A stretch of 64,000 nt of DNA from an uncultured Bacilli bacterium (GTDB taxonomy: Bacteria > Bacillota_I > Bacilli_A > RFN20 > CAG-449). The notes under the pieces were generated by a model. That model was not told where the DNA came from. It made no database searches and was given only the letters and a program-made list of their open reading frames with translations. Position numbers and translations under genes: made by a program. This document shows positions 1-64,000 of this stretch, one piece after another (position 1 is the first letter of the stretch; each line of letters starts with the position of its first letter). The DNA is taken from the NCBI GenBank assembly GCA_944332225.1, contig CALVJO010000003.1, positions 12,482 through 76,481 of the forward strand, in the 5' to 3' direction.

Positions 1-668
1 TCACAATTTTTTGTTTAGGTGGAGGAGTTTTATTTGCCTATCTTTCTCCAACTTCTTACCACGCGTCTATGCAAGTATATATTCTTAATTCAGTCAGCGG
101 GAATACATCGACCGATCAAATTATTGATTCATTAAGAATAATTGATACATTTAAAGATTTTATAGTCGACACTTCAGTTGCTAAGTTAACAGTTGAAAAA
201 GTACACGATGCCGATTCCGATATTAATATTAATTATCAAAGCGTCATCGGAGGTATATCAACCTCGATGAGCAGCGAAAACTCTGTCTGCGTTGTTCTTT
301 CTTATACTTCTAATGATCCTCATATCGCAAGAGTCGTCTTAGAAAACGTTATTCTATCCGCGCAGGAGATTGCCTCAAGCGAAGGTGAATTCCAATTGTT
401 TAATGATATGATTACTATTCCATCTCAGCCAAGCATCACAAATTTTGGTAACGGTGAAACCGCGGAGATTTCTGAAACTAAAGCTAGCAAAGTCTTATAT
501 GGTTTTATAGGTGGAGTAATCGGAATTGTTTTAGGTTTAGCTTATGCTTTTATTAGAGAAGCTATTGATAACACAATCACCTCTACTAAATATATTGAAG
601 AAAAATATAACATTAAAGTTATCGGTATCATTCCTGAAATTTTAGATGGAGAAGGAGGTAATAAATAA
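1..668 (+). CDS. Capsular polysaccharide chain-length determinant (Wzz/CpsC, PCP2b), 5' truncated by window edge
   Basis: Frame of the 69..668 ORF is open back to nt 3 (TIFCLGGGVLFAYLSPTSYHAS...), a TM helix. C-terminal second TM (VLYGFIGGVIGIVLGLAYAFIREAID) follows an extracytoplasmic domain. Sits immediately upstream of a BY-kinase. Confidence 0.7.
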   Translation, partial: TIFCLGGGVLFAYLSPTSYHASMQVYILNSVSGNTSTDQIIDSLRIIDTFKDFIVDTSVAKLTVEKVHDADSDININYQSVIGGISTSMSSENSVCVVLSYTSNDPHIARVVLENVILSAQEIASSEGEFQLFNDMITIPSQPSITNFGNGETAEISETKASKVLYGFIGGVIGIVLGLAYAFIREAIDNTITSTKYIEEKYNIKVIGIIPEILDGEGGNK

Positions 669-1378
669 TGTTATTTAAGAAGAATAAATTAAACAGACAA
701 GAAGCAATCGTTAAAGTAGATACCCCTGAATATCAATCTTACATTGATATTAAAATTAATTTAGACTTCACGTCAATCGATAAAAAAGTGAAAGTATATG
801 GTTTTACTTCAACTATGCCAGGCGAAGGTAAATCATCAACTGCTTGTAATTTAGCCCAAGTTTTAGCTAATGAAGAAAAGAAAGTAGTAATCTTAGATCT
901 CGATTTAAGAAGACCGACTACCAACTATTTCTTTAAACTTCCAAATGATGTTGGGGTCTCAGATTACTTAGCTAAAGAATTGACCCTTGATGATGTTATT
1001 AAGCATACTTTTATTGATAATGTAGATTTAATAACCGCGGGGACTCATACTCCTTATCCTCAAAAGATTTTAGTTTCCGAAGGATTAAAAAAATTAGTCT
1101 TAAAATTAAAAGAGATGTATGATTATGTTTTAATTGACACACCTCCAATTTTAGCCTCATCTGATATGATAAACATCTCATCATTAGTCGATGAATTTGT
1201 TATGGTTTGCTATTATGGAGTTACCAAAAAAACTGATTTTGATGAAGCGATTAAACGTTTAAAAAATACAAATTCAGATATTGCAGGAATAGTTTTTACT
1301 AAAGTTCCAAAAAAGAAAGCAACTAATTCTTATTCTTCTTATTCTTATTCCTACGTTAAAAATAAAAATGGACTTTAA
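668..1378 (+). CDS. Tyrosine-protein kinase (BY-kinase, CpsD/YwqD/Wze family)
   Basis: Walker A GEGKSSTACNLA, Walker A' VVILDLDLRRP, C-terminal tyrosine cluster YSSYSYSY. Start overlaps the wzz stop. Confidence 0.85.
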   Translation: MLFKKNKLNRQEAIVKVDTPEYQSYIDIKINLDFTSIDKKVKVYGFTSTMPGEGKSSTACNLAQVLANEEKKVVILDLDLRRPTTNYFFKLPNDVGVSDYLAKELTLDDVIKHTFIDNVDLITAGTHTPYPQKILVSEGLKKLVLKLKEMYDYVLIDTPPILASSDMINISSLVDEFVMVCYYGVTKKTDFDEAIKRLKNTNSDIAGIVFTKVPKKKATNSYSSYSYSYVKNKNGL

Positions 1379-2052
1379 TGATGATAGATATTCACACTCA
1401 TATTCTATTTTCAGTTGATGATGGATCAAAAGATTTAGCTATGTCTTTAGACATGATAAATCTTGAGCTAGAAAATAAGGTTTCTTCTATTATTTTAACA
1501 CCTCATTTTTCCTACGAAGGTACTTTTGAAAAAAGAGAAAAGCTAATAAAAGATCACTTTTTAATCTTAAAAAATAAAATTGAAGAATTAAATATTCCTA
1601 TTTCACTCACCTTAGGCGCGGAGATCATGTATACCGATTCTCTCTATCAAAGAATGAAAGAAGGTAAAGAGATAATTTCTTTACCTAATTCTCATCTATT
1701 AGTTGAGTTTCCCTTATTTCATTATCATCAACGAGTGATCGATAAGATTTATCCTTTAACTTTATTTAATTATAAAATTATCTTAGCCCATCCTGAAAGA
1801 TATGAATATCTAACTATCGAAGATTTAAAAGAGATAAAATCTTTTGGAGTAAAATTTCAAATTAACTCAACTAGCTTAAATAAATCTTTTTCTAAATCTA
1901 TCTACCAACGGGCTAAAACGCTTTTAAAGGAAGGACTCGTGGATTTTATTGCTTCAGATTGCCATGAAAATAAAATTAAAAAACCTAATTTATTAGAAGT
2001 TTCAAAATATCTAAAGAAATATAAAATCACTAATAATTTATCCGATGAATGA
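1378..2052 (+). CDS. PHP-family protein-tyrosine phosphatase (CpsB/YwqE)
   Basis: N-terminal MIDIHTHILFSVDDG metal-binding motif, conserved histidines (TPHF, AHPERY, DCHE). Third member of the canonical CpsBCD module. Confidence 0.85.
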   Translation: MMIDIHTHILFSVDDGSKDLAMSLDMINLELENKVSSIILTPHFSYEGTFEKREKLIKDHFLILKNKIEELNIPISLTLGAEIMYTDSLYQRMKEGKEIISLPNSHLLVEFPLFHYHQRVIDKIYPLTLFNYKIILAHPERYEYLTIEDLKEIKSFGVKFQINSTSLNKSFSKSIYQRAKTLLKEGLVDFIASDCHENKIKKPNLLEVSKYLKKYKITNNLSDE

Positions 2053-2935
2053 ACAATTAAAAAAATATCTAAATTTACGAGAATCTAATACTAAAGATGA
2101 CTTATTTAAGTATTTATCTTATGTCATCAATTTTGATGATGCAAAGGAACTTGAATTATTTATTAAAGAAAAGTATGACCTTTTAAGGGAGTTAGATGGA
2201 GATAAATTAGTAAAATTACATATTTATTTTTATTATTCCCGCGGCGATTATCAAAAGGTAAAATCGCTTGTAGATGACTATATCGTTCAAGATATTGGAG
2301 ATGTGAACACTTATTTTTATTTAAAGGACCTTCAGGATAGTTTAAAGAATATTAATATTGATTCACCTAAAGATCGAAATATGGATGAAGATAAGCTTAT
2401 CTCCTATCTATTTTCAAATGATGATGTGAAAATTAACCAAGCGATTAATTTTTTAAGTAAATCAAATCTAAGAAAATATCTTGCTTACGTTAAGAAATTC
2501 TTAATAAGCGAGAACAAATATGGATACAAGATTCTTATTTTAATAATGTTAAAGGAACAAGAAGTTAATAATGTTTTTGTTGTAAAAAGAGATGATAAAA
2601 TCTTTTCTCTAGATATAAAAGAAGTAATCTTGCCATTTGAAAGAAAAGATTATTTAAAAGCCATTGATTATTTAACTTATTTAAATGATGATATAGGGAT
2701 TTTAACTAACGCGCGGGAATTACTTAATCAATTAGAAGTATTAAATTTTCCTGATACAATCTTCTCTCTTTATGATGATGTAGAAACATTAACTAAGGTA
2801 TTTCTTTCCTATGTTAAAAAAGAAAATTATGGATTTGAATTAGTTAATAATACTAATTTAACTGATGATGAATTTAATAATCTATATACGAAAGTAAAGA
2901 CTTATATAGCTAAAATATTTCTTGAAAATTACTAA
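2045..2935 (+). CDS. Hypothetical soluble protein inside the polysaccharide locus
   Basis: 296-aa ORF, 8-nt overlap with the upstream gene (operonic). No motif recognised. Confidence 0.5.
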   Translation: MNEQLKKYLNLRESNTKDDLFKYLSYVINFDDAKELELFIKEKYDLLRELDGDKLVKLHIYFYYSRGDYQKVKSLVDDYIVQDIGDVNTYFYLKDLQDSLKNINIDSPKDRNMDEDKLISYLFSNDDVKINQAINFLSKSNLRKYLAYVKKFLISENKYGYKILILIMLKEQEVNNVFVVKRDDKIFSLDIKEVILPFERKDYLKAIDYLTYLNDDIGILTNARELLNQLEVLNFPDTIFSLYDDVETLTKVFLSYVKKENYGFELVNNTNLTDDEFNNLYTKVKTYIAKIFLENY

Positions 2936-3010
2936 TTAAGTCTAAATAAAGACAAAGTAAGGAAACAATATACAAATGTAAGGGTTTTCATCTATAATAT
3001 AAATAATATA

Positions 3011-5425
3011 TTGGAGGCAAAGATGGAAACTGTAAATTTAAATAAGAACTGGATATTTTGTAAACTAGACTCTCAAGGAAATCCGATTTTTTCAAAAAAG
3101 ATTGATGTTCCTCATGATGCGATGATCTTTGAAAAAAGAAGCGAGGACGCACCTGGAGGACTTAATGTATCTTTCTTTGAAGGTGGAGATTATATTTACT
3201 CACGCGATATAGAAATTTCTAATGATGATTTAAATAAAAATCTCTATCTAGAATTTGAAGGCATTTATCATAATGGAGAGATCTATCTTAATGACAAACT
3301 TGTTTATAAGCGTCCATATGGATATGCTGATTTTTTTGTTGATATAACTTCTTTTGTTCATGTAGGAATCAATAAATTAAAAGTTAAAGTAATTAATTCT
3401 GATCAACCTAATTCTCGTTGGTATTCAGGATCAGGAATTTATCGTCCAGCCTCCTTGATTAAGATAGATAAAGAAAATTCTATTCTCTTAAATGGAGTTA
3501 AAATTAAGACTACATCTATTAACCCAGTTACCTGTTCTATTAATGTAAAAACAATAGGAAATGGCACGATTACTGTTTCTGTCTTTGATGAAGATAAACG
3601 TATTACTATAAAATCTAAAAAAGCCACAGGAGATGATACTTTAGAAATTAATTTAGATAATAAAAAGATTATTTTATGGGATGAAAATCATCCAAAACTT
3701 TATAGAATTAAAGTAGAATTTAATAATGACTCTCAAGTATTTGATTATGGTTTTAGATTAATTGAATATAACGAAAATGGCTTATTTTTAAATGGGAAGC
3801 GATTATTAATTAAAGGAGCCTGCATCCATCATGATAACGGTCCTTTAGGAGCGATTGATGATGATTTTGCTAATCGAAGAAAAATTAAATTATTAAAAGA
3901 TGTTGGCTATAACGCACTTAGATCCGCGCATAATCCAATTTCTAAATCATTAATTAAAGCCTGCGATGAATTAGGAATGATGATTCTTGATGAATTAGTT
4001 GATTGCTGGATCATTCATAAAACCTTATATGATTACGTCAATATATTTGATAAATGGCATGAGATAGATTTACTAGATATGGTAAATAAAGATTACAATC
4101 ATCCTTCAGTTATCATGTATTCAACTGGTAATGAAGTTGGTGAGACATCTATGAAAAAAGGAATTGAGCTAACTAAAGAGATGACAGATTATCTTCATGC
4201 TTTAGATGATACTCGTCCTGTCACATGCGGGATCAATATCTTCTTTAATTTCTTAGCTTCGATGGGATTTGGAGTATATTCGGATAAAAAAGCTGAAAAA
4301 TATTCATCTAAGCAAGGAGAAAAGAAACGTAAAAAGGTAGGAAGTGAATTCTTTAACGCAATCGCTGGAAAATTAGGCGCGTCATTTATGAAAACGATGG
4401 CTACTTTAGTCTTCTGCGATTATAAAACTAAAGATGCATTTAAAAACATGGATATCGCTGGATACAATTATGGTATCAAACGATATAAACATGATTTAAG
4501 AAAATATAAATCTAGATTAATTTTAGGCTCGGAAACTTTCTGTAACGATGCTTATAAATTCATGGAGCTAGCTAAAGATAATCCTCGTCTTGTCGGTGAC
4601 TTTGTTTGGGCTGGAATGGACTATATGGGAGAAGTTGCAGTTGGCTCCTGGGTCCATAATGATCATACAAATACTTTTTCTCCTTCAGTAGGTTGGATCA
4701 CCGCGGGATCAGGAAGAATCGATATAACTGGAAGAGAGCTGTCAGAAGCTAAGTACACGCGCGTTGCATTTGGAAAAGATTCAATTCATATTGGAATCGT
4801 CCCGGTTAACTATCATAAAGATAAACATTCTCCGTCTGCTTGGAAGATGAATGAATGTATTGATTCTTACACCTATCCTGGATATGAAAACAAAAAAACA
4901 TTAGCTGAAGTTTACACTAAGGCTGATTATGTTACTTTAAAGATTAATGGCGAGACAATTAAAACTAAAAAAAGACCTAAAAAAGATTGTATCGTTAGAT
5001 TTAAAATTAAATATCAACCAGGAATCATTGAAGCGATTGGACTAGATAAAAATCATAACGAGCTTTATAAAACATCTCTTAAAACAGCGAATCTTGATGA
5101 GATTTGCTTAAGAGCCTATAAAGAAAAAGATTCTGTGAATGTAGATGAGCTAGCCTATGTTAGATTTAAATATTCAGATTCAAACGGAATTTATAATCCT
5201 TTAGCTAGAGATATCATTGAGATCACTAATTTAAAGAACGGAACTTTAGAAGGATTAGCTATGGCGTGCCCATTTAATGAAATCGGATATAAAGATACGA
5301 AAACTGATACATATTTAGGTGAGGCATTAGGAATATTTAAACCCGATGGAAAAGGCGATATATCATTTGATGCCGTCTCTAAAAAATACGGAACAGTCCA
5401 TGTGGTAATTCCTTTTATTAAATAA
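3011..5425 (+). CDS. Glycoside hydrolase family 2 protein (beta-galactosidase/beta-glycosidase-like)
   Basis: GH2 hallmarks WYSGSGIYRP and NHPSVIMYSTGNEVGE (acid/base Glu in NE), TIM-barrel region. No signal peptide. Confidence 0.7.
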   Translation: MEAKMETVNLNKNWIFCKLDSQGNPIFSKKIDVPHDAMIFEKRSEDAPGGLNVSFFEGGDYIYSRDIEISNDDLNKNLYLEFEGIYHNGEIYLNDKLVYKRPYGYADFFVDITSFVHVGINKLKVKVINSDQPNSRWYSGSGIYRPASLIKIDKENSILLNGVKIKTTSINPVTCSINVKTIGNGTITVSVFDEDKRITIKSKKATGDDTLEINLDNKKIILWDENHPKLYRIKVEFNNDSQVFDYGFRLIEYNENGLFLNGKRLLIKGACIHHDNGPLGAIDDDFANRRKIKLLKDVGYNALRSAHNPISKSLIKACDELGMMILDELVDCWIIHKTLYDYVNIFDKWHEIDLLDMVNKDYNHPSVIMYSTGNEVGETSMKKGIELTKEMTDYLHALDDTRPVTCGINIFFNFLASMGFGVYSDKKAEKYSSKQGEKKRKKVGSEFFNAIAGKLGASFMKTMATLVFCDYKTKDAFKNMDIAGYNYGIKRYKHDLRKYKSRLILGSETFCNDAYKFMELAKDNPRLVGDFVWAGMDYMGEVAVGSWVHNDHTNTFSPSVGWITAGSGRIDITGRELSEAKYTRVAFGKDSIHIGIVPVNYHKDKHSPSAWKMNECIDSYTYPGYENKKTLAEVYTKADYVTLKINGETIKTKKRPKKDCIVRFKIKYQPGIIEAIGLDKNHNELYKTSLKTANLDEICLRAYKEKDSVNVDELAYVRFKYSDSNGIYNPLARDIIEITNLKNGTLEGLAMACPFNEIGYKDTKTDTYLGEALGIFKPDGKGDISFDAVSKKYGTVHVVIPFIK

Positions 5426-5520
5426 AGTTTTAATCACCAAATACTTATAATTCATAATGCTAATATAATAAATGTTTATTTTCTCTTTTAAATATTCTAA
5501 AATAGCCCAAGAGGGATTTT

Positions 5521-6546
5521 ATGAAATATTTAACTTTAGTTGTGCCTTGCTATAACTCAGAAGAATACTTAAATCACTGTCTAGATACCTTAATTGTCGG
5601 GGGTGATGATGTAGAAATCATCGTCGTCAATGATGGATCAAAAGATAGAACTTTAGAGATAGCCAAGGAATATCAAACTCAATATCCAAACATTATTAAA
5701 ATAATAGATAAAGAAAACGGAGGTCATGGCTCCGGGATTAACTGCGGAATCAAAGAAGCAAAAGGATTATTCTTTAAAGTTTGCGACTCTGATGACTGGT
5801 TTGACCAAGATTCTTATTTAAAACTATTAAAGACTATTAAATATAATGTAGATAATAAAATTAATGTCGATATCTATTTTACTGATGTAATGTATGAAAA
5901 TAAGGTAAAAAACACGCAGTTTTTACTAAATAATAAGCATCATTTCCCACATGATAGGGTGTTTTCATGGGATGAGATGCATAATTTTAAAACTGGAGAA
6001 TATATCATGATGCATTCATTGACTTATTCTTTAGAGGTTTTAAAAAAATCAGGCGTGGTTCTTCCTGAAAAAACATTCTATGTTGATAATATCATGGCGT
6101 ATACACCTTTATTTTACGCAAAAGATTTATATTATTTAGATGTGCCTTTATATCGTTATTTTATCGGTAGAAAAGATCAATCGGTTAACGCGGATAATAT
6201 GGCTAAACGTTATGATCAGCAGCTTAGAGTAATGGATATCATCTATAATCAATTTACTTATGATGATTTATTGACTTTACCTAAAAAACAAAGAAAATAT
6301 TTGATTCATATATTAGGAATCTACACCTTTTTAACCATGTTCTTTATATATGCAAAATATAATAAAGAAAGAAAAATTGCCTTTAAAAAATTAAGAGAAG
6401 ATTTTAAAACTAAGAATCGAAAATTATATAAAAAAGTTTATCATTTTTCTCAAGTATCATTAATTATGTGCTTAATTAGTCCGCTTAGACGCTTCTTGGT
6501 GGTAACTGGATATAAAGTAGTAATTAAAATTACAAAGTGGGGATAA
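5521..6546 (+). CDS. Family 2 glycosyltransferase (GT-A fold) with C-terminal membrane segments
   Basis: LTLVVPCYNSEEYL...VNDGSKDRTLEIAKEY, DSDD (DXD). Hydrophobic C-terminus. Confidence 0.8.
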   Translation: MKYLTLVVPCYNSEEYLNHCLDTLIVGGDDVEIIVVNDGSKDRTLEIAKEYQTQYPNIIKIIDKENGGHGSGINCGIKEAKGLFFKVCDSDDWFDQDSYLKLLKTIKYNVDNKINVDIYFTDVMYENKVKNTQFLLNNKHHFPHDRVFSWDEMHNFKTGEYIMMHSLTYSLEVLKKSGVVLPEKTFYVDNIMAYTPLFYAKDLYYLDVPLYRYFIGRKDQSVNADNMAKRYDQQLRVMDIIYNQFTYDDLLTLPKKQRKYLIHILGIYTFLTMFFIYAKYNKERKIAFKKLREDFKTKNRKLYKKVYHFSQVSLIMCLISPLRRFLVVTGYKVVIKITKWG

Positions 6547-6549
6547 TAT

Positions 6550-7659
6550 ATGAAAAAGATTTTATTAGTCGGCGCGGGTTTATATAACGCAGTTGTCGCA
6601 AACGAATTAAAAAAATATTTCGATGTGACTGTCATCGATAAAAGAAGTCATATCGCAGGCAATATCTATACCGAGAAAAGAGAAAATATAAACGTTCACG
6701 TCTATGGCGCACATATTTTCCATACTTCTAATAAGGAAGTTTGGGATTATATTAATAAGTTTGCAGAATTTAATAATTATATAAATTCTCCTATCGCTAT
6801 ATATAAAGATGAACTTTATAATCTTCCTTTTAACATGAATACTTTTTCAAAATTGTTTAATGTTAAGACTCCTTTTGAAGCTATGGAAATCATTGAAAAA
6901 GAAAAAAAGGAAGCTAACATTAATTCTATAACAAACTTAGAAGAGCAGGCAATTTCCTTAGTTGGGAAGACTATCTATGAAAAATTAGTCAAAGATTACA
7001 CCGCGAAGCAATGGGGGAGAGATTGTAAAGAACTTCCTTCCTTCATTATTAAGCGATTACCAGTTAGATTTACGTTTGATAACAACTATTTTAATGATCG
7101 TTATCAAGGTATTCCTCTAGGTGGGTATACCAAAATTGTTGAAAAGATGCTTGAAGGAACTAAAGTCGTCTTGAATATAGATTTCTTTTCTCAAAAAGAT
7201 AAGTATCTAAAAGATTTTGATTATATTGTATACACAGGTTCAATAGATCAATTTTATGATTATAAATTTGGTAAATTAGATTATCGAACCGTATATTTTG
7301 AAACAGAAACTTTATCTTGTCCTAATTATCAAGGAAATGCGGTGGTCAATTATACTTCTAAAGAGGTTCCTTTTACTAGAATTATCGAACATAAACATTT
7401 TGAATTTGATTCTACCTCACCTAAAACAATCATTTCAAAAGAGTTTTCTAAAACCTTTGAAGAGGGTGATGAGCCTTATTATCCAGTTAATGATTTTAAA
7501 AATAATAGTTTATATGATTTATATTTAAATGAGGCTAAGAAGGAAGAAAAGGTGTTCTTTGGAGGAAGACTCGGCTTATATAAATATTTTGATATGGATG
7601 ATACCATTGAAAAAGCCTTTGAATTTATCAACTTTTTTAAAGAAAAATATCTTTCTTAA
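6550..7659 (+). CDS. glf: UDP-galactopyranose mutase
   Basis: N-terminal FAD fold KILLVGAGLYNAVVANEL, GAHIFHTSN motif, typical ~370 aa length. Confidence 0.85.
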   Translation: MKKILLVGAGLYNAVVANELKKYFDVTVIDKRSHIAGNIYTEKRENINVHVYGAHIFHTSNKEVWDYINKFAEFNNYINSPIAIYKDELYNLPFNMNTFSKLFNVKTPFEAMEIIEKEKKEANINSITNLEEQAISLVGKTIYEKLVKDYTAKQWGRDCKELPSFIIKRLPVRFTFDNNYFNDRYQGIPLGGYTKIVEKMLEGTKVVLNIDFFSQKDKYLKDFDYIVYTGSIDQFYDYKFGKLDYRTVYFETETLSCPNYQGNAVVNYTSKEVPFTRIIEHKHFEFDSTSPKTIISKEFSKTFEEGDEPYYPVNDFKNNSLYDLYLNEAKKEEKVFFGGRLGLYKYFDMDDTIEKAFEFINFFKEKYLS

Positions 7660-7807
7660 TTTTACTAAGGTTTATCATCAATAAAGAAACTTAAGGAAAC
7701 AAAATAGCTTTAACTATTTTCTTTTAAAATGATAAATTATTTTTACTTTTAATTAATTAAATAGTAATATATTTAGCGTATGCACTTACATAAGGAGTTT
7801 ATTTTAC

Positions 7808-9082
7808 ATGGAAAAAAATATTGAAAGAAAATCTGGTGAAGCAATCATAACTTTAGTCGCTTCCCAAGAAGAATGGAAAAAAGAACAATCAAAAGAATTT
7901 AATAAATTAAAATCAAAATTAAAAGTACCTGGATTTAGAGTCGGACAAATCCCTGATGAAGTAGCTAAGGGTAGAATCAATCACGCGGAAGTTCTCGAAA
8001 ATGCGGTGATTAGCTTAGTAAATAAATTTTACCAAGATACTTTAAAAGAAGAAAATTTAGTTCCAGTCATGCAACCAAGACTAGAAATCACTAAATTATC
8101 CGACGAGGAAGCTGAAGCAAGAATCATCGTTCCTTTATTACCAGTAGTCACTCTTGGAGAATATAAAGGACTTAAAGTCGCTTTAGAAGAAGTCAAAGTA
8201 ACTGATGAAGATATCGATCGCGAATTAACTCGCTTAAGAAATGATCATGGCATTCAACAAGTTAAAGAAGATGCCGCGAAGTTAAATGATACAGTCATCA
8301 TCGATTTCAAAGGATATGTAGATGATATTCCTTTTGAAGGAGGAGAAGCTAAAGAATATTCCTTAAAATTAGGTTCTAATTCATTTATTCCTGGATTTGA
8401 AGATCAATTAGTCGGTATCAAAGCTGGTGAAGAGAGAACTATCACCGTTAAATTCCCTGATAACTACGTTCAAAACTTAGCCTCAAAAGAAGCTAAATTT
8501 GAAATCAAATGCCATGAAGTTAAAGAGACAATCATTCCTGAATTAAATGAAGATTTCGTTAAGGAATTAGATTATCAAGGTGTCGATACTATCGATCAAT
8601 TAAAAGAAAAAGTCACTAAAGACTTAGAAGCTAAAAAAACTAGACAAGCCTCTGACAATCGTTTAAATAAAATCATTCAAACCATCGTTGATTCATCAAA
8701 AGTTGAGATGTCATCTTTAATTGTCGAAGATGAGGTTAACGCGGAGATTGAAAACGCAAAACATCAAATTGAATCAAACGGTTTATCATTTGAAGATTAT
8801 TTAAAAGCGATGAACTTAACAATGGAACAATACCGTCAAAACGTCCAAGTTAACGCGAATGCTATTTTAACAAGAACCTTTGTTATCGATGAAATTTGCC
8901 GTAAGGAAAATATCGTTGTTGATAGCAAGGCTTTAAATGATAAATATGCTGAATTAGCTAAGATGTATTCAATGAAAGTTGAAGATATTAAAGAAGCTTT
9001 AAAAGCTCAACAAAATGAACTTTTAAGACAAATTAGAAGTGAACTCTTCACTAAATTTATTTTAGAAAATAATAAAGACTAG
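7808..9082 (+). CDS. tig: Trigger factor
   Basis: PGFRVGQIPDEVAKGRIN ribosome-binding region, central PPIase region, 424 aa. tig-lon synteny. Confidence 0.8.
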   Translation: MEKNIERKSGEAIITLVASQEEWKKEQSKEFNKLKSKLKVPGFRVGQIPDEVAKGRINHAEVLENAVISLVNKFYQDTLKEENLVPVMQPRLEITKLSDEEAEARIIVPLLPVVTLGEYKGLKVALEEVKVTDEDIDRELTRLRNDHGIQQVKEDAAKLNDTVIIDFKGYVDDIPFEGGEAKEYSLKLGSNSFIPGFEDQLVGIKAGEERTITVKFPDNYVQNLASKEAKFEIKCHEVKETIIPELNEDFVKELDYQGVDTIDQLKEKVTKDLEAKKTRQASDNRLNKIIQTIVDSSKVEMSSLIVEDEVNAEIENAKHQIESNGLSFEDYLKAMNLTMEQYRQNVQVNANAILTRTFVIDEICRKENIVVDSKALNDKYAELAKMYSMKVEDIKEALKAQQNELLRQIRSELFTKFILENNKD

Positions 9083-9126
9083 GGTAATAGAGATATTATT
9101 CCTTGTCTATAGGAGGAAAATATCGA

Positions 9127-11460
9127 ATGAATTATAAAGATAATGTACCTTTACTCATAACTAGAGCGTTGGTTTTCTTTCCTGGCCCGGTCGCGACTAT
9201 CGATGTAGGAAGAAATTTCTCCCTTTCTGCAATGAACATGGCTATGGAAACTAATGAATCTGATATCGTTATAGTTGCTCAAAAAGATTTAAAAATAAAT
9301 GACCCTAAGCCTGATGACATTTATTTAGTAGGTACTTTATGTCATATTGAACAGGTTGGAATTATTGATAAAAATTATCGGATTAGAGTTGTTGGAAAGA
9401 AAAGAGTTAAATTACTTAGTATTTCTAACTCAACTTATAAAGATCAAGATACTTTTACCTGCACTTATGAGGATTATCCTCTTAAAGATGATGGTGATAA
9501 AGAAGAAACTAATACTTTATTAACTAATATTTTAAGCATATTAGAAGATTATAAAGTTCCTAATGTTATTCCTAAGCCAGTAATCTATAGATTGAGAAAT
9601 AATTTTAATCCTGTTGAAGCTTCAAATTTTATTGCTTATCACATGCAGCTTGACGTTGATAAAAAGCAAAAGCTTCTTGAAGCTAGCTCAGTTTATGAAC
9701 GTTTAAATTTAATCTATCAAGAATTCACAAGAGGACAGATTGAAGTTGAAATCAATTCTAAAATCAATAAAGAGATTAATGATAAGAGTCAACGTCAGCA
9801 AAGAGAATACATTTTAAGAGAGAAGCTAAGAGCTATTCAAAATGAATTAAATAATAATTCTGATGAAGAAGACCCATTAGATAGATATCTTAGATTGTTA
9901 GACGAGAATCCTTATCCTGAAAATATCAAGACTAAAATTAAATCTGAAATTAATAAATTAAGAACTTTGCAGCCAGCTTCAACTGAATATAGCATGGCTC
10001 AAACCTACGTGGATACGGTCATGTCGATACCTTGGTATCAACAAACGGAAGATATCCATGATATTTCTTATGCTGAAAAGGTATTAAATGAAGATCATTA
10101 CGGCCTTGAAAAAGTCAAAGAAAGAATCTTAGAATATTTAGCCGTTAAAAACACGACTAATTCTTTAAAGGCTCCTATTATTTGTCTTTATGGACCTCCT
10201 GGAACTGGTAAAACCTCTTTAGCTAAGAGCATCGCACGCGCCTTGGGAAGAAAATTTGTCAAAGCATCTTTTGGAGGCACTTATGATGAAGCTGAGATTC
10301 GTGGACATAGAAGAACCTATGTAGCTTCAATGCCAGGAAAAATTATTAAAGGTATGCAAAGAGCAGGAGTAATTAACCCTGTATTCTTACTCGATGAGAT
10401 CGATAAGGTTGGTCAAAATAATTATCATGGAGACCCATCTTCTGCCTTGCTTGAAGTTCTTGATCCTGAACAAAATCAATTCTTCTCAGATAACTATGTT
10501 GAAGAACCATATGATTTATCTAAAGTTCTATTCATCGCGACTGCAAACTATTTAGAAAATATTTCTGAACCTCTTCGCGATAGATTAGAATTAATTGAGC
10601 TTAATACTTATACAAATGATGAAAAATTCCACATTGCCACGGAGCATTTAATCAAGATTGAATGCGAGCAAAACGGAATGAAATTAGAAAACTTTGAGAT
10701 AACTAAAGATGCGATTTACTACATTATCGATTATTACACTAGAGAGGCTGGAGTTAGAGATCTTCAAAGAAAGATTGGAACTTTGGTTAGAAAATCTTTA
10801 GTTGAGCTTTTGAAAGCTAATGATCCAAATCGTAAGGTGATCATCGATATAGCTAAAGTAAAAGAGTATCTTGGAACTGAAATTTTCGATGTTTCTAAAA
10901 AAGAAAAAGAAAATCAAATAGGTGTTGTCACCGGATTAGCCTACACTCAAGTTGGAGGCGATATTCTCCCAATTGAAGTAAACTACTTTCAAGGAAAAGG
11001 CGGATTAGTTTTAACTGGTAATTTAGGTGATGTCATGAAAGAATCAGCTTCGATTGCCTTAGATTATGTTAAAGCAAACGCGGAAAGATATGGTATCGAT
11101 CAAAAGTTATTCTTAGAAAATGATATTCACATTCACGTTCCTGAAGGAGCGGTTCCAAAAGATGGACCTTCAGCAGGTATCGCTATGACTGTTGCTATAG
11201 TGTCAGCCTGCTCCCATCGTAGAGTTCTTTCTAATGTAGCTATGACTGGTGAAGTTACCTTAAGAGGTAAGGCTTTAGCAATAGGAGGTCTTAAAGAAAA
11301 GACTCTAGCGGCCTATCGTTCCGGAATCACAAAAGTCTTAATTCCAAGAGAAAATGAACGTAATATGCAAGATTTAGCAAAGGTCGTTCTCGATAATTTA
11401 CAATTTGTTTTAATTGATAATGTCGATGATGCCTTGAAAGAGTGTTTGGTCGATGCTTGA
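9127..11460 (+). CDS. lon: ATP-dependent Lon protease
   Basis: AAA+ Walker A GPPGTGKTSLAKSIA, Walker B FLLDEIDK, protease Ser motif PKDGPSAGIAMT. ATG at 9127 preceded by AGGAGG, so the ORF-track start at 9103 is probably too early. Confidence 0.9.
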   Translation: MNYKDNVPLLITRALVFFPGPVATIDVGRNFSLSAMNMAMETNESDIVIVAQKDLKINDPKPDDIYLVGTLCHIEQVGIIDKNYRIRVVGKKRVKLLSISNSTYKDQDTFTCTYEDYPLKDDGDKEETNTLLTNILSILEDYKVPNVIPKPVIYRLRNNFNPVEASNFIAYHMQLDVDKKQKLLEASSVYERLNLIYQEFTRGQIEVEINSKINKEINDKSQRQQREYILREKLRAIQNELNNNSDEEDPLDRYLRLLDENPYPENIKTKIKSEINKLRTLQPASTEYSMAQTYVDTVMSIPWYQQTEDIHDISYAEKVLNEDHYGLEKVKERILEYLAVKNTTNSLKAPIICLYGPPGTGKTSLAKSIARALGRKFVKASFGGTYDEAEIRGHRRTYVASMPGKIIKGMQRAGVINPVFLLDEIDKVGQNNYHGDPSSALLEVLDPEQNQFFSDNYVEEPYDLSKVLFIATANYLENISEPLRDRLELIELNTYTNDEKFHIATEHLIKIECEQNGMKLENFEITKDAIYYIIDYYTREAGVRDLQRKIGTLVRKSLVELLKANDPNRKVIIDIAKVKEYLGTEIFDVSKKEKENQIGVVTGLAYTQVGGDILPIEVNYFQGKGGLVLTGNLGDVMKESASIALDYVKANAERYGIDQKLFLENDIHIHVPEGAVPKDGPSAGIAMTVAIVSACSHRRVLSNVAMTGEVTLRGKALAIGGLKEKTLAAYRSGITKVLIPRENERNMQDLAKVVLDNLQFVLIDNVDDALKECLVDA

Positions 11461-12025
11461 TTTTTCTGTCTCTGAGTTTGTTCTTTCTTCTTCTAAAGAT
11501 TCTTTTCATCTCTATGATTTACCCCAGGTTTTATTCATCGGTAAATCAAATGTGGGAAAGTCTTCTTTAATCAACGCTTTGTTACAAAGAAAGAATCTAG
11601 CTTATGTTTCTAAAACTCCAGGTCACACGACTTTAATCAATTATTATAAAGTTGATAATAAGTTTTATCTAGTTGACGCGCCGGGGTTTGGATATCGTAA
11701 AATTGCTTATTCTAAAGATGAATTTGAAGATTTGATGCTTTCTTATCTTGAAAATCATCCAAAGCTAAAATTAATTATCTATCTATTAGATTCAAGAAGA
11801 GATTTAAAAGAGGATGAGCTTAACACAATTGAATATTTAAAGAGTTTAAATTATCCTTATTATCTTGTTTTTACTAAGCAAGATAAATTAAATCAAAAAG
11901 AAAAAGCTCGTTTAGAAAAGCAAGTAAAACCTATTTCACAAGACTATCTGTTAGTCTCTTCTTTGAATAAGACTAATCTTGATAAACTAAAAGAAATTAT
12001 TTCTAACTATATAGGAGCAATGTAA
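11453..12025 (+). CDS. engB: Ribosome biogenesis GTPase YihA/EngB
   Basis: G1 GKSNVGKSSLINAL, G3 DAPGFG, TKQDK G4. 8-nt overlap with lon, as in Firmicutes. Confidence 0.85.
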   Translation: MLDFSVSEFVLSSSKDSFHLYDLPQVLFIGKSNVGKSSLINALLQRKNLAYVSKTPGHTTLINYYKVDNKFYLVDAPGFGYRKIAYSKDEFEDLMLSYLENHPKLKLIIYLLDSRRDLKEDELNTIEYLKSLNYPYYLVFTKQDKLNQKEKARLEKQVKPISQDYLLVSSLNKTNLDKLKEIISNYIGAM

Positions 12026-12053
12026 TTTGCTCTTTTATTAAGAAGGAGGATAT

Positions 12054-14621
12054 ATGCTAAAAACCCATTACAATCACGTAGAAGTTGAAAAAGGTAAATA
12101 CGAAACCTGGCTTAAAAAAGGTTATTTTACAGCTGGTGACAATTCAAAAATGCGATTTTCAATGGTCATTCCTCCTCCTAATGTCACCGGGATGCTCCAT
12201 TTAGGTCATGCCTGGAACACCACCGTTCAAGATATAATCGCAAGATATAAAAGAATGAAAGGTTACGATGTTCTTTGGGTTCCTGGAATGGACCATGCTG
12301 GAATCGCTACCCAAGCTAAAGTTGAAGCTAAGTTACGAGAACAAAATATCTCTCGTTATGATTTAGGTAGAGAAAAATTTTTAGTCCAAGCCTGGAAATG
12401 GAAAGAAGAATATGCCAAAACCATTCATTCTCAATGGTCGGTGATGGGATTATCTTTAGATTATTCTAAAGAAAGATTTACTCTTGATGAAGGCCTTTCT
12501 AAGGCGGTAAAACATGTTTTCGTTACTTTATATAATAAAGGACTAATCTATCGAGGAGAGAGAATAATTAACTGGGATCCTGTATTTAAAACCGCATTGA
12601 GTAATATTGAAGTTGTTCACCAAGACGATAAGGGATACTTTTATTATTTTAAATATCCTTTTGTTGAGAATCCTAATGAGTATTTAACTGTAGCCACCAC
12701 GCGTCCTGAGACTATGTTTGGAGATGTTTGCTTAGTTGTTAATCCAAATGATCCTAGATATTCAAAGTATATTGGACAAAAGGTGATTAATCCTGCTAAT
12801 AAAGAGGAAATTGAAATCATCGGTGATAGCTATGTTGATATTGAATTTGGAACTGGGGTGATGAAATGCACGCCTGCTCACGATCCAAACGATTTTAAGA
12901 TTGGCGAAAAGTATCACCTAAAAAGAATTAATATCTTTAATGATGATGCGACGATGAATGAGAATTGCCCTAAAGAATATGTTAATTTAGATAGATTTGT
13001 TTGCCGTGATAAATTAGTAGCAACTCTTAAAGAAGAAGGTTATTTAATTAAGCAAGAAGAGATCATTCACCAAGTTGGTCATTCTGAAAGAAGTAAGACT
13101 GTTGTTGAACCGATGGTAAAGAAACAATGGTTCGTAAAGATGGGACCTTTAGCTAAGCAAGCTTTAGAAAATCAAGCTAGCGAAGATAAAGTTGAGTTTA
13201 TTCCTGAACGTTTTTCTAAGATCTTTGAAAACTGGATGAATGATTGCGAGGATTGGTGCATCTCTCGTCAGCTGTGGTGGGGTCATAGAATACCTGCTTA
13301 TTATTCTAAGAAAGATGGATCTATTTTAGTTAGCGAAACTGAACCTGAAAATATAGATGATTATATTCAAGATGAAGATGTTTTAGATACCTGGTTCTCT
13401 TCGGCTCTTTGGCCATTTTCAACCTTAGGTTGGCCTGAGGATACTGAGTTATTTAAGCGTTATTATCCTCTTGATATCATGGTAACTGCTTACGATATCA
13501 TCTTCTTCTGGGTTTCTAGAATGATTTTCCAAGGACTAGAATTCACCAAAGTAGCTCCATTTAAAAAATGTTTGATTCATGGCTTAATTCGTGATGAGCA
13601 AGGAAGAAAAATGTCTAAGTCATTAGGAAATGGTATCGATCCTTTTGATGTAATTAATAAATATGGAGTTGATGCTTTACGTTATTTCTTAACTACTTCT
13701 ACTTCACCTGGATTGGATACTCGTTATTCAGAAGAGAAAGTTAAGGCTTCTGAAAGCTATCTAAATAAGATTTGGAATTCGGCTAGATACGTCTTAATGA
13801 ATATTGAAGACGAGAAGAATTTAGATAATATTGATTTAAGCAAGTTATCACTTGTTGATAAGTTCATTCTTTCTAGATTGAATAAGACGATTCAAAATGT
13901 CACTTTCAATATGGAAAAATATGATTTTGCTAACGCTTCGACTCATTTATATAACTTTGTTTACGATGATTTCACTTCTTGGTATCTAGAATTAAGTAAA
14001 GTTAAGATGACTAGCGAAACTAAGAAAGTTTTATTGAAAGTCTTAAAGGATATCATTTTGATGATTTATCCATACACGCCGTTTATAGCTGAAGAAATCT
14101 ATCTATCGCTTCCTAATCATCTTGAAAGCATCTGTCTTGAATCATATCCTGAATTTAATCCTTCAGAAGTCTTTGAAGAGGAAGAGATGAAAGTTAATTC
14201 ACTTATTAAAATTATTAAAGATATCCGTTCTTTCAAAGTTGAAAATAATCTTCAACCAAATGCTTCTATTAAACTATATTTCACTGCAAAAGATTGTTCG
14301 CCTGAAGAGATTGTTCCTTATTTAAAGAGATTCAGCTTTGCTTCCGAAATTGTATTAAATAAGCACATGCTTTCCTCTAAGATATATGAGCTTGGTGAAA
14401 TATATATTGAAGAAGATATTGATAAACAAGAACAAATTAAGAAAATTGAAAAAGAGCTAGAAACTTTAGAATTTGAAATCTCTAGAGGTGAAAAGATGCT
14501 ATCTAATGAAAACTTCTTATTAAAAGCTAAGAAAGAAAAAGTTGATTTAGAAAAAGAAAAGCTAGCGAAGAATCTAGAAAAGAAAAAACAATATTTAAAT
14601 AAATTAGAATCTCTTAAATAA
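12054..14621 (+). CDS. valS: Valyl-tRNA synthetase
   Basis: HIGH-type PPPNVTGMLHLGHA, KMSKS, C-terminal coiled coil. Confidence 0.9.
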   Translation: MLKTHYNHVEVEKGKYETWLKKGYFTAGDNSKMRFSMVIPPPNVTGMLHLGHAWNTTVQDIIARYKRMKGYDVLWVPGMDHAGIATQAKVEAKLREQNISRYDLGREKFLVQAWKWKEEYAKTIHSQWSVMGLSLDYSKERFTLDEGLSKAVKHVFVTLYNKGLIYRGERIINWDPVFKTALSNIEVVHQDDKGYFYYFKYPFVENPNEYLTVATTRPETMFGDVCLVVNPNDPRYSKYIGQKVINPANKEEIEIIGDSYVDIEFGTGVMKCTPAHDPNDFKIGEKYHLKRINIFNDDATMNENCPKEYVNLDRFVCRDKLVATLKEEGYLIKQEEIIHQVGHSERSKTVVEPMVKKQWFVKMGPLAKQALENQASEDKVEFIPERFSKIFENWMNDCEDWCISRQLWWGHRIPAYYSKKDGSILVSETEPENIDDYIQDEDVLDTWFSSALWPFSTLGWPEDTELFKRYYPLDIMVTAYDIIFFWVSRMIFQGLEFTKVAPFKKCLIHGLIRDEQGRKMSKSLGNGIDPFDVINKYGVDALRYFLTTSTSPGLDTRYSEEKVKASESYLNKIWNSARYVLMNIEDEKNLDNIDLSKLSLVDKFILSRLNKTIQNVTFNMEKYDFANASTHLYNFVYDDFTSWYLELSKVKMTSETKKVLLKVLKDIILMIYPYTPFIAEEIYLSLPNHLESICLESYPEFNPSEVFEEEEMKVNSLIKIIKDIRSFKVENNLQPNASIKLYFTAKDCSPEEIVPYLKRFSFASEIVLNKHMLSSKIYELGEIYIEEDIDKQEQIKKIEKELETLEFEISRGEKMLSNENFLLKAKKEKVDLEKEKLAKNLEKKKQYLNKLESLK

Positions 14622-14641
14622 AATTTAAAAAAATATGATTT

Positions 14642-14675
14642 ATCCTCCTATATAAAAATGATAGGAGGATTTTTT
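14642..14675 (+). terminator. Intrinsic terminator of valS, whose 3' arm contains the SD of the next ORF
   Basis: Perfect 10-bp inverted repeat ATCCTCCTAT / ATAGGAGGAT with a 9-nt loop, followed by TTTTT. Confidence 0.7.
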
Positions 14676-14849
14676 ATGAGAGAATTAACTATAGAAGAAA
14701 TAAAAACTTTAAAAGGTGGTGAGCTAACAGTGGCAGCCGTTTTAGCTGTAATGGTTGCAGCGGTAGTAGCAGTCATCATCTATCGCTTATTCATGTCTTC
14801 AAGCGGCTCAACTACCCTTCCAGGGGGATTCAAATTTGAATGGGAATAA
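14676..14849 (+). CDS. Small peptide with double-glycine (GG) leader and hydrophobic core
   Basis: MRELTIEEIKTLKGG matches the GG-leader consensus (L-12, E-8, I-7, L-4, GG-2/-1), followed by ELTVAAVLAVMVAAVVAVIIYRLF. ATG is 6 nt after AGGAGGA. The ORF-track start at 14658 lies inside the terminator loop. Confidence 0.45.
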   Translation: MRELTIEEIKTLKGGELTVAAVLAVMVAAVVAVIIYRLFMSSSGSTTLPGGFKFEWE

Positions 14850-15523
14850 AGGATCTAGCTCATTCCTCGAGGCCGCGAGAGAAAGCCTTGCTTCGCGGGA
14901 TAAAAAGTTTAGATGATGAAGAATTACTATGTTTAATCTTTGATTTTGGAACTAAGAATTTAGGGGTAAAGGAGTTGTCTTTTAATCTATTAAAAAAATA
15001 TGGTAGTTTAAAAAATATTGTTTCCCTCTCATCTAAGGAATTAATGTCGAATAATGGGATAAAGATAGCAAAGGCTTTGAAGATTCTAACCATCAATGAA
15101 ATATATAGGAGAATCAACTTAGATAATTTGCTTTCTTTAAAATCAGTTGATAGTCAATCGATTGGAAAGTTGGCTAAAACATTAATTAGTGATTCAGATA
15201 GTGAAAACTTATACATGTTTTTAATTAATAAGAATCACGAATTAATTTATTATGATTTATTAAATATCGGAGGGAAAAAATCAATTACGATGTTTCCTCA
15301 AAAGATATTAAAGCTAGCTTTAGAAAAGGGAGCATATGGAATCTACTTAGTTCATAATCATCCGTCAAATAATTTATATCCATCAGATAAAGATAGAGAT
15401 GAAACTTATAATTTAGAAGCAATTTTGAATATTGGAGGAATTAGACTAATCGATCATTTAATCATCGGTAATGATGCATTTTATTCCATAAAAAACAGAA
15501 CGATAGCCTCTTTAGAAAAGTGA
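14840..15523 (+). CDS. radC: RadC-like JAB-domain protein (UPF0758)
   Basis: N-terminal IKDLAHSSRPREKALLRG...DEELLCLIF, JAMM-like HNHPSNNLYPSDKD. Confidence 0.8.
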   Translation: MGIKDLAHSSRPREKALLRGIKSLDDEELLCLIFDFGTKNLGVKELSFNLLKKYGSLKNIVSLSSKELMSNNGIKIAKALKILTINEIYRRINLDNLLSLKSVDSQSIGKLAKTLISDSDSENLYMFLINKNHELIYYDLLNIGGKKSITMFPQKILKLALEKGAYGIYLVHNHPSNNLYPSDKDRDETYNLEAILNIGGIRLIDHLIIGNDAFYSIKNRTIASLEK

Positions 15524-15559
15524 TAATAACTTAAAAAAGTGTTGTAAGCAAAATGAAAA

Positions 15560-15660
15560 AAAGATAATATATTAATCGCTTGGACCTGATATAGGGGCCC
15601 AACCGCATCGAAAAGGTTTAAATTTTGCCTTCAGAGCGAGTCAGACTATATATTAGGAGG
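15560..15660 (+). promoter_or_regulatory. Candidate L21 leader (autoregulatory 5' UTR of the rplU-ysxB-rpmA operon)
   Basis: Unusually GC-rich structured stretch (GGACCTGATATAGGGGCCCAACCGCATCG...) directly upstream of the rplU SD, at the position of the Firmicutes L21 leader. Confidence 0.35.
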
Positions 15661-15666
15661 TGTCAT

Positions 15667-15975
15667 ATGTACGCGATTATTGAAACTGGCGGAAAGCAAA
15701 TTAAAGTTGCTGTCGGAGATACAATTTTTGTTGAAAAGATTGATGGAGAAGCTTCTTCTACCGTCACATTCGACAAGGTATTATTAGTTTCCGACAAAGA
15801 TGTTTCTCTCGGTAATCCTTATGTTAAAGGAGCAACCGTCACTGGAGAAATTGAAAAGCAAGGAAAAGCAAAGAAAGTTTTGGTCTTCAAATATAAGAGC
15901 AAAGCTAACTACCGTCGTTTAACTGGACATCGTCAACCTTATACAAAGGTAACGATCAAAGCTATCAACGCTTAA
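15667..15975 (+). CDS. rplU: 50S ribosomal protein L21
   Basis: [14 protein letters not shown] start with TAGGAGG SD. The ORF-track start at 15625 is too early. Confidence 0.9.
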
Positions 15976-15986
15976 TCAATTAGCTA

Positions 15987-16292
15987 ATGATTAAAGTAAC
16001 AGTAATCTACGTTGGAAATGAAATTAGAGGATTAAAAGTCGTTGGACATGCTAATTCTCAAAAATATGGTCAAGATCTTATTTGCGCGTCGGTCTCATCC
16101 ATTGTAACTGGAGGATTTAACGCATTTGATGAAGACGATATCGTTTCCATAAAGTTAGAGGAAGGGTTTGGAGAAGTCTTTCTTAAAAGAGAGAATGATG
16201 TTATCAAAACCATAATCATTCAGCTTAAAACTATCGCGGAAGAGTTTCCGCAGTACCTAGAAATTAATTCTAAGAAAGAGGTGGAAAAATGA
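15987..16292 (+). CDS. Ribosomal-processing cysteine protease Prp (YsxB)
   Basis: ~100 aa, VVGHA...DLICASVSS catalytic His/Cys dyad. Sits between rplU and rpmA. Confidence 0.8.
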
Positions 16293-16579
16293 GATTCATT
16301 CTAAACATTCAATTATTTGCTTCTAAAAAGGGAGTTTCATCTACCAAAAACGGCCGTGATTCCGAAGCTAAGAGATTAGGAGCTAAGAAATCCGACGGAC
16401 AATTTGCGACAGCTGGTTCTATCATCTATCGTCAAAGAGGAACAAAGATTTATCCTGGCGTCAACTGTAGAAAAGGTGGAGACGATACTATCTACACCAC
16501 AGTAGACGGAATTGTCAAATACGAAAGAGTTGGAAAAAGTAGAAAGCAAGCTTCCTGCTATCCAGTCGAAGTTAAGTAA
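16289..16579 (+). CDS. rpmA: 50S ribosomal protein L27 with cleavable N-terminal extension
   Basis: [34 protein letters not shown]. The LNIQLF|ASKKG Prp cleavage motif is almost identical to Staphylococcus/Bacillus L27. Confidence 0.9.
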
Positions 16580-16583
16580 TTCT

Positions 16584-16608
16584 AGCCACCTAATTGGTGG
16601 CTTTTTTA
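16584..16608 (+). terminator. Intrinsic terminator after rpmA
   Basis: AGCCACC-TAATT-GGTGGCT stem-loop followed by TTTTTT. Confidence 0.7.
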
Positions 16609-16620
16609 TAGGAGGTAACC

Positions 16621-17898
16621 ATGTTCATCGATCGAGCAAAATTAACAGTTAAATCTGGAAAAGGTGGAGATGGCGCGATTGCTTTTCATCATGAAAAGTT
16701 TGTCGAGCGAGGTGGACCATCTGGAGGAAACGGAGGTAGAGGCGGTTCAATTTATTTTGTTACTAGCAAGCATACTTCAACTTTAATTAATTACCGTCAT
16801 GCTAAGAAAATCGTAGCAAGCGATGGCCAAAATGGCATGGCTAAAAAAATGTATGGGGCCAAGGGAGAGGATATCTATCTTGAATTACCTCTTGGAACTG
16901 TAGTTTATCAAGAGCCAGGTCATCATTTCATCGTGGATATGAAAGATGAGAATCAAACATTTTTAATTTGTAAAGGAGGAAGAGGCGGACGTGGAAACGC
17001 TTGTTTTGCTTCATCTAGAAATAGAACTCCTAGAGTTGCTGAAAATGGTTTACCAGGAGAAGAGAAAGTTTTAACTTTAGAATTAAAATTAATCGCAGAT
17101 GTTGGATTAGTTGGAATGCCTAGCGTTGGAAAATCAACATTTTTAAATGTGGTTTCCTCAGCTAGACCGGGAATTGGCGATTATCCTTTCACCACGTTAA
17201 TACCATCTTTAGGCGTGGTTAATTTAGATCAAGATAACAGCTTTGTCTGCGCGGATATTCCTGGATTGATCAAAGGAGCCTCGATTGGCAAAGGATTAGG
17301 TCTTGCCTTTTTAAGACATATAGAAAGATGCAAGGTTTTACTTCATATTCTTGATATGGAAAGAGAAGATCCTCTTTCTGATTTTGAAGTGATAATGGAA
17401 GAATTAAAATCTTATTCTGAGCATCTTCTCTCTCGTCCGATGGTTGTTTGTTTAAATAAGACTGAAGATGATGAGCTGATGGATAAAGCTAAAAATATTG
17501 AAAAGGTTTTAACTGAAAGAGGATATAAAGTTTTTATCGTTTCCCTAATCTTAAATGAAAATGTTAAACCGATGCTTTATTATCTATCGTCTTTAGTAAA
17601 AGAAACTAAAGAAATTCCTCTTTATGAGAATAAAGTAGAAACAGTTAAAGTTTTTGATGCTACTAAAGAAATTGAAAAAGAATTTGAGATTGAAAAAACT
17701 TCTCCTCACTCATTTAGAATTTACGGGCCTAGAATCGAAAGAACTTATTCATTGATTAACTTATCAACTGATGAAGGGGTTATGAAACTTATATCTATCT
17801 TGCATAAAGTTGGAGTCGATGACGCATTGAAGAATTTAGGCGCGGTCGATGGAGATACGGTTACATTAATGGATTTTGAATTCGAATATTTTGAATAG
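16621..17898 (+). CDS. obg: GTPase Obg
   Basis: Glycine-rich Obg fold (GKGGDG, GGNGGRGG, GGRGGRGN), G domain GMPSVGKST, DIPGLI. Confidence 0.9.
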   Translation: MFIDRAKLTVKSGKGGDGAIAFHHEKFVERGGPSGGNGGRGGSIYFVTSKHTSTLINYRHAKKIVASDGQNGMAKKMYGAKGEDIYLELPLGTVVYQEPGHHFIVDMKDENQTFLICKGGRGGRGNACFASSRNRTPRVAENGLPGEEKVLTLELKLIADVGLVGMPSVGKSTFLNVVSSARPGIGDYPFTTLIPSLGVVNLDQDNSFVCADIPGLIKGASIGKGLGLAFLRHIERCKVLLHILDMEREDPLSDFEVIMEELKSYSEHLLSRPMVVCLNKTEDDELMDKAKNIEKVLTERGYKVFIVSLILNENVKPMLYYLSSLVKETKEIPLYENKVETVKVFDATKEIEKEFEIEKTSPHSFRIYGPRIERTYSLINLSTDEGVMKLISILHKVGVDDALKNLGAVDGDTVTLMDFEFEYFE

Positions 17899-17931
17899 TG
17901 AAAATTCAAATAAATAATCTATAATTGATTT

Positions 17932-18519
17932 ATGTATTACTATATCAAAGGAACTGTAGAAGAAATTCATCTTGATTATATTGTCTGCGAGGCTAACTCA
18001 ATTGGCTATCAAATTTTTGTGACCAATGTTTCTGCTTTTGCTTTATATCAAGAATATAAGATTTATTTAACTCACATCGTTAGAGAAGATGATGAGCAAT
18101 TAATTGGTTTTTTATCCTTAGAAGAAAAATCTATTTTTGATCAACTGTTAACGGTTAAAGGAATCGGTGTAAAGTCAGCATTAGGTGCTTTATCCAAGGT
18201 TTCAGTCGAACAATTCTTAACATTTGTAGAAAATGAAGATGTTAACGCTTTAAAAAAGCTGCCTTCGATAGGACCAAAAGCGGCAAGTCAGATCATTCTA
18301 GATTTAAAAGGAAAAATAAAACCATCAACTTTTGCTAAGATCCATAGCGAAAATAAAACTGCATCAACAAGTTTAAATCAAAATCAGCAAGATGCCTTGA
18401 ACGTTTTATTATCTTTAGGCTTAAAGAAAAACGAAATCACTTCTCTTATGATTACCATTCCAGAAACATTATCATCTGAAGATATAATCAAAGAAGTTCT
18501 TAGAAAGGTCAGTAAATAA
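17932..18519 (+). CDS. ruvA: Holliday junction helicase subunit RuvA
   Basis: MYYYIKGTVEEI...GYQIF, HhH LLTVKGIGVKSA. Adjacent to ruvB. Confidence 0.85.
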   Translation: MYYYIKGTVEEIHLDYIVCEANSIGYQIFVTNVSAFALYQEYKIYLTHIVREDDEQLIGFLSLEEKSIFDQLLTVKGIGVKSALGALSKVSVEQFLTFVENEDVNALKKLPSIGPKAASQIILDLKGKIKPSTFAKIHSENKTASTSLNQNQQDALNVLLSLGLKKNEITSLMITIPETLSSEDIIKEVLRKVSK

Positions 18520-19526
18520 TGGAAAGATTGCTTTCTCCAAATTTAGAACAAGATGAAGAGCAAACAGATTTAACTTTGCGTCCTTTAACCTTAGATGAAT
18601 ATGTTGGCCAAGAGGAATTTAAAGATAATCTTAGAGTTTTTATTCATGCTTGTTTAATGAGAGATGAACCTTTAGATCATCTTTTATTGTATGGGCCTCC
18701 TGGATTAGGAAAAACAACTTTAGCTTATGTTATCGCTCATGAGCTTCATAGCAATATAAAGTTAATCAATGGACCTTCTATTGAGAAACCAGCCGATTTA
18801 GCTATGATCTTAACTAATCTAAATGAAGGGGATGTGTTGTTTATCGATGAGATACACAGGATTCCAAGAGTGGTTGAAGAGATACTTTATGAAGCGATGG
18901 AAGATTATAAATTAACATTTTTATTAGGTCATGATGAAGACGCTAGAAATGTATCTTTGCAATTGAAGCCGTTTACCTTAGTTGGAGCGACTACGAAGCC
19001 AGGTGATTTAACTTCTCCCCTTCGCGATCGATTTGGAATCACTTATCGATTAAATTATTATTCTTTAGATGAATTGACCAAAATTGTTAAAAGAACAGGT
19101 AAGGTTTTCCGTCTACCTATCAATGATGAAGCGGCTCAGGAAATTGCTAAAAGATCTCGAGGCACACCTAGAATCGCCAATAGAATTTATAGAAGAGTTA
19201 GAGATTTTGCAACTTTTTCTAACTTAGAATTAATTGATTTAGAGGCAACTTTAGAAGCCTTAGATAAATTAAAAATAGATGCTTTAGGTCTCGATGAGAT
19301 CGATAATCGATACTTAAATGCTTTAATTAAGAGATTTAATGGAGGACCGGTTGGGTTAGAAACATTGGCCTCATCGATAGGAGAAGAAGTGAGAAACCTT
19401 GAAGAAGTTTATGAACCTTATCTATTAAAATTAGGCCTTATCAATAAAACTCCTCGAGGTAGAGTAGCTACTTCTAAAGCTTTTGACCATTTAAAAATCT
19501 CACCATTTGCTTCCTTATTTGAATAG
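18519..19526 (+). CDS. ruvB: Holliday junction helicase subunit RuvB
   Basis: LRPLTLDEYVGQE, Walker A GPPGLGKTTLA, DEIHR. Confidence 0.9.
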   Translation: MERLLSPNLEQDEEQTDLTLRPLTLDEYVGQEEFKDNLRVFIHACLMRDEPLDHLLLYGPPGLGKTTLAYVIAHELHSNIKLINGPSIEKPADLAMILTNLNEGDVLFIDEIHRIPRVVEEILYEAMEDYKLTFLLGHDEDARNVSLQLKPFTLVGATTKPGDLTSPLRDRFGITYRLNYYSLDELTKIVKRTGKVFRLPINDEAAQEIAKRSRGTPRIANRIYRRVRDFATFSNLELIDLEATLEALDKLKIDALGLDEIDNRYLNALIKRFNGGPVGLETLASSIGEEVRNLEEVYEPYLLKLGLINKTPRGRVATSKAFDHLKISPFASLFE

Positions 19527-19632
19527 TAAAAAATTTTGTGTTGAAAATAAGGGGCGTACATTGTATATTTATAAACGATTAATTTATATATTTATAAATA
19601 TATAAAGATTTGTCTTTTTAAAAGGAGGAAAT

Positions 19633-22296
19633 ATGCGTCGTTTAATAGCCTACATTGTCTTAGTAGTCTCGATGTTAGGACTTGTATTATTTAATGTCCA
19701 ATCATCAAACGAAAGTCTAAATTTTTCCCAAGAATTTGATCAAGGTACTGAAGTTGTATATCAAATTAATGGAGCGGGAAACGAACAATTAACCAATATT
19801 GACATTGATTATATAGTTCAAGAAATGGGTGATAGACTTGAAAGCGCAGGTGCGACTAATTACACCATTCAACAATCAAATGACGGTGATACCGCCTACC
19901 AAGTTAGAATAGTTTTAGGAACTAGAAATACTTCAGATTTGGATAATATCTTAAGAAGCGTTTCTTCAAGCGGAGACTTCTCTATCTTTACAACCGATGG
20001 TACATATGGAACTAACTCTAATCCAATCATCGAAAATACAGCGGAAGTTTTCTACAATCAAAATAACCAAGCATATATTAGAGTTGAAGTTACCGAAGAG
20101 GTTCAAACCGTCTACGAGATGGCTAGAGATGAAGTAGGTGACGGACTCTTAGTCTTATGGCAAGGAAAAACTGATGATTTAGATTATATCGATTTATCGG
20201 ATCCTGATTATATTTCTTCTACTTTTGAGCAAACTGGAACACAGCTTCAATCAAAAGTTCTTGCCGTGATCGATACTTCAGAAGCGACTACTGAAGAAGG
20301 AACTGATTCTTCTACTACAGTTAGCCAAGCTATCGATAGAAACTGGAAAACGACAACTGGTGGCGAAACACCTTCAACGGGTGACGGCACATCGACTACC
20401 GTTGATAATTCAAATTTCACCGTCGAAGGCGAAGGAAATGACGCGACATATTATTTAACTTTTGCAGCTTATGGATACGCGGATAACCAAGAATCTCAAA
20501 CTGCGATGAACGCGAATTCAGCTCACTCATTTGAAAGAATGTTCAATCAAACTAGACTTGATGAATATGAAATCACTGAAATCTATCGTCAAAGATATGA
20601 TGCATCCTATGGTGAAAATGCTTTATTCCAAATCAATTTAACTTTAATTGTATCCGTAGTGTTAGTTAGCTTATTCTTATTAATATCCTATGGAATGATG
20701 GCAGTATCCGGAGTAGTTGGTTTATCATTAACTGCTCTTGCTGATATCATGATTTTAAATCTTTTCAATATCACATTTAATCCATTGACTGTGCTTGCAG
20801 TTGTCTGCACCTTAGGATTTGGTGTTAACATGCTTTGCGTCTACTACCGTCGCTTAAAAGATGAAGTATATCAAGGAAGACAAGTAAGCAAGGCTTCAGT
20901 TGAAGGATTTAGAAAGACTATCTCAACTGCGATCGATACAACTGTAATATTCTTTGTATTAGGTATCGTCTTATCTTTAATAGCTAGACAATCAATCTTA
21001 TCGTTCACTTTATTCTTTATCTTCTCATCATTATTAAGCGTTATCTTAGTCTTCTTATTATCTAGAGTTTTAAATCACTTCCTATTCAATTCTAAGATCG
21101 GAAATAACTATAAACTCTATAGAATTAACGAAGATGAAATTGACTTTGATGGCGATAAACAAATTGAAGTTAAAGAAAATACTCTTCAAAAAATTGATCC
21201 AAAGAAAACCTTTAAACCATTTGGATTTGGCTTATTAGCAACAACTCTTCTCTCAGCAGTTGTATTGTTAGGCTTCGGACTAGGTTCTACTGCCTTCAAT
21301 TTCACAAATTTTGAACCTATCGGAAGAATTGAAGTTAGAACTACTAATGAATATTTATTTAGAGATTATCTTCCTAGCGGAGTGGAATTTGATTCAGAGG
21401 CTACTCAAATTGAAAACTTTGTAACTTATATTGAATCATTAGATGAAAATATCAAAGTTACTGACTCTTGGATTATTACCGATCAAGCAAATCCATTTGA
21501 AGATGGTTCTAACTATCTCTACTTCTACTGTGATTTAGAGCAACCATTAGATATTAACTCCGATGCTTTTGTTGAATTAGAAAACTTCATTATCACCTAT
21601 GATGATGGAGTCGAGCATCTTGAACCTATCATTAACTCTTATACAGTTTATCCAGGTGTTGTAGTTTCAGACTTCCTTAATACATTCACTTTATTAGGAA
21701 CTAGCTTAGCTATCGTCTGCGTCTACTTCTTCATAAGATATCGTTTCACCTATGTTATCTCTTCATTAGTATCGATTATCGGTGGAAGCTTGCTAGCAAT
21801 TGGATTAGTATCATTGTTTAGAATCGAAGCAACCGTTTATGTTGGAGGAGCGATTCTTGCAGGAACATTATTATCATTACTATTCTTGATTCCTACCTTG
21901 ATTTCTATTAATCAAGCTAAGGCTGAATCTAAGGTAAAAATCACAACAGTTGAGCAAAGATTAGCTTTATTAACTAAGGCTTATAAGCGTAATGTTAATC
22001 AATTAGTCTTATCCTTTATCGGATTTATCTTATTATCATTAATTCTTATCCCTTGCTCACCAGTTAGTATGTTACCAATATATCTAGTATTCGCGATGAC
22101 TCTCTTGATTAATGGCATCTTAGTTACTTTCTTCGCTTATCCATTTGCCTACTATTTAGAAGGTAAATATACTGGAAGAGTAATCTCCGAAAGAAAAGCT
22201 AAGAGACTTGAAAAGAAGAGAAATAAGATTGCTCAACAAAATCGTAATCGTGGAGCAGAGCCAGAAGAAATCATCATTCCTGGTATCAACGATTAA
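19633..22296 (+). CDS. secDF: Fused protein-export membrane protein SecDF
   Basis: N-terminal TM, large periplasmic-type domain, two 6-TM blocks with SecD-like (VYYRRLKDE) and SecF-like segments. ruvAB-secDF-recJ synteny as in Bacillus. Confidence 0.65.
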   Translation: MRRLIAYIVLVVSMLGLVLFNVQSSNESLNFSQEFDQGTEVVYQINGAGNEQLTNIDIDYIVQEMGDRLESAGATNYTIQQSNDGDTAYQVRIVLGTRNTSDLDNILRSVSSSGDFSIFTTDGTYGTNSNPIIENTAEVFYNQNNQAYIRVEVTEEVQTVYEMARDEVGDGLLVLWQGKTDDLDYIDLSDPDYISSTFEQTGTQLQSKVLAVIDTSEATTEEGTDSSTTVSQAIDRNWKTTTGGETPSTGDGTSTTVDNSNFTVEGEGNDATYYLTFAAYGYADNQESQTAMNANSAHSFERMFNQTRLDEYEITEIYRQRYDASYGENALFQINLTLIVSVVLVSLFLLISYGMMAVSGVVGLSLTALADIMILNLFNITFNPLTVLAVVCTLGFGVNMLCVYYRRLKDEVYQGRQVSKASVEGFRKTISTAIDTTVIFFVLGIVLSLIARQSILSFTLFFIFSSLLSVILVFLLSRVLNHFLFNSKIGNNYKLYRINEDEIDFDGDKQIEVKENTLQKIDPKKTFKPFGFGLLATTLLSAVVLLGFGLGSTAFNFTNFEPIGRIEVRTTNEYLFRDYLPSGVEFDSEATQIENFVTYIESLDENIKVTDSWIITDQANPFEDGSNYLYFYCDLEQPLDINSDAFVELENFIITYDDGVEHLEPIINSYTVYPGVVVSDFLNTFTLLGTSLAIVCVYFFIRYRFTYVISSLVSIIGGSLLAIGLVSLFRIEATVYVGGAILAGTLLSLLFLIPTLISINQAKAESKVKITTVEQRLALLTKAYKRNVNQLVLSFIGFILLSLILIPCSPVSMLPIYLVFAMTLLINGILVTFFAYPFAYYLEGKYTGRVISERKAKRLEKKRNKIAQQNRNRGAEPEEIIIPGIND

Positions 22297-22302
22297 TTTT
22301 AT

Positions 22303-22330
22303 AGGCCGTGCAAGTCGCGGCCTTTATTAA
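22303..22330 (+). terminator. GC-rich hairpin terminator after secDF
   Basis: AGGCCGTG-CAAGT-CGCGGCCT followed by TTTATTAATTT. A conspicuous GC island in AT-rich DNA. Confidence 0.5.
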
Positions 22331-22347
22331 TTTAAAAAGGGGAATAT

Positions 22348-23958
22348 ATGCTTAACCAAGATTTAAAATTAAAAATATCTAAGTGTTTAAATGAAGATCT
22401 AGCTACTTTAGATAAATTAGCTGCTATTAGAACCGACGATAATAATTATTCTTCGCTTTTAGAACCTTTAGAAAATATCGAAGGGATAAATGATTTTTGT
22501 GATTATATTTTAAAAGGAATTAAAGATGGAAGTCGTTTTATTATTTATGGTGATTATGACGTGGATGGTTTAACTTCAACAACTATCATCTATCGGACTT
22601 TAAAACAATTAAATGTTAAAGATGTGGCGTATTACATCCCCTCAAGAGGAAATGATGGATACGGGATCAATCTAGATAGATGCCGCGATATCGTAAATAA
22701 TAATTATGATTTTGTGATTTTAGTGGATAACGGTGTCTCTCAGATTGAAGAAATCAAATTTTTAAAAGAGCATAACATTAAAGTAGCGATTATCGATCAT
22801 CATGAAATCATAGAAAGTAACCAAGAATATTTATCTTCGCTTCCTTTTGTTCATCCATGTAAAAGAATTAATGGAAATTATAATTCTTCCGCGGGATATC
22901 TTTCTTATATGGTTTCAAGAAAATTATTAAATCAGATTGATGAATATAATTTAATTTTAGGTTCATTATCGATATCAAGCGATGTTATGCCTTTAAAAGA
23001 ATATAATTACTTCACTTTAAAAGTTGGTCTTTACTTACTTAATCAAGAAAGACACAGAATGTGCAATATCTCCTATTTATCATCTAATAAAGAGAAACCG
23101 ATCGATGAGGATGATTTTGGATTTAATATCGTCCCTAAACTTAATGCTTTTTCTCGTTTAAATCCCGATAAAGCTGGGAATAAAATCGTTTCCTTTTTGC
23201 TAAGTGATGATAGGATGACAGTTTCTTTGTTAGCTAATAGATTGAATACTATAAATGAGAGAAGAAAAGAGTTAGTTAGGAATATCGTTTCTACTTTAGG
23301 CGACTTTTCATCAGAAAAAATTATCGTAGTTAATTTAAATGATGTAAATGAAGGAATATTAGGTTTAATCGCTTCTTCTTTATCATCTAAATACTGCGTT
23401 CCTTCCATAGTTTTAGCAAAATCTAAAGAGACGTTAAAAGGATCCCTTAGAAGCTATGGTGATTTTTCATTGACGTCATTAATTGATTATCTCCGTCCTT
23501 TATTGATTAAAGGAGGAGGGCATAATGAAGCGGGAGGAATCTCCTTAAAAGAAGAAAACTTCGCTCAATTAGTAGCTTCATGTAATGAGTATATGAAAGA
23601 TAAAGTTATTAAAAAGCTACCTCTTAAGGTGATTAAACTTGATGCTTGTGATCTAAATGAAGATTTATATGATTATATTAATAATTTAAGACCGTTTGGA
23701 AACGGTCATGAAAAAGTTAGATTCGGAATGGAATTTTACTCATCTCAAGTAAATTATATTGGAGCTAGACAAGAGCATATTAAAGTTAACTTTACTGCTT
23801 ACCAATCGTTGATAGGATTTAATATGAGCGAGCAAATTCATGATATAAATCTAGGTATCGGAAGCGTAGATAAAAATATCTTTAATAATAAAATTAGCTA
23901 CCAACTGAAGATTGAAAAAGTTGAAGACATAGCTTCTTCAGCAATTGAGTTAATTTAA
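22348..23958 (+). CDS. recJ: DHH-family single-stranded-DNA exonuclease RecJ-like
   Basis: DHH motifs IIYGDYDVDGLTS and IIDHHE, GGGH (DHHA1). Synteny after secDF. Confidence 0.7.
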   Translation: MLNQDLKLKISKCLNEDLATLDKLAAIRTDDNNYSSLLEPLENIEGINDFCDYILKGIKDGSRFIIYGDYDVDGLTSTTIIYRTLKQLNVKDVAYYIPSRGNDGYGINLDRCRDIVNNNYDFVILVDNGVSQIEEIKFLKEHNIKVAIIDHHEIIESNQEYLSSLPFVHPCKRINGNYNSSAGYLSYMVSRKLLNQIDEYNLILGSLSISSDVMPLKEYNYFTLKVGLYLLNQERHRMCNISYLSSNKEKPIDEDDFGFNIVPKLNAFSRLNPDKAGNKIVSFLLSDDRMTVSLLANRLNTINERRKELVRNIVSTLGDFSSEKIIVVNLNDVNEGILGLIASSLSSKYCVPSIVLAKSKETLKGSLRSYGDFSLTSLIDYLRPLLIKGGGHNEAGGISLKEENFAQLVASCNEYMKDKVIKKLPLKVIKLDACDLNEDLYDYINNLRPFGNGHEKVRFGMEFYSSQVNYIGARQEHIKVNFTAYQSLIGFNMSEQIHDINLGIGSVDKNIFNNKISYQLKIEKVEDIASSAIELI

Positions 23959-24058
23959 TAAATTAAGCTGTTTAAAAAAAACTCAAAAAATCTTCGATAT
24001 TTAATTAATAAAATATTATTCTTTAAATAGTAGATTTAATTCTAACAAGAGGTTAATT

Positions 24059-25261
24059 ATGGAAAACAATCATTACTATCTAGTCTTGGAAGTCACCTCA
24101 AAAGAAGTAAAGCTCCTCGCGGGGTATTCTTTAAATAATCAAATATATGTCTTAGATAAAGCCGAAATTGCGACTAACGGAGTTGAAGATGGCTATATTA
24201 CATCTTTAGATTCTGTAGCTAGAGCAATCACCATCGGATTAAGAGATTTTAAAGAGCATCTAAAATTCGATTTTAAGAAAGTTTTAGTGCTAGTTCCTTC
24301 AATGAATCTCCTATGCAAGGCTGATAACGGACAGACGACGACTGTTGATGGGAATAATTTAGTTCAGCATGTCGATACGATGAATATTTTGATGGCGATG
24401 AAAAAGCGTAATCAAAAGTTATTTCCTGAACATAAAATAATTGATATTGTCCCGGATACTTATTTATTAGAAGATTCTGAACCTTTAGACAATGAGCCTT
24501 TAGGTAAATATTCTCCATCTTTATCCTTGCACGGAATGATATATGGAGTAGATAAAGTATTAATCGAGCAATACTCAAAGCTTCTAGAGATGGTAAAGTT
24601 AGATTTAGAAAGATATATACCTTCCTGCTTCGCTTCAAGCTTATATCTATCATCTAAAGCTAAACTTCCAGATTCTTATATTTTATTAGATATTGGATTT
24701 AAGAAGACTACCATTTCTCAAATCCATAATAAGAATCAAATAATTAAATCTAAAATTTTCGTCTTTGGAGGCGATGATATCACAAAAGATATCCAAAAGA
24801 AGTTTAATCTAAGCTATGAGGATGCTAAGAATTTAAAATTGAAATATGGCCTTGATAAAGAACCTTCCTTCAATTTAGAAATTGCACCTAAGGTGACTAT
24901 ATATTTATTAAAGGAAACTATTCAAGAAACTTTAAAGAAAAATTTAGCTTTGATTAAAGATGTGATTGATAATGAATTCGATGTTATTGATGACACACCT
25001 CTAATCTTGATAGGTGGAACATCAAATTTAAATAATATATATCCGGAGATTGCTAATGAATTAGAAAGAACGGTTTATAACTTTGATTGCGACAACATCG
25101 GGGCTAGAAATAAAAACTTAATAAATTTATTAGGCGGCATCAAATATCTCGCTCAGCGAAGCTTAGTTTCTGAAGAAGAAAATCTATCTTCCACGATCAC
25201 GAGAATCGATACTAAAAAAATTGATAACAAAAAGAAATATAAATTTGATGAAGAATTATAG
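24059..25261 (+). CDS. ftsA: Cell division protein FtsA (actin-like)
   Basis: N-terminal YYLVLEVTSKEVKLLAG, GGDDIT and LIGGTSNL actin-fold motifs. Immediately upstream of ftsZ. Confidence 0.65.
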   Translation: MENNHYYLVLEVTSKEVKLLAGYSLNNQIYVLDKAEIATNGVEDGYITSLDSVARAITIGLRDFKEHLKFDFKKVLVLVPSMNLLCKADNGQTTTVDGNNLVQHVDTMNILMAMKKRNQKLFPEHKIIDIVPDTYLLEDSEPLDNEPLGKYSPSLSLHGMIYGVDKVLIEQYSKLLEMVKLDLERYIPSCFASSLYLSSKAKLPDSYILLDIGFKKTTISQIHNKNQIIKSKIFVFGGDDITKDIQKKFNLSYEDAKNLKLKYGLDKEPSFNLEIAPKVTIYLLKETIQETLKKNLALIKDVIDNEFDVIDDTPLILIGGTSNLNNIYPEIANELERTVYNFDCDNIGARNKNLINLLGGIKYLAQRSLVSEEENLSSTITRIDTKKIDNKKKYKFDEEL

Positions 25262-25270
25262 GAGGGAAAT

Positions 25271-26392
25271 ATGGACGAATACTTAGAATATGATGAAATG
25301 TCTCCTCAAGAAGAGGAAGAAGTTAATTTAGATGCTTTTGAATCTGTGGCTAAAATCGTAGTCATCGGATGCGGTGGCGGAGGATGTAACGCGGTTAATC
25401 AGATGGTTAAAGAGAATCTTTTAGGAGTTACCTTCTACGCTTTTAATACCGACGCTCAAGCATTAGCAAACGCAAAAGCGGAACATAAATTAGTGCTTGG
25501 TAAGAACTACACCAAAGGTTTAGGAGCAGGAGGAGATCCTTTAAAAGGAAGAAAGGCAGCTGAATCATCAATTGATGAGATTAGAAATGTAGTCTCTGGA
25601 GCAAATATGGTTTTCATAGCAGCAGGTATGGGCGGAGGTACTGGTACCGGCGCGGCTCCTGTGGTTGCTAAAGTTAGTAAAGAATCTGGGGCCTTAACTA
25701 TTGCTATAGTTACTCGTCCATTCTCTTTTGAAGGTGAAAGAAGAAAGAAAAATTCAATTGATGGAATCAATGAACTTAAAAAATATGTTGATGCTTTCAT
25801 CATCGTTTCTAATGATAAATTAATGGTCATGAACGGAACGAGACCATGCTTAGAAGCTTTTGCTGAGGCTGATTCTGTTTTGGTTCAAGCAGTTAAAACA
25901 ATCACTGATTTAATTGTTTTACCAGGAATTATTAACTTAGATTTTGCTGATGTCAGGGCAACTTTAGAATCTAAAGGACTAGCGATGATCGGTTTTGGTT
26001 CGGCTAAAGGGGCTAAGAAAGCTCACGATGCCGCGCAGAACGCTTTATCATCTCCTTTACTCGAAGCTTCAATTAAAGGAGCTCATTCAATATTAGTCAA
26101 TGTGACGGTAGGAAAGAATGTTTCTCTTGATGAAGTTAAAGAAGCTATCGATTATATTACTTCCTCGGCTGATAACAATCCAAATATCATCTTTGGGGTT
26201 CAAAATAATTTAGATTTAAATGATGAGATGATGCTTTCAATAGTCGCGACTGAATTTGATTCATCAATCGATCCTCTCAGCGAAGATTCTTTGAAGAACT
26301 TTATTCCTTCAATCAATAAAGATGAAGAGGAAGAGGATGAAGAAGATGATGTCTTACCATCATTTCTTAACAAGATAGTTAATCAAGATTAG
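25271..26392 (+). CDS. ftsZ: Cell division GTPase FtsZ
   Basis: Tubulin signature [27 protein letters not shown]7 loop. Acidic C-terminal tail. Confidence 0.9.
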
Positions 26393-26403
26393 ATAGGTTT
26401 ATT

Positions 26404-27435
26404 ATGGATAATAACGTTGAATTAATTGAACAATCTGCTTTAAAAGAGATTGAAAGCGCAGCTTCTCTTGAGCAAATTAATAATATTAAAATTAAATATC
26501 TTTCAAAAAAAAGCGAGTTACTATCTTTGCTTCAAAATATGAAGAGCTTAGAAAAGGAACAAAAGATCGCTTTAGGAATGAAAGTCAATAAGGCTAAAGA
26601 AACTATTACTAATGCATTAGAAGAAAAAAGAGTAGCTTTAGAAAAAGAAGCCTTAGAAAAGAAATTGCAAGAGCAAAAAATTGATATCACCTTAGACGGA
26701 AATGATTTTTCTAGAGGATCAATGCATCCTTTTAACATCATTGTTAAAGAGATGGTCGATATCTTTTCATCGATGGGATATGAGATTGTAGAAGGCCCTG
26801 AAAAAGAGCTTGATCATTTCAACTTTGAGCTTTTGAATGTTCCAAAAGATCATCCGGCTAGAGATATGCAAGATACTTTCTTTATTAATGATAAAGAATT
26901 ATTAAGAAGCCAAACTTCACCGGTTCAAGCTAGAGTCATGCTATCAAGAAATGGTAAAGGACCGATTAAAATCATCTCTCCTGGAAAAGTGTTTAGACGA
27001 GATGATGATGCGACTCATTCTCATCAATTTGGTCAAGTTGAAGGTTTAGTAATCGATAAGAACATCTCTTTAGGCGATTTATTAGGAACCTTACAACTAT
27101 TTGTTAAAAAGATGTTTGGTGAAAAAAGAGAAATTAGAATGAGATCATCATATTTCCCATTCACCGAGCCATCGGTCGAAGTTGATATCTCTTGTTTTGA
27201 ATGCGGAGGTAAAGGCTGCTCCCTATGTAAAGGAACTGGATGGATTGAGATTCTAGGAGCGGGAATGGTTCATCCTAACGTCTTAAAAATGTGTAATTTT
27301 AATGTTGATGAGTATCAAGGTTTTGCCTTTGGTATCGGAATTGAAAGAACAGCGATGCTTAAATATGGCATCGATGATATTCGTCGTTTCTACTCAAATG
27401 ACATTAGATTCTTAAAACAGTTTGATGAGGAATAA
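26404..27435 (+). CDS. pheS: Phenylalanyl-tRNA synthetase alpha subunit
   Basis: Class II motifs ([28 protein letters not shown]). Confidence 0.9.
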
Positions 27436-27437
27436 AT

Positions 27438-29813
27438 ATGAAAGCATCGATTAATTTATTAAAGCAATTTATTGATTTAGAAAATATTTCAGTTCAAGAA
27501 ATCGCTGCTAAATTAACTTTTTCTGGATTAGAGGTGGAAGGAATAGAATATTTAGCAAGAGGAACTAATTTAGTCATCGGTCAAATTATCGAACTTGAAA
27601 ATCATCCTTCTAGCGACCATCTCCATGTTTTAAAAGTTGATTTAGGTCCTAAATACGGAATCACTCAAATCGTTTGCGGGGCAAAAAACGTCTCTCTTGG
27701 AATGAAAGTTATTGTAGCTAGAGTCGGCGCGAAGATTGGTTTTGATGATATCGAGATTAAAAAAGGAGTAATTAGAGGAGTTGAATCAAACGGAATGTGC
27801 TGCTCCTTAGTTGAGCTTGGAGTTGATAAATCTCTTTTAAGCGAAGAGCAGATTAACGGAATTGAAAGACTTCCTGACGATAGCGAGGTCGGTAATGAAC
27901 ATGTTTTAGAATACTTGCACCTCGATGATGTCATATTAGATATAAATGTTTTAGCTAATCGATCCGATTGTTTAGCTATCTTATCATTAGCTAAGGAGCT
28001 AAAGGCTTTATTTTCTAGAAAATTAACTCTTCCGGAAACTAAGGAATTTAACACTTTTGAATCAAAATTAAAAATTGATTTAAGAGCCAAAAAATGTTAT
28101 CAATTCTCTTTAGTTGAGGCTCGAGATATAGTCGTGAAAGAATCACCTATCTGGCTTAAAAATTATCTTCGTTCCGAAGGAATTCGTTCAATTAATAATA
28201 TAGTTGATATCGGAAATTATTTAATGATCTTAACCGGTCAACCTCTTCACATGTATGATTTAGATGAATTCAATACGGATACTTTTATAGTTGATGATGA
28301 GTATGTTGGTTCCTTCACTGCTTTAAATGATAAAGAATATTCCTTAGTTAAAGGTGATATCGTCATTAGATCTCGCGATTCAATAGGTTGCTTAGGTGGA
28401 GTGATGGGGGCTAAATCTTGCTTTGTAAATGAAAATAGCAAGAATATAGCAATCGAGGTAGCTTCTTTTGATGGAGCTTCGGTGCGTCATACTTCTAAAC
28501 GATTAGGTTTATCTTCTGATTCATCTTCTCGTTTTATTAAAGGAATCAACCCATCTCAAGCTCATTATGTATTAAATCTTGCGATGCAATTAATTGAGTC
28601 ACTTGCTGAAGGAAAATCTTTTTCAAATATTATCGAAGTTGATAAAGTTGATCATTCAAAGACGGTGATTAAAACAACTTTTGATTATATTAATCACCGT
28701 TTAGGAACGAATTTTTCATCTTCTCAAATTATTAATACTTTATCTTCTTTAGGAATTGTAATTGAATCTGATGAAGATAATTTAACTTGTACCATCCCAG
28801 ATCATAGAATCGATATTAAATGCGACGCGGATCTATCAGAAGAAGTTATTCGTTTGATTGGATTAGATAATGTTAAATCTACTCTTCCAAGCATGGAAAC
28901 CACGATAGGTGGCTATGATGAAGAGAAAAATAAACGTGAAAAAATTAGAGAGCATTTAATAGCAAGAGGATTAAACGAAGTTTTAACTTATTCTTTAGTA
29001 TCTAAAGAAGAAAACGTAAATTTAATTCCTTTAAATAGCGATCAAGAAGTTAAGATTTTAAATCCGATGACTAGCGATCATGAAGTCTTGAGACGAGGAT
29101 TGATTCCTTCTTTAATCAAAACTTTAAAATATAATTTAGATCATCAAAATGAAAATATTTCCATCTTTGAAATAAGCGAGATTACCACGGAGAATGAAAC
29201 ATTTGAAGAATTAGCTGTCTTGCTTAATGGCAAAAAAATGCTTCAAGGATTATTGAGAGATGAGCCTTATTCATTCTATGATGTTAAAGGAATCTTTGAA
29301 TCTATTCTTAAAATCTTAAATATCGATGCGACGAGATTAAAAATTAAGGAATATAATTCTTCAGCGGATTTTAATCCATATCAAAGCGCGGGAGTCTATC
29401 TTCAAAATAAGCTTGTCGCAGTTATCGGGATGATTCATCCATCAATCTCTAAAGATTATGGAGACACATATGTTTTAGATATCTTGTTAGATTCTTTATT
29501 AAATTTAAAAACATCAAAGAAGAAGATGGAGAAAATTTCTAAGTATCCTTCAAGAAATAGAGATTATTGTTTCATTGTCAAAAAAGATATTAAAGTTGAA
29601 GAAATCATCACATTGATCAAAAAGTCTTCAAAAGAAATCATTAAAAACGTTCAAGTCTTCGATGTTTATGCTTTAGATGATTCTAAATCAGTCGCTTTGA
29701 GAGTAACTTATCAATCCCTTGAAAAAACTCTTAGCGATTCTGATATTAATCCAATTGAAAATAATATCTTAACAACTTTACAAAGTAAACTAGGAGCCTA
29801 TTTGCGTGATTAA
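27438..29813 (+). CDS. pheT: Phenylalanyl-tRNA synthetase beta subunit
   Basis: tRNA-binding N-domain, B3/4, B5, FDT anticodon-binding domains, ~790 aa. Follows pheS. Confidence 0.9.
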   Translation: MKASINLLKQFIDLENISVQEIAAKLTFSGLEVEGIEYLARGTNLVIGQIIELENHPSSDHLHVLKVDLGPKYGITQIVCGAKNVSLGMKVIVARVGAKIGFDDIEIKKGVIRGVESNGMCCSLVELGVDKSLLSEEQINGIERLPDDSEVGNEHVLEYLHLDDVILDINVLANRSDCLAILSLAKELKALFSRKLTLPETKEFNTFESKLKIDLRAKKCYQFSLVEARDIVVKESPIWLKNYLRSEGIRSINNIVDIGNYLMILTGQPLHMYDLDEFNTDTFIVDDEYVGSFTALNDKEYSLVKGDIVIRSRDSIGCLGGVMGAKSCFVNENSKNIAIEVASFDGASVRHTSKRLGLSSDSSSRFIKGINPSQAHYVLNLAMQLIESLAEGKSFSNIIEVDKVDHSKTVIKTTFDYINHRLGTNFSSSQIINTLSSLGIVIESDEDNLTCTIPDHRIDIKCDADLSEEVIRLIGLDNVKSTLPSMETTIGGYDEEKNKREKIREHLIARGLNEVLTYSLVSKEENVNLIPLNSDQEVKILNPMTSDHEVLRRGLIPSLIKTLKYNLDHQNENISIFEISEITTENETFEELAVLLNGKKMLQGLLRDEPYSFYDVKGIFESILKILNIDATRLKIKEYNSSADFNPYQSAGVYLQNKLVAVIGMIHPSISKDYGDTYVLDILLDSLLNLKTSKKKMEKISKYPSRNRDYCFIVKKDIKVEEIITLIKKSSKEIIKNVQVFDVYALDDSKSVALRVTYQSLEKTLSDSDINPIENNILTTLQSKLGAYLRD

Positions 29814-30537
29814 AGGAGTGCTTTTTGACCTAGATGGAACAATTCTTAGATTAGATTATGATGAGTTTGCTAAAGTTTATGTTCCTTCGTTATTTAATTA
29901 CATCAATAAATATTATCCATTAAATATTACTTTAAAAGAATTCTTTCATTATTTATTGCAAGCTCAAAAAGATTTGTCTACCGATGAAAGAGATATTGAT
30001 TGCTATAGAAAGTTTTTCTTAAATTTTCAAAAATATGTAAACTTTGATTTAGATAAGATGATTGATGTTGTCACAAAATATTATGATTCTGATGAATATG
30101 ATTCTTTAAAGGAACTATGTCAAGGTAATCAAAATGTTTTAAAGGCTATCGATATCTTATTTAAAGAGGGTATAACATTAGTTATTGCGACTAATCCTGT
30201 GTTTCCAACAAATGGAATCTATAAAAAATTGATTTGGGCGGGAATCGATTTAAGTAAGATTAAATTTGTTACCTATGGAGAGAACTGTCGTTACATTAAA
30301 CCATCTTTAAAATATTATCAGGAGATAATTTCAACCTTAGGTATTGAAAATGAATCTCTTATGATGGTCGGTAACGACGTTGAAGAAGATATGGTAGCTG
30401 CAAAGCTAAATCTAAAAACCTATCTAATTAAAGATAATCTAATTTCTAGATTCCATAATGAAGCTTCCTTTATTAACCAGGGAAGCTCTGAGGAATTTTT
30501 AGAATTTATTAAGAGGAGAGAGTATGATAATTTGTGA
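29806..30537 (+). CDS. HAD-superfamily hydrolase
   Basis: Motif I VLFDLDGTIL, motif III/IV (GNDVEED). Confidence 0.7.
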   Translation: MIKGVLFDLDGTILRLDYDEFAKVYVPSLFNYINKYYPLNITLKEFFHYLLQAQKDLSTDERDIDCYRKFFLNFQKYVNFDLDKMIDVVTKYYDSDEYDSLKELCQGNQNVLKAIDILFKEGITLVIATNPVFPTNGIYKKLIWAGIDLSKIKFVTYGENCRYIKPSLKYYQEIISTLGIENESLMMVGNDVEEDMVAAKLNLKTYLIKDNLISRFHNEASFINQGSSEEFLEFIKRREYDNL

Positions 30538-31408
30538 ACCTACATTTTCTGAAATAGCGGATAATCGTCTATTTCAAAAAGTCGAGCGCTGCGGGAGAGT
30601 ATGCTATAAATCTGAAGATAAAATAACAGACGATTCTGCCTATAAGTTTGTTAAGAATATTTGCTCGAATAATCATGGCTCAGTTTTAGAGCATTATAAT
30701 TTTACTTTTAGTTTAGAAATTCCCTTTTATCATATTTTAAAAGAGGTGGATATTCCTTTTTTCTTCTTATCATATGATAACTTACCTTTGGTATCCTTTA
30801 ATCTAAGAGCCTTTTTAAATCAATATAACAGGGAAGATTTTCCTTCTGAATTAAAGACTTTTGCCTATTTTATGGAAGTTACTTATCCAACTTTGTTCAC
30901 CTTAAATAAGGGAGAGAAAGAATTTAATATTGAACTAATCGAAGATTATTCAAAATTAACTAGAAAAGAAAGAGATATCCATCAATACATCACCATCTCT
31001 TTGATTACTGATAGAGGAGTAACTCATGAATTAGTGAGACATAGAATCGCTTCTTATTCTCAAGAGTCTACTCGCTACTGTAACTATTCTAAAGATAAGT
31101 TTTCTAATCAGATAACGGTGATTAAACCAGTTGACTTACCTGAAGATGGGTTAGAGATTTGGAAGCAAGCTATGGAAAATGCTGAAAAATCATATTTTGA
31201 GCTATTAAAAGTTTCTTCGCCTCAAATCGCTAGAAGCGTTCTTCCTAATTCTTTGAAGACTGAAATCTGCGTCACCGCGTCGATCAATGAATGGAAACTG
31301 ATCTTTGAACTACGTTGCTCATCATTTGCTCACCCTGACATTCGTTACATAATGAATAAAGTAAAATCATATTTTATAGAGAAAGGTTACATCGATGAAA
31401 CTATCTAA
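30524..31408 (+). CDS. thyX: Flavin-dependent thymidylate synthase
   Basis: ThyX signature RHRIASYSQESTRY (RHRX7S). Confidence 0.85.
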   Translation: MIICEPTFSEIADNRLFQKVERCGRVCYKSEDKITDDSAYKFVKNICSNNHGSVLEHYNFTFSLEIPFYHILKEVDIPFFFLSYDNLPLVSFNLRAFLNQYNREDFPSELKTFAYFMEVTYPTLFTLNKGEKEFNIELIEDYSKLTRKERDIHQYITISLITDRGVTHELVRHRIASYSQESTRYCNYSKDKFSNQITVIKPVDLPEDGLEIWKQAMENAEKSYFELLKVSSPQIARSVLPNSLKTEICVTASINEWKLIFELRCSSFAHPDIRYIMNKVKSYFIEKGYIDETI

Positions 31409-31892
31409 GCATTATTTAACATCGCCTCAGATTCAAAAATTAGATTTTGAATTTACAATAAGTGAAGAAGACATTAAAAAAAGTGATCTAATAGTCTCTT
31501 CGGAGCCTTTACATGTATATATTACTTCTCAATATATATCTTTATTAACTATTCTAAAAATAAAGGTGACGGGAAATCTCATCTTAAAATCAACTAGAAC
31601 GTTAAAAGATGTTCCTTATAAATTAGACTTAGATGATGATTTCACGATTAGCTATGAATCTAACGATGATGATATTTACGTTTTAGAAGGTGATGAATTT
31701 GATTTAGATGAATATCTTACTTCTTTAATTCTATCATCTCTACCGATTCAAGTTATCGGAGAAAATGATGATGAATCCTTAAAAGGAGATGGATGGGAAA
31801 TAATATCAGAAGAAGAGTATTATAACCGATTCAAAAATGATTCACCTTTTAAAGATCTATCATTAGAATTTGACGACGATCAAGAAAACTAA
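31395..31892 (+). CDS. Acidic DUF177/YceD-family protein (large-subunit rRNA accumulation protein-like), lacking Cys cluster
   Basis: KSTRTLKDVPYKLDLDDDF and DLDEYLTSLILSSLPIQVIGE resemble YlbN/YceD core segments. No cysteines. Confidence 0.5.
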   Translation: MKLSKHYLTSPQIQKLDFEFTISEEDIKKSDLIVSSEPLHVYITSQYISLLTILKIKVTGNLILKSTRTLKDVPYKLDLDDDFTISYESNDDDIYVLEGDEFDLDEYLTSLILSSLPIQVIGENDDESLKGDGWEIISEEEYYNRFKNDSPFKDLSLEFDDDQEN

Positions 31893-31934
31893 TAATTGAA
31901 TAATTTTTAAAATTCATTTATTTAATTAAAATTT

Positions 31935-31962
31935 ATCTAGCTCGAAAGGGCTAGATTTTTTG
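31935..31962 (+). terminator. Intrinsic terminator
   Basis: ATCTAGC-TCGAAAGG-GCTAGAT hairpin followed by TTTTTTGCTTTTT. Confidence 0.65.
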
Positions 31963-32012
31963 CTTTTTGGAGCTAAATTGTAAAAATTGACCATATTTTT
32001 TTAAAAAACGAT

Positions 32013-32040
32013 TGCCAAGGGGTAGGTTGGTGGTATAATT
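32013..32040 (+). promoter_or_regulatory. Sigma-A-type promoter for mraZ operon
   Basis: TTGCCA, 16-nt spacer, TATAAT, ~20 nt upstream of mraZ. GC-rich surroundings (GGGGTAGGTTGGTGG) resemble MraZ operator repeats. Confidence 0.45.
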
Positions 32041-32060
32041 AGGGCATCTGGTGGGAGGCA

Positions 32061-32513
32061 GTGGTAATGCAAATATTTTACGGAACCTACGTGTACCGAC
32101 TCGATGAAAAATCTCGCTTCGTTTTACCTCAGAAGATGCGCGATGCCATCGGCAGCAAATGTTACATTACCAAAGGCTTTGATAATTGCCTTTGTCTTTA
32201 CCCAGAAGAAACCTTTGTTGCTCTAAGCGAAAAGAACTCTCGACTCAACGACTTAATTCCAGAAGAAAGAAATTACAAAAGAACTTTCTTCGGTAGTTCC
32301 TCAGACTACACCTTGGATAAAGTTGGAAGAATCACCCTATCGAAGGATCATCTCCAACGGGCTAACATCGATAAAGATGTAGTGATAGTTGGAAACTTCG
32401 ACCACATCGAGATTTGGAGCAAAGACACTTACGACAAAATTTCTCTAAGCGATGATGAAAGCTATGAAGCCAACGCGAAGATCATCGGCGAGAAGAAGGA
32501 GAAAAATGTATAG
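32061..32513 (+). CDS. mraZ: Transcriptional regulator MraZ
   Basis: Two MraZ repeats (GTYVYRLDEKSRFVLP / VGRITLSKDHLQRANI). Precedes rsmH. Confidence 0.8.
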   Translation: MVMQIFYGTYVYRLDEKSRFVLPQKMRDAIGSKCYITKGFDNCLCLYPEETFVALSEKNSRLNDLIPEERNYKRTFFGSSSDYTLDKVGRITLSKDHLQRANIDKDVVIVGNFDHIEIWSKDTYDKISLSDDESYEANAKIIGEKKEKNV

Positions 32514-33441
32514 CCACGTCCCTGTACTCCTTGAAGAGACGATAGCTAACCTCAAGATTAACCCAAGCGGCATATACGTTGATGCTACGTTAGGACGAGG
32601 AGGCCATTCCTCGAGAATCCTGTCGCTTCTTGAAAACGGATTTCTCTACTGCTTCGATGTCGATAATCAAGCAATCAAAGATTCTGAGACGGTGCTGGCC
32701 AGCATTTCGAACCGTTTCGAAATCATCCATGAAAACTTCAGAAATTTAAAATCTGCATTAAGAGAAAGAAATGTCAATAAAGTCAATGGCTTCTTATTCG
32801 ATTTAGGAGTAAGTTCAGCTCAGTTTGACGAAGGTGATCGGGGATTTTCATATCGATACGACGCAAGATTAGATATGAGAATGAACCAAGAATCTAAATT
32901 AACAGCTTACGATGTTATTAACTTTTATTCAAAAGAGGATCTTAAAAGAATCTTCCTAGAATATGGCGAAGAGAAATATGCTTCTCAAATCGCCTCTTCT
33001 ATCGTAGGGAGAAGGCAAAGCAAACCGATTGAGACTACGTTTGAGCTCGTAGACATCATTAAATCTAGTCTTCCTTTCAAAGAATTACGTAAGAAAGGTC
33101 ATCCAGCTAAACAAGTATTCCAAGCCATTCGCATTGAAGTGAATGACGAGTTGAATGCTTTAAAAGATGGATTAGAAGACGCGATTAATATGTTAGAAAG
33201 AGGCGGACGTATCGCAGTTATAACTTTCCATTCCCTCGAGGACCGAATAGTTAAAAATCTATTCAAAAAGTATACTTATCCAGGCGAAGGGTCACGTACC
33301 TTGCCCCTAGAAATGAAACAAGTTGACTACATATTGGTTAACAAAAAAGTCATCTTGCCTAGTCCTAATGAGATAGAAGCTAACCCAAGAAGTCAAAGTG
33401 CAAAACTCAGAGTGATAGAAAGGAAGATGTATGAAGAATAA
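32506..33441 (+). CDS. rsmH: 16S rRNA m4C1402 methyltransferase RsmH (MraW)
   Basis: HVPVLL, DATLGRGGHS, FDLGVSS, ITFHSLEDR motifs. ATG at 32506 overlaps the mraZ stop, so the ORF-track start at 32452 is too early. Confidence 0.9.
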   Translation: MYSHVPVLLEETIANLKINPSGIYVDATLGRGGHSSRILSLLENGFLYCFDVDNQAIKDSETVLASISNRFEIIHENFRNLKSALRERNVNKVNGFLFDLGVSSAQFDEGDRGFSYRYDARLDMRMNQESKLTAYDVINFYSKEDLKRIFLEYGEEKYASQIASSIVGRRQSKPIETTFELVDIIKSSLPFKELRKKGHPAKQVFQAIRIEVNDELNALKDGLEDAINMLERGGRIAVITFHSLEDRIVKNLFKKYTYPGEGSRTLPLEMKQVDYILVNKKVILPSPNEIEANPRSQSAKLRVIERKMYEE

Positions 33442-33649
33442 ATTGATCAAATTCAACAAAACTAAATTCGATTACATTTGCTTCCAACTCGGGGTTTATG
33501 GTCTACTTATCTTTATCCTAATTACCTTCTTGATGGTTATCTGCTTGTTGGAAGCGGCAAAAACTGACACATATCAATTAGTTCAACTAGACACCATTTC
33601 TAAGACGAACCAAGTATCAGGTTGTTTAGGCGATAGAACTATCTATTAA
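33431..33649 (+). CDS. Small single-TM protein, possible FtsL-like division protein
   Basis: 72 aa with one TM (LGVYGLLIFILITFLMVICLL), at the position FtsL occupies after rsmH. Confidence 0.35.
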   Translation: MKNKLIKFNKTKFDYICFQLGVYGLLIFILITFLMVICLLEAAKTDTYQLVQLDTISKTNQVSGCLGDRTIY

Positions 33650-33667
33650 AAGAGAGGGGGTATTTCC

Positions 33668-33874
33668 ATGTCTAAAGTTGTAAAGATCATGGTTTCGATC
33701 GATGTTATCTTGTTAGCCTTGTTTATCGGCTACATCTTAATTCGAGCGTTCGTACCAAATGAAATATCATTGCCTCATTATTTACCTTACCTAATCTACA
33801 CCTTAATTGTCTTAACCTTATCAGCAGGGTTATATATATTAGATAGTAAGGTGGGGAAAAAAATATTTGACTAA
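33668..33874 (+). CDS. Small two-TM membrane protein
   Basis: 68-aa ORF with two hydrophobic helices and an SD (GAGAGGGGG). Confidence 0.3.
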   Translation: MSKVVKIMVSIDVILLALFIGYILIRAFVPNEISLPHYLPYLIYTLIVLTLSAGLYILDSKVGKKIFD

Positions 33875-33900
33875 AGTTTGCTCGATTGCAAACTTTTTTC
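33873..33900 (+). terminator. Intrinsic terminator
   Basis: AAAGTTTGC-TCGATT-GCAAACTTT perfect 9-bp stem followed by TTTTTTC. Confidence 0.7.
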
Positions 33901-33965
33901 TTTGATGGACGAATAATTAAAGTGAAATATTTATATTTATAAGCAGGGGAAATTATTGTAAAATT

Positions 33966-36512
33966 ATGAATATGGAAAAGACTCAATCAGCGAAGAAAAC
34001 TGTTATTAGAAGGTTAATTGGTTTAGGAGAAATCGCTTTAGCCATTTTAATAATTTATCTTGGTTTTTTAAGATTCGTTTTTGCTTATCTTTTCGGATGT
34101 TTATTTTTCTTAGTTTCCCTTTTCTTGCTTATCGATGGAGTCAACGCCTTAATCGTTCGTAAAAAGATTAAAATTATCTCTTTAACTGGAGCAATTTTAG
34201 TTTTTTTAGGGATTGTTATCTTGATATCATCTCCTAATAAATTAGAGCTAACGAATTTCTTTTCTAATTATCAGAATACGGTTAGTCTAGGAAATCAAAA
34301 TTTATCTTTTAGCTTTGAATTTATTTTTCAAAATCTTTATGGAGGTTTCGTTGGAGAATTTTTAGCAGCTTTACTCAATACTGTTTTTGGTAACTTAGCT
34401 ACGATTATAATCGGATCGATTTTATCATTTATCGGTTTTGTTCTTCTAATTTTAAATGCCTTTATCGATATTTATAAAAATTATAAGACCATCGATTTTG
34501 ATAAGATTAAAAGTCAAAAGAAAAAATCGGATGGCGAGATTAAAAATGATAGTTCTTTAAATGAGAAAAAAATAATTGAAACAGAAGAAAAAGAAAAAGT
34601 TAAAGATTTAAATTTAACTAATTTTGAAAATGAAATTGAGGCGTACGCTCCTAAAAAGAAAACCATAAATGAACCTATTTTAAATGATAGCAAAGCGAAT
34701 AATGAAGATACTCAAACTATTATTAAACCGTATACACAAGATTACTTTGAAGAAGTAGAACAAGATATTAAATCTAATGAATCGCTTAAAAACGATAATA
34801 TTGTCTCTCCATCTTCTCAAGATGATAATTCTCTCTATTCATCAAGAAAAGTAGCTCAAAATTCATATACCTTCACTGATTCTGATCAAAAAGATGTCTT
34901 TGATAAAATTGAGGAAGAAAATGTTATAAGAAGCAAAGAACGTCAAGAAAAAAATCAAAGACGATATGTCGATACCTTTAAAGATGATAAATTTTCTTCT
35001 TTCTTCTCAAATAAAGAAAAAGAAAATATTCAAGAACAAGCTGAAGAAGATTATTCTTCTTTACCATATGTTTTCCCATCTTTAGATCTTTTAAAAGATC
35101 GTCAAGTTACCACGAATCTTGCCGATAAGATTCAAACCGCGGATGAAAGAGCTAAAAAGATTAATGAATGCTTCCGTGATTTCCATATTGGAGCGATGGT
35201 AGTTTCCTATACGATTGGTCCATCGGTAACTAGATTTGATGTAAAACTTAATTCTAATGTTAAAACCTCAGTATTAAATAATTTAGAAACTGATTTAGGA
35301 GTTAGGCTTGAAGGAAATAAGACAGTTAGAATCGAAACCATCGTTGAAGGAAAAGACACCTGCGGAATTGAAGTTGGAAATAAAGTCTCAGATATCGTCT
35401 CTTTTAAAGATTGCATGCGAGCATTAGAATCTAATACCAAAGATAGATTGCTCTTCCCAGTTGGTAAAGATATCTCAGGCAATGTCATAATCGGAAAGCT
35501 CGATGATATGCCTCACTTATTAATCGCGGGAACCACGAACTCAGGTAAATCTATTTTTATCCATAATATCATCATGTCTCTTATCATGCGTAATAAGCCT
35601 GATGAGCTTAAATTAATGCTTCTTGATCCAAAGAAGGTAGAATTCGTTAAATATAATGAATTACCTCATCTTCTCTGCCCGATTGTTACCACGACTGAAC
35701 AAGGTAAAATCGCTTTAAAAACCTTAGTTCAAGAGATGGAAGATCGCTTTGACATGTTTGCTTTAAGAGGTGAAGGGGCAACATCGTATAAAGAATATTT
35801 AGAAGTATGCGAAGAACGCGGTTATAAAAAGATTCCATACATCGTTTTAATTATCGATGAGTTCGCTGATTTCATGGCAGAAGGAGATAAGGAGACTGCA
35901 AAATATATTCAAAGAATCGCCCAAAAGGCTAGAGCCTGCGGAATCTATATGATAATTGCTACTCAAAGACCATCTGCGAAAGTTATTACAGGTGAAATTA
36001 AAGCAAATATTCCTTCACGAGTTGCCCTTAGCGTCTCTCAAGCTCTTGAATCTAGAATCATCATCGATGAAGATGGCGCGGAGAACTTAGTAGGTAAGGG
36101 TGACTTACTTGCAAAACTCCCAACTTCTAAATCATTAATTAGAGCTCAATCAGCCTTCGTTGATTCAAAAGAGATCTATCAGGTGGTTCAGCATATTAAA
36201 AAATATGCAAAAGTTCATTACGACCCAAAATTTAATCTAGATATTAAAACTCCTTCAACTGGAACTTTAACAAATGATAATCGTTCATTTAGAGATGATG
36301 AATTATATGAGCAAGTTAAGACTTATGTTCTAGAAACTGGAAAATGCTCATCAACTAAGATCCAAAATGCCTTTAAAATAGGTTTTCCTCGCGCGGATGG
36401 AATTCTTGAAGCCCTTGAAGAAGATGGTATAATTAAAAAGGAAAATAATCATCGAGTGTTAGCGGATGAATATCGATTAGATTACGATGATTTCGATGAT
36501 GATGAGGAATAG
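33966..36512 (+). CDS. ftsK: DNA translocase FtsK/SpoIIIE
   Basis: 4 N-terminal TM helices, long linker, Walker A LIAGTTNSGKS, Walker B IIDEFADFMA, C-terminal gamma winged helix (GKCSSTKIQNAFKIGFPRADGILEALEEDGII). Confidence 0.9.
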   Translation: MNMEKTQSAKKTVIRRLIGLGEIALAILIIYLGFLRFVFAYLFGCLFFLVSLFLLIDGVNALIVRKKIKIISLTGAILVFLGIVILISSPNKLELTNFFSNYQNTVSLGNQNLSFSFEFIFQNLYGGFVGEFLAALLNTVFGNLATIIIGSILSFIGFVLLILNAFIDIYKNYKTIDFDKIKSQKKKSDGEIKNDSSLNEKKIIETEEKEKVKDLNLTNFENEIEAYAPKKKTINEPILNDSKANNEDTQTIIKPYTQDYFEEVEQDIKSNESLKNDNIVSPSSQDDNSLYSSRKVAQNSYTFTDSDQKDVFDKIEEENVIRSKERQEKNQRRYVDTFKDDKFSSFFSNKEKENIQEQAEEDYSSLPYVFPSLDLLKDRQVTTNLADKIQTADERAKKINECFRDFHIGAMVVSYTIGPSVTRFDVKLNSNVKTSVLNNLETDLGVRLEGNKTVRIETIVEGKDTCGIEVGNKVSDIVSFKDCMRALESNTKDRLLFPVGKDISGNVIIGKLDDMPHLLIAGTTNSGKSIFIHNIIMSLIMRNKPDELKLMLLDPKKVEFVKYNELPHLLCPIVTTTEQGKIALKTLVQEMEDRFDMFALRGEGATSYKEYLEVCEERGYKKIPYIVLIIDEFADFMAEGDKETAKYIQRIAQKARACGIYMIIATQRPSAKVITGEIKANIPSRVALSVSQALESRIIIDEDGAENLVGKGDLLAKLPTSKSLIRAQSAFVDSKEIYQVVQHIKKYAKVHYDPKFNLDIKTPSTGTLTNDNRSFRDDELYEQVKTYVLETGKCSSTKIQNAFKIGFPRADGILEALEEDGIIKKENNHRVLADEYRLDYDDFDDDEE

Positions 36513-36513
36513 T

Positions 36514-38667
36514 ATGACATTTGACGAAATATTTAATGCGACTTTATTAAAAGATAACAATATCGAGGTGCATGTCCATAAGGCTTACAACTCTAATTTT
36601 GCTAAAAATTTTTATCTTTACTGCGATGAGATTCGACTTTGCGAATTAAAGATATTAGATGCAAGAGAGACTGGACATCATTTTCATTATGTTTTAGGTG
36701 ACGTGCCTTCTTTAAATATCGGCTCGGAATATAAGATTTATGATGATAGATTCCTATTTTGCTTCTTAGATATGCGAGTCTTGATGAGAAATGAAAAAAT
36801 CGCCTCACTTTTTTATTGTGATGATGTGATGGGAGCAAATTATCATAAATATTATACAACTTTTAGATTATTTTCTCCTTTAGCTACCTCAGCTTTCTGC
36901 GTCTACACCTTAGAAGGAAAAGAGCACATTTTAACTTTAGAGAAGAATCCTGATAATGGAGTGTTTCAAGGAAGAGCTCCAGGAGACTTAGGAAAATCTA
37001 ATTATTACTTTATCGTTAGAATCAATGGAAAATTAATTATGGCTGATGATCCTTACGCGAAAGCGGTGACTTCTCAATCTTCTTGCTCGGTGGTCGTTGA
37101 TGATCGAAAGACGTATATTGATTTAAATGAGGATAAGCTTCCGACTTTAAAATCTCCTACCGATGCGATTATCTATGAGATGTCAATTCGTGACATGACT
37201 TCATTTAAAGGTACATCCATCGTTCATAAAGGACAATATTTAGGATTAACTCAACCTTCTTCAAAAACTAAGAACAATAATCCTGTTGGACTTGATTATT
37301 TAAGATATCTAGGAGTAACCCATGTTCAACTTATGCCGACTTATGATTTTAATACCGGCTCTGATATTTATCCTAATGAAGCCTATAACTGGGGTTATGA
37401 TCCTTTATTTTATAACGTACCTGAAGGATCATATTCTTCAGATTCAAAAGATCCTTATGCAAGAATCATAGAAATGAAGAAGATGGTTGCCTCTTTCCAT
37501 AAAGCTGGAATTAGAGTAGTTATGGATGTGGTGTTTAACCATGTCTTTAACATGGAATCATCGTCTTTTGAGAAAATTTGCCCTTCATATTATTTTAGAT
37601 ACAATGAAAACGGAAGTTTATCTAATGGTTCCTTCTGCGGAAATGAATTTAATTCATCCTTCCCGATGGCAAGAAAGTTCATTGTTGATTCCTGTTTATA
37701 TTGGGTAAAAGAATATGGTATAGATGGTTTTAGATTTGATTTGATGGGTCTTATAGATATTGATACCATCAATGAAGTTAAAACTAAATGCCGTCAGATT
37801 AAAAAGGATTTCTTAATCTACGGAGAAGGATGGGATATGCCTACTGTCTTACCTTCATCGATGCGGAGCAATTCAAATAATTCTCAAAAGCTTCCTCATG
37901 TCGGCTTCTTTAATGATAGATTCCGTGACACAGTTAAAGGTAAATCGTCTGATTATGAGCTTTGGGTAAAAGGCTATCTCCTTGGAGATACTAACTATAT
38001 TGATGGGTTTAAGCATTGTTTCTTATCTTCATCTTTACCAGTTTCCTTCCCTCCAATGTTCCAATCTCCTGATCAATCGATTAACTTTGTAGAATGTCAT
38101 GATAACGCGACTGTCTATGATAAATTAGAAGTATCTAATTCCTATGAATCAGAAGAGATCAAACTTAAAAGAATTCGCTTGTTAAACGCCGCGGTTATCT
38201 TATCTTATGGAATTCCATTCCTTCACATGGGTCAAGAGCTAGGACATTCTAAAAAAGGAATATATAACTCTTATAACTCTGGGGATGAGATCAATCAGTT
38301 TAACTATGATTTATTGGATCAAAGAATCAATGAGGCAAAGTTTGTTAAAGATTTAATCTTTGTAAAAAAAGCTTTCAACTGCTTTAGATTATCATCAAAA
38401 GAAGCGATTAAACAGACAGTTTCCTTTAAAGATTTACCATATGGAGCCATTGCTATATCGTATGTAGGTGAAAAAGTTGAACCTTGCAAAGAGATGATAA
38501 TCATCTTTAATCCAACTAATTCATCATTCGATCTTGAGCTAAATGCTGAATTTAGCTTAGTTATGGATATTAATGGATTCGTAACTGATGATACGAAGAA
38601 GAGAAAATATCATATCGATGGTATCTCTTTCTATATCTTAAAATCAGTATTAGAAAAAAATGACTAA
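36514..38667 (+). CDS. Type I pullulanase / GH13 debranching enzyme (cytoplasmic)
   Basis: GH13 regions VMDVVFNH, GIDGFRFDLMG, YGEGWD, ECHDN. No signal peptide. ATG at 36514 lies just after the ftsK stop. Confidence 0.8.
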   Translation: MTFDEIFNATLLKDNNIEVHVHKAYNSNFAKNFYLYCDEIRLCELKILDARETGHHFHYVLGDVPSLNIGSEYKIYDDRFLFCFLDMRVLMRNEKIASLFYCDDVMGANYHKYYTTFRLFSPLATSAFCVYTLEGKEHILTLEKNPDNGVFQGRAPGDLGKSNYYFIVRINGKLIMADDPYAKAVTSQSSCSVVVDDRKTYIDLNEDKLPTLKSPTDAIIYEMSIRDMTSFKGTSIVHKGQYLGLTQPSSKTKNNNPVGLDYLRYLGVTHVQLMPTYDFNTGSDIYPNEAYNWGYDPLFYNVPEGSYSSDSKDPYARIIEMKKMVASFHKAGIRVVMDVVFNHVFNMESSSFEKICPSYYFRYNENGSLSNGSFCGNEFNSSFPMARKFIVDSCLYWVKEYGIDGFRFDLMGLIDIDTINEVKTKCRQIKKDFLIYGEGWDMPTVLPSSMRSNSNNSQKLPHVGFFNDRFRDTVKGKSSDYELWVKGYLLGDTNYIDGFKHCFLSSSLPVSFPPMFQSPDQSINFVECHDNATVYDKLEVSNSYESEEIKLKRIRLLNAAVILSYGIPFLHMGQELGHSKKGIYNSYNSGDEINQFNYDLLDQRINEAKFVKDLIFVKKAFNCFRLSSKEAIKQTVSFKDLPYGAIAISYVGEKVEPCKEMIIIFNPTNSSFDLELNAEFSLVMDINGFVTDDTKKRKYHIDGISFYILKSVLEKND

Positions 38668-38754
38668 CTTTTAGAATGATTATAGATTCATTTAAAACCC
38701 ATCTTGGATTTAGCTTTATCTAACTATGATAAAATTATCTAAAAGGGGGTAAAA

Positions 38755-39051
38755 ATGATAAATCATATCTCATTAAATGGCATCCTTAGACAGGTCGACG
38801 AAAAAAACAATATTCGTTATGTTGAGGTGGTTCGTTCCTATAAAAATGAACAAGGAATCTATCCATCAGACTTCTTCAAGGTGATGATGTGGTCACGAAA
38901 TGTGAACAATAAATTGTTCTCGTATAAAGAAGGGACGTTAGTCTCAATTGATGGAAGATTAGAAAATATTAATCAAGAGACGGTAATCGTCTGCGAATCG
39001 TTGATGTATATCGTTTCTAATGAAGTAGATTTTAATAAAAAAACTACTTAA
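38755..39051 (+). CDS. Short SSB-like OB-fold protein lacking the acidic C-terminal tail
   Basis: Pattern ISLNGILRQVDE...DFFKVMMWSRNVNN...KEGTLVSIDGRLEN follows the SSB OB-fold consensus (N.V.L.G.L..DPE / DFF.V..W / KG..V.V.GRL). Only 98 aa. Confidence 0.5.
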   Translation: MINHISLNGILRQVDEKNNIRYVEVVRSYKNEQGIYPSDFFKVMMWSRNVNNKLFSYKEGTLVSIDGRLENINQETVIVCESLMYIVSNEVDFNKKTT

Positions 39052-39061
39052 TGGAGGTAAA

Positions 39062-39817
39062 ATGAATAAATATCTAGGTTATTTAGTCCGCGCGGTTCCT
39101 TATTTGATCTATAAATATCCTGCAATCTATCGGGCAAGTAAACAAAAAGGATCGAGAGTTAAACGTTATAATGATATGCGTTCAATCATTAAAAAAGTTT
39201 TAGATAAACTTAATGTTGAAATCATCTTAACAGGATTAAAGACTCTGCCGACTGAACCTTCTTATTTATTGACTCCTAACCATCAATCTTTCATGGATGC
39301 TTTGTGTTTAATTGCTATCTCTAATCAAGTTACGACATTTGTAGCTAAGGAAGAAGCAAAAAAATATATCTATGTAAATAAAATTATCAAAGCCATTGAA
39401 GGAGAATATATCGATAGAGAAAATCTCCGTCAAGAAATTAAGGTGATGCAAAGAATTCGTTCTTCTTTGATAAGCGAAAATAAAAAATGGGTTATCTTCC
39501 CAGAAGGCACGCGTTCAAAAGATAAAGATTATAAGCTTGGAGAATTTAAAGCCGGATCTTTTAAGATGGCAGTTCAAGCTGGAGTAGATATTTACCCAGT
39601 TAGCATGTATGGCTCATTTAGAATCCTAGACATCAAGGAAAATTCATTAAATAAACAGCCGGTTTTTATTCATATTTTTGAACCGATAAAGAAGGAACAG
39701 TATCAAAATATGACTACAGTTGAGCTTTCTGAGATGGTAAAAAATATGATTGAAAACAAGCAGGAAGACCTTAAGGAATTAGATAGGGATTTTATTGCGA
39801 AAAATCGTAAAAAATAA
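39062..39817 (+). CDS. plsC: 1-acyl-sn-glycerol-3-phosphate acyltransferase
   Basis: Acyltransferase motifs NHQSFMDA (HX4D), FPEGTRS. Confidence 0.8.
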   Translation: MNKYLGYLVRAVPYLIYKYPAIYRASKQKGSRVKRYNDMRSIIKKVLDKLNVEIILTGLKTLPTEPSYLLTPNHQSFMDALCLIAISNQVTTFVAKEEAKKYIYVNKIIKAIEGEYIDRENLRQEIKVMQRIRSSLISENKKWVIFPEGTRSKDKDYKLGEFKAGSFKMAVQAGVDIYPVSMYGSFRILDIKENSLNKQPVFIHIFEPIKKEQYQNMTTVELSEMVKNMIENKQEDLKELDRDFIAKNRKK

Positions 39818-39875
39818 CGTTGCTTATATAAATGAAAGGGTTTTTATTATAAAATAAAATCAATAGGAGAAGGGC

Positions 39876-41285
39876 ATGAATTTATTTAAAAAATTACCAG
39901 ATAATTTTTTCTCTCTACTAGCCTCGAAGAATAAAAATGTCTACGGGATGGCTTTGCTTGTCCTGTATGATGCATTAAGCATGTATCGCGACAAAATTAG
40001 AAGAAGCGATTATGTTAGTTTGTTAAAAAATAGGCTCAGCGAAGAGATGTCTGATTTTGTTGAAGAAGATGAAAATCCGTTTGAAGATAAGGCTTCTTTA
40101 ATCGTTAGAAGATTAATAGAAACCGGATGGATCTATATTGATTATGATCCTGCCTTCATGACTGAATTTATTTTATTACCATCATATTCAGTCAACATGC
40201 TAAAAGTAATTAATGAATTTGCTTCATCAAGTCAGTCTAATTACGTCTCATACGTTCATACGACTTATGCGGACTTAAAAATTGAAGATGATTCACAAGA
40301 TGAATCGATGTATAAAGTTCTAGAAAATGCTTATCATAACACCCAACTTTTAGCCGTTGAGGTTATTAAGCTCGATCATTCTTTAAGAGTTTATAAACAT
40401 CAGTTAGGAAGCTTATATAATCCAAATGATGTTTTAAGACAGCATTTTGATATTTCTAGAGAAGATGTGATCGATCCGATTTACCATCCATTGAAGACTC
40501 ATGATTCGATAACTTTGTATCAAGGTCCGATTTCAGCGATTCTAAAAAAATGGCTCGAGGTCGATTCGGTTAGAGAAAAATTAATTGAACAATGCTTAAA
40601 AGAAAATCGAGATGTTAAAAATCGTTCTCAAGCGACTTCTTTGATCGTGAAGATGATAACTGAGATTCAGGATACATACTTTAAATTAGCAAATGAAATC
40701 AATAAAATCGATGTTGTTCAATCTGAATATGTTAAAGCCTCATCTGATAAAGTTATCTTTTTGAACAATCAAGATCGTTCCGTCAAAGGAAAATTAGAAA
40801 AGATAATCGCTGTTTTAGCCCGTAATATCAATGGCCCAGAAGAGACAAGAAAAGATTTTAATATCGTTAAATCTTTTGTTTCTTCAATCAAGTTATATAC
40901 TCAAGGATATTACGATAGCGATTCGCTTCGTTTCCCTTATTCAAGAAGTGAAAAGATCATAAGCGAGCCATTATCACTTTCTGATGATGATTATGAATTC
41001 AATGAAGATGCCTTCCTCTCTTCTCTTGAGGAAAACAAAAAGTTTTCAGATGATAATATCATGGCGTTCATGGCTTCGCAATTTAAGGGAAATGATTCAG
41101 TCGAAGTTAAGGATATGGAAATTAACTCGATGGATGATTTCTTATATTTGATTTTAGGAACTGTCAAGTTTGATTATGCTTCATCTTTCTATACTTTAGA
41201 AAGAGAGGATAAGCTTGATGTTAATATTCAATTAAATTCTAAAGTTAATGCGCCTAACTACACTTATAGAAAGAAGGAGAAATAG
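39876..41285 (+). CDS. Putative kleisin-like subunit (JetA/MksF-like) of an SMC-type complex
   Basis: 469-aa acidic soluble protein. First gene of a tightly coupled 469/207/1118-aa cassette whose sizes and order match JetA-JetB-JetC / MksF-MksE-MksB. Family is inferred from context only. Confidence 0.4.
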   Translation: MNLFKKLPDNFFSLLASKNKNVYGMALLVLYDALSMYRDKIRRSDYVSLLKNRLSEEMSDFVEEDENPFEDKASLIVRRLIETGWIYIDYDPAFMTEFILLPSYSVNMLKVINEFASSSQSNYVSYVHTTYADLKIEDDSQDESMYKVLENAYHNTQLLAVEVIKLDHSLRVYKHQLGSLYNPNDVLRQHFDISREDVIDPIYHPLKTHDSITLYQGPISAILKKWLEVDSVREKLIEQCLKENRDVKNRSQATSLIVKMITEIQDTYFKLANEINKIDVVQSEYVKASSDKVIFLNNQDRSVKGKLEKIIAVLARNINGPEETRKDFNIVKSFVSSIKLYTQGYYDSDSLRFPYSRSEKIISEPLSLSDDDYEFNEDAFLSSLEENKKFSDDNIMAFMASQFKGNDSVEVKDMEINSMDDFLYLILGTVKFDYASSFYTLEREDKLDVNIQLNSKVNAPNYTYRKKEK

Positions 41286-41909
41286 ATGCTAGAAGAATAT
41301 AATAATTTACGAGATATCGAAAAAGAAGAATTTGCTCATGTGGTAAATACCTTGCTTTTAAAAAGTTTTATTTTGAGAGATTACTATGATCGTAACGCGA
41401 AGATGACGCGCGCTTCAAAAGAATATACTTTCATCGAAAGAAATTTTGATTTAGTTTCTGATTATCTTCATCTCTCAGGATGGATTCTTGAAAAAGATTC
41501 CTCTAGGGGAGTCATCTCAATTAAAAATGAGTATCAAGAGAACCATCTTAAACTTGATTTAATCACTTCTTTAATGATTTTAGGCTTACGTTATTACTAT
41601 GAAACTAATTCTTCTACTGATGCCTTGCATGCGATGGTTCAACTTTCTTCTCAAGATTTAGTTACCATTTTAATTAACTTTAATTTGATTAGAAAAGATA
41701 AAAGACCATCATATGCTTCTTTAGGAGCCTCTTATCGTTTTCTTGAGCAGCATAATATCATTACAAGAATATCCGGAGATTTTAAAGAGAAGAATTTAAC
41801 ATTCTATATCAATCCTTCAATTGTCTTTGTCGTCGATTATGAAGTAATTCAATCATTATACAAAGAGATTGAACGAGCACCTGATGAGTTTATGGGGGAT
41901 AACTTATGA
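41286..41909 (+). CDS. Putative MukE/JetB/MksE-like subunit
   Basis: 207 aa. Start abuts the upstream stop and the stop overlaps the downstream start (ATGA). Size and position match MksE/JetB. Confidence 0.4.
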   Translation: MLEEYNNLRDIEKEEFAHVVNTLLLKSFILRDYYDRNAKMTRASKEYTFIERNFDLVSDYLHLSGWILEKDSSRGVISIKNEYQENHLKLDLITSLMILGLRYYYETNSSTDALHAMVQLSSQDLVTILINFNLIRKDKRPSYASLGASYRFLEQHNIITRISGDFKEKNLTFYINPSIVFVVDYEVIQSLYKEIERAPDEFMGDNL

Positions 41910-44900
41910 AAAAACTAACTAAATTTAGATTGATCAATTGGCATTATTTTCAAAATATTGAAGTAAAATTTGGAATGATCAACTTTCTAACCGGGGTCAC
42001 CGCGGCTGGAAAATCAACCATGATCGACGCGATGCAGGTTATTTTATTAGGTGATACTTTAGGTAGGTCATTTAATAAGGCGGCGAATGAGAAATCTTCG
42101 CGTACTTTAAAAGGATACCTTCGTTGCGAAGTCGGAGACAATCCTGATGGATCGACTCGTTATTTAAGAAATGGTAGATTCACTTCCTATATCGCAATGG
42201 AATTTTATGATGATGTCGCGGAGCATCCGTTCTCTATCGGTATCGTCTTTGATGTCTTTGATGATGGAAGCGAGCAACATAAATTCTTCTATTTAGATGA
42301 TGGGTTCCCAGAGAATCATTTTATTGAAGATAAGATTCCTCTTTCTTATAAGAGCTTAGCTGAGTATCTTCAAGTTAATTATCCGGGAAAATATACTTTC
42401 TTTGATACTTCGGTTAGATATCGAGAGATGATCAAAGAGAAGTTTGGTAACTTAAAAGATAAATATTTTAGCTTATTTAAAAAAGCTGTCTCTTTCCAAC
42501 CTATCTCTGATATTGAGCAATTCATCACTGAATATGTCTGCGATGTTCCATCTCAAATCAATATCGATTCGATGAATGAAAATATTAAATCTTATGAAAG
42601 ATTGAAGATTCAAGCTGATGATATGCGAATTAAAATCGCTGCATTAGAGAAGATTCAAGCTGTTTATTCTAAGATCGTTGAAAAGAGAAATGAGCAAAAT
42701 TTAGCTTCTTATATTTCGAAAAGAACTAATTTAGAGATTATTAGACAGAGAATTGATAACTTGCATAAAGAAAAATTTTCATGCGAAGCTAGAATTCAAG
42801 AAATCGAACAAGAGATCATTGAAATTGATACCCAAATTAATGATTTAAATAACTCTAAAGAAAGATTGATCGCTCATAAGTTTTCTAATGATTCATATAA
42901 ATTGAATCAGGAATTAGAGAATGCTTATGAAGAAAGCAAACGAAAGATGGAAGAGATCCAATCTCGGTTGAACTCTTTATATAAAAATATCACCGTCTAC
43001 TGTAATCAGTTTTATGGCTATGCGACAAAAGTTAATGTCTTAGCCGATAAAGCTAGAGAAAATATCGATGATGCTTCATTAGAGGATTCTTTAAAGCATC
43101 TATCTCTTGAATCAATCAATTTGATTAGAAAATTAGATGAATTAAAGGACGCGATTACTTCTTATTCTTTAACTGAAGATGATTTTAAAGTTTTCTCTAA
43201 GGCGATTATCGATTTTAAAAATGTAATGATCGAAGAATACGCGGTGGTAAGAAATATTGTTGGAAAAATCATCAATCAACTTTCTCAACAAAAACAAATC
43301 TTACAAACTTCTTCTTCAGGTAAATATTATGATGAAGCTTTCTTAAGAGTGAAAAATCAGCTTTCGATTGCTCTAGAAGACCATTTCCATAAGAAAGTAG
43401 ATGTCTCAGTTTATGCTGATTTAGTTGATATCAAAGATAAATCTTGGACTAACGCGATTGAAGCTTATATCTATTCTCAAAAGATTTATATGTTCGTCGA
43501 TGATGAATATTATCTCTATGCCAATAAGATTTTACCTTCAATCATGCGCAATAATCGCTTCACGAGAACCGGTTTAGTCGACTCTAGAAAATTAAGAGAA
43601 AAGAATTTTATATCTTCTCAAGATTCTTTAGCGGAAGAAATCATAACCGACCATCAAGGCGCGAGAGATTACACGAATTATCTATTAGGTAATTTAAAGA
43701 AATGCGATACCTTTGAAGAAGCCCGTGAATCAGGAAGAGGTATTTTAAAAACCTGTCAAGGATATCAAAACTTTACCTCATTCTATTTTGATGAAGGGCG
43801 TTATCGTTATCCTTTAATCGGAAGAAAAGTAACAAAAGAAGATAGAGAAAAACGTTTGAGATCTCTTGAAAAAGAAAGTCTTTCTTTAGAAGCATTAAAA
43901 GAATTAAACGATACTTTAGCTCTTTCTAAATCGATGGAAGTCATGTCAACTTCCGAGCAACAAATGTGTATTGAAGGTTTATCTAGCGGCTTCTTACTCG
44001 ATAATTTAAAGAAGAATGTCGAGCAATATCGTCAGGAAATCGAAGATAATTCCTCTCAAGATATCAAAACTATCGATAACAAGATTAAAAATATCGACTC
44101 CGATATCTCAACTTTAAATAAGCGTAAAGAAGAGTTGATAACCGAAAAAGGATCATTAGACAACCAAATCAAGAATATTCAAGAAGATCGCTTGAAACAA
44201 GAAACTCAACGACAAGTCGATATCGATAATGAAATCAATGATTCATTTGACCATGATTTTATCGAAGGAGTTTGTAAAACTACCTACGATCAAGAGATTT
44301 TAACTTCGAATATTCCTTCTATAAGAGCTAAATACGATGAAATATATTCTAAAGCTCAATACTCATTACGTAATTTAAAAGAAGAGATTAAGGATTTAAG
44401 AACTACATATGTGGTAACTAATAAGCTATCTTATGATATTTCAAAAGAAGATAACTCTGATTTTGATAATGAATTATATCATTTAAGAGAGATTGAATTA
44501 CCAAAATATCTCATTCAAATTCAAGATGCTTACGATAAAGCTGTCAGCGAATTTAAAAATGATTTCATCGTTAAACTAAGAACATCTATCGTAGAAGCTA
44601 GAATTCAAATTAATGAATTGAATCAAGCTTTAAAAGATTTTAAATTCGGTAACGACGTCTTTGAATTCACCGTATCACCTAACCCTCAATATATCGATTA
44701 TTATAATATGATCACCGATGAGACTTTATTAGAAGGTGGTATCGATGATTCTCAGTTCTTAGCTAAGTATCAAGATGTCATGGATAGTTTATTTAGGCTT
44801 ATTTCTGATGATGGAGGAAGCAAGGATCGTTCCGGGAAGGTGGAACAAAATATTCTTAAATACACAGACTTCAAGTCATATTTATTCTTTGATTTAAAGA

Positions 44901-45262
44901 TTAAAAAGCCTGATGGTTCGATAAATTCCTTATCTAGAAATATTAAAAAGGCTTCAGGAGGTGAAACTCAAACACCTTTCTATATCTCAATATTAGCCTC
45001 ATTTAGCCAACTTTATCGGGTGAATTCCTCACCTTCATTATCAAATTGCATCAGATTAGTGCTTTTCGATGAAGCTTTTTCAAAAATGGATAGAAATAGA
45101 ATCATCGAATCTATTAAAATATTAAAAGATTTTGGCTTACAAGCCATCATCTCTGCTCCACCTGAGAAAGTTAATGATATCTCATCATTAGTTGATTCAA
45201 ACTTAACAGTTACTAGAACCAACAATATTTCTCACGTCGACAGCTTTGTTTATAAGGAGTAA
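41906..45262 (+). CDS. MukB/JetC/MksB-like SMC ATPase
   Basis: N-terminal FRLINWHYFQNIEVKF...FLTGVTAAGKST (compare MukB LTLINWNGFF...LSGGNGAGKST). ~800 aa of heptad-rich coiled coil. C-terminal signature ASGGETQ, Walker B LVLFDEAFSKMD, D-loop. Confidence 0.75.
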   Translation: MKKLTKFRLINWHYFQNIEVKFGMINFLTGVTAAGKSTMIDAMQVILLGDTLGRSFNKAANEKSSRTLKGYLRCEVGDNPDGSTRYLRNGRFTSYIAMEFYDDVAEHPFSIGIVFDVFDDGSEQHKFFYLDDGFPENHFIEDKIPLSYKSLAEYLQVNYPGKYTFFDTSVRYREMIKEKFGNLKDKYFSLFKKAVSFQPISDIEQFITEYVCDVPSQINIDSMNENIKSYERLKIQADDMRIKIAALEKIQAVYSKIVEKRNEQNLASYISKRTNLEIIRQRIDNLHKEKFSCEARIQEIEQEIIEIDTQINDLNNSKERLIAHKFSNDSYKLNQELENAYEESKRKMEEIQSRLNSLYKNITVYCNQFYGYATKVNVLADKARENIDDASLEDSLKHLSLESINLIRKLDELKDAITSYSLTEDDFKVFSKAIIDFKNVMIEEYAVVRNIVGKIINQLSQQKQILQTSSSGKYYDEAFLRVKNQLSIALEDHFHKKVDVSVYADLVDIKDKSWTNAIEAYIYSQKIYMFVDDEYYLYANKILPSIMRNNRFTRTGLVDSRKLREKNFISSQDSLAEEIITDHQGARDYTNYLLGNLKKCDTFEEARESGRGILKTCQGYQNFTSFYFDEGRYRYPLIGRKVTKEDREKRLRSLEKESLSLEALKELNDTLALSKSMEVMSTSEQQMCIEGLSSGFLLDNLKKNVEQYRQEIEDNSSQDIKTIDNKIKNIDSDISTLNKRKEELITEKGSLDNQIKNIQEDRLKQETQRQVDIDNEINDSFDHDFIEGVCKTTYDQEILTSNIPSIRAKYDEIYSKAQYSLRNLKEEIKDLRTTYVVTNKLSYDISKEDNSDFDNELYHLREIELPKYLIQIQDAYDKAVSEFKNDFIVKLRTSIVEARIQINELNQALKDFKFGNDVFEFTVSPNPQYIDYYNMITDETLLEGGIDDSQFLAKYQDVMDSLFRLISDDGGSKDRSGKVEQNILKYTDFKSYLFFDLKIKKPDGSINSLSRNIKKASGGETQTPFYISILASFSQLYRVNSSPSLSNCIRLVLFDEAFSKMDRNRIIESIKILKDFGLQAIISAPPEKVNDISSLVDSNLTVTRTNNISHVDSFVYKE

Positions 45263-45263
45263 T

Positions 45264-45740
45264 ATGGATTTAACGTGTTCTTTAATTTATCTTGCAATAT
45301 TCCTATTGATCTTAATCATTGTATTTTTTATCCTGCAATTGCTATTTAGAAGGACGCGTTTAATCACGGTTTTCTTTGGTATCTTACTTTTATCAAATTT
45401 AACCTTATTAGCTATCAATAATTGGTTTGGAGATATATTTAATGTAGTAATCGATCAAAATAATAATCTTACCGTCAATGTTGATTTCTTACTTTACTGT
45501 ACAAAAAATGTCTTAACTATTATTTCTCTACCGATTACTTTATTTCATACTTTATTCACCAGCGTCATTTTAAATATCTTCTCTACTTTCATGGAAGATA
45601 TTCAGATAGTCTATGATATTTTATCTTGGAATAATTATTATATGCTAGTTTTCTATCTAGTGATGTTCGTTCTCTGCTTGATTCTCTTTAGAAAAAAGAA
45701 AAAGAGAAAATCTTTAGCTAATTCACGTTATGATGATTAA
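45264..45740 (+). CDS. Hypothetical polytopic membrane protein (4 predicted TM)
   Basis: ATG at 45264 with AAGGAG SD right after the JetC-like stop. Four hydrophobic helices, basic C-terminus KKKKRK. Confidence 0.45.
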   Translation: MDLTCSLIYLAIFLLILIIVFFILQLLFRRTRLITVFFGILLLSNLTLLAINNWFGDIFNVVIDQNNNLTVNVDFLLYCTKNVLTIISLPITLFHTLFTSVILNIFSTFMEDIQIVYDILSWNNYYMLVFYLVMFVLCLILFRKKKKRKSLANSRYDD

Positions 45741-45742
45741 TA

Positions 45743-46639
45743 ATGGAGAAGTTTGATTTAAGGTTAGATCAATTAAAATATCAAAAAGTCTCGTCGTTTT
45801 TAAGATTGGTGATCTTCTTTGCTTTAGGCAATGTTTTATTGATTATCATCGTGCAGATCATCAATTTTATCATTTATCGACAAGACTTTTTTATCTTCGA
45901 TGATTTTGTCTTCTTTGCTTTTGGTCTTGGAGAGATTCCTTTAATTATTCTACTTATAATTTATTATGTGTATCTCGATAGAAAGTTCATTAATAATTAT
46001 GTTGAAACTCTGATATCCGAAGTTAGATTAGAAGATATATATTTTTTGAAAAATACTCCACCTAAGCAGGAAGAATTAATTAATCATTTAAAGAAAATAT
46101 TCTTTTTAAAGAAAATTGATTATTACCAAGGATATTCTTTAGCCTCGACTTCTCTAGCTATCGATTTATTTAATGTTAAATATAACGATAATATAAAGGT
46201 AAATAAAGGAATGTTAATCATCTTAAATTTCAATATTGATAAAGATTTATTCCTTCAGATTTGTAAAGAGAATTTCTATGCATCGCGATATTATGAAAAT
46301 GATGAGATTAATCGTTATGGATTTAACAATAAAAATAAAGTTTTGACTTATAATGTCTATTCTAATTCAAACTATGTATATTCAATCATCTCTAATGAAG
46401 GAAAAAAATATTTTAAAAATTTAATTAATTACTTAAAATCGGAAGTTAATATCGTTTTAGATGATGGAACATTATTTATTTTAGTAAAAAAATTTAAAAT
46501 TAAGACTTACAATCATCTCTACAAATTCATCACCAGCGAAGTCTTCGATGAAAAAATCTTAGCTATAAAGCATCTAAATGACTATCTATTTGAATTAGCT
46601 AACTATTTACAAAAGCTTCTCGAAAATTTTGAAAAATAA
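45743..46639 (+). CDS. Hypothetical membrane-anchored protein (2 N-terminal TM + ~200-aa soluble domain)
   Basis: Start overlaps the previous stop (TAATG), same operon. No recognised motif. Confidence 0.45.
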   Translation: MEKFDLRLDQLKYQKVSSFLRLVIFFALGNVLLIIIVQIINFIIYRQDFFIFDDFVFFAFGLGEIPLIILLIIYYVYLDRKFINNYVETLISEVRLEDIYFLKNTPPKQEELINHLKKIFFLKKIDYYQGYSLASTSLAIDLFNVKYNDNIKVNKGMLIILNFNIDKDLFLQICKENFYASRYYENDEINRYGFNNKNKVLTYNVYSNSNYVYSIISNEGKKYFKNLINYLKSEVNIVLDDGTLFILVKKFKIKTYNHLYKFITSEVFDEKILAIKHLNDYLFELANYLQKLLENFEK

Positions 46640-46718
46640 CTTTATAAAAATTATCATTTATTGAAACGGACAATTAACTATTTTATAATCTTTAAGGAAA
46701 TCGAAAGGATTGGTTTTT

Positions 46719-49121
46719 ATGGGTTACGATTATCAAAGAATTGAACAAAAATGGCAAAAATATTGGGAGGAAAACAACACATATCTCGTTGATATGTATG
46801 ATTTTTCTAAGCCTAAATACTATGTATTAGATATGTTTCCATATCCTTCTGGTCAAGGATTGCATGTTGGCCATCCTGAAGGATACACAGCGACTGATAT
46901 TGTTAGCAGAATGAAAAGAATGCAAGGATATAATGTCTTGCATCCGATGGGATTTGATGCCTTCGGTCTTCCAGCTGAGCAGTATGCTTTAAATACCGGG
47001 CATCATCCAAAAGAATTCACATATCATAATATCGATCATTTTAGAGAGCAGATGAAGAGCTTAGGTTTCTCTTATGATTGGTCTAAAGAAATTAGAACTA
47101 CCGATGAAGATTATTATAAATGGACTCAATGGATCTTCATCAAGATGTTTAATGCAGGTTTAGCCGAGCTTAAGAAGATTCCGGTTAATTATTGTCCTGC
47201 ACTTGGAACAGTTTTAGCAAACGAAGAAGTAATCGATGGAAAGTCAGAAAGAGGCGGCTATCCAGTTATTCGTAAACCGATGGCCCAATGGGTTTTAAAG
47301 ATCACCGCCTATGCTGATAAATTATTAGAAGATTTAGATACATTAGATTGGCCTGAATCAACCTTAGAGATGCAAAGAAACTGGATCGGTAGAAGCGAAG
47401 GAACTGAAGTTGATTTTAATGTTGAAAACACAAATTACTATTTCACGGTTTTTACTACAAGAGCTGATACCTTATTTGGTTGCTCCTACTGCGTTTTAGC
47501 CCCTGAGCATCCTTTAGTTAATAAAATTGTGACTGAAGGACAAAGAAAAGAAGTAGAAGAGTATATTAAAATTTGCCAAGCTAAGTCTGATATGGAAAGA
47601 ACTGAGCTTAATAAAGATAAAAGCGGAGTCTTTTTAGGAGTCTATGCGATTAATCCTATCAATAATAAAAGAGTTCCAATTTTTATCGGTGATTACGTAT
47701 TAGCTTCCTATGGTAGCGGAGCCGTTATGGCGGTTCCTTGCCATGATCAAAGAGACTATGAATTTGCCTCAAAATATCATCTAGAGATGATTCAAGTCTT
47801 AGAAGGCGATGTTTCCTCCTCAGCTTTTGAAGGAGATTCCAAGCATATTAATTCTTCTTTCATCGATGGAATGTATATTAAAGAAGCTAGAAATAAAGTA
47901 ACTGAATATCTAGAATCAATCAAAAAAGGTAGAAGAAAAGTAAACTATCGTCTTAGAGATTGGTTGTTCTCCCGTCAAAGATACTGGGGTGAACCGATTC
48001 CTCTAGTTCATTTAGAAGATGGAAGAATAGTCGCTCTAAGCGAAGATGAATTACCTTTAACTTTACCTGAAGTACCATCTTTTAAACCTTCTGATGACGG
48101 AGAGTCACCTCTTGCCCATGCAAAAGATTGGTTGGAAGTAACCATTGACGGAGTTAAAGGAAGAAGAGAAACTAACACGATGCCTCAATGGGCGGGATCT
48201 TGCTGGTACTATATTCGTTATTTAGATCCTCATAATAATAAATGCCTTGCTGATCCAAAATTAATTGAGCATTGGCTGCCGGTTGATTTATATGTTGGAG
48301 GAGCTGAGCACGCAGTTTTACATCTTCTATACGCGCGTTTTTGGCATAAATTCTTATATGATATCGATATAGTTAAGTGCAAAGAACCTTTCAAAAAATT
48401 ATTCCATCAAGGAATGATTCTTGGAGAGAATGGAGAAAAGATGTCTAAATCTCGGGGAAACGTAGTTAACCCAGATGAAATCGTTAAAAATTACGGCGCG
48501 GATTCATTAAGATTCTATGAGATGTTCATGGGTCCTTTAGAAGCATCTTTACCATGGTCAATGAATGGTCTTGATGGGTCTAAAAGATTCTTAGACAGAG
48601 TTTATCGTCTCTTCACCGAAAAAGAATTTACCGATAAAATTACCGATCAAAATGATGGAAGCTTAGATTATATCTATAACTATTCTGTGAAGAAGATAAC
48701 TCAAGATTTTGAAACTCTTCAATTTAACACCGGGTTATCTCAGATGATGATCTTTATTAATGAATGCTATAAAGCTCAAAGTATCTATAAAGATTATCTT
48801 TTAGGATTCGTTAAGATGTTCTTTACAGTTTGCCCTCATCTTGGAGAAGAATTATATAATTTATTAGGCTATCAAGGAATCATCGATTTTGAGCCATGGC
48901 CAACATATGATGAAAGCAAAACTAGCAAGAAGACAATTGGAATCGGTGTTCAGATTAACGGAAAGCTTCGTTCATCGATTGAAGTCAATCTCGATGAGGA
49001 TCCTGAAGTTTTAAAAACTAAAGCTTTAAATGATCCAACAATCAAACAAAAATTAGAAAATTTAACGATAATTAAGGTAATCGCGATTAAAAATAAGATT
49101 GTTAATATCGTTGCAAAGTAA
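46719..49121 (+). CDS. leuS: Leucyl-tRNA synthetase
   Basis: [20 protein letters not shown]-type [21 protein letters not shown] at 46719; the ORF-track start is a TTG at 46710. Confidence 0.9.
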
Positions 49122-49172
49122 AATGTTGTTTATCTTTTTAAAGGTAAATGATAATATAAAGAAGAGGTCAAT

Positions 49173-49508
49173 ATGCAGGAATACGTTTACATTCAAAATT
49201 ACGCGAAAAGAGGGACTTTAGCTATTTCTGAGTCTGTTTTTGACGAGATTGTTTCAATCGCGGTAAGTAAAATTAATGGAGTAAAAGTTAAGAAGAATCA
49301 AAATAATTTTATCTTTTCCTTGCATAAACCAATTGTATGCGAGATTAAAAACGGGCAATTAATTGTTGATTTACAAGTGATTATTTCATCTCAAGTTTCT
49401 GTCAATGAAGTATGCATGGCCTTGCAAGAAGAAATTGCCTACGCGATATCGTCGATGACTGAATTTATCCCGTTCTCGGTAAATGTTAAAGTTATGGGGA
49501 TTGAATAA
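49173..49508 (+). CDS. Asp23/Gls24-family (alkaline shock) protein, YqhY-like
   Basis: GTLAISESVFDEIVSIAVSKINGVKV resembles the Asp23 N-terminal consensus. Position upstream of nusB as in B. subtilis yqhY. Confidence 0.5.
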   Translation: MQEYVYIQNYAKRGTLAISESVFDEIVSIAVSKINGVKVKKNQNNFIFSLHKPIVCEIKNGQLIVDLQVIISSQVSVNEVCMALQEEIAYAISSMTEFIPFSVNVKVMGIE

Positions 49509-49533
49509 ATCCTCATTTTTTTGGAAATATATT

Positions 49534-49941
49534 ATGGAACTTACAAGAAATAAAGAACAAGAACAAGTGATGTTCATCATCTATCAATCATTATTCATGT
49601 CTAGATTGGGAAGCGAAGTCAATATCGTTAATTTGATCGAAGAACAGATGGATTGCCCTATTGAGGAAGTTTCTATTTTTATCAAGGAAACTGTAGTTAA
49701 GATTTTGCTTCATTCTAAAGAGATTCATGAGATTATAGTTTCTCATCTTAAAAATTGGTCCTATGAGAGAATGAATCTTGTTTTAATCGCAATTTTATAT
49801 CTAGCTATTGGCGAATATAATTATATTAAAGAGATATCAAAAAATGCGATGATTGATGTCGCGATTAAGCTCACCAAGAAATATTGCTCAGAGAAAGACT
49901 ACAAATTTGTAAACGCCTTACTTGATCGGGTGTTAGATTAA
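49534..49941 (+). CDS. nusB: Transcription antitermination factor NusB
   Basis: ~135 aa all-helical, N-terminal RNKEQEQVMFIIYQ resembles NusB RR.ARE.A.Q.LYQ. yqhY-nusB-xseA synteny. ATG at 49534. Confidence 0.65.
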   Translation: MELTRNKEQEQVMFIIYQSLFMSRLGSEVNIVNLIEEQMDCPIEEVSIFIKETVVKILLHSKEIHEIIVSHLKNWSYERMNLVLIAILYLAIGEYNYIKEISKNAMIDVAIKLTKKYCSEKDYKFVNALLDRVLD

Positions 49942-51197
49942 TGGAATATTTAACTGTTTCTCAAATTACTTACGCCTTAAAAGGATATATTGATAATAAT
50001 CCTTATCTTAAGGACGTTTTAATTTTAGGGGAGATATCAAATTTTAAAGATTATTCTTCCGGACATCTTTATTTTTCATTAAAAGATGAAAATTCATCTT
50101 TAAAATGCGTGCAATTTTCTTTTTATCGAAAGAATAATATTTCTTCTTTTAAAAATGGAGATTTAGTTTTAGCTAGAGGTTCAATTTCGATCTATGAAGC
50201 TAACGGAACTTATCAACTATACGTAAAAACCTTATCTTTATTTGGAGAAGGAGAATATCTTTTAAAGCTTCAAAAATTAAAAGAGAAATTAGCCTCAGAA
50301 GGCGTCTTCTCTAGAGAGAAGAAAACTTTACCTTACTTAGTAAAAAAAGTTGGAGTTATCACTTCTCTTGAATCCGCGGCGATTCACGATTTTTTAACTT
50401 CTCTATATAAAAGAATGCCGTTAACTGTCTATATTTTTCCTTCTTTAGTTCAAGGTGATGAGGCTCCAAATAGCTTAATCAAGGCAGTTGATGAAGCGAT
50501 TAAGTATGATCTAGATTGTTTAGTAATCACAAGAGGAGGAGGCTCAAAAGAAGATTTAAGATGCTTTAATGATGAGATGTTTTTAAGAAAATGCCTTGAA
50601 TTAAAGATTCCTCTAATCTCCGCGGTTGGCCATGAGATCGATACTACTTTATTAGATTACATATCAGATATCCAGGCTATCACCCCAACTCAGGCCGCGG
50701 AGAAAGTATCTAATCCTTTAGATTATTTTAAAGATGAATTAAATAATTTAGATGCTTTATTAAATCGTGATTTCATTTTATATATAGAAAAACAAACCGA
50801 GAGATTATTTAATTATGAACGATTGATTGAATCCTTTTCTTTAAAAGAAAAATTAAACTCATATTTGCTCTTTATTTTAAAAGATCAGGAAAGATTGAAT
50901 ATATATATAAATAGATATCTTAACGATATCATCTTTGATTTGAATCTAAAAAAAGAAAAACTTGATAAGGCTTTTTTAAACCGTTTAAATAATGCCTACG
51001 ATGAGTTAAAATCAAAAGAGAGTATCTTTAATAGCTTATCACCATTTAAAGCTCTAGAGAGGGGTTATAGCTTAATTTATAAGGAAAATAATGTTATTAC
51101 CTCAAAATCACAGTTAAAAAAAGGTGATATTATCACCATTAATTTAAAAGATGGCTCATTAAAAGCCGTGATCAAAGAAAACGAGGAGGACTTATGA
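49941..51197 (+). CDS. xseA: Exodeoxyribonuclease VII large subunit
   Basis: N-terminal OB-fold (LTVSQITYALKGYID...LILGEISNF). VGVITSLESAAIHD, ITRGGGS. Confidence 0.9.
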   Translation: MEYLTVSQITYALKGYIDNNPYLKDVLILGEISNFKDYSSGHLYFSLKDENSSLKCVQFSFYRKNNISSFKNGDLVLARGSISIYEANGTYQLYVKTLSLFGEGEYLLKLQKLKEKLASEGVFSREKKTLPYLVKKVGVITSLESAAIHDFLTSLYKRMPLTVYIFPSLVQGDEAPNSLIKAVDEAIKYDLDCLVITRGGGSKEDLRCFNDEMFLRKCLELKIPLISAVGHEIDTTLLDYISDIQAITPTQAAEKVSNPLDYFKDELNNLDALLNRDFILYIEKQTERLFNYERLIESFSLKEKLNSYLLFILKDQERLNIYINRYLNDIIFDLNLKKEKLDKAFLNRLNNAYDELKSKESIFNSLSPFKALERGYSLIYKENNVITSKSQLKKGDIITINLKDGSLKAVIKENEEDL

Positions 51198-51415
51198 CAT
51201 TTGAAGAAAAGAAATTAAGATTAGAAGAAATCATTAAAAAACTAGAAAGCAACGTGCAGTCTTTAGATGAAAACGTCTCTTTATATAAAGAAGGAAAACA
51301 GTTGCTTGAAGAGCTTAATAAAGAATTAAATGAAACTTTAACGTCTCTATCTTTCGTGGTGAAAGATGGAAGAGTCATCCCTTTTTCTGAGATAGATTCT
51401 AAAAAAGATATTTAA
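51194..51415 (+). CDS. xseB: Exodeoxyribonuclease VII small subunit
   Basis: 73-aa helical protein with FEEKKLRLEEIIKKLES, overlapping the xseA stop. Confidence 0.8.
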   Translation: MTFEEKKLRLEEIIKKLESNVQSLDENVSLYKEGKQLLEELNKELNETLTSLSFVVKDGRVIPFSEIDSKKDI

Positions 51416-51424
51416 GGAAGTAAT

Positions 51425-53056
51425 ATGCTAGTTTCTTTAAAAATCACAAACTACGCTTTAATTGAGTCTTTGTCATTGCAATTTGATTCTCCTTATCTAG
51501 GTTTTATCGGCCCTTCCGGCGCAGGTAAATCTTTAATAATCGAATCTCTTACTTTATTAAAAGGAATTAAAGGTGACGTCTCAAAAATTAGAAAAGGAGA
51601 AAGCTATTTAGAAGTGGAAGGAAAATTCATCGCTTCTAAATTTAATGAGGAAAAGTTTATTTCTAGATTTAATGATACAAAAGTTCTTGTATCTAGAAAG
51701 ATAGATTCAAAAGGAAGAAACACGATCAAGATTAATCATAAAGTAGCCACCTTGAATGAATTAAAAGAAAAATTTAATGATTTAATTGATTTTCATAGTC
51801 AAATTTCTGATTCACGTTACCTTGCTTCTTATGATGATCTTTTAGATTTTTATATTAATTTAAAAGCATCTGTTAATGAAAAGAATCACTTTTTAGAATA
51901 TAAAAATAATCTAAAAACATATAAAGAAAATTTAAAAAATATCGAAGAATTAGAAGAGAAAAAACAAGATATCGGCTCATTAGAAAACTTAAAGAATAGA
52001 ATCGATGAATTAGAGAATCTTCAAATCAAAGAAGATGAGATGGAACATCTTGAAGAAGAGAAATTAAACCTTCAAAACTTTAAAAAAGATTTAAATGATT
52101 ATCAGAGCTTTTTATCAAATTTTGAGGAGATTACTAGCTCTTTATCCTCTTGTAAAAATGCTATTTTAAGAATTAATGATTCGGAGATTGAACCTCTTCA
52201 AAATCGCTTTAATGAATCATATTATGAATTAATCGATATCAAAAACGAAGTTGAAAATAAGTATTCTTCGATGCAGGAAAGAATTGACTACCTTCAAAAT
52301 ATCGAAGAAAGATTATATCTTTTACATTCTTTAAGAAAGCGATATGGTTATTCTACTAAAGAAATCCTAGAGTCATTAGAGAATTTAAAAGAAGATTATC
52401 AAGATTTTTCTACCTTAGATTCTCGTTTAGATGAATTAAAAGAAGATAACGAAATTCTATTTCAAAGATTAAATGATCTTTCTTCTAATATTCTTCATAA
52501 GATTAGAGAAAAATATAGTTTATCATTAGAGGAAGAAATTAACTCTTCTTTAAAGCGATTAGGCTTCTTCAATTCATCTTTTAAGGTTAGTTTAGAGACT
52601 TCTTCTTCTTTTTTAGAAAATGGAAATGATATAGTTACCTTTTTACTTCAGGCTAATAAAGGAGAAAATTATCTTCCTTTAGCAAAATCAGCATCTTTAG
52701 GTGAATCATCTAGATTAAATTTTGCCTTAAAATACGTCTTTAATAAATGCATTCCTCCAGAGCTAATCATCTTTGATGAGATCGATGTTGGTTTATCTCA
52801 AGAGATGGGAATTTCCTTAGGAAAAATGATGTTAGAATTAAAAGATTATTCAATGATTATTTTAATATCTCACCTTCCTTCCTTAACCGCGTCTTTAAAT
52901 GATATTTATTTAGTTTCTAAAGAAGTAATCAATGATCGTACCTTAACCATCTGTAAGAAAGCTAAGAAAGAAGAAAAAGTAGAGATAATCGCTTCGATGA
53001 TATCATCATCTAATGGGTTAGAAGCCGCGAACAGCCTTATTTTACAATATCAATAA
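51425..53056 (+). CDS. recN: DNA repair protein RecN
   Basis: LKITNYALIESLSLQF, Walker A GPSGAGKSLII, long coiled coil, C-terminal signature and Walker B (IIFDEIDVG). Confidence 0.85.
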   Translation: MLVSLKITNYALIESLSLQFDSPYLGFIGPSGAGKSLIIESLTLLKGIKGDVSKIRKGESYLEVEGKFIASKFNEEKFISRFNDTKVLVSRKIDSKGRNTIKINHKVATLNELKEKFNDLIDFHSQISDSRYLASYDDLLDFYINLKASVNEKNHFLEYKNNLKTYKENLKNIEELEEKKQDIGSLENLKNRIDELENLQIKEDEMEHLEEEKLNLQNFKKDLNDYQSFLSNFEEITSSLSSCKNAILRINDSEIEPLQNRFNESYYELIDIKNEVENKYSSMQERIDYLQNIEERLYLLHSLRKRYGYSTKEILESLENLKEDYQDFSTLDSRLDELKEDNEILFQRLNDLSSNILHKIREKYSLSLEEEINSSLKRLGFFNSSFKVSLETSSSFLENGNDIVTFLLQANKGENYLPLAKSASLGESSRLNFALKYVFNKCIPPELIIFDEIDVGLSQEMGISLGKMMLELKDYSMIILISHLPSLTASLNDIYLVSKEVINDRTLTICKKAKKEEKVEIIASMISSSNGLEAANSLILQYQ

Positions 53057-53095
53057 AGACATATCATAAATCTAAAAATAAAGTATAATATAGCT

Positions 53096-54304
53096 ATGGA
53101 AAGCTATGTGATGGAGAAATATATTTGTCATATCGATTTAAATATGTTTTTTGCCGCGGCTCAGATCTTATTAGAACCGGAGTTAGAAGGTAAACCGTTG
53201 ATTATAGCCTCATCTTCAAGAAGAGGAATTGTTTCAACCGCGTCTTATGAAGCTAGAAAATACGGCATACATTCCGCGATGCCGACTTATCAGGCTAAAT
53301 TATTATGTAAGAATCTTGAGATTAGAAAGCCAAATTTTGCTTTATATCAAAGCTTATCTAATACTTTCTTTACCTATATTAAAGAACATTATTCTTCGAT
53401 CCTTGAGCAAGCTTCCATCGATGAAGCCTATATCGATTTAACTGATTATATAAAGCAAAATAAGGTTTCATCAAGGGATGATTTATATTCTCTATTAAAG
53501 GAGATTCAAGATACTTTATTAAAAGAGACTAAACTAAAGTGCTCGATTGGCTTAGGGCCGACGAGATTCTTAGCTAAAATGGGCTCAGATTATAAAAAAC
53601 CTTTAGGTATCACCATCATCAATAAAGATGATATCAAGAGAATGATTTATCCTTTAAAGATCGAAGATTTTTATGGAATTGGTAAGAGAAGTTATCCAAA
53701 GCTTCATACTTTAGGAATCTATTCTATTGAAGATTTTGCTTTAAATAAGTCTCCATTAATCAAAAAAATGTTCGGTAAATATTATGAAGAGATGATATCT
53801 AATCTTGAAGGGACCTCATCAAGTGAGATTAAAGTTGATCGAGGACAGGCAAAATCAATATCTTCATCGTCGACATTTGAATATGATACGGATTCTTATG
53901 AAGAGATTAGAGAGATGATCTTAAATAAATCTATGGAAGTAGCCTCCGATTTAAAAAAGCAGCATTTGATGGGAAAGACTATTAGTTTAATAATTAAAGA
54001 TTATCGATTTAAATCATTTTCTCGATCGTTAACTATCGATTCTTACGTCAATGATTATTTATCAATCTATGAAACTTGCATGGAACTATATGATAAAGAA
54101 TTTACTGATTGTTTGATTAGATTGGTAGGGGTTGGGGTTTCTTCATTGATTAATGAAAAGGATAACGTTAAGCAAGTCGATATATTTGAAGAGAAAAGTA
54201 AAGTAAAAACCTCACCTCAACTATTGGTAAAGCAGCTTAATTACAAGAATAATAAAGAAATATTTATTCTTGCTAAAGACTTAAATAAAGGAAAAAAAAG
54301 ATGA
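53096..54304 (+). CDS. dinB: DNA polymerase IV (Y-family)
   Basis: ICHIDLNMFFAAAQ catalytic motif, SIDEAYIDLT, little-finger domain. Confidence 0.85.
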   Translation: MESYVMEKYICHIDLNMFFAAAQILLEPELEGKPLIIASSSRRGIVSTASYEARKYGIHSAMPTYQAKLLCKNLEIRKPNFALYQSLSNTFFTYIKEHYSSILEQASIDEAYIDLTDYIKQNKVSSRDDLYSLLKEIQDTLLKETKLKCSIGLGPTRFLAKMGSDYKKPLGITIINKDDIKRMIYPLKIEDFYGIGKRSYPKLHTLGIYSIEDFALNKSPLIKKMFGKYYEEMISNLEGTSSSEIKVDRGQAKSISSSSTFEYDTDSYEEIREMILNKSMEVASDLKKQHLMGKTISLIIKDYRFKSFSRSLTIDSYVNDYLSIYETCMELYDKEFTDCLIRLVGVGVSSLINEKDNVKQVDIFEEKSKVKTSPQLLVKQLNYKNNKEIFILAKDLNKGKKR

Positions 54305-55179
54305 AAAATAATCAAGAATTATTAAATGAGTATCTTCTCTCGATCGTGGTAGAAAAAGGTTTATCTAAAAACACCTTATTAGCCTATAAAAATGATTTAA
54401 CTTTTTTTCTTAATTATTTAAAAGAAAACAATACTTTAATCTTAGATATCGATCATTATCAAGTAAATGAGTATATAGAATATCTACAAGATAATAAACT
54501 AGCGATTAAATCTATTAAAAGGAAAGTATCCGCGTTAAAAAACTTCTTTATCTATCTAACTTTACATGAAAACTTTAAGTATGATTTTTCCTATTTTGAG
54601 AGTTTGAAAGAAGAAGAATATCTACCTAAATTTGTCTTACAAGAGGATATGAATCGGGTGTTAGATTCTTTAAAGACAGACACTTTTATCGAGATAAGAA
54701 ATAAAGCAATATGCGAATTAATGTACGCGACGGGGATGAGAGTAAGCGAGCTTGTTTCCTTAAAAAGAGATAATGTTTCTTTTGTTAATCAAACGATTAA
54801 AGTAAATGGTAAAGGGGCTAAAGAAAGAATAATTCCATTTTCTGAAAAATGCTCAAAATGGTTATTACTTTATCTAGAAAAACTTAAAACTTTAGAGAAA
54901 AAAGGTAATAATAGTTATTTATTTATCACAAAAAATAACAAGCAAGTGACAAGACAAGAAATTTATATTTTAATAAAGGAGACCTTTGAAGAACAGGGAA
55001 TAAAGAATGTCACTCCTCATACATTAAGACATTCCTTTGCTTCCAATCTTCTAAGTCAAGGATGCCCTTTAATGATTGTTAAGACCCTTCTAGGGCATGA
55101 AGATATTAAGACAACTCAAATATATACCCATGTGGAAAATAAAAAAATTAAGTCGATTTATGACACGATTATGAAGTGA
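54301..55179 (+). CDS. Tyrosine site-specific recombinase, XerC/XerD-like
   Basis: N-terminal core-binding domain (LSKNTLLAYKNDLTFF), catalytic R...HxxR (LRHSFAS)...Y (IYTHV). 292 aa, typical of Xer rather than phage integrases. Confidence 0.8.
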   Translation: MKNNQELLNEYLLSIVVEKGLSKNTLLAYKNDLTFFLNYLKENNTLILDIDHYQVNEYIEYLQDNKLAIKSIKRKVSALKNFFIYLTLHENFKYDFSYFESLKEEEYLPKFVLQEDMNRVLDSLKTDTFIEIRNKAICELMYATGMRVSELVSLKRDNVSFVNQTIKVNGKGAKERIIPFSEKCSKWLLLYLEKLKTLEKKGNNSYLFITKNNKQVTRQEIYILIKETFEEQGIKNVTPHTLRHSFASNLLSQGCPLMIVKTLLGHEDIKTTQIYTHVENKKIKSIYDTIMK

Positions 55180-55186
55180 GGTAATT

Positions 55187-56380
55187 ATGAAATTTAAAAG
55201 AATATTTTTACTAGTAATGGATAGCGTCGGCGCGGGAATGATGGATGATGCTTATAAATTTAATGATGAAGGGGCTAGCACCTTAGTCCATATTTCTCAA
55301 AAAGTTAATGGATTGAAGGTTCCAACCTTAAATTATCTTGGATTATACGATTGTAATAATGATATCCTTGGAGTGAATAAAGTAGATCATCCTTATTCTT
55401 ATGTCACAAGATTAAATGAAGAAAGTAACGGAAAAGACACCATGACCGGGCATTGGGAGATGATGGGAGTATTAACCACAAAACCGTTTAAAACATTTAC
55501 CGACACGGGATTCCCTCAAGAGCTTATCGATGAATTAGAAAAGAAAACTAATCGAAAGTATATTGGTAACATCTCAGCTTCCGGGACGGAGATAATTAAA
55601 CAACTTGGAGAGAGAACCTTAAAAACTGGAGAAATCATTCTCTATACCTCCGCGGATTCCGTCCTCCAGCTCTGCGCGAATGAAGCAGTCGTCCCATTAG
55701 ATGAATTATATTCAATCTGTAAGATAGCTAGAGAAATCTGCTTAAAGGATGAATATAAGGTGGGAAGAGTAATCGCTAGACCATTTGTTGGAACGAATAA
55801 AGATAACTTTAAAAGAACTCCAAATCGTCACGATTATGCTTTAAGTCCGTCTTCATATACTTATATGGAAACATTAAAAGATAATCATAAAGATGTAATC
55901 TGCGTTGGAAAAATAAATGATATCTTTAATGGAGTAGGAGTCACAAAAACCTATAAAACTGTTTCAAATCATAATGGAATGGAAATCACTCAAAATATCG
56001 CAAGAGAAGAATTTGAAGGATTATGCTTCATTAACTTAGTTGAATTTGATTCTGAATACGGACATAGAAGAAATCCTGAAGGATACGCGCGTTGCATTGA
56101 AGAATTTGATACAGATTTAGAAAAATTAATCCAATTATTAAAAGAAGATGATTTATTGATTATAACCGCGGATCACGGCAACGATCCAACCTTCCCTGGC
56201 AGCGACCATACAAGAGAAAAAGTTCCATTCATCGCGTATTCAAAAATGTATCGTAATGGAAGAAAGATTGAAGAGAGAAAATCATTCGCGGATATAGGAA
56301 GAACAATCATTGAAAACTATAATTTACCAAAGAAAGAAGAACAAATCGGAACTGTTATTAGAGAAATCTTAGAAGACTAA
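55187..56380 (+). CDS. deoB: Phosphopentomutase
   Basis: MKFKRIFLLVMDSVGAG, metal-binding DHGNDPT, 397 aa. Confidence 0.9.
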   Translation: MKFKRIFLLVMDSVGAGMMDDAYKFNDEGASTLVHISQKVNGLKVPTLNYLGLYDCNNDILGVNKVDHPYSYVTRLNEESNGKDTMTGHWEMMGVLTTKPFKTFTDTGFPQELIDELEKKTNRKYIGNISASGTEIIKQLGERTLKTGEIILYTSADSVLQLCANEAVVPLDELYSICKIAREICLKDEYKVGRVIARPFVGTNKDNFKRTPNRHDYALSPSSYTYMETLKDNHKDVICVGKINDIFNGVGVTKTYKTVSNHNGMEITQNIAREEFEGLCFINLVEFDSEYGHRRNPEGYARCIEEFDTDLEKLIQLLKEDDLLIITADHGNDPTFPGSDHTREKVPFIAYSKMYRNGRKIEERKSFADIGRTIIENYNLPKKEEQIGTVIREILED

Positions 56381-57024
56381 ATAGAGTAATATTAAATGAC
56401 ATAATTAAGTAATAATAATGTCATATAGTAGATATTTAGTAAATAGTAAATAATTAGTAATATATAAGTATAAAGTAGGTAATTAGTAGATAATATATTA
56501 ATTGTTTAGTAATTAGATAATTATAAATAGCTTTCTGCTAAGATCGCCTACTTTTCTATTTATATTAATTTAAAATCATCAAAAATTTTAATTTTTATAC
56601 ATAATATCAATTATGCGAAGTTAATATTAATATAAAATTAAGATTAACAATTGACTATATAAACAAGATTCAAAATAAGCAAAAATACCCTATTCTCTAT
56701 ACAGTAAAGATCTATAAGTTAATTTTACTTTACCATTACTTAGATAATACTAAATATTTACTATCTACTAATATTCTACTAATTTTGTTCTTTGATTGTA
56801 TTTGATATATTTCTGATCATCTTCTATATTTCTTTTTAATGATTCTAGATAGATGATAATCCCCTATTTTCAGAAATAAAAAGTAGATTTTAAATCTACT
56901 ATTTTAATACTAGATAAATACTTTATATTAACTTTATATAAATATTAACTAAGTATCTACTAATTATTAACTATTACTAATAAATAACTAATTATTTACT
57001 AAATTAGTATATTTAGTTATTTAA
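56381..57024. repeat. 645-bp AT-rich non-coding region between convergent genes, with clustered inversely oriented 9-mer repeats (TAGTAGATA/TATCTACTA, TAGTAAATA/TATTTACTA) and a 19-bp perfect palindrome
   Basis: TAGTAGATA at 56426 and 56484 (forward); TATCTACTA at 56772 and 56954 (reverse); AGTAGATTTTAAATCTACT palindrome 56882..56900; TAGTAAATA at 56438/56444 versus TATTTACTA at 56765/56993. No ORF of 60 aa or more. Confidence 0.6.
56594..56621. other. Candidate dif-like Xer recombination site
   Basis: TTTATACATAA-TATCAA-TTATGCGAAGT shares the CATAA-N6-TTATG core of E. coli (GCGCATAA TGTATA TTATGTTAAAT) and B. subtilis dif. Lies between the forward and reverse repeat blocks, 1.4 kb from the Xer gene. 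Confidence 0.35.
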
Positions 57025-57714
57025 TCAGTCGATTAAAGTTTTTAAAACTTCGACACAATTTTTACAGCACGCATTAATATTCGTTGAACTATCTTTTTGA
57101 TTATCTTCATCATATAAAGAATCAGATATGGATCTTATTATGATAAAAGGAATATTTTCTCTATAACAACAATGGCCAACGGAGGCAGCTTCCATCTCAA
57201 CACATAATGGATAATCTTGTTTTAATGAAGGATAGTCTTGGTAATTCTTCTTTGTGATGAATGAATCGCTAGAGAGAATTAATCCATATTTAATATCAAA
57301 TGAATCGATTTTATCTAATTTATCTTTTTTCTTTTCTATATAATCCATGTCTGTTTCAAAGAATCGAGGAAATTCAGGAACTTGTCCTAAAGAATAATTA
57401 AACGCGGTGACATCTACATCAAAATAACCAACTTTCGTAGCAATGACGATATCTAATGCTTTTATATTTTTAGAATACCCTCCAGATGTTCCTAAATTAA
57501 AAACGCGTTTAATAGAATATTTAGAAAATATTTTCCCAAGCATGAAAGAAGTCATCACTTTTCCTATTTGTCCCCTGAAAAGCAAAAATTCCTCATTATT
57601 TAATTTAAATGAGTAATGATTATCGTCTTTAAATATCTTGACGTTTAAACTATTGAGGATTGCTTCCTCTTCTTCCTTCATCGCGACAATTATTAAATTA
57701 TATACTTTTTCCAT
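57025..57714 (-). CDS. mtnN: 5'-methylthioadenosine/S-adenosylhomocysteine nucleosidase
   Basis: IIVAMKEEEEAIL (compare IGAMEEEV), DVDVTAFNYSLGQVPEFP (compare DADVTAFGYEYGQLPGCP), EMEAASVGHCC. Confidence 0.8.
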   Translation of the reverse strand: MEKVYNLIIVAMKEEEEAILNSLNVKIFKDDNHYSFKLNNEEFLLFRGQIGKVMTSFMLGKIFSKYSIKRVFNLGTSGGYSKNIKALDIVIATKVGYFDVDVTAFNYSLGQVPEFPRFFETDMDYIEKKKDKLDKIDSFDIKYGLILSSDSFITKKNYQDYPSLKQDYPLCVEMEAASVGHCCYRENIPFIIIRSISDSLYDEDNQKDSSTNINACCKNCVEVLKTLID

Positions 57715-57715
57715 C

Positions 57716-58045
57716 TTACTTATTTAAAGAACGTTCGATTACTTCTTGTAGATTAATGCGTTCTCTTTCTAATTCAGTAAATAAATGAATGATGATATCA
57801 CCTTGATCGATTAAAATCCAAGGGGTTTTATCATCACCTTCAATACCTCTTATCGATGAATTACATTTGATTACAGCTTCTTCGATTGCTTCAGAGACAG
57901 CTTTACCTTGACGTGGATTTAAAATCGTGGCAATTACAATGTATGAGCAAAGAGGTGAAGTTAATGAAACATTATAAGTTACGATATCTTCACATTTCTT
58001 ATCTTCTAAAACTTTAATGATTGTTTTTAATATTAATTCTTCCAT
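57716..58045 (-). CDS. rsfS: Ribosomal silencing factor RsfS (Iojap)
   Basis: 109 aa, LEDKKCEDIVTYNV...SYIVIATILNPRQGKAV...WILIDQGDIIIHLF. Downstream of nadD-yqeK as in the B. subtilis yqe operon. Confidence 0.8.
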   Translation of the reverse strand: MEELILKTIIKVLEDKKCEDIVTYNVSLTSPLCSYIVIATILNPRQGKAVSEAIEEAVIKCNSSIRGIEGDDKTPWILIDQGDIIIHLFTELERERINLQEVIERSLNK

Positions 58046-58055
58046 TAGTTCTCCT

Positions 58056-59156
58056 TTATTTCTTTTGATTTAAATAATAATTTAAGCATCTTGAGGTATA
58101 GTAATTTTCATAATCAATATTCTTTTCTTTAAAGAATTCGATATTTTCTTTTAAAACCCTTAAAAACCCCTTATTGATATCTTTATAACATTCATTAATC
58201 AAGCTAGATGAATCATATCCTCTTAAAGGGTCAATTTTATCCGCGGAGTAAATAATCTTAGCTAAGGTAGACATATTTTCTTTCCCTGTCGCGTGATATC
58301 TAATTGCTTCAAGAACATCTTCATCTTCTATTTTAAAATCATGCTCGACAATATAAGAACCGATAAATTGATGGTAACACCATCTACCGATTCTAGTCTT
58401 CTCTAAAGGGAAATATTTATCCATATAATAATCTTCTTTTTCCTTGCCTACTTCTTTTCCAATATCGTGAAGCAACCCCGCGAGATAGGCTTTTGTTGGA
58501 GAATAATTATTATTTTCCGCTAAATCATAGGCTAATGAAGCAACTGAAACAGAATGGGCTAAACGTTTATCCTTTAGATAAGAATGAAGGATTTCCATAT
58601 AATATAAATTGTTCTTAGCGATATAATCTAAAACAGCTTTTTTAGTTTGAATATTATGAAGCATCCTTATCGATGTTGAGGATACATCATCGGCAACATT
58701 ATCTAAAACTATACAATTATATTTTTTTAAATTCTCTTGATTAAACGGATAATCTTTTCTTAAAAAGACGGCAAAAGACACTAAAGAAGAAAGGACGTCT
58801 ATCTGATACCAACGATCTAACTTTTGTTCTTGATCAGAACCGATTAAATAAAATAGTTCATCATCTTTAAAAATATGAGTTTTTAAGTATTTAACGGTGT
58901 CAACTGTATAAGAAATTTCTTGATTTAATTCATATTCAATTGTTGAAATCTTTAAATCTTTTTCGTCCTCTAAGGCAAGTCTCAGCATATTTAAACGATG
59001 CTCATCGGAGACTGAGGTTACTTTCCATCGAGGATTTTTAGCGATTATAAAATAGCAAACATCGCATTTTAGCTGACGTTTTGCCTCTTTTGCTAATTTT
59101 ATATGAGTGAGATGAATCGGATCAAATGACCCTCCAAATAACAATATTCTACTCAT
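58056..59156 (-). CDS. nadD: Fused nicotinate-nucleotide adenylyltransferase NadD + HD-domain YqeK
   Basis: N-terminal LLFGGSFDPIHLTHIKLA (NadD HxGH-like), C-terminal HD domain (HSVSVASLAYDLAE, LLHDIGK). Confidence 0.85.
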   Translation of the reverse strand: MSRILLFGGSFDPIHLTHIKLAKEAKRQLKCDVCYFIIAKNPRWKVTSVSDEHRLNMLRLALEDEKDLKISTIEYELNQEISYTVDTVKYLKTHIFKDDELFYLIGSDQEQKLDRWYQIDVLSSLVSFAVFLRKDYPFNQENLKKYNCIVLDNVADDVSSTSIRMLHNIQTKKAVLDYIAKNNLYYMEILHSYLKDKRLAHSVSVASLAYDLAENNNYSPTKAYLAGLLHDIGKEVGKEKEDYYMDKYFPLEKTRIGRWCYHQFIGSYIVEHDFKIEDEDVLEAIRYHATGKENMSTLAKIIYSADKIDPLRGYDSSSLINECYKDINKGFLRVLKENIEFFKEKNIDYENYYTSRCLNYYLNQKK

Positions 59157-59451
59157 ATTTTGGAAGAATGATCTTCGGAGATTCTAAGTTTTTCCGATAT
59201 ATCAAAATAACATTTCCAATTATTTGGACAATATAACAATCTAAGGCTTTTTCTAAAGCTTTAGCAAATTCAAGTTTATGCTCCGCGACTGTTTGATGGA
59301 CATTAACCTTAATTAATTCATGTTTTTTTAAGGCGTTATCAAGCAGCTTTATAACATTTTCATTTATTTCGTTTTTGCCTAATTGATACTTATTATTAAT
59401 AGAATTACCTAAACTCTTTAAATAAGTAATTTGATTTTTTGATAAATTCAT
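59149..59451 (-). CDS. RNA-binding protein YhbY/YqeI (CRS1 domain)
   Basis: LTYLKSL...LGKNEINENVIKLLDNALKKHELIKVNV...IVQIIGNVILIYR matches the YhbY consensus. Confidence 0.75.
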   Translation of the reverse strand: MNLSKNQITYLKSLGNSINNKYQLGKNEINENVIKLLDNALKKHELIKVNVHQTVAEHKLEFAKALEKALDCYIVQIIGNVILIYRKNLESPKIILPKYE

Positions 59452-59452
59452 A

Positions 59453-60580
59453 CTATATCTTACATTCTCTAATCGCTACATCGACGCCTTTTAAGGTATG
59501 GACTACGATATTTTGATTATTTCCTTTCATTTTAAACCAAAGTAAGCCAGAGATAACTACGTCACAATATTCATTTGGTAAAGTGATTGAGTGACTTTGT
59601 AAATCACTTACTTCTTTAACATTTCGATCTAATAATTTAAATTGCTTATTCTTAATTAAGTTATTAAATATTTGATCTGATTTTTCCATTTTAGAACGTC
59701 TAACTTCTAAATCATTAGACATGAATAAAATTATATTTCCTCCGTTTTTAAAGTCAATCTTAGCTAGATTATTAACAATTAAAGATTGATTATCTCTAAG
59801 CTGATAAACTTTAGGTTTAATCGTCTTTCTAGGAAGAACATATTTTAATAATTTACGGTCGATATGATTGAAGATTGAGGTCTCAATCATCACCCCTGGA
59901 GTGTCATAGATATATGAATCATCCCCTAAAGGAACTTTAATCACATTTAAGGTAGTTTGAGGATATGGAGAGGTGGTAATCATCTGGCTAGTCTTATTCT
60001 TAAACACTTTTAAGAAAGCGTTAACTAACGATGATTTTCCGACGCTGACGGCTCCAAAGAGATAGACATCTTTAGAGTTTCTTAAAGAGTTAAATGATTC
60101 GATAATCTCTTCGATATTATAATTATTGACAGCTGAGGAAACTTCTATTTTTAAAGGATGAATTCCTAAATCTAAGAGACGATATTCAACGAATTTAATT
60201 AACTTTTCATCCTTTACCGAAAGAGGAATAACATCTCTCTTTGAACAAATTATCGCGACTCGACAGTCCTTAATTAAATCTAAAATCGAATGAATTAGAG
60301 AGCAATCAAAGGCGAATAAATCAACGACATAGACAATTAAGGCATCATCTTTTTTAGCTTGCTCGATTATCTTTTTATAGTCTTGAGAATAATGAATGTC
60401 TTCATATGCTTCTCCATAATGCTGCAATCTAAAGCACCTTTGACATAGAAAGTTAGATTTTGTTTCTAATTTCTTAGGAACGAATCCTGGTTTTGAAGGA
60501 TCATCATTTTGAAGCAATACCCCGCATCCTGGACAATATAGTTTAATAAATTCATTCTTAGCCATTTGACACCTCCACAC
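59453..60580 (-). CDS. yqeH: Ribosome biogenesis GTPase YqeH (circularly permuted, N-terminal zinc ribbon)
   Basis: CPGCG...CQRCFRL zinc ribbon, G4-G1-G3 order (GAVSVGKSSLVNA downstream of the SKRD region). Confidence 0.8.
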   Translation of the reverse strand: MWRCQMAKNEFIKLYCPGCGVLLQNDDPSKPGFVPKKLETKSNFLCQRCFRLQHYGEAYEDIHYSQDYKKIIEQAKKDDALIVYVVDLFAFDCSLIHSILDLIKDCRVAIICSKRDVIPLSVKDEKLIKFVEYRLLDLGIHPLKIEVSSAVNNYNIEEIIESFNSLRNSKDVYLFGAVSVGKSSLVNAFLKVFKNKTSQMITTSPYPQTTLNVIKVPLGDDSYIYDTPGVMIETSIFNHIDRKLLKYVLPRKTIKPKVYQLRDNQSLIVNNLAKIDFKNGGNIILFMSNDLEVRRSKMEKSDQIFNNLIKNKQFKLLDRNVKEVSDLQSHSITLPNEYCDVVISGLLWFKMKGNNQNIVVHTLKGVDVAIRECKI

Positions 60581-61082
60581 TTTTCAAATAACCTTTTTTC
60601 CTTAAATGATTACGAATCGGTCTATCGATGAGACGATTGAATCTCGTCGTCCATTGGTCTTTTTTCGATATTGGCTCAGTTAACATCACCTCAATATTCG
60701 CATTTTTCCCGCATAGGACGTCGGTTAATAACTGATCCCCTACTAATATGATTTCACTCTTTCCATAAGGTAAAGATTCAATGAAATTATTGATTCTTTT
60801 TTTAAACGGCTTACGGGTTGAAAATAAAGATTTTACCCCGAGTCTCTGCGCATAGATTTGTTTGTTTTTCGCTTTATTGTTTGAAATAATTATAAGCTCA
60901 ATTCCATTAGATTCTAAATTATTTTTTAAATCTATCACTCTTTGAGAAGGATTTAAGACATCATATTGGTCTAAAGTATTATCTAAATCACAAAATACGC
61001 ACTTTTTTTGATGTTTTAAAAGAAAAGATACGTCTAAGTCAAATATGCTATTTATATAATAGTTTGGAATAAATTTTTTCAT
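60558..61082 (-). CDS. HAD phosphatase YqeG family
   Basis: CVFCDLDNTL motif I, GDQLLTDV motif IV. First gene of the yqeG-yqeH... operon. Confidence 0.7.
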   Translation of the reverse strand: MKKFIPNYYINSIFDLDVSFLLKHQKKCVFCDLDNTLDQYDVLNPSQRVIDLKNNLESNGIELIIISNNKAKNKQIYAQRLGVKSLFSTRKPFKKRINNFIESLPYGKSEIILVGDQLLTDVLCGKNANIEVMLTEPISKKDQWTTRFNRLIDRPIRNHLRKKGYLKSVEVSNG

Positions 61083-61124
61083 AATTTAATAATATCACAT
61101 TGTAAGATCAAATAATATAGGCTA

Positions 61125-63701
61125 TTAATCATCATCACCGAAATAATCATAATATGAATATTCGACATGATTATCCTCATCCTTTTTACTATCTTTTTTA
61201 TTCAAAACTTCCGTTACTTTCTTTACTTTTGTATCTTCATCGATTCTTACGATACCATCAAGAGAATAATCTAATATAGGATCATTAGATATCAGCGATA
61301 AAGTATTGCTTCTAAGCATTGTCTTCAACGGCTTAGAATCGATCTTATTTAAGTCAATTTTATCTCTTACTTTATTTTGTAAAACCACATCAAGATGGTC
61401 TTTATTCGTGCCATCAATCACCCCTAAACAAGTAACTGGTTTTGATTTGAAGGTGCTAAATAATTGATCTTTGCTACCAGTTCTTGAAGATAGAGTTAAT
61501 TTATCTGAGGTTACTTTAATCATCGATTGCTCTTTAGCTAAGACATATAAAGGAGTCTTTTTACTTTCTTCTAAGATAATTAAAGAAATTAAATAAGCAT
61601 TTTCTTGTAAGCGAGAAAGTGCCTTAACTCCTCCAGCTTTTGTCGACATAGGAGATAATTCATTTTCAGAATAAAGACAAGAATAACCATCTGACGATAC
61701 CACGAGAAGGTTATTATCCCCATAAGTCAATCCAGCTTGAATGAGCTCATCTTCTTTATCTAAGCTGAAGGCTTTTGCTGTTCTAGCTATACGGTTCGTG
61801 GCAAATTCAGTGATTGAAGTTTTCTTAATCTTTCCGTTTTTAGAAAGCATGGTAAGGAAAACTCCTTCTTTTAAATCAGAATAAGCAAAACCAAATACTA
61901 TTTTTTCATTGTTACCTAAGGCTCCAATTTCATTAATATGCTTTCCTTGTTCCTTCCATTTAGTCTCAGGAATCTTAAACACTGGAATAGAAAGATAATT
62001 ACCCAAAGAGGTTATAAGCATTAAATTATCTGTTGAATAAACCTTGCCCCCACCTCTTAATACATCAAGATCTTTGAGTCCAGGTAAAACTTCAGGATTA
62101 TATGATTTTAAGGAAGTTTTCTTTAAATAGCCATCTCTAGTAAAGGCAACAAATACCTCTTCCTTGGTCACTAAAGCCTTTAAATCTACCTTTAAATCAA
62201 GCTCTTCATCGAGGAAAGTAGTCATTCTAGGTGTATTAAATTTAGCCTTAATTTGCTTTAAATCCGCTGAAATAATTGAATTTACTTTATCTTCAGAGCT
62301 TAAGATGTTCTTACATTCGCTAATCTTATTTTTTAAATCATTAGATTCTTGAATTAATGTTGTGACATCAGTATTAGACAAACGATATAGTTGTAAATTC
62401 AATAAGGCTTCAGCTTGTCTTTCAGTAAATCCAAAGCGAGATATTAAGTTCTCTCTTGATTCAGATTTATCTTTAGAACTTCTAATTGTTTTAATTACTT
62501 CATCAATTATTGAAGTAGCTTTAATTAAGCCTTCTACAACGTGCAATCTATCTTCATACTTATCTAAATCGAATTTAGTTCTTCTTAAGATAACATCTTT
62601 TTGATGTTCAATATAACAATCAATTGCCTCAAGTAAGTTAACAGTATGAGGTCGATTATGGTCAATAACTAATAAATTAACCTTGATTGACGCGGTTAAT
62701 ACCCCTTTAGAAATAATAAACTTCTTAAGCTCATTTAAGTCAGTTGATTCATTAACTTCAATGACAATCCTTAATCCTTTTTTATCAGTTTCATCGCGAA
62801 TATCATTAATTGCATCTAAGTTTGCCGAAACTCTTAATTTAGCTAATTCTCTTACTAACGAACGCTTTTCGATGCCGTAAGGAATCTGATCGATAACTAT
62901 ATTATGATTATTCTTATCATCTTCTAAAAATACATGGCACATCAATCTGATGATGCCCTTGCCAGTTTTATAGATATTAGGAATATCAGATCTATTTAAA
63001 ATTTGCCCTCCAGTTGGGAAATCCGGGCCTTGAATAAATGATAAAAGATCATCAACTTGGCATCTTTTATGATGAATTCTATAGATGATCGCATCAATAA
63101 CTTCGCCTAAATTATGAGGTGGAATATCAGTTGAGGCTCCAACGGCAACACCTTGAGAACCATTTACTAAAAGATTAGGAAATCTAGATGGTAAAACTAT
63201 TGGTTCTAACTCTACATCATCGAAGTTAAGTTCCATATCGACTGTATCTTTATTTAAGTCGCGAATCATCTCTTCGGATATCTCGGCAAGTCTAGCTTCC
63301 GTGTAACGATAATGAGCTGGCCCATCGCCATCGATGTTACCATTATTCCCTTGGAAAACTATTAAAGGAATTCTCATCTTCCAGTTTTGAGATAATCTAA
63401 CCATCGCATCATAAACTGAAGCATCACCATGAGGATGGAATCTACCGATAACCGCGCCGACGGTACGCGCGCATTTTCTAGTTGGTTTTGAGGCAATATT
63501 ACCCTCAAGATACATCGTATAGATAATTCTTCGTTGAACCGGTTTTAAGCCATCTCTAACATCAGGAACTGCTCTTTCTTGAAGAACATATTTAGAATAA
63601 CGGCCAAATCCAGTTGATAAAATTTCATCTATATCCTGCTGAACAATATTCTCAACAATATTTTCTTCTATTGACGATTTATTTTTTTTAGCCATTTGCA
63701 T
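61125..63701 (-). CDS. parC: DNA topoisomerase IV subunit A
   Basis: FGRYSKYVLQERAVPDVRDGLKPVQRR (ParC-type, compare B. subtilis ParC FGRYSKYIIQDRALPD...PVQRR), active-site region AHYRYTEARL, IRSSKDK...FTERQAEALLNLQLYRLSNTD, KWKEQGKH. Acidic tail. Confidence 0.85.
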   Translation of the reverse strand: MQMAKKNKSSIEENIVENIVQQDIDEILSTGFGRYSKYVLQERAVPDVRDGLKPVQRRIIYTMYLEGNIASKPTRKCARTVGAVIGRFHPHGDASVYDAMVRLSQNWKMRIPLIVFQGNNGNIDGDGPAHYRYTEARLAEISEEMIRDLNKDTVDMELNFDDVELEPIVLPSRFPNLLVNGSQGVAVGASTDIPPHNLGEVIDAIIYRIHHKRCQVDDLLSFIQGPDFPTGGQILNRSDIPNIYKTGKGIIRLMCHVFLEDDKNNHNIVIDQIPYGIEKRSLVRELAKLRVSANLDAINDIRDETDKKGLRIVIEVNESTDLNELKKFIISKGVLTASIKVNLLVIDHNRPHTVNLLEAIDCYIEHQKDVILRRTKFDLDKYEDRLHVVEGLIKATSIIDEVIKTIRSSKDKSESRENLISRFGFTERQAEALLNLQLYRLSNTDVTTLIQESNDLKNKISECKNILSSEDKVNSIISADLKQIKAKFNTPRMTTFLDEELDLKVDLKALVTKEEVFVAFTRDGYLKKTSLKSYNPEVLPGLKDLDVLRGGGKVYSTDNLMLITSLGNYLSIPVFKIPETKWKEQGKHINEIGALGNNEKIVFGFAYSDLKEGVFLTMLSKNGKIKKTSITEFATNRIARTAKAFSLDKEDELIQAGLTYGDNNLLVVSSDGYSCLYSENELSPMSTKAGGVKALSRLQENAYLISLIILEESKKTPLYVLAKEQSMIKVTSDKLTLSSRTGSKDQLFSTFKSKPVTCLGVIDGTNKDHLDVVLQNKVRDKIDLNKIDSKPLKTMLRSNTLSLISNDPILDYSLDGIVRIDEDTKVKKVTEVLNKKDSKKDEDNHVEYSYYDYFGDDD

Positions 63702-64000
63702 TCTCCTTCTTTATTTTCTGAAAGTCGCTTTTATCAGAGAAATCAATGTTTTCGTTAATCCATTTTTGTCTTCTAGAAGCATCTTTTCCCATGAATAGCT
63801 CAATCATATCTCCAGCAGTTACCAAATCGTTAATTGTTATTTGAATCAATCTTCGATTATGAGGATCCATCGTAGTAGTCCAAAGTTGTTCAGGATTCAT
63901 CTCACCTAATCCTTTATATCTAGAGATAACATATCCTGCACCTATTTTCTTTCTTGCTTTATCTAAATCTTCATCGTTCCAACAAAATTCTTCAACTTCC
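63688..64000 (-). CDS. parE: DNA topoisomerase IV subunit B, C-terminal fragment (gene continues beyond window end)
   Basis: MNPEQLWTTTMDPHNRRL...LFMGKDASRRQKWINEN is the conserved GyrB/ParE C-terminus. Frame stays open to nt 64000. Overlaps the parC start. Confidence 0.75.
   Translation of the reverse strand, partial: EVEEFCWNDEDLDKARKKIGAGYVISRYKGLGEMNPEQLWTTTMDPHNRRLIQITINDLVTAGDMIELFMGKDASRRQKWINENIDFSDKSDFQKIKKENANG

What the first reader, a model, noticed from the sequence alone, without database searches (positions are those of the whole stretch)
39876..45262. Wadjet/MksBEF-like SMC cassette (kleisin-like + MukE-like + MukB-like ATPase) with no JetD/MksG Toprim nuclease, in a Mollicute-like genome
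Three translationally coupled genes of 469, 207 and 1118 aa. The adjacent start/stop codons overlap (41285/41286 and ATGA at 41906-41909). The large protein has an unmistakable MukB/JetC head. Its N-terminal FRLINWHYF...GVTAAGKST aligns with MukB LTLINWNGFF...GGNGAGKST. About 800 aa of coiled coil follows, then a C-terminal ABC signature ASGGETQ, Walker B LVLFDEAF and a D-loop. Gene order and sizes fit the JetA-JetB-JetC (MksF-E-B) blueprint. The fourth Wadjet gene, the Toprim nuclease JetD/MksG, is absent. In described Wadjet that nuclease executes circular-DNA cleavage. The slot after the ATPase is instead filled by two uncharacterised membrane proteins. Either this is a plain MukBEF-type condensin, which would be unusual for a small wall-less genome that presumably also has SMC-ScpAB, or it is a Wadjet-like defence module with a different effector. 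The second case may be previously undescribed.
Basis: partly seen in the sequence, partly recalled or inferred. Interest (0 to 1): 0.8.

Follow-up and report, generated by a model that had tools for sequence, protein, structure and literature searches.

The report
Nuclease-free Wadjet (JetABC) SMC operon
This is a complete type I Wadjet JetA-JetB-JetC DNA-motor operon that has lost its JetD nuclease and is inherited vertically among housekeeping genes in a group of low-GC gut Bacilli, so it most likely folds DNA like MksBEF/MukBEF instead of cutting plasmids; this kind of event is already known from other bacteria.

Summary
The ORFs at 39876-41285, 41286-41909 and 41906-45262 are full-length JetA, JetB and JetC of type I Wadjet (PADLOC 3e-100, 3e-61, E=0). 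No JetD-like sequence occurs anywhere in the 64-kb window.

The same JetD-less operon sits at conserved housekeeping positions in 66 of the 80 best species-level genome hits, all uncultured Bacilli MAGs. Fourteen hits, mostly Clostridia-type, keep a canonical JetD1 directly downstream. JetC distances track LeuS distances (r=0.82). In most close genome pairs dN/dS is 0.02-0.09. The genes are therefore old, vertically inherited and functional.

One nested sublineage has deleted jetABC cleanly, so the operon is dispensable.

The two downstream membrane genes are co-operonic here. One is 158 aa and starts at ATG 45264, not TTG 45246. The other is a divergent DUF3137-like protein. Most JetD-less relatives lack them. 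They evolve about 3 times faster than JetC and have no invariant residue, so an effector role is not supported.

Best reading (0.55): a domesticated, nuclease-free Wadjet that works like MksBEF, which the literature already derives from JetABCD by JetD loss. I could not test whether Smc-ScpAB is also present. This is a new member of a known kind, of moderate interest.

The parts
39832..39860 (+). Weak promoter-like site (ATGAAA-17-TAAAAT) in the 58-nt gap between plsC and jetA. An AGGAGA ribosome-binding site lies just before the ATG at 39876.
   Evidence: This is a consensus match only (9 of 12) and is not evidence of function.
39876..41285 (+). jetA: kleisin-like subunit, 469 aa, of the JetA/DUF5716 family.
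   Evidence: Pfam PF18982 JetA 1e-73, covering profile positions 2-416 of 434. PADLOC JetA1 3e-100, positions 1-461 of 464. dN/dS in JetD-less relatives is 0.03-0.07.
41286..41909 (+). jetB: KITE/MukE-like subunit, 207 aa, DUF4194. Its start abuts the jetA stop, and its TGA stop overlaps the jetC ATG.
   Evidence: Pfam DUF4194 5e-17. PADLOC JetB1 3e-61. Junctions read.
41906..45262 (+). jetC: SMC-type ATPase, 1118 aa. Layout: N-head, arm, hinge, arm, C-head.
   Evidence: PADLOC JetC1 E=0, 1030 bits, full length. The AlphaFold2 model has pLDDT 79.6. The best structural matches are Wadjet JetC and MukB.
41993..42019 (+). Walker A motif of JetC (G30-VTAAGKST-38).
   Evidence: G35, K36, S37 and T38 are invariant in 28 homologs at 40-100% identity.
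43388..43825 (+). Hinge domain of JetC (about residues 495-640).
   Evidence: It is a mixed alpha/beta globular block between the two arm helices in the model. There is a dense run of invariant columns from 505 to 639. Pfam SMC_hinge gives a weak hit at 504-608 (E 0.13). SMC hinge structures are hit by Foldseek.
44954..45073 (+). ABC signature SGGETQ (residues 1017-1022) through Walker B LVLFDE (1051-1056) of JetC.
   Evidence: S1017, G1018, G1019, E1020, D1055 and E1056 are invariant. Pfam SbcC_Walker_B 1.4e-21.
45264..45740 (+). Small membrane protein, 158 aa from ATG 45264 (the mechanical ORF starts at TTG 45246). It has 3-4 hydrophobic segments, a basic tail and a C-terminal SRYDD motif. 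It is found only in the window's subclade.
   Evidence: The start was read. Hydropathy and 12 homologs are. It has no Pfam, PADLOC or NCBIfam match. Its amino-acid divergence is about 3 times that of JetC.
45743..46639 (+). Membrane protein of 298 aa with two N-terminal transmembrane helices and a C-terminal domain of about 200 aa. It is a divergent DUF3137-like protein.
   Evidence: Seven of 17 family members match Pfam DUF3137, but the window copy does not. No column is invariant. Only 15 homologous clusters exist among 1.84 billion representatives. The most divergent of these again lies right after jetABC.
46661..46689 (+). Strong promoter-like site (TTGAAA-17-TATAAT, 11 of 12) ahead of leuS. 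It marks the likely 3' limit of the five-gene unit.
   Evidence: This is a consensus match only.

Best explanation
The locus encodes a complete type I Wadjet motor with three subunits: JetA (kleisin), JetB (KITE dimer) and JetC (SMC ATPase with a hinge). An ancestor of a large group of uncultured low-GC gut Bacilli lost the JetD Toprim nuclease, and the operon has since been inherited vertically at housekeeping positions. By analogy with characterised JetABC, MksBEF and MukBEF, the complex should load on DNA and use ATP hydrolysis to extrude or hold DNA loops. Without JetD it cannot carry out the circular-DNA cleavage that defines Wadjet immunity. I therefore think it acts as an accessory, nuclease-free DNA-organising complex of the MksBEF kind, working on the chromosome and possibly on other replicons. 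Shown: the identity of the three proteins, the absence of JetD, vertical descent, purifying selection and dispensability. Inferred: loop extrusion and the chromosomal role. The two membrane genes are co-transcribed here. They are most likely lineage-specific passengers, or at most localisation factors, not effectors.
For: Identity: full-length matches to JetA1, JetB1 and JetC1. The JetC model has an SMC layout with a hinge, and its best structural matches are Wadjet JetC and MukB. The ATPase motifs are invariant in 28 homologs.

JetD absence: nothing in the window at E<=10. JetD is found only in 14 loci, mostly Clostridia-type, out of 90, and the ORF in one of them is JetD1 at 1e-134. Among 80 species-representative genomes, 50 lack JetD with at least 1.3 kb on both sides (median 7.9 and 10 kb), and 16 more lack it with one short flank.

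Core-genome, vertical inheritance: the flanks are housekeeping genes, namely ftsK-pulA-ssb-like-plsC upstream and leuS, glgCDA or rpmB elsewhere. There is no compositional anomaly. JetC and LeuS pairwise distances correlate at r=0.82, with 0 of 2000 Mantel permutations reaching that value. No close relative is plasmid-borne.

Function retained long after JetD loss: dN/dS is 0.02-0.09 for jetA, jetB and jetC in most close JetD-less pairs, with one pair at 0.16-0.28.

Against: No functional data exist. I could not determine whether these genomes also carry Smc-ScpAB, so 'accessory' versus 'sole condensin' remains open. I also could not rule out a JetD or another nuclease encoded far from the operon. 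Two related species have exactly the same synteny (rpmB-157aa-glgCDA-leuS) without jetABC and nest inside the jet-bearing clade. The complex is therefore dispensable, and that presence/absence pattern is also what an accessory defence gene would show. The JetABC proteins evolve about 1.5 times faster than LeuS. The tight five-gene packing with two membrane genes is unexplained.
Confidence: 0.55

Rival explanations
1. It is still an anti-plasmid defence system. JetABC senses small circular DNA by loop extrusion, and cleavage or silencing is carried out by a nuclease encoded elsewhere in the genome: an unlinked JetD or another enzyme recruited in trans.
For: All three proteins belong to the type I Wadjet families used to detect defence systems. 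The operon is dispensable and cleanly missing from a nested sublineage, as accessory defence genes often are. In other JetD-less relatives (L082, L084) a GajB-like UvrD helicase follows jetC, so alternative partners do occur.
Against: In every JetD-bearing relative found, jetD lies immediately downstream of jetC. None lies within about 8-10 kb in 50 JetD-less species or in the 64-kb window. The position is a conserved housekeeping neighbourhood, not a variable island, and inheritance is vertical. JetB in JetD-less Bacilli lacks the N-terminal Trp, and it lacks the acidic (I/V)IRGE tail seen in many JetD-linked JetB proteins. This last point is only suggestive.
Confidence: 0.2
2. This is the first reader's second option: a Wadjet-like module in which the two membrane proteins replace JetD as effectors or anchors. 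For example, they might tether or sequester captured circular DNA at the membrane, or cause membrane damage on activation.
For: The five genes are packed as one unit. The jetC stop is two bases from the next ATG, there is a two-base gap to the 298-aa gene, and a strong promoter follows only before leuS. The block jetABC plus a roughly 150-aa gene plus a roughly 300-aa gene stays contiguous in at least 16 species while both flanks change. The most divergent detectable homolog of the 298-aa protein, looked up independently of JetC, again lies after jetABC. Wadjet components are reported to localise at the poles in C. glutamicum (PMC10586767).
Against: Most JetD-less relatives have neither gene, and jetC runs straight into glgC. 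Either gene can be missing on its own (L015, L008). In L004 the homolog of the 298-aa gene overlaps the glgC start, so tight packing is a general feature of these genomes. The 298-aa family has no invariant residue. Both genes evolve 2.5-3.5 times faster than JetC. Neither matches any defence-protein model.
Confidence: 0.1
3. JetABC has replaced Smc-ScpAB as the only condensin of this lineage. This would be an independent repeat of the MukBEF replacement in gamma-proteobacteria.
For: The operon has been retained for a long time, in a core position and under strong purifying selection, in genomes that look reduced. No SMC, ScpA or ScpB was seen in about 1.8 Mb of fetched sequence, but that is an uninformative sample.
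Against: A nested sublineage deleted jetABC cleanly and persists as an abundant organism found on 21 contigs. That is hard to reconcile with a sole condensin, unless that lineage kept Smc-ScpAB or does without one. Smc-ScpAB presence was not tested.
Confidence: 0.12
4. It is a decaying remnant of a Wadjet system with no current function, or it is a misassigned SMC-like repair or defence ATPase such as RecN, SbcC or LmuB.
For: JetD is missing. There are weak secondary hits to LmuB (4e-07) and Rad50/SMC models.
Against: The ORFs are intact and full-length in about 70 species. dN/dS is 0.02-0.09 in most close pairs. The ATPase motifs are invariant. JetC1 scores E=0 against 4e-07 for LmuB. A separate RecN is encoded at 51425-53056.
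Confidence: 0.02

Closest known systems
Type I Wadjet, JetABCD (e.g. E. coli GF4-3 JetABCD, PDB 8as8/8q72; P. aeruginosa PA14 JetABC, PDB 8dk2; the Bacillus cereus Q1 system is cited from my own knowledge)
   Same: The three motor subunits belong to the same families, are in the same order (jetA-jetB-jetC) and are translationally coupled. JetC has an SMC head-arm-hinge layout with intact ATPase motifs. The best PADLOC model (PDLC00519) is the same one that best matches canonical JetD-linked relatives.
   Different: There is no JetD nuclease in the operon, in the window, or near the operon in about 66 related species. The location is a conserved housekeeping neighbourhood with vertical descent. 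Sequence similarity to solved JetC is low (phmmer 4e-10, about 11-12% identity in structural alignments).
MksBEF of Pseudomonas aeruginosa (Muk-like SMC condensin without MksG)
   Same: It is a kleisin + KITE + SMC complex of the Wadjet/Mks lineage that lacks the nuclease. The literature regards it as derived from JetABCD by JetD loss and as acting on the chromosome (PMC10586767).
   Different: The lineage and host differ (type I JetABC of Firmicutes). I did not compare the sequences directly, because no MksB structure or sequence was available in the tools. A chromosomal role is shown for Pseudomonas and only inferred here. Pseudomonas also has Smc-ScpAB; that is unknown here.
MukBEF of Escherichia coli and related gamma-proteobacteria
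   Same: The architecture is the same, and MukB is among the best structural matches (9gm6, 2e-22). It has no nuclease and does a housekeeping job.
   Different: MukBEF replaced Smc-ScpAB and is near-essential. Here the operon is dispensable in at least one sublineage. Pfam MukB matches only weakly (E 0.012, below the cut-off).
MksBEFG / EptABCD of Corynebacterium glutamicum and Mycobacterium smegmatis
   Same: These are Wadjet-family SMC complexes encoded on the chromosome.
   Different: They keep the MksG/JetD nuclease, which carries out plasmid restriction (PMC10123090). That subunit is missing here.

Membership tests
Wadjet type I defence system (JetABCD) | JetA subunit (DUF5716 / PF18982 kleisin-like protein) | tested here: met
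   Pfam 1e-73 and PADLOC JetA1 3e-100, both full-length.
Wadjet type I defence system (JetABCD) | JetB subunit (DUF4194, MukE-like KITE) | tested here: met
   Pfam 5e-17 and PADLOC JetB1 3e-61.
Wadjet type I defence system (JetABCD) | JetC SMC-type ATPase with Walker A, signature, Walker B, coiled-coil arms and a hinge | tested here: met
   PADLOC JetC1 E=0. The motifs are invariant. The AlphaFold2 layout and Foldseek matches to JetC and MukB agree.
Wadjet type I defence system (JetABCD) | JetD Toprim nuclease (JetD_C/DUF2220) encoded with the operon | tested here: not met
   A JetD HMM finds nothing in the six-frame translation of the window at E<=10. It recovers JetD in 14 control loci, mostly Clostridia-type. 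The control ORF is JetD1 at 1e-134. The rest of the genome was not searched.
Wadjet type I defence system (JetABCD) | Restriction of small circular plasmids by ATP-dependent cleavage | not testable with these tools
   This needs transformation or cleavage assays.
MksBEF/MukBEF-type nuclease-free bacterial condensin | A kleisin + KITE + SMC operon with no associated nuclease | tested here: met
MksBEF/MukBEF-type nuclease-free bacterial condensin | Stable chromosomal, vertically inherited gene set under purifying selection | tested here: met
   Synteny; JetC-LeuS distance correlation r=0.82; dN/dS 0.02-0.09 in most close pairs. However, it was lost cleanly in one nested sublineage.
MksBEF/MukBEF-type nuclease-free bacterial condensin | Acts on chromosome organisation or segregation | not testable with these tools
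   This needs Hi-C, ChIP, cytology or complementation.
MksBEF/MukBEF-type nuclease-free bacterial condensin | Relationship to Smc-ScpAB in the same genome (coexists or replaces) | not tested
   The tools give no whole-genome access. Probes found no SMC, ScpA or ScpB in the roughly 1.8 Mb fetched around jetABC, which is uninformative.
Lamassu LmuB / RecN / SbcC-Rad50 (alternative SMC-like ATPases) | Best match to those families; no kleisin or KITE partners; zinc hook or short coiled coil | tested here: not met
   LmuB scores 4e-07 against E=0 for JetC1. The Rad50 and SMC NCBIfam scores are far below their cut-offs. JetA and JetB partners are present, and the protein has a hinge, not a hook.
DUF3137 (PF11335) membrane proteins, for the 298-aa gene | A match to PF11335, with two N-terminal transmembrane helices and a C-terminal domain | tested here: inconclusive
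   The window copy has no Pfam match. Seven of 17 aligned family members match (best 2e-08). The topology fits. The structure prediction failed (pLDDT 37).

The most novel reading that the evidence does not exclude
The five-gene unit is a nuclease-free Wadjet derivative coupled to the membrane. JetABC would still recognise small circular DNA by complete extrusion. Instead of cutting it, the complex would hand it to, or be anchored by, the 158-aa and 298-aa membrane proteins. This would sequester plasmids or position the complex at the membrane, giving a non-nucleolytic mode of SMC-based DNA immunity or DNA positioning.
Probability: 0.1. Interest if true: 0.8.

Novelty: new member of a known kind. 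Interest (0 to 1): 0.45.

Why it matters
The SMC field proposes that chromosome-folding complexes such as MksBEF and MukBEF arose from Wadjet defence systems by loss of the nuclease. Only a few instances are discussed. This locus adds a large, naturally replicated example within type I, the type that is best understood biochemically. It comprises dozens of species with a JetD-less operon fixed at housekeeping positions under strong purifying selection. JetD-bearing relatives at 34-38% JetC identity and a nested lineage that lost the operon provide built-in controls. That makes the domestication hypothesis testable by comparative genomics (does Smc-ScpAB co-occur?) and by simple heterologous assays. 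It is also a practical warning for defence-system annotation: JetABC hits without JetD in these gut Bacilli should not be counted as Wadjet immunity.

Tried and rejected
(1) Looking for Smc-ScpAB. Only RecN and JetC P-loop hits came back. The tools give no whole-genome access, so the question stays open.

(2) Literature searches for RF39/RFN20 chromosome-segregation genes, or for Firmicutes lacking SMC, found nothing relevant.

(3) The word-indexed homolog search with the 298-aa protein found only a 98%-identical copy. Its structure prediction from that two-sequence alignment was unusable (pLDDT 36.9), so no fold search was made. The 17-member alignment could not be used for prediction, because its sequences came from loci and the tool turned it away.

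(4) The terminator scan found no + strand terminator within or after the operon, so the limits of the transcription unit rest only on gene spacing and promoter-like sites.

(5) Phmmer of JetA and JetB against PDB sequences found nothing. Their assignment rests on Pfam and PADLOC profiles.

(6) I considered the conserved divergent gene of about 150-170 aa upstream of jetA in the '40% clade' as a possible partner. I rejected it because it stays in place next to rpmB in the two genomes that lack jetABC.

(7) I considered a recent horizontal acquisition. I rejected it on composition, synteny, distance correlation with LeuS and the lack of close plasmid relatives.

(8) The midpoint-rooted NJ tree of JetC does not resolve whether JetD was lost once or several times in Bacilli. 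JetD-less members inside the JetD-bearing clade (L070, L081, L082/L084, L087/L090) show that loss has happened repeatedly.


Full report
OBSERVATION. The window carries three co-directional ORFs at exactly the reported coordinates: 39876-41285 (469 aa), 41286-41909 (207 aa) and 41906-45262 (1118 aa). The jetA stop TAG is followed directly by the jetB ATG, with an AAGGAG eight bases upstream. The jetB stop and jetC start share ATGA. The quoted motifs are all present.

The profile searches leave no doubt about identity. In Pfam, JetA scores 1e-73 (profile positions 2-416 of 434), DUF4194 scores 5e-17, and AAA_29 plus SbcC_Walker_B match the large protein. In PADLOC, JetA1 scores 3e-100, JetB1 3e-61 and JetC1 E=0 (1030 bits, residues 1-1117). 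LmuB reaches only 4e-07. NCBIfam SMC, Rad50 and TIGR02680 scores are far below their cut-offs.

An AlphaFold2 model of JetC, built on 28 homologs, has a mean pLDDT of 79.6. It shows an N-terminal head (1-215), an arm (221-494), a globular hinge (about 495-640), a return arm (644-909) and a C-terminal head (917-1113). Its best PDB matches are Wadjet JetC (9qe0 at 6.6e-26; also E. coli 9qxu/8q72 and PA14 8dk2) and MukB (9gm6 at 2e-22). SMC hinge structures are also hit.

IS JetD REALLY MISSING? I scanned the GTDB species-representative genomes with an alignment of JetC homologs. This found 548 relatives, and the best 80 were fetched with up to 10 kb on each side. In 14 loci, mostly of Clostridia-type genomes (Caldicoprobacter, Thermoclostridium, Fervidicola, Peptococcaceae and others), an ORF of about 410-430 aa follows jetC. 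One of these matches Pfam JetD_C at 3.5e-28 and PADLOC JetD1 at 1.2e-134.

An HMM built from nine of these proteins recovers all 14 of these JetD-bearing loci. It finds nothing in the six-frame translation of the whole 64-kb window, or in any other locus, even at E<=10. Fifty species lack JetD with at least 1.3 kb on both sides (median 7.9 kb upstream, 10 kb downstream). Sixteen more lack it with one short flank. Reading all window ORFs shows ordinary housekeeping genes and no unassigned ORF of JetD size. The rest of the genome could not be examined.

WHO HAS IT, AND WHERE? The JetD-less loci come from uncultured gut and environmental Bacilli. Their records are labelled 'Bacilli', 'Bacillales' or 'Erysipelotrichaceae bacterium', Candidatus Onthovivens, Candidatus Enterosoma, Firmicutes CAG:449 and Clostridium CAG:568. 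NCBI places the named genera in Bacilli incertae sedis. The closest genome has 61% JetC identity (L016).

The operon always sits among housekeeping genes, in three recurrent contexts:
- ftsK-pulA-(ssb-like)-plsC-jetABC-[~150 aa]-[~300 aa]-(glgCDA)-leuS. This is the window's clade, with JetC identity of at least 47%.
- priA...rlmN-prpC-prkC-rsgA-rpe-rpmB(-)-[~155 aa](-)-jetABC-glgCDA-leuS. This clade has about 40% identity.
- plsC-jetABC-glgCDA. This clade has about 36% identity.

GC content across the operon (0.32-0.33) matches the surroundings. JetA has no close plasmid-borne relatives: three hits at 20-25% identity.

Across 27 genomes that have both genes on the fetched locus, JetC and LeuS pairwise distances correlate at r=0.82, and 0 of 2000 Mantel permutations reach that value. 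JetA, JetB and JetC each diverge about 1.5 times faster than LeuS. In most closely related JetD-less pairs, dN/dS for jetA, jetB and jetC is 0.02-0.09. One pair gives 0.16-0.28. Walker A, the signature motif and Walker B are invariant. The JetD-less operon is therefore ancient, vertically transmitted and functional. It is not a relic.

IS IT UNIVERSAL? To sample without reference to JetC, I searched with the window's LeuS and looked at five LeuS-centred loci:
- One (74% identity) has the full plsC-jetABC-158aa-302aa-leuS block.
- One is cut at glgC and is uninformative.
- One is an outgroup with a PBP and no jet genes.
- Two (68-69% identity) show rpmB(-)-[157/172 aa](-)-glgCDA-leuS with nothing between. 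That is exactly the site where relatives carry jetABC. No remnant is detectable.

In a LeuS tree, one of these jet-less genomes (L093) nests inside the jet-bearing clade. L094 was not in the tree, but it shares L093's gene order. The absence is therefore most simply a secondary clean deletion. Whether jetABC lies elsewhere in those two genomes could not be checked. On this evidence JetABC is dispensable in this group. That argues against a sole, essential condensin. It fits an accessory complex.

THE TWO MEMBRANE GENES. The first most likely starts at ATG 45264, preceded by AAGGAG and two bases after the jetC stop. This gives 158 aa. Its homologs start similarly (MDLL.., MDIA.., MDGL..). They have 3-4 hydrophobic segments, a basic tail and an acidic/aromatic C-terminus (SRYDD, EEDYF, DYDE). 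This gene occurs only in the window's subclade.

The second gene (45743-46639) has two N-terminal transmembrane helices and a C-terminal domain of about 200 aa. It has no Pfam match itself, but 7 of 17 aligned relatives match DUF3137. No alignment column is invariant. An exhaustive search of 1.84 billion cluster representatives finds only 15 homologs. The most divergent of these, looked up on its own, again lies directly after jetABC and a 162-aa gene.

In the window the five genes are packed without gaps, and a strong promoter-like site appears only before leuS. They probably form one transcript. The block stays contiguous in at least 16 species while both flanks change.

Several points argue against an effector role. 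Most JetD-less relatives have neither gene. Either gene can be missing alone (L015, L008). In L004 the 312-aa homolog overlaps the glgC start, so tight packing is general in these genomes. Both genes accumulate amino-acid changes 2.5-3.5 times faster than JetC in the same genome pairs. Neither matches any defence model. A role in localisation cannot be excluded. Structure prediction for the 298-aa protein failed (pLDDT 37).

MECHANISM. In characterised type I Wadjet, JetABC is a dimer of SMC motor units that extrudes DNA. On small circles the motors stall, and a JetD dimer docks on the JetC 'larynx' and cleaves (10.1101/2023.11.03.565488; PMC10586767). Here the motor is complete and conserved, but the only catalytic DNA-cutting subunit has been absent for a long evolutionary time.

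The most economical reading is a nuclease-free loop-extruding or DNA-holding complex that acts on the host chromosome. [quoted passage not shown]

One small sequence observation points the same way. All JetD-linked JetB proteins begin MW..., and many carry an acidic C-terminal tail with an (I/V)IRGE motif. The JetD-less Bacilli proteins begin MF or ML and lack the tail motif. In E. coli an N-terminal JetB helix is predicted to contact the JetD aCAP domain. This is suggestive only.

I put 0.55 on the MksBEF-like reading, 0.20 on defence with an unlinked nuclease, 0.10 on a membrane-protein effector or anchor, and about 0.12 on replacement of Smc-ScpAB.

COMPARISON AND NOVELTY. The locus passes every membership test for the JetA, JetB and JetC families. 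It fails the test for the defining fourth Wadjet component, so it should not be filed as a Wadjet defence system. It meets the structural definition of an MksBEF/MukBEF-type nuclease-free complex, but its chromosomal role is untested. The concept 'Wadjet minus JetD gives a condensin' is already in the literature, so this is a new member of a known kind. Its features of interest are the type I origin, the breadth of the clade, the core-genome position and the natural controls.

I score it 0.45. The score would rise substantially if a whole-genome census showed that Smc-ScpAB is absent, or if the membrane proteins proved to bind the complex.

LIMITS. The NJ trees use simple distances and are midpoint- or outgroup-rooted. 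The number of JetD losses is not resolved. Promoter and terminator calls are consensus matches only. All organism labels are those of the submitters. Statements about GTDB orders (RF39, RFN20) would rest on my memory and are not used as evidence.

Noticed in passing
L093:5657-6289 and L094:5647-6303 (relatives; the equivalent site in L009/L010 holds jetABC): Two related species have the same rpmB(-)-[~160 aa](-)-glgCDA-leuS synteny but no jetABC and no remnant of it. L093 nests inside the jet-bearing clade in a LeuS tree, so this is most simply a clean secondary deletion of the whole operon. L094 was not included in that tree.
   Followed up: yes
L082:13520-15601 and L084:13525-15606: In two fecal Bacilli MAGs, jetC is followed by a 693-aa UvrD-type helicase instead of JetD. 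It matches Gabija GajB models (1.7e-16) and has an unassigned N-terminal region of about 180 aa. This may be a different partner for JetABC.
   Followed up: partly
JetB alignment of the window and 35 loci; window 41286-41909: All JetD-linked JetB proteins start MW..., and eight of 14 carry an acidic C-terminal tail with a conserved (I/V)IRGE motif. JetD-less Bacilli JetB proteins start MF or ML and have short tails without the motif. The motif may be a JetD-contact peptide that decayed after JetD loss.
   Followed up: partly
window 51425-54304, compared with L095:15662-20603 and L002:20563-23289: In relatives, recN is followed by a SpoIVB-type peptidase (S55). L095 also has spo0A before dinB; L002 ends before that point. 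In the window, recN is followed directly by dinB. The window's organism seems to have lost these sporulation genes, and the group is not Mollicutes in the strict sense.
   Followed up: partly
window 32061-36512: The division-cluster start mraZ-rsmH-(72-aa FtsL-like ORF) runs straight into ftsK, with no pbp, mur, mraY or ftsW genes. ftsA-ftsZ lie separately at 24059-26392. This fits a reduced or absent cell-wall gene set, but only this window was read.
   Followed up: no
window 38755-39051: A 98-aa OB-fold protein with a borderline SSB match (Pfam 8.5e-06) and no acidic C-terminal tail. It is conserved (31-55% identity) just upstream of plsC-jetABC in the window's clade.
   Followed up: no
window 45264-45740 and homologs in L001, L002, L004, L011, L012, L014-L016, L031, L055, L063, L065: The small membrane protein family ends in a lysine/arginine-rich stretch followed by a conserved acidic/aromatic C-terminus (SRYDD, SRYSD, EEDYF, SDYEE, DDYDE). 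The rest of the protein is almost unconserved. It looks like a short linear motif with an unknown partner.
   Followed up: no
L081:9974-15522, L070, and L087/L090: JetD-less jetABC operons also occur inside or next to the JetD-bearing clade. Examples are Peptococcaceae BRH_c4b, where jetC is followed by a Na/Pi cotransporter, and Erysipelotrichaceae MAGs, where it is followed by rsmE and mtaB. JetD loss has therefore happened more than once.
   Followed up: partly
L009:7375-7857(-), and its homologs upstream of jetA in about 20 loci: A conserved gene of about 150-170 aa is transcribed divergently between rpmB and jetA. It is probably a membrane protein (weak DUF2232 hit). It remains in place in the genomes that lack jetABC, so it is not part of the system.
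   Followed up: yes

Follow-up and report, generated by a model that had tools for sequence, protein, structure and literature searches.

Chromosomal dif is thought to need just its 28-bp core and FtsK guided by chromosome-wide polar motifs, and Xer accessory sequences are regarded as a plasmid speciality. In the plasmid sites cer (ArgR and PepA) and psi (ArcA and PepA), about 150-180 bp of protein-binding DNA lies beside the core, on its XerC side, at fixed and helically phased distances. ArgR and ArcA are global regulators that have been co-opted at cer and psi, the cer/psi factors also have many other chromosomal sites, and ArcA-type sites are direct repeats 11 bp apart. The 28-bp site used by the XerCD-FtsK systems of E. 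coli and B. subtilis (CodV-RipX) has arms of 11 bp each and a spacer of 6 bp, and those systems have been described without a flanking module. The locus reported here, in a 64-kb stretch of DNA from an uncultured member of the Bacilli (the window), has a dif site of the same build, to which these Bacilli add conserved, phased TTAGTAG repeats and often a DnaA-box-like site. In contrast to cer and psi, the repeats are chromosomal, lie on the XerD side and in the window flank dif on both sides, though they appear to share with cer and psi a clustering and phasing of their distances to the core (repeat pairs at about 121, 131 and 142 bp, box at -95 ± 11n). Literature searches returned no description of such a dif-side module.

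Three further systems invite comparison. KOPS and SRS are likewise short and polar, switch orientation at dif and point to it, but KOPS cover the whole chromosome and are G-rich and mostly single 7-8-mers, whereas the present motifs form clustered tandem arrays. The Ter sites of Tus or RTP also oppose one another around the terminus, as protein-binding sites there and as putative ones here, and terI and terII of B. subtilis likewise form an inverted repeat, but Ter sites are bipartite and about 30 bp long and the repeats here are tandem with an 11-bp period. As in the basal unwinding system (BUS) of oriC, a DnaA box with DnaA-trios, relatives of the window have a perfect 9-mer, TTATCCACA or TTTTCCACA, with TAG repeats 5' of it on the same strand; in the relatives, however, these elements lie at the terminus, whereas the DnaA-trio system belongs to the origin.

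A dif site at the replication terminus

The gap between deoB and an mtnN/pfs-like gene (56381-57024, 644 bp, 17% G+C) holds no ORF of at least 40 aa, and in the window all genes to its left are on the plus strand and all genes to its right on the minus strand, in agreement with the preliminary description of a gene-free region at a convergent strand switch. The computation of cumulative GC skew that the same description proposed places the maximum at 56530, within the gap and 64 bp from dif (64-kb window). The gap is the replication terminus, with dif at its centre. The features of the locus outside the repeats are as follows.

33966-36512, plus strand: FtsK/SpoIIIE translocase gene with alpha, motor and gamma domains, 20 kb from dif
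54301-55179, plus strand: XerD-like tyrosine recombinase gene (Pfam Phage_integrase and SAM_1), 1.4 kb from dif
ending at 56380, plus strand: deoB, left border of the gap
56396-56424, plus strand: hairpin ATGACAT...ATGTCAT between deoB and the left array, -10 kcal/mol, z = -3.2
56594-56621, minus strand: dif, 28-bp XerC/XerD dimer-resolution site, at the centre of the gap
ending at 57025, minus strand: mtnN/pfs-like gene, right border of the gap

By its sequence, 56594-56621 is a canonical dif site, its 11-bp arms forming an imperfect dyad about a spacer of 6 bp: ACTTCGCATAA (XerC arm), TTGATA, TTATGTATAAA (XerD arm), the XerD arm pointing left to the deoB side. It is identical to E. coli dif at 20/28 positions and likewise at 20/28 to B. 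subtilis dif (reference sequences from PMC3025954), and it is unique in the window, where the runner-up matches 16/22 arm positions. The pattern ACTTCGYATAA-N6-TTATGTWAA lies 3' of deoB in the same orientation in 50-52 related loci, and in one of these, L001, an analogous hairpin also follows deoB.

The setting is that of chromosomal dif systems, in that the site is present in single copy (in the window), the GC skew switches at it, and XerD-like and FtsK genes are near. The recombinase scores 281 bits against the XerD model of NCBIfam and 255 bits against XerC, both below the equivalog cut-offs, and there is no second Xer gene in the 64-kb window. The recognition helix of the FtsK gamma domain is atypical in comparison with the E. 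coli and B. subtilis XerCD-FtsK systems, reading FKIGFPRADGILEALE against the canonical xLGYNRAARIIDLLE, with RADG in place of RAAR; this divergence is common to the closest FtsK homologues, and the gamma domain of the lineage has P and G where E. coli N1296 and R1300 align. Rfam gave no match in the window at the gathering threshold and none at E <= 1 over 56200-57200, and a scan for tRNA and tmRNA was negative. Sigma-70-like matches were rarer than in shuffled sequence in a promoter scan, a terminator scan gave no strong terminator, and the window uses the standard genetic code.

Tandem repeats pointing at dif from both sides

The polar 9-mers of the preliminary description are units of tandem arrays with the core TTAGTA(G/A) and a period of 11 bp. 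TAGTAGATA occurs at 56426 and 56484, and TAGTAAATA at 56437 and 56444; the reverse complements are TATTTACTA at 56755 and 56993 and TATCTACTA at 56762 and 56954. The earlier positions 56426, 56484, 56444, 56954 and 56993 were thus right, and several others were off by 1-10 nt: the copy of the second 9-mer assigned to 56438 starts at 56437, and the two reverse complements assigned to 56765 and 56772 start 10 nt earlier, at 56755 and 56762. The arrays and associated elements are listed here.

56426-56470, plus strand: left distal array and left inverted-repeat arm, with TAGTA(G/A) units at 56426, 56437, 56444 and 56455
56472-56512, plus strand: left proximal units, aAGTAGgtaat-TAGTAGataat, at -121 and -110 from dif
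56512-56520, plus strand: candidate relic of a DnaA-box-like 9-mer, ATTAGATAA, 6/9 identical to TGTGGATAA, at -82 from dif; uncertain
56737-56781, minus strand: right proximal array and right inverted-repeat arm, 45 nt, 84% complementary to 56426-56470
56882-56900, no strand: palindrome AGTAGATTT-T-AAATCTACT, 19 bp, with 9-bp arms and one central base
56954-57001, minus strand: right distal array of five TACTA/AACTA units, spaced 10, 7, 11 and 11 bp

Counted over both strands of the 64-kb window, eight of the nine occurrences of the two 9-mers fall inside the 644-bp gap, and with a biased orientation. To the left of dif TAGTA occurs 6 times and TACTA 0 times, and to the right 1 and 9 times (Fisher p = 0.0009). 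The orientation flip noted earlier is real, and the dif site at its centre is absent from that description. The array units all point at dif, from either side. Unit pairs exactly 11 bp apart number 5 in the gap and 0 elsewhere in the window; dinucleotide shuffles of both flanks gave an expectation of 0.08 such pairs and reached at least 5 in 0/5000 cases. The motif is missing from the window's other AT-rich gaps.

The proximal right array repeats the left array in inverted form, the two being nearly symmetric about dif, and the midpoint of this inverted repeat (I1), 56603.5, coincides with dif. The right proximal units start on the minus strand at 56752, 56763, 56770 and 56781, 131, 142, 149 and 160 bp from dif, and their left mirror images lie at 139, 150, 157 and 168 bp. 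A degenerate extra unit, AAGTA at 56466, belongs to the left distal array, and the left proximal group has an extra TAGTAA at 56507 (-87 from dif). The right distal array starts straight after the mtnN stop codon.

The perfect 19-bp palindrome reported earlier at 56882-56900 is confirmed and consists of two inverted units between an A-run and a T-run. On the minus strand it gives a hairpin followed by UUUUUAUUU (-9.4 kcal/mol, z = -2.5; plus strand -7.7 kcal/mol), and it probably serves the mtnN operon as intrinsic terminator; it has too few G-C pairs for the consensus terminator scan.

Conservation of the repeats beside dif in relatives

The comparison of orthologous regions called for earlier covered 52 related genomes, and 47 of them have a repeat pair beside dif, on the side of the XerD arm. 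The motif is kept there in genomes whose deoB is only 57-79% identical. A DnaA-box-like TGTGGAWAA box is present in 40/52 loci, 39/52 having both pair and box; it has an invariant A after GTGG and is found only with dif-linked arrays. There is no intact DnaA-box-like 9-mer in the window. TTAGTAG copies up to 500 bp from dif are directed toward it in 63 cases and away from it in 4, and TAGTAGA copies in 38 and 1. The 200 bp at the XerD arm hold 74 TTAGTA[GA] on the plus strand against 3 on the minus strand; bins of 200 bp elsewhere give a background of 0-4, the counts being sums over 50 loci. Opposed arrays on both sides occur in the window and in L001, L004 and L005, whereas in the other 49 loci the pair is on one side only.

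The distance from dif is conserved and quantised. Pair-to-dif distances cluster at 119-123, 128-132 and 139-144 bp (about 121, 131 and 142), and the -121/-110 pair of the window fits one of these registers. Between the upstream stop codon and the array the interval varies from -3 to 1247 bp; it is dif, and not the gene upstream, to which the geometry of the array is tied. In 28 loci the box lies at -95 ± 3 from dif, and 11 of 11 outliers fall within 2 bp of shifts by ±11 or ±22, a quantisation that rests on related, non-independent genomes and few outliers. Among about 100 neighbouring unit pairs, 58 are spaced 11 bp, and between the motifs length is conserved and sequence is not. A Rayleigh test for a helical period did not separate periods of 10-12 bp and is uninformative because the positions are nearly unimodal.

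Arrays away from dif

The relatives carry the same arrays, in either orientation, in other intergenic regions, namely before dxs, dinB and xerD, after parC and plsY, upstream of tkt and around nrdA/nrdB/pfk (L179). The many other intergenic arrays show that the motif also exists independently of dif. Of 60 non-dif arrays, 44 point toward dif and 16 away, the conserved away-pointing ones lying upstream of tkt and after plsY. By gene sense, there are 39 sense arrays directed toward dif, against 12 antisense and 3 sense arrays directed away from it, and the arrays thus follow neither replichore nor gene direction strictly. Away from dif their density is about 1 per 17 kb, as compared with a dif pair in 47/52 genomes; loci without an array at dif have none anywhere else either, and in the lineage of the window arrays were found only at dif. 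A metagenome scan for TTAGTAG-N4-TTAGTAG returned 126 arrays, nearly all from unrelated environments and only one of them (L162) beside dif, a sample unsuited to estimating the dif-linked share, and a viral scan for the pattern returned only unrelated perfect 11-bp tandem repeats.

Interpretation of the arrays

The earlier suggestion that these are candidate binding sites for a terminus-related protein stays the best general reading. In the form that we prefer, and to which we give slightly less than an even chance, the arrays are docking sites of a sequence-specific DNA-binding protein. By binding head-to-tail to one face of the helix, this protein would set up a fixed nucleoprotein architecture at the side of dif, which across the wider clade would stand on the XerD-arm side together with the DnaA-box-like site. 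We infer the binding, the identity of the binder and any effect on recombination. The role of the module would be that of the accessory sequences at cer and psi, where a co-opted general DNA-binding factor shapes the DNA beside the core, and the shaped DNA would control the timing and geometry of XerC/XerD action, possibly in concert with an FtsK that has an atypical DNA-reading gamma domain. The occurrence of arrays at many sites resembles that of such factors as ArgR and ArcA; neither an ARG box nor an ArcA box was seen on reading the sequence. Several points count against this reading. Known Xer accessory sequences are plasmid features of the XerC side that bind ArgR or ArcA together with PepA, whereas here the conserved side is that of XerD and no such box is present. 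In the window the DnaA-box-like site is missing, and the expanded arrays on both sides of dif look more like converging polar signals than a one-sided accessory arm. The limited basis of the 11-bp quantisation and the many arrays away from dif weigh against it too.

More tentatively, and on balance doubtfully, the phased TTAGTAG repeats, mostly with a DnaA box 95 bp from the XerD arm, could make up a hitherto undescribed accessory module at chromosomal dif in a clade of uncultured gut Bacilli, where it would assemble a nucleoprotein complex that governs dimer resolution. Such a module might be the chromosomal counterpart of the topological filter of cer and psi, or it might couple resolution to DnaA or to a re-specified FtsK gamma domain, and the window lineage would then be derived, having lost the box and duplicated the array in inverted form across dif.

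If the repeats are instead local sites that orient or load FtsK, analogous to KOPS or SRS and read by the divergent gamma domain, the translocase would reach dif from the XerD side and activate XerD. This we consider unlikely, although the units aim at dif from both sides in the window, L001, L004 and L005, the array of the wider clade is always on the XerD side and directed toward dif, and an FtsK with a gamma domain is present whose diverged recognition helix is common to its closest homologues. KOPS moreover vary between lineages and can be A-rich, as is GAAGAAG of L. lactis (PMC3384302). The motifs are polar and do converge on a dif site, as the preliminary description supposed, but they are not of the chromosome-wide KOPS kind: outside the gap the 64 kb hold one of the nine 9-mers and no 11-bp pair, and the arrays of the relatives are not strictly skewed, the 16 of 60 that aim away from dif including the conserved tkt and plsY sites. 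A translocating motor also gives no reason for a distance to dif that is quantised in helical turns, and a conserved DnaA-box-like site stands between array and dif.

It is similarly improbable, in our estimate, that the arrays are ordinary intergenic sites of a general nucleoid-associated or regulatory protein, such as a transcription roadblock or an operator where operons end, with no role in dimer resolution, the polarity flip merely mirroring the convergent operons. The arrays at dxs, dinB, xerD, parC, plsY, tkt and nrdA/nrdB/pfk, the orientation of most of them with the flanking genes, and the lack of any array in genomes that have none at dif speak for this reading. The high retention of the dif pair relative to the sparse arrays elsewhere, a position fixed with respect to dif and free with respect to the upstream stop codon, the restriction of arrays to dif in the window lineage, and the association of the box with dif-linked arrays alone all argue against it.

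Still less probable are polar replication-fork barriers, a Ter-like trap that forks enter and cannot leave, with termination at dif. Opposed polar clusters do lie within ±170 bp of the skew switch, and the TACTAA core of the arrays seems to recall the half-sites of B. subtilis Ter. There is no rtp or tus gene, however, among the subset of window ORFs scanned with Pfam, the array is one-sided in most relatives, and conserved arrays 7-12 kb away have the wrong polarity; known fork traps are confined to the Tus and RTP lineages (PMC10331603).

Chance low complexity in an AT-rich spacer, or the decayed terminal inverted repeats of a lost element that the preliminary description also offered, is hardly credible in spite of the 17% G+C of the gap and the 45-nt inverted repeat with its 84% complementarity, given the outcome of the shuffles, the motif-free AT-rich gaps elsewhere in the window, the lack of a transposase or target duplication, an "element" that would consist of dif alone, and an arm motif kept beside dif across genera at 57-79% deoB identity.

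A conserved, phase-locked protein-binding module at chromosomal dif would, if true, be a third control of dimer resolution, and the perfect DnaA box at the terminus of most relatives might tie chromosome segregation to DnaA or to the completion of replication in so far uncultured Firmicutes with small genomes. At the very least, the terminus and dif of this genome are located to the base, and a candidate binding motif for a general DNA-binding protein is defined. The signature TTAGTAG-N4-TTAGTAG ... TGTGGAWAA ... dif locates dif in MAGs of the clade.

Other identities considered

A BUS comprises a DnaA box, a spacer of at most 16 bp and at least three contiguous.A. trinucleotides (PMC8287927), whereas here the spacer from box to unit is 14-58 bp, the units offer only TAG-TAG followed by WTW, and the window has no intact box; the DnaA-trio identity was rejected. 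An array of low-affinity DnaA boxes was likewise set aside, the unit logo conserving TTAGTA(G) and not the DnaA-box positions. Iterons, which the preliminary description had thought equally possible, found no support: the context is one of chromosomal housekeeping genes, there is no rep gene, plasmid BLAST gave 0 matches and phage matches were unrelated. Reading three-unit arrays as -35/-10 pairs (TTAGTA-17 nt-TAGTAT) was dropped because arrays abut start codons, for example that of dxs. A device placing stop codons in three frames (11 mod 3 = 2) does not fit a placement that follows dif, the conservation of antisense arrays and the absence of arrays after the other genes of the window. TTAGTA is also the half-site of the FapR operator, where it is arranged as an inverted repeat; the repeats here are direct and their gene context is not lipid metabolism. 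An identity as MraZ sites was rejected as well. The repeats recognized by MraZ, as upstream of mraZ, are direct GTGG(G/T) elements about 10-11 bp apart, and the mraZ promoter of the window does carry such GTGGT/GTGGG repeats at 32020-32066; the units at dif read TTAGTAG instead, and in the box of the relatives an invariant A follows GTGG.

A dif site at the center of the gap

The gap at 56381–57024 lies between deoB (phosphopentomutase, + strand) and an mtnN/pfs-like nucleosidase gene (- strand), and, as the preliminary description held, it is gene-free, without any ORF reaching 40 aa; all window ORFs of at least 100 aa are on the + strand to its left and on the - strand to its right. The 9-mer repeats reported there are present, though some coordinates needed correction, e.g., 56437 (from 56438) and 56755 and 56762 (from 56765 and 56772), and the palindrome at 56882–56900 exists as it was first given.

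Features of the gap (window coordinates, or bp from dif, with minus on the XerD-arm side and plus on the XerC side)
56426 and 56484, + strand, 9-mer TAGTAGATA
56437 and 56444, + strand, 9-mer TAGTAAATA
56594–56621, - strand, dif, ACTTCGCATAA-TTGATA-TTATGTATAAA, canonical XerC/XerD site at the inverted-repeat midpoint
56755 and 56993, - strand, reverse-complement 9-mer TATTTACTA
56762 and 56954, - strand, reverse-complement 9-mer TATCTACTA
-139 to -168, + strand, distal block of four units, extra in the window relative to the relatives' consensus
+131 to +160, - strand, inverted copy of the distal block, internal spacing 11, 7, and 11 bp as in the original
56954–57001, - strand, right distal array of five units, after the mtnN stop codon

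The 9-mers are concentrated in the gap, which holds eight of the nine copies of the four forms in the 64-kb window, and the reported flip in orientation across it is seen in the core TAGTA, with six forward and no reverse copies left of the gap center vs one forward and nine reverse to the right (Fisher p = 0.0009). The repeated unit has a TTAGTA(G/A) core, and an exact spacing of 11 bp between units occurs five times in the gap and nowhere else in the 64 kb; 0.08 such pairs are expected in the gap, and none of 5000 dinucleotide-preserving shuffles reached five. Copies of the unit are almost nil in the window's 21 other intergenic gaps, and the repeat signal is therefore not AT-rich noise. The palindrome, located between the two right-hand arrays, forms a hairpin (-9.4 kcal/mol) that is followed by a U-run when read on the minus strand, and it is probably the terminator of the mtnN operon.

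The longest inverted repeat has arms of 45 nt (56426–56470 and 56737–56781) that are 84% complementary, with a midpoint at 56603.5. The dif site found there is the only one in the window and agrees at 20 of 28 positions with each of the sites defined by experiment in E. coli and B. subtilis (PMC3025954). The cumulative G-C curve, proposed earlier as a check on the locus, peaks inside the gap at 56530, 64 bp from dif, and GC skew changes from +0.10 on the left side to -0.12 on the right. Upstream of dif, at 1.4 kb, is a gene for an XerD-like recombinase, with recN and dinB before it and deoB after it; the FtsK gene is 20 kb upstream, and parC is 4 kb downstream. From the dif match, its uniqueness, the G-C peak, and the nearby xerD, ftsK, and parC genes we therefore conclude with high confidence that this is the replication terminus and chromosome dimer-resolution locus. 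The gene order recN-dinB-xerD-deoB (51425–56380) ends at dif, and in relatives a dxs-dinB-xerD-deoB block lies 0.2 to 4 kb from dif; xerD and its own site are therefore linked across this clade.

A conserved module on the XerD side

A protein scan with deoB, using one genome per species, returned 80 related loci. The best matches are from uncultured low-GC gut Bacilli with at most 79% identity, and the window's own species is therefore absent from this collection. A dif of the form ACTTCGYATAA-N6-TTATGTWAA is present in 50 to 52 of the 80 loci, in the same orientation and 0.2 to 4 kb downstream of deoB. Within 500 bp of dif in these loci, TTAGTAG points toward the site 63 times and away 4 times, and TAGTAGA 38 times and once, respectively. 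Only the 200 bp adjoining the XerD arm show this enrichment, with 74 copies pointing at dif vs 3 on the opposite strand; other 200-bp bins have a background of 0 to 4 copies in total across 50 loci.

The usual layout is a gene end, TTAGTAGwTwT-TTAGTAGwT, 14, 25, or 36 bp, TGTGGA(T/A)AA, and then about 85 bp before dif, a stretch that mostly ends with a short hairpin and T-run. At least one 11-bp pair adjoins the XerD arm in 47 of 52 loci, the TGTGGA(T/A)AA 9-mer is found in 40, and both in 39. This 9-mer, rare elsewhere in the related loci, matches the DnaA box perfectly (opposite strand, TTATCCACA or TTTTCCACA). On the dif-pointing strand it reads TGTGGATAA or TGTGGAAAA (loci L004–L077, e.g., L034 at about 11871 and L022 at about 14967), and it is thus a DnaA box sited at a replication terminus, not an origin. 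An intact box is absent from both the window, where at most a 6/9 relic occurs at -82, and its close relative L001. We found no description of such a module at dif in the literature.

The window pair aAGTAGgtaat-TAGTAGataat at -121 and -110 is in a register also found in relatives. Pairs on the XerC side are seen only in L001, L004, and L005, all among the closest relatives. Since most relatives have the one-sided module, the symmetric, polarity-switching layout of the window appears to be a lineage-specific elaboration of a widely conserved arrangement.

Helical phasing relative to dif

In 41 of the 47 loci the dif-proximal pair starts at one of three distances from dif, 119 to 123, 128 to 132, or 139 to 144 bp, whereas the array begins anywhere from -3 to 1247 bp after the upstream stop codon. 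The DnaA-box 9-mer starts at -95 ± 3 in 28 loci, and all 11 outliers fall no more than 2 bp from an offset of ±11 or ±22 relative to -95; these outliers are few, and the genomes compared throughout are related and so not independent. An 11-bp step separates 58 of about 100 pairs of neighboring units, with periods of 10 to 12 bp indistinguishable by a Rayleigh test on positions, and the DNA between motifs is kept in length and not in sequence. The clustered distances, the outliers, and the kept spacer lengths show that the arrays are placed at whole helical turns with respect to dif, a placement that argues for proteins on defined DNA faces and against an RNA-level or stop-codon-related role.

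Possible roles of the arrays

Judged from sequence, an accessory, architectural role at dif fits best. A putative protein would line the tandem units head-to-tail along a single face of the helix, at a fixed, phased distance from the XerD arm; the space between array and dif would, in most genomes, be taken by a protein that binds the DnaA box, presumably DnaA itself. At the plasmid sites cer and psi, accessory DNA bound by the global regulators ArgR and ArcA together with PepA shapes the synapse, and this may be the closest precedent; there, however, the accessory DNA is on the XerC side and on a plasmid, whereas the dif module is chromosomal and on the XerD side, and it does not match the cer/psi binding motifs.

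The main rival is that FtsK loads at the arrays, and in its favor the gamma recognition helix is atypical in the window lineage. The gamma domain (36180–36512, at the C terminus of FtsK, 33966–36512) scores 51 bits against Pfam; its recognition helix is FKIGFPRADGILEALE, and NNHRVL replaces GSKPREVL. The closest database homologues (P0001, P0002, and P0003) share this helix type, xADG or xADH, and remoter ones (about 44% identical) carry the canonical GYNRAARIIDLLE. Residues N1296 and R1300 of E. coli FtsK, which we take to be needed for KOPS reading, align with P and G here, so the window FtsK gamma may read another motif or none.

The proposal of polar motifs pointing at dif holds for the flip and for dif itself and fails for a chromosome-wide motif: KOPS-like guidance is contradicted by the motif's absence in the window's remaining 63 kb and by conserved arrays of the wrong polarity in relatives. 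Those wrong-polarity arrays also count against a Ter-like trap, as do the one-sided arrangement in most relatives and the lack of a tus or rtp gene among the window ORFs scanned. BUS/DnaA-trio, MraZ, and stop-codon readings each failed specific tests.

Searches of the window returned no Rfam family or tRNA and no plasmid match; promoter-like sites were no commoner than in shuffled sequence, and a consensus scan gave no terminator-like sites. Pattern scans of metagenome and viral sequences returned mostly unrelated tandem repeats. Many unrelated phage contigs among the viral set L201–L231 carry perfect 11-bp tandem repeats starting TTAGTAG, with a 4-nt filler that differs per contig; these look like ordinary iteron-type repeats surfaced by the search pattern.

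Arrays away from dif

Relatives also have the unit, in twos or threes, directly 5' of the dxs, dinB, and xerD start codons, 3' of parC and plsY, and, in antisense, just 5' of the tkt ribosome-binding site. Of 60 non-dif arrays, 39 run in sense with the flanking genes and face dif; another 3 are likewise sense but face the other way, as do 12 antisense ones. Three loci (L025, L063, and L078) have dif without an array and no array anywhere, and neither the window nor its nearest relatives showed an array anywhere but at dif. The unit thus looks like the site of a putative general DNA-binding factor, present in some lineages and missing in others, and one copy of this site is kept beside dif.

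The spacer between dxs and the gene before it is, in many relatives, taken up entirely by an array of two or three units (e.g., L011 at 5910, L024 at 5886, L034 at 5931) that overlaps the dxs start codon (TAGTATG), so that a Shine-Dalgarno sequence is missing. An unrelated metagenome contig of 30% G+C (L179), with no dif module nearby, has TTAGTAG-N4-TTAGTAG arrays at 3637–3680, antisense between nrdA and nrdB, and at 6284–6305, where nrdA and pfk diverge.

Other features of the window

A Wadjet-type anti-plasmid system occupies 39876–46639.

Wadjet-type genes
39876–41285, JetA
41286–41909, JetB/DUF4194
41906–45262, JetC, SMC-like ATPase

Two further ORFs follow JetC (45246–45740 and 45743–46639), have no Pfam or NCBIfam matches, and might replace JetD. 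At 32020–32066, four to five GTGG(G/T) direct repeats spaced about 10 to 11 bp overlap the -10 region 5' of mraZ (32061–32513), the expected MraZ autoregulatory site, and mraZ and rsmH are followed by ftsK in place of the usual division genes.
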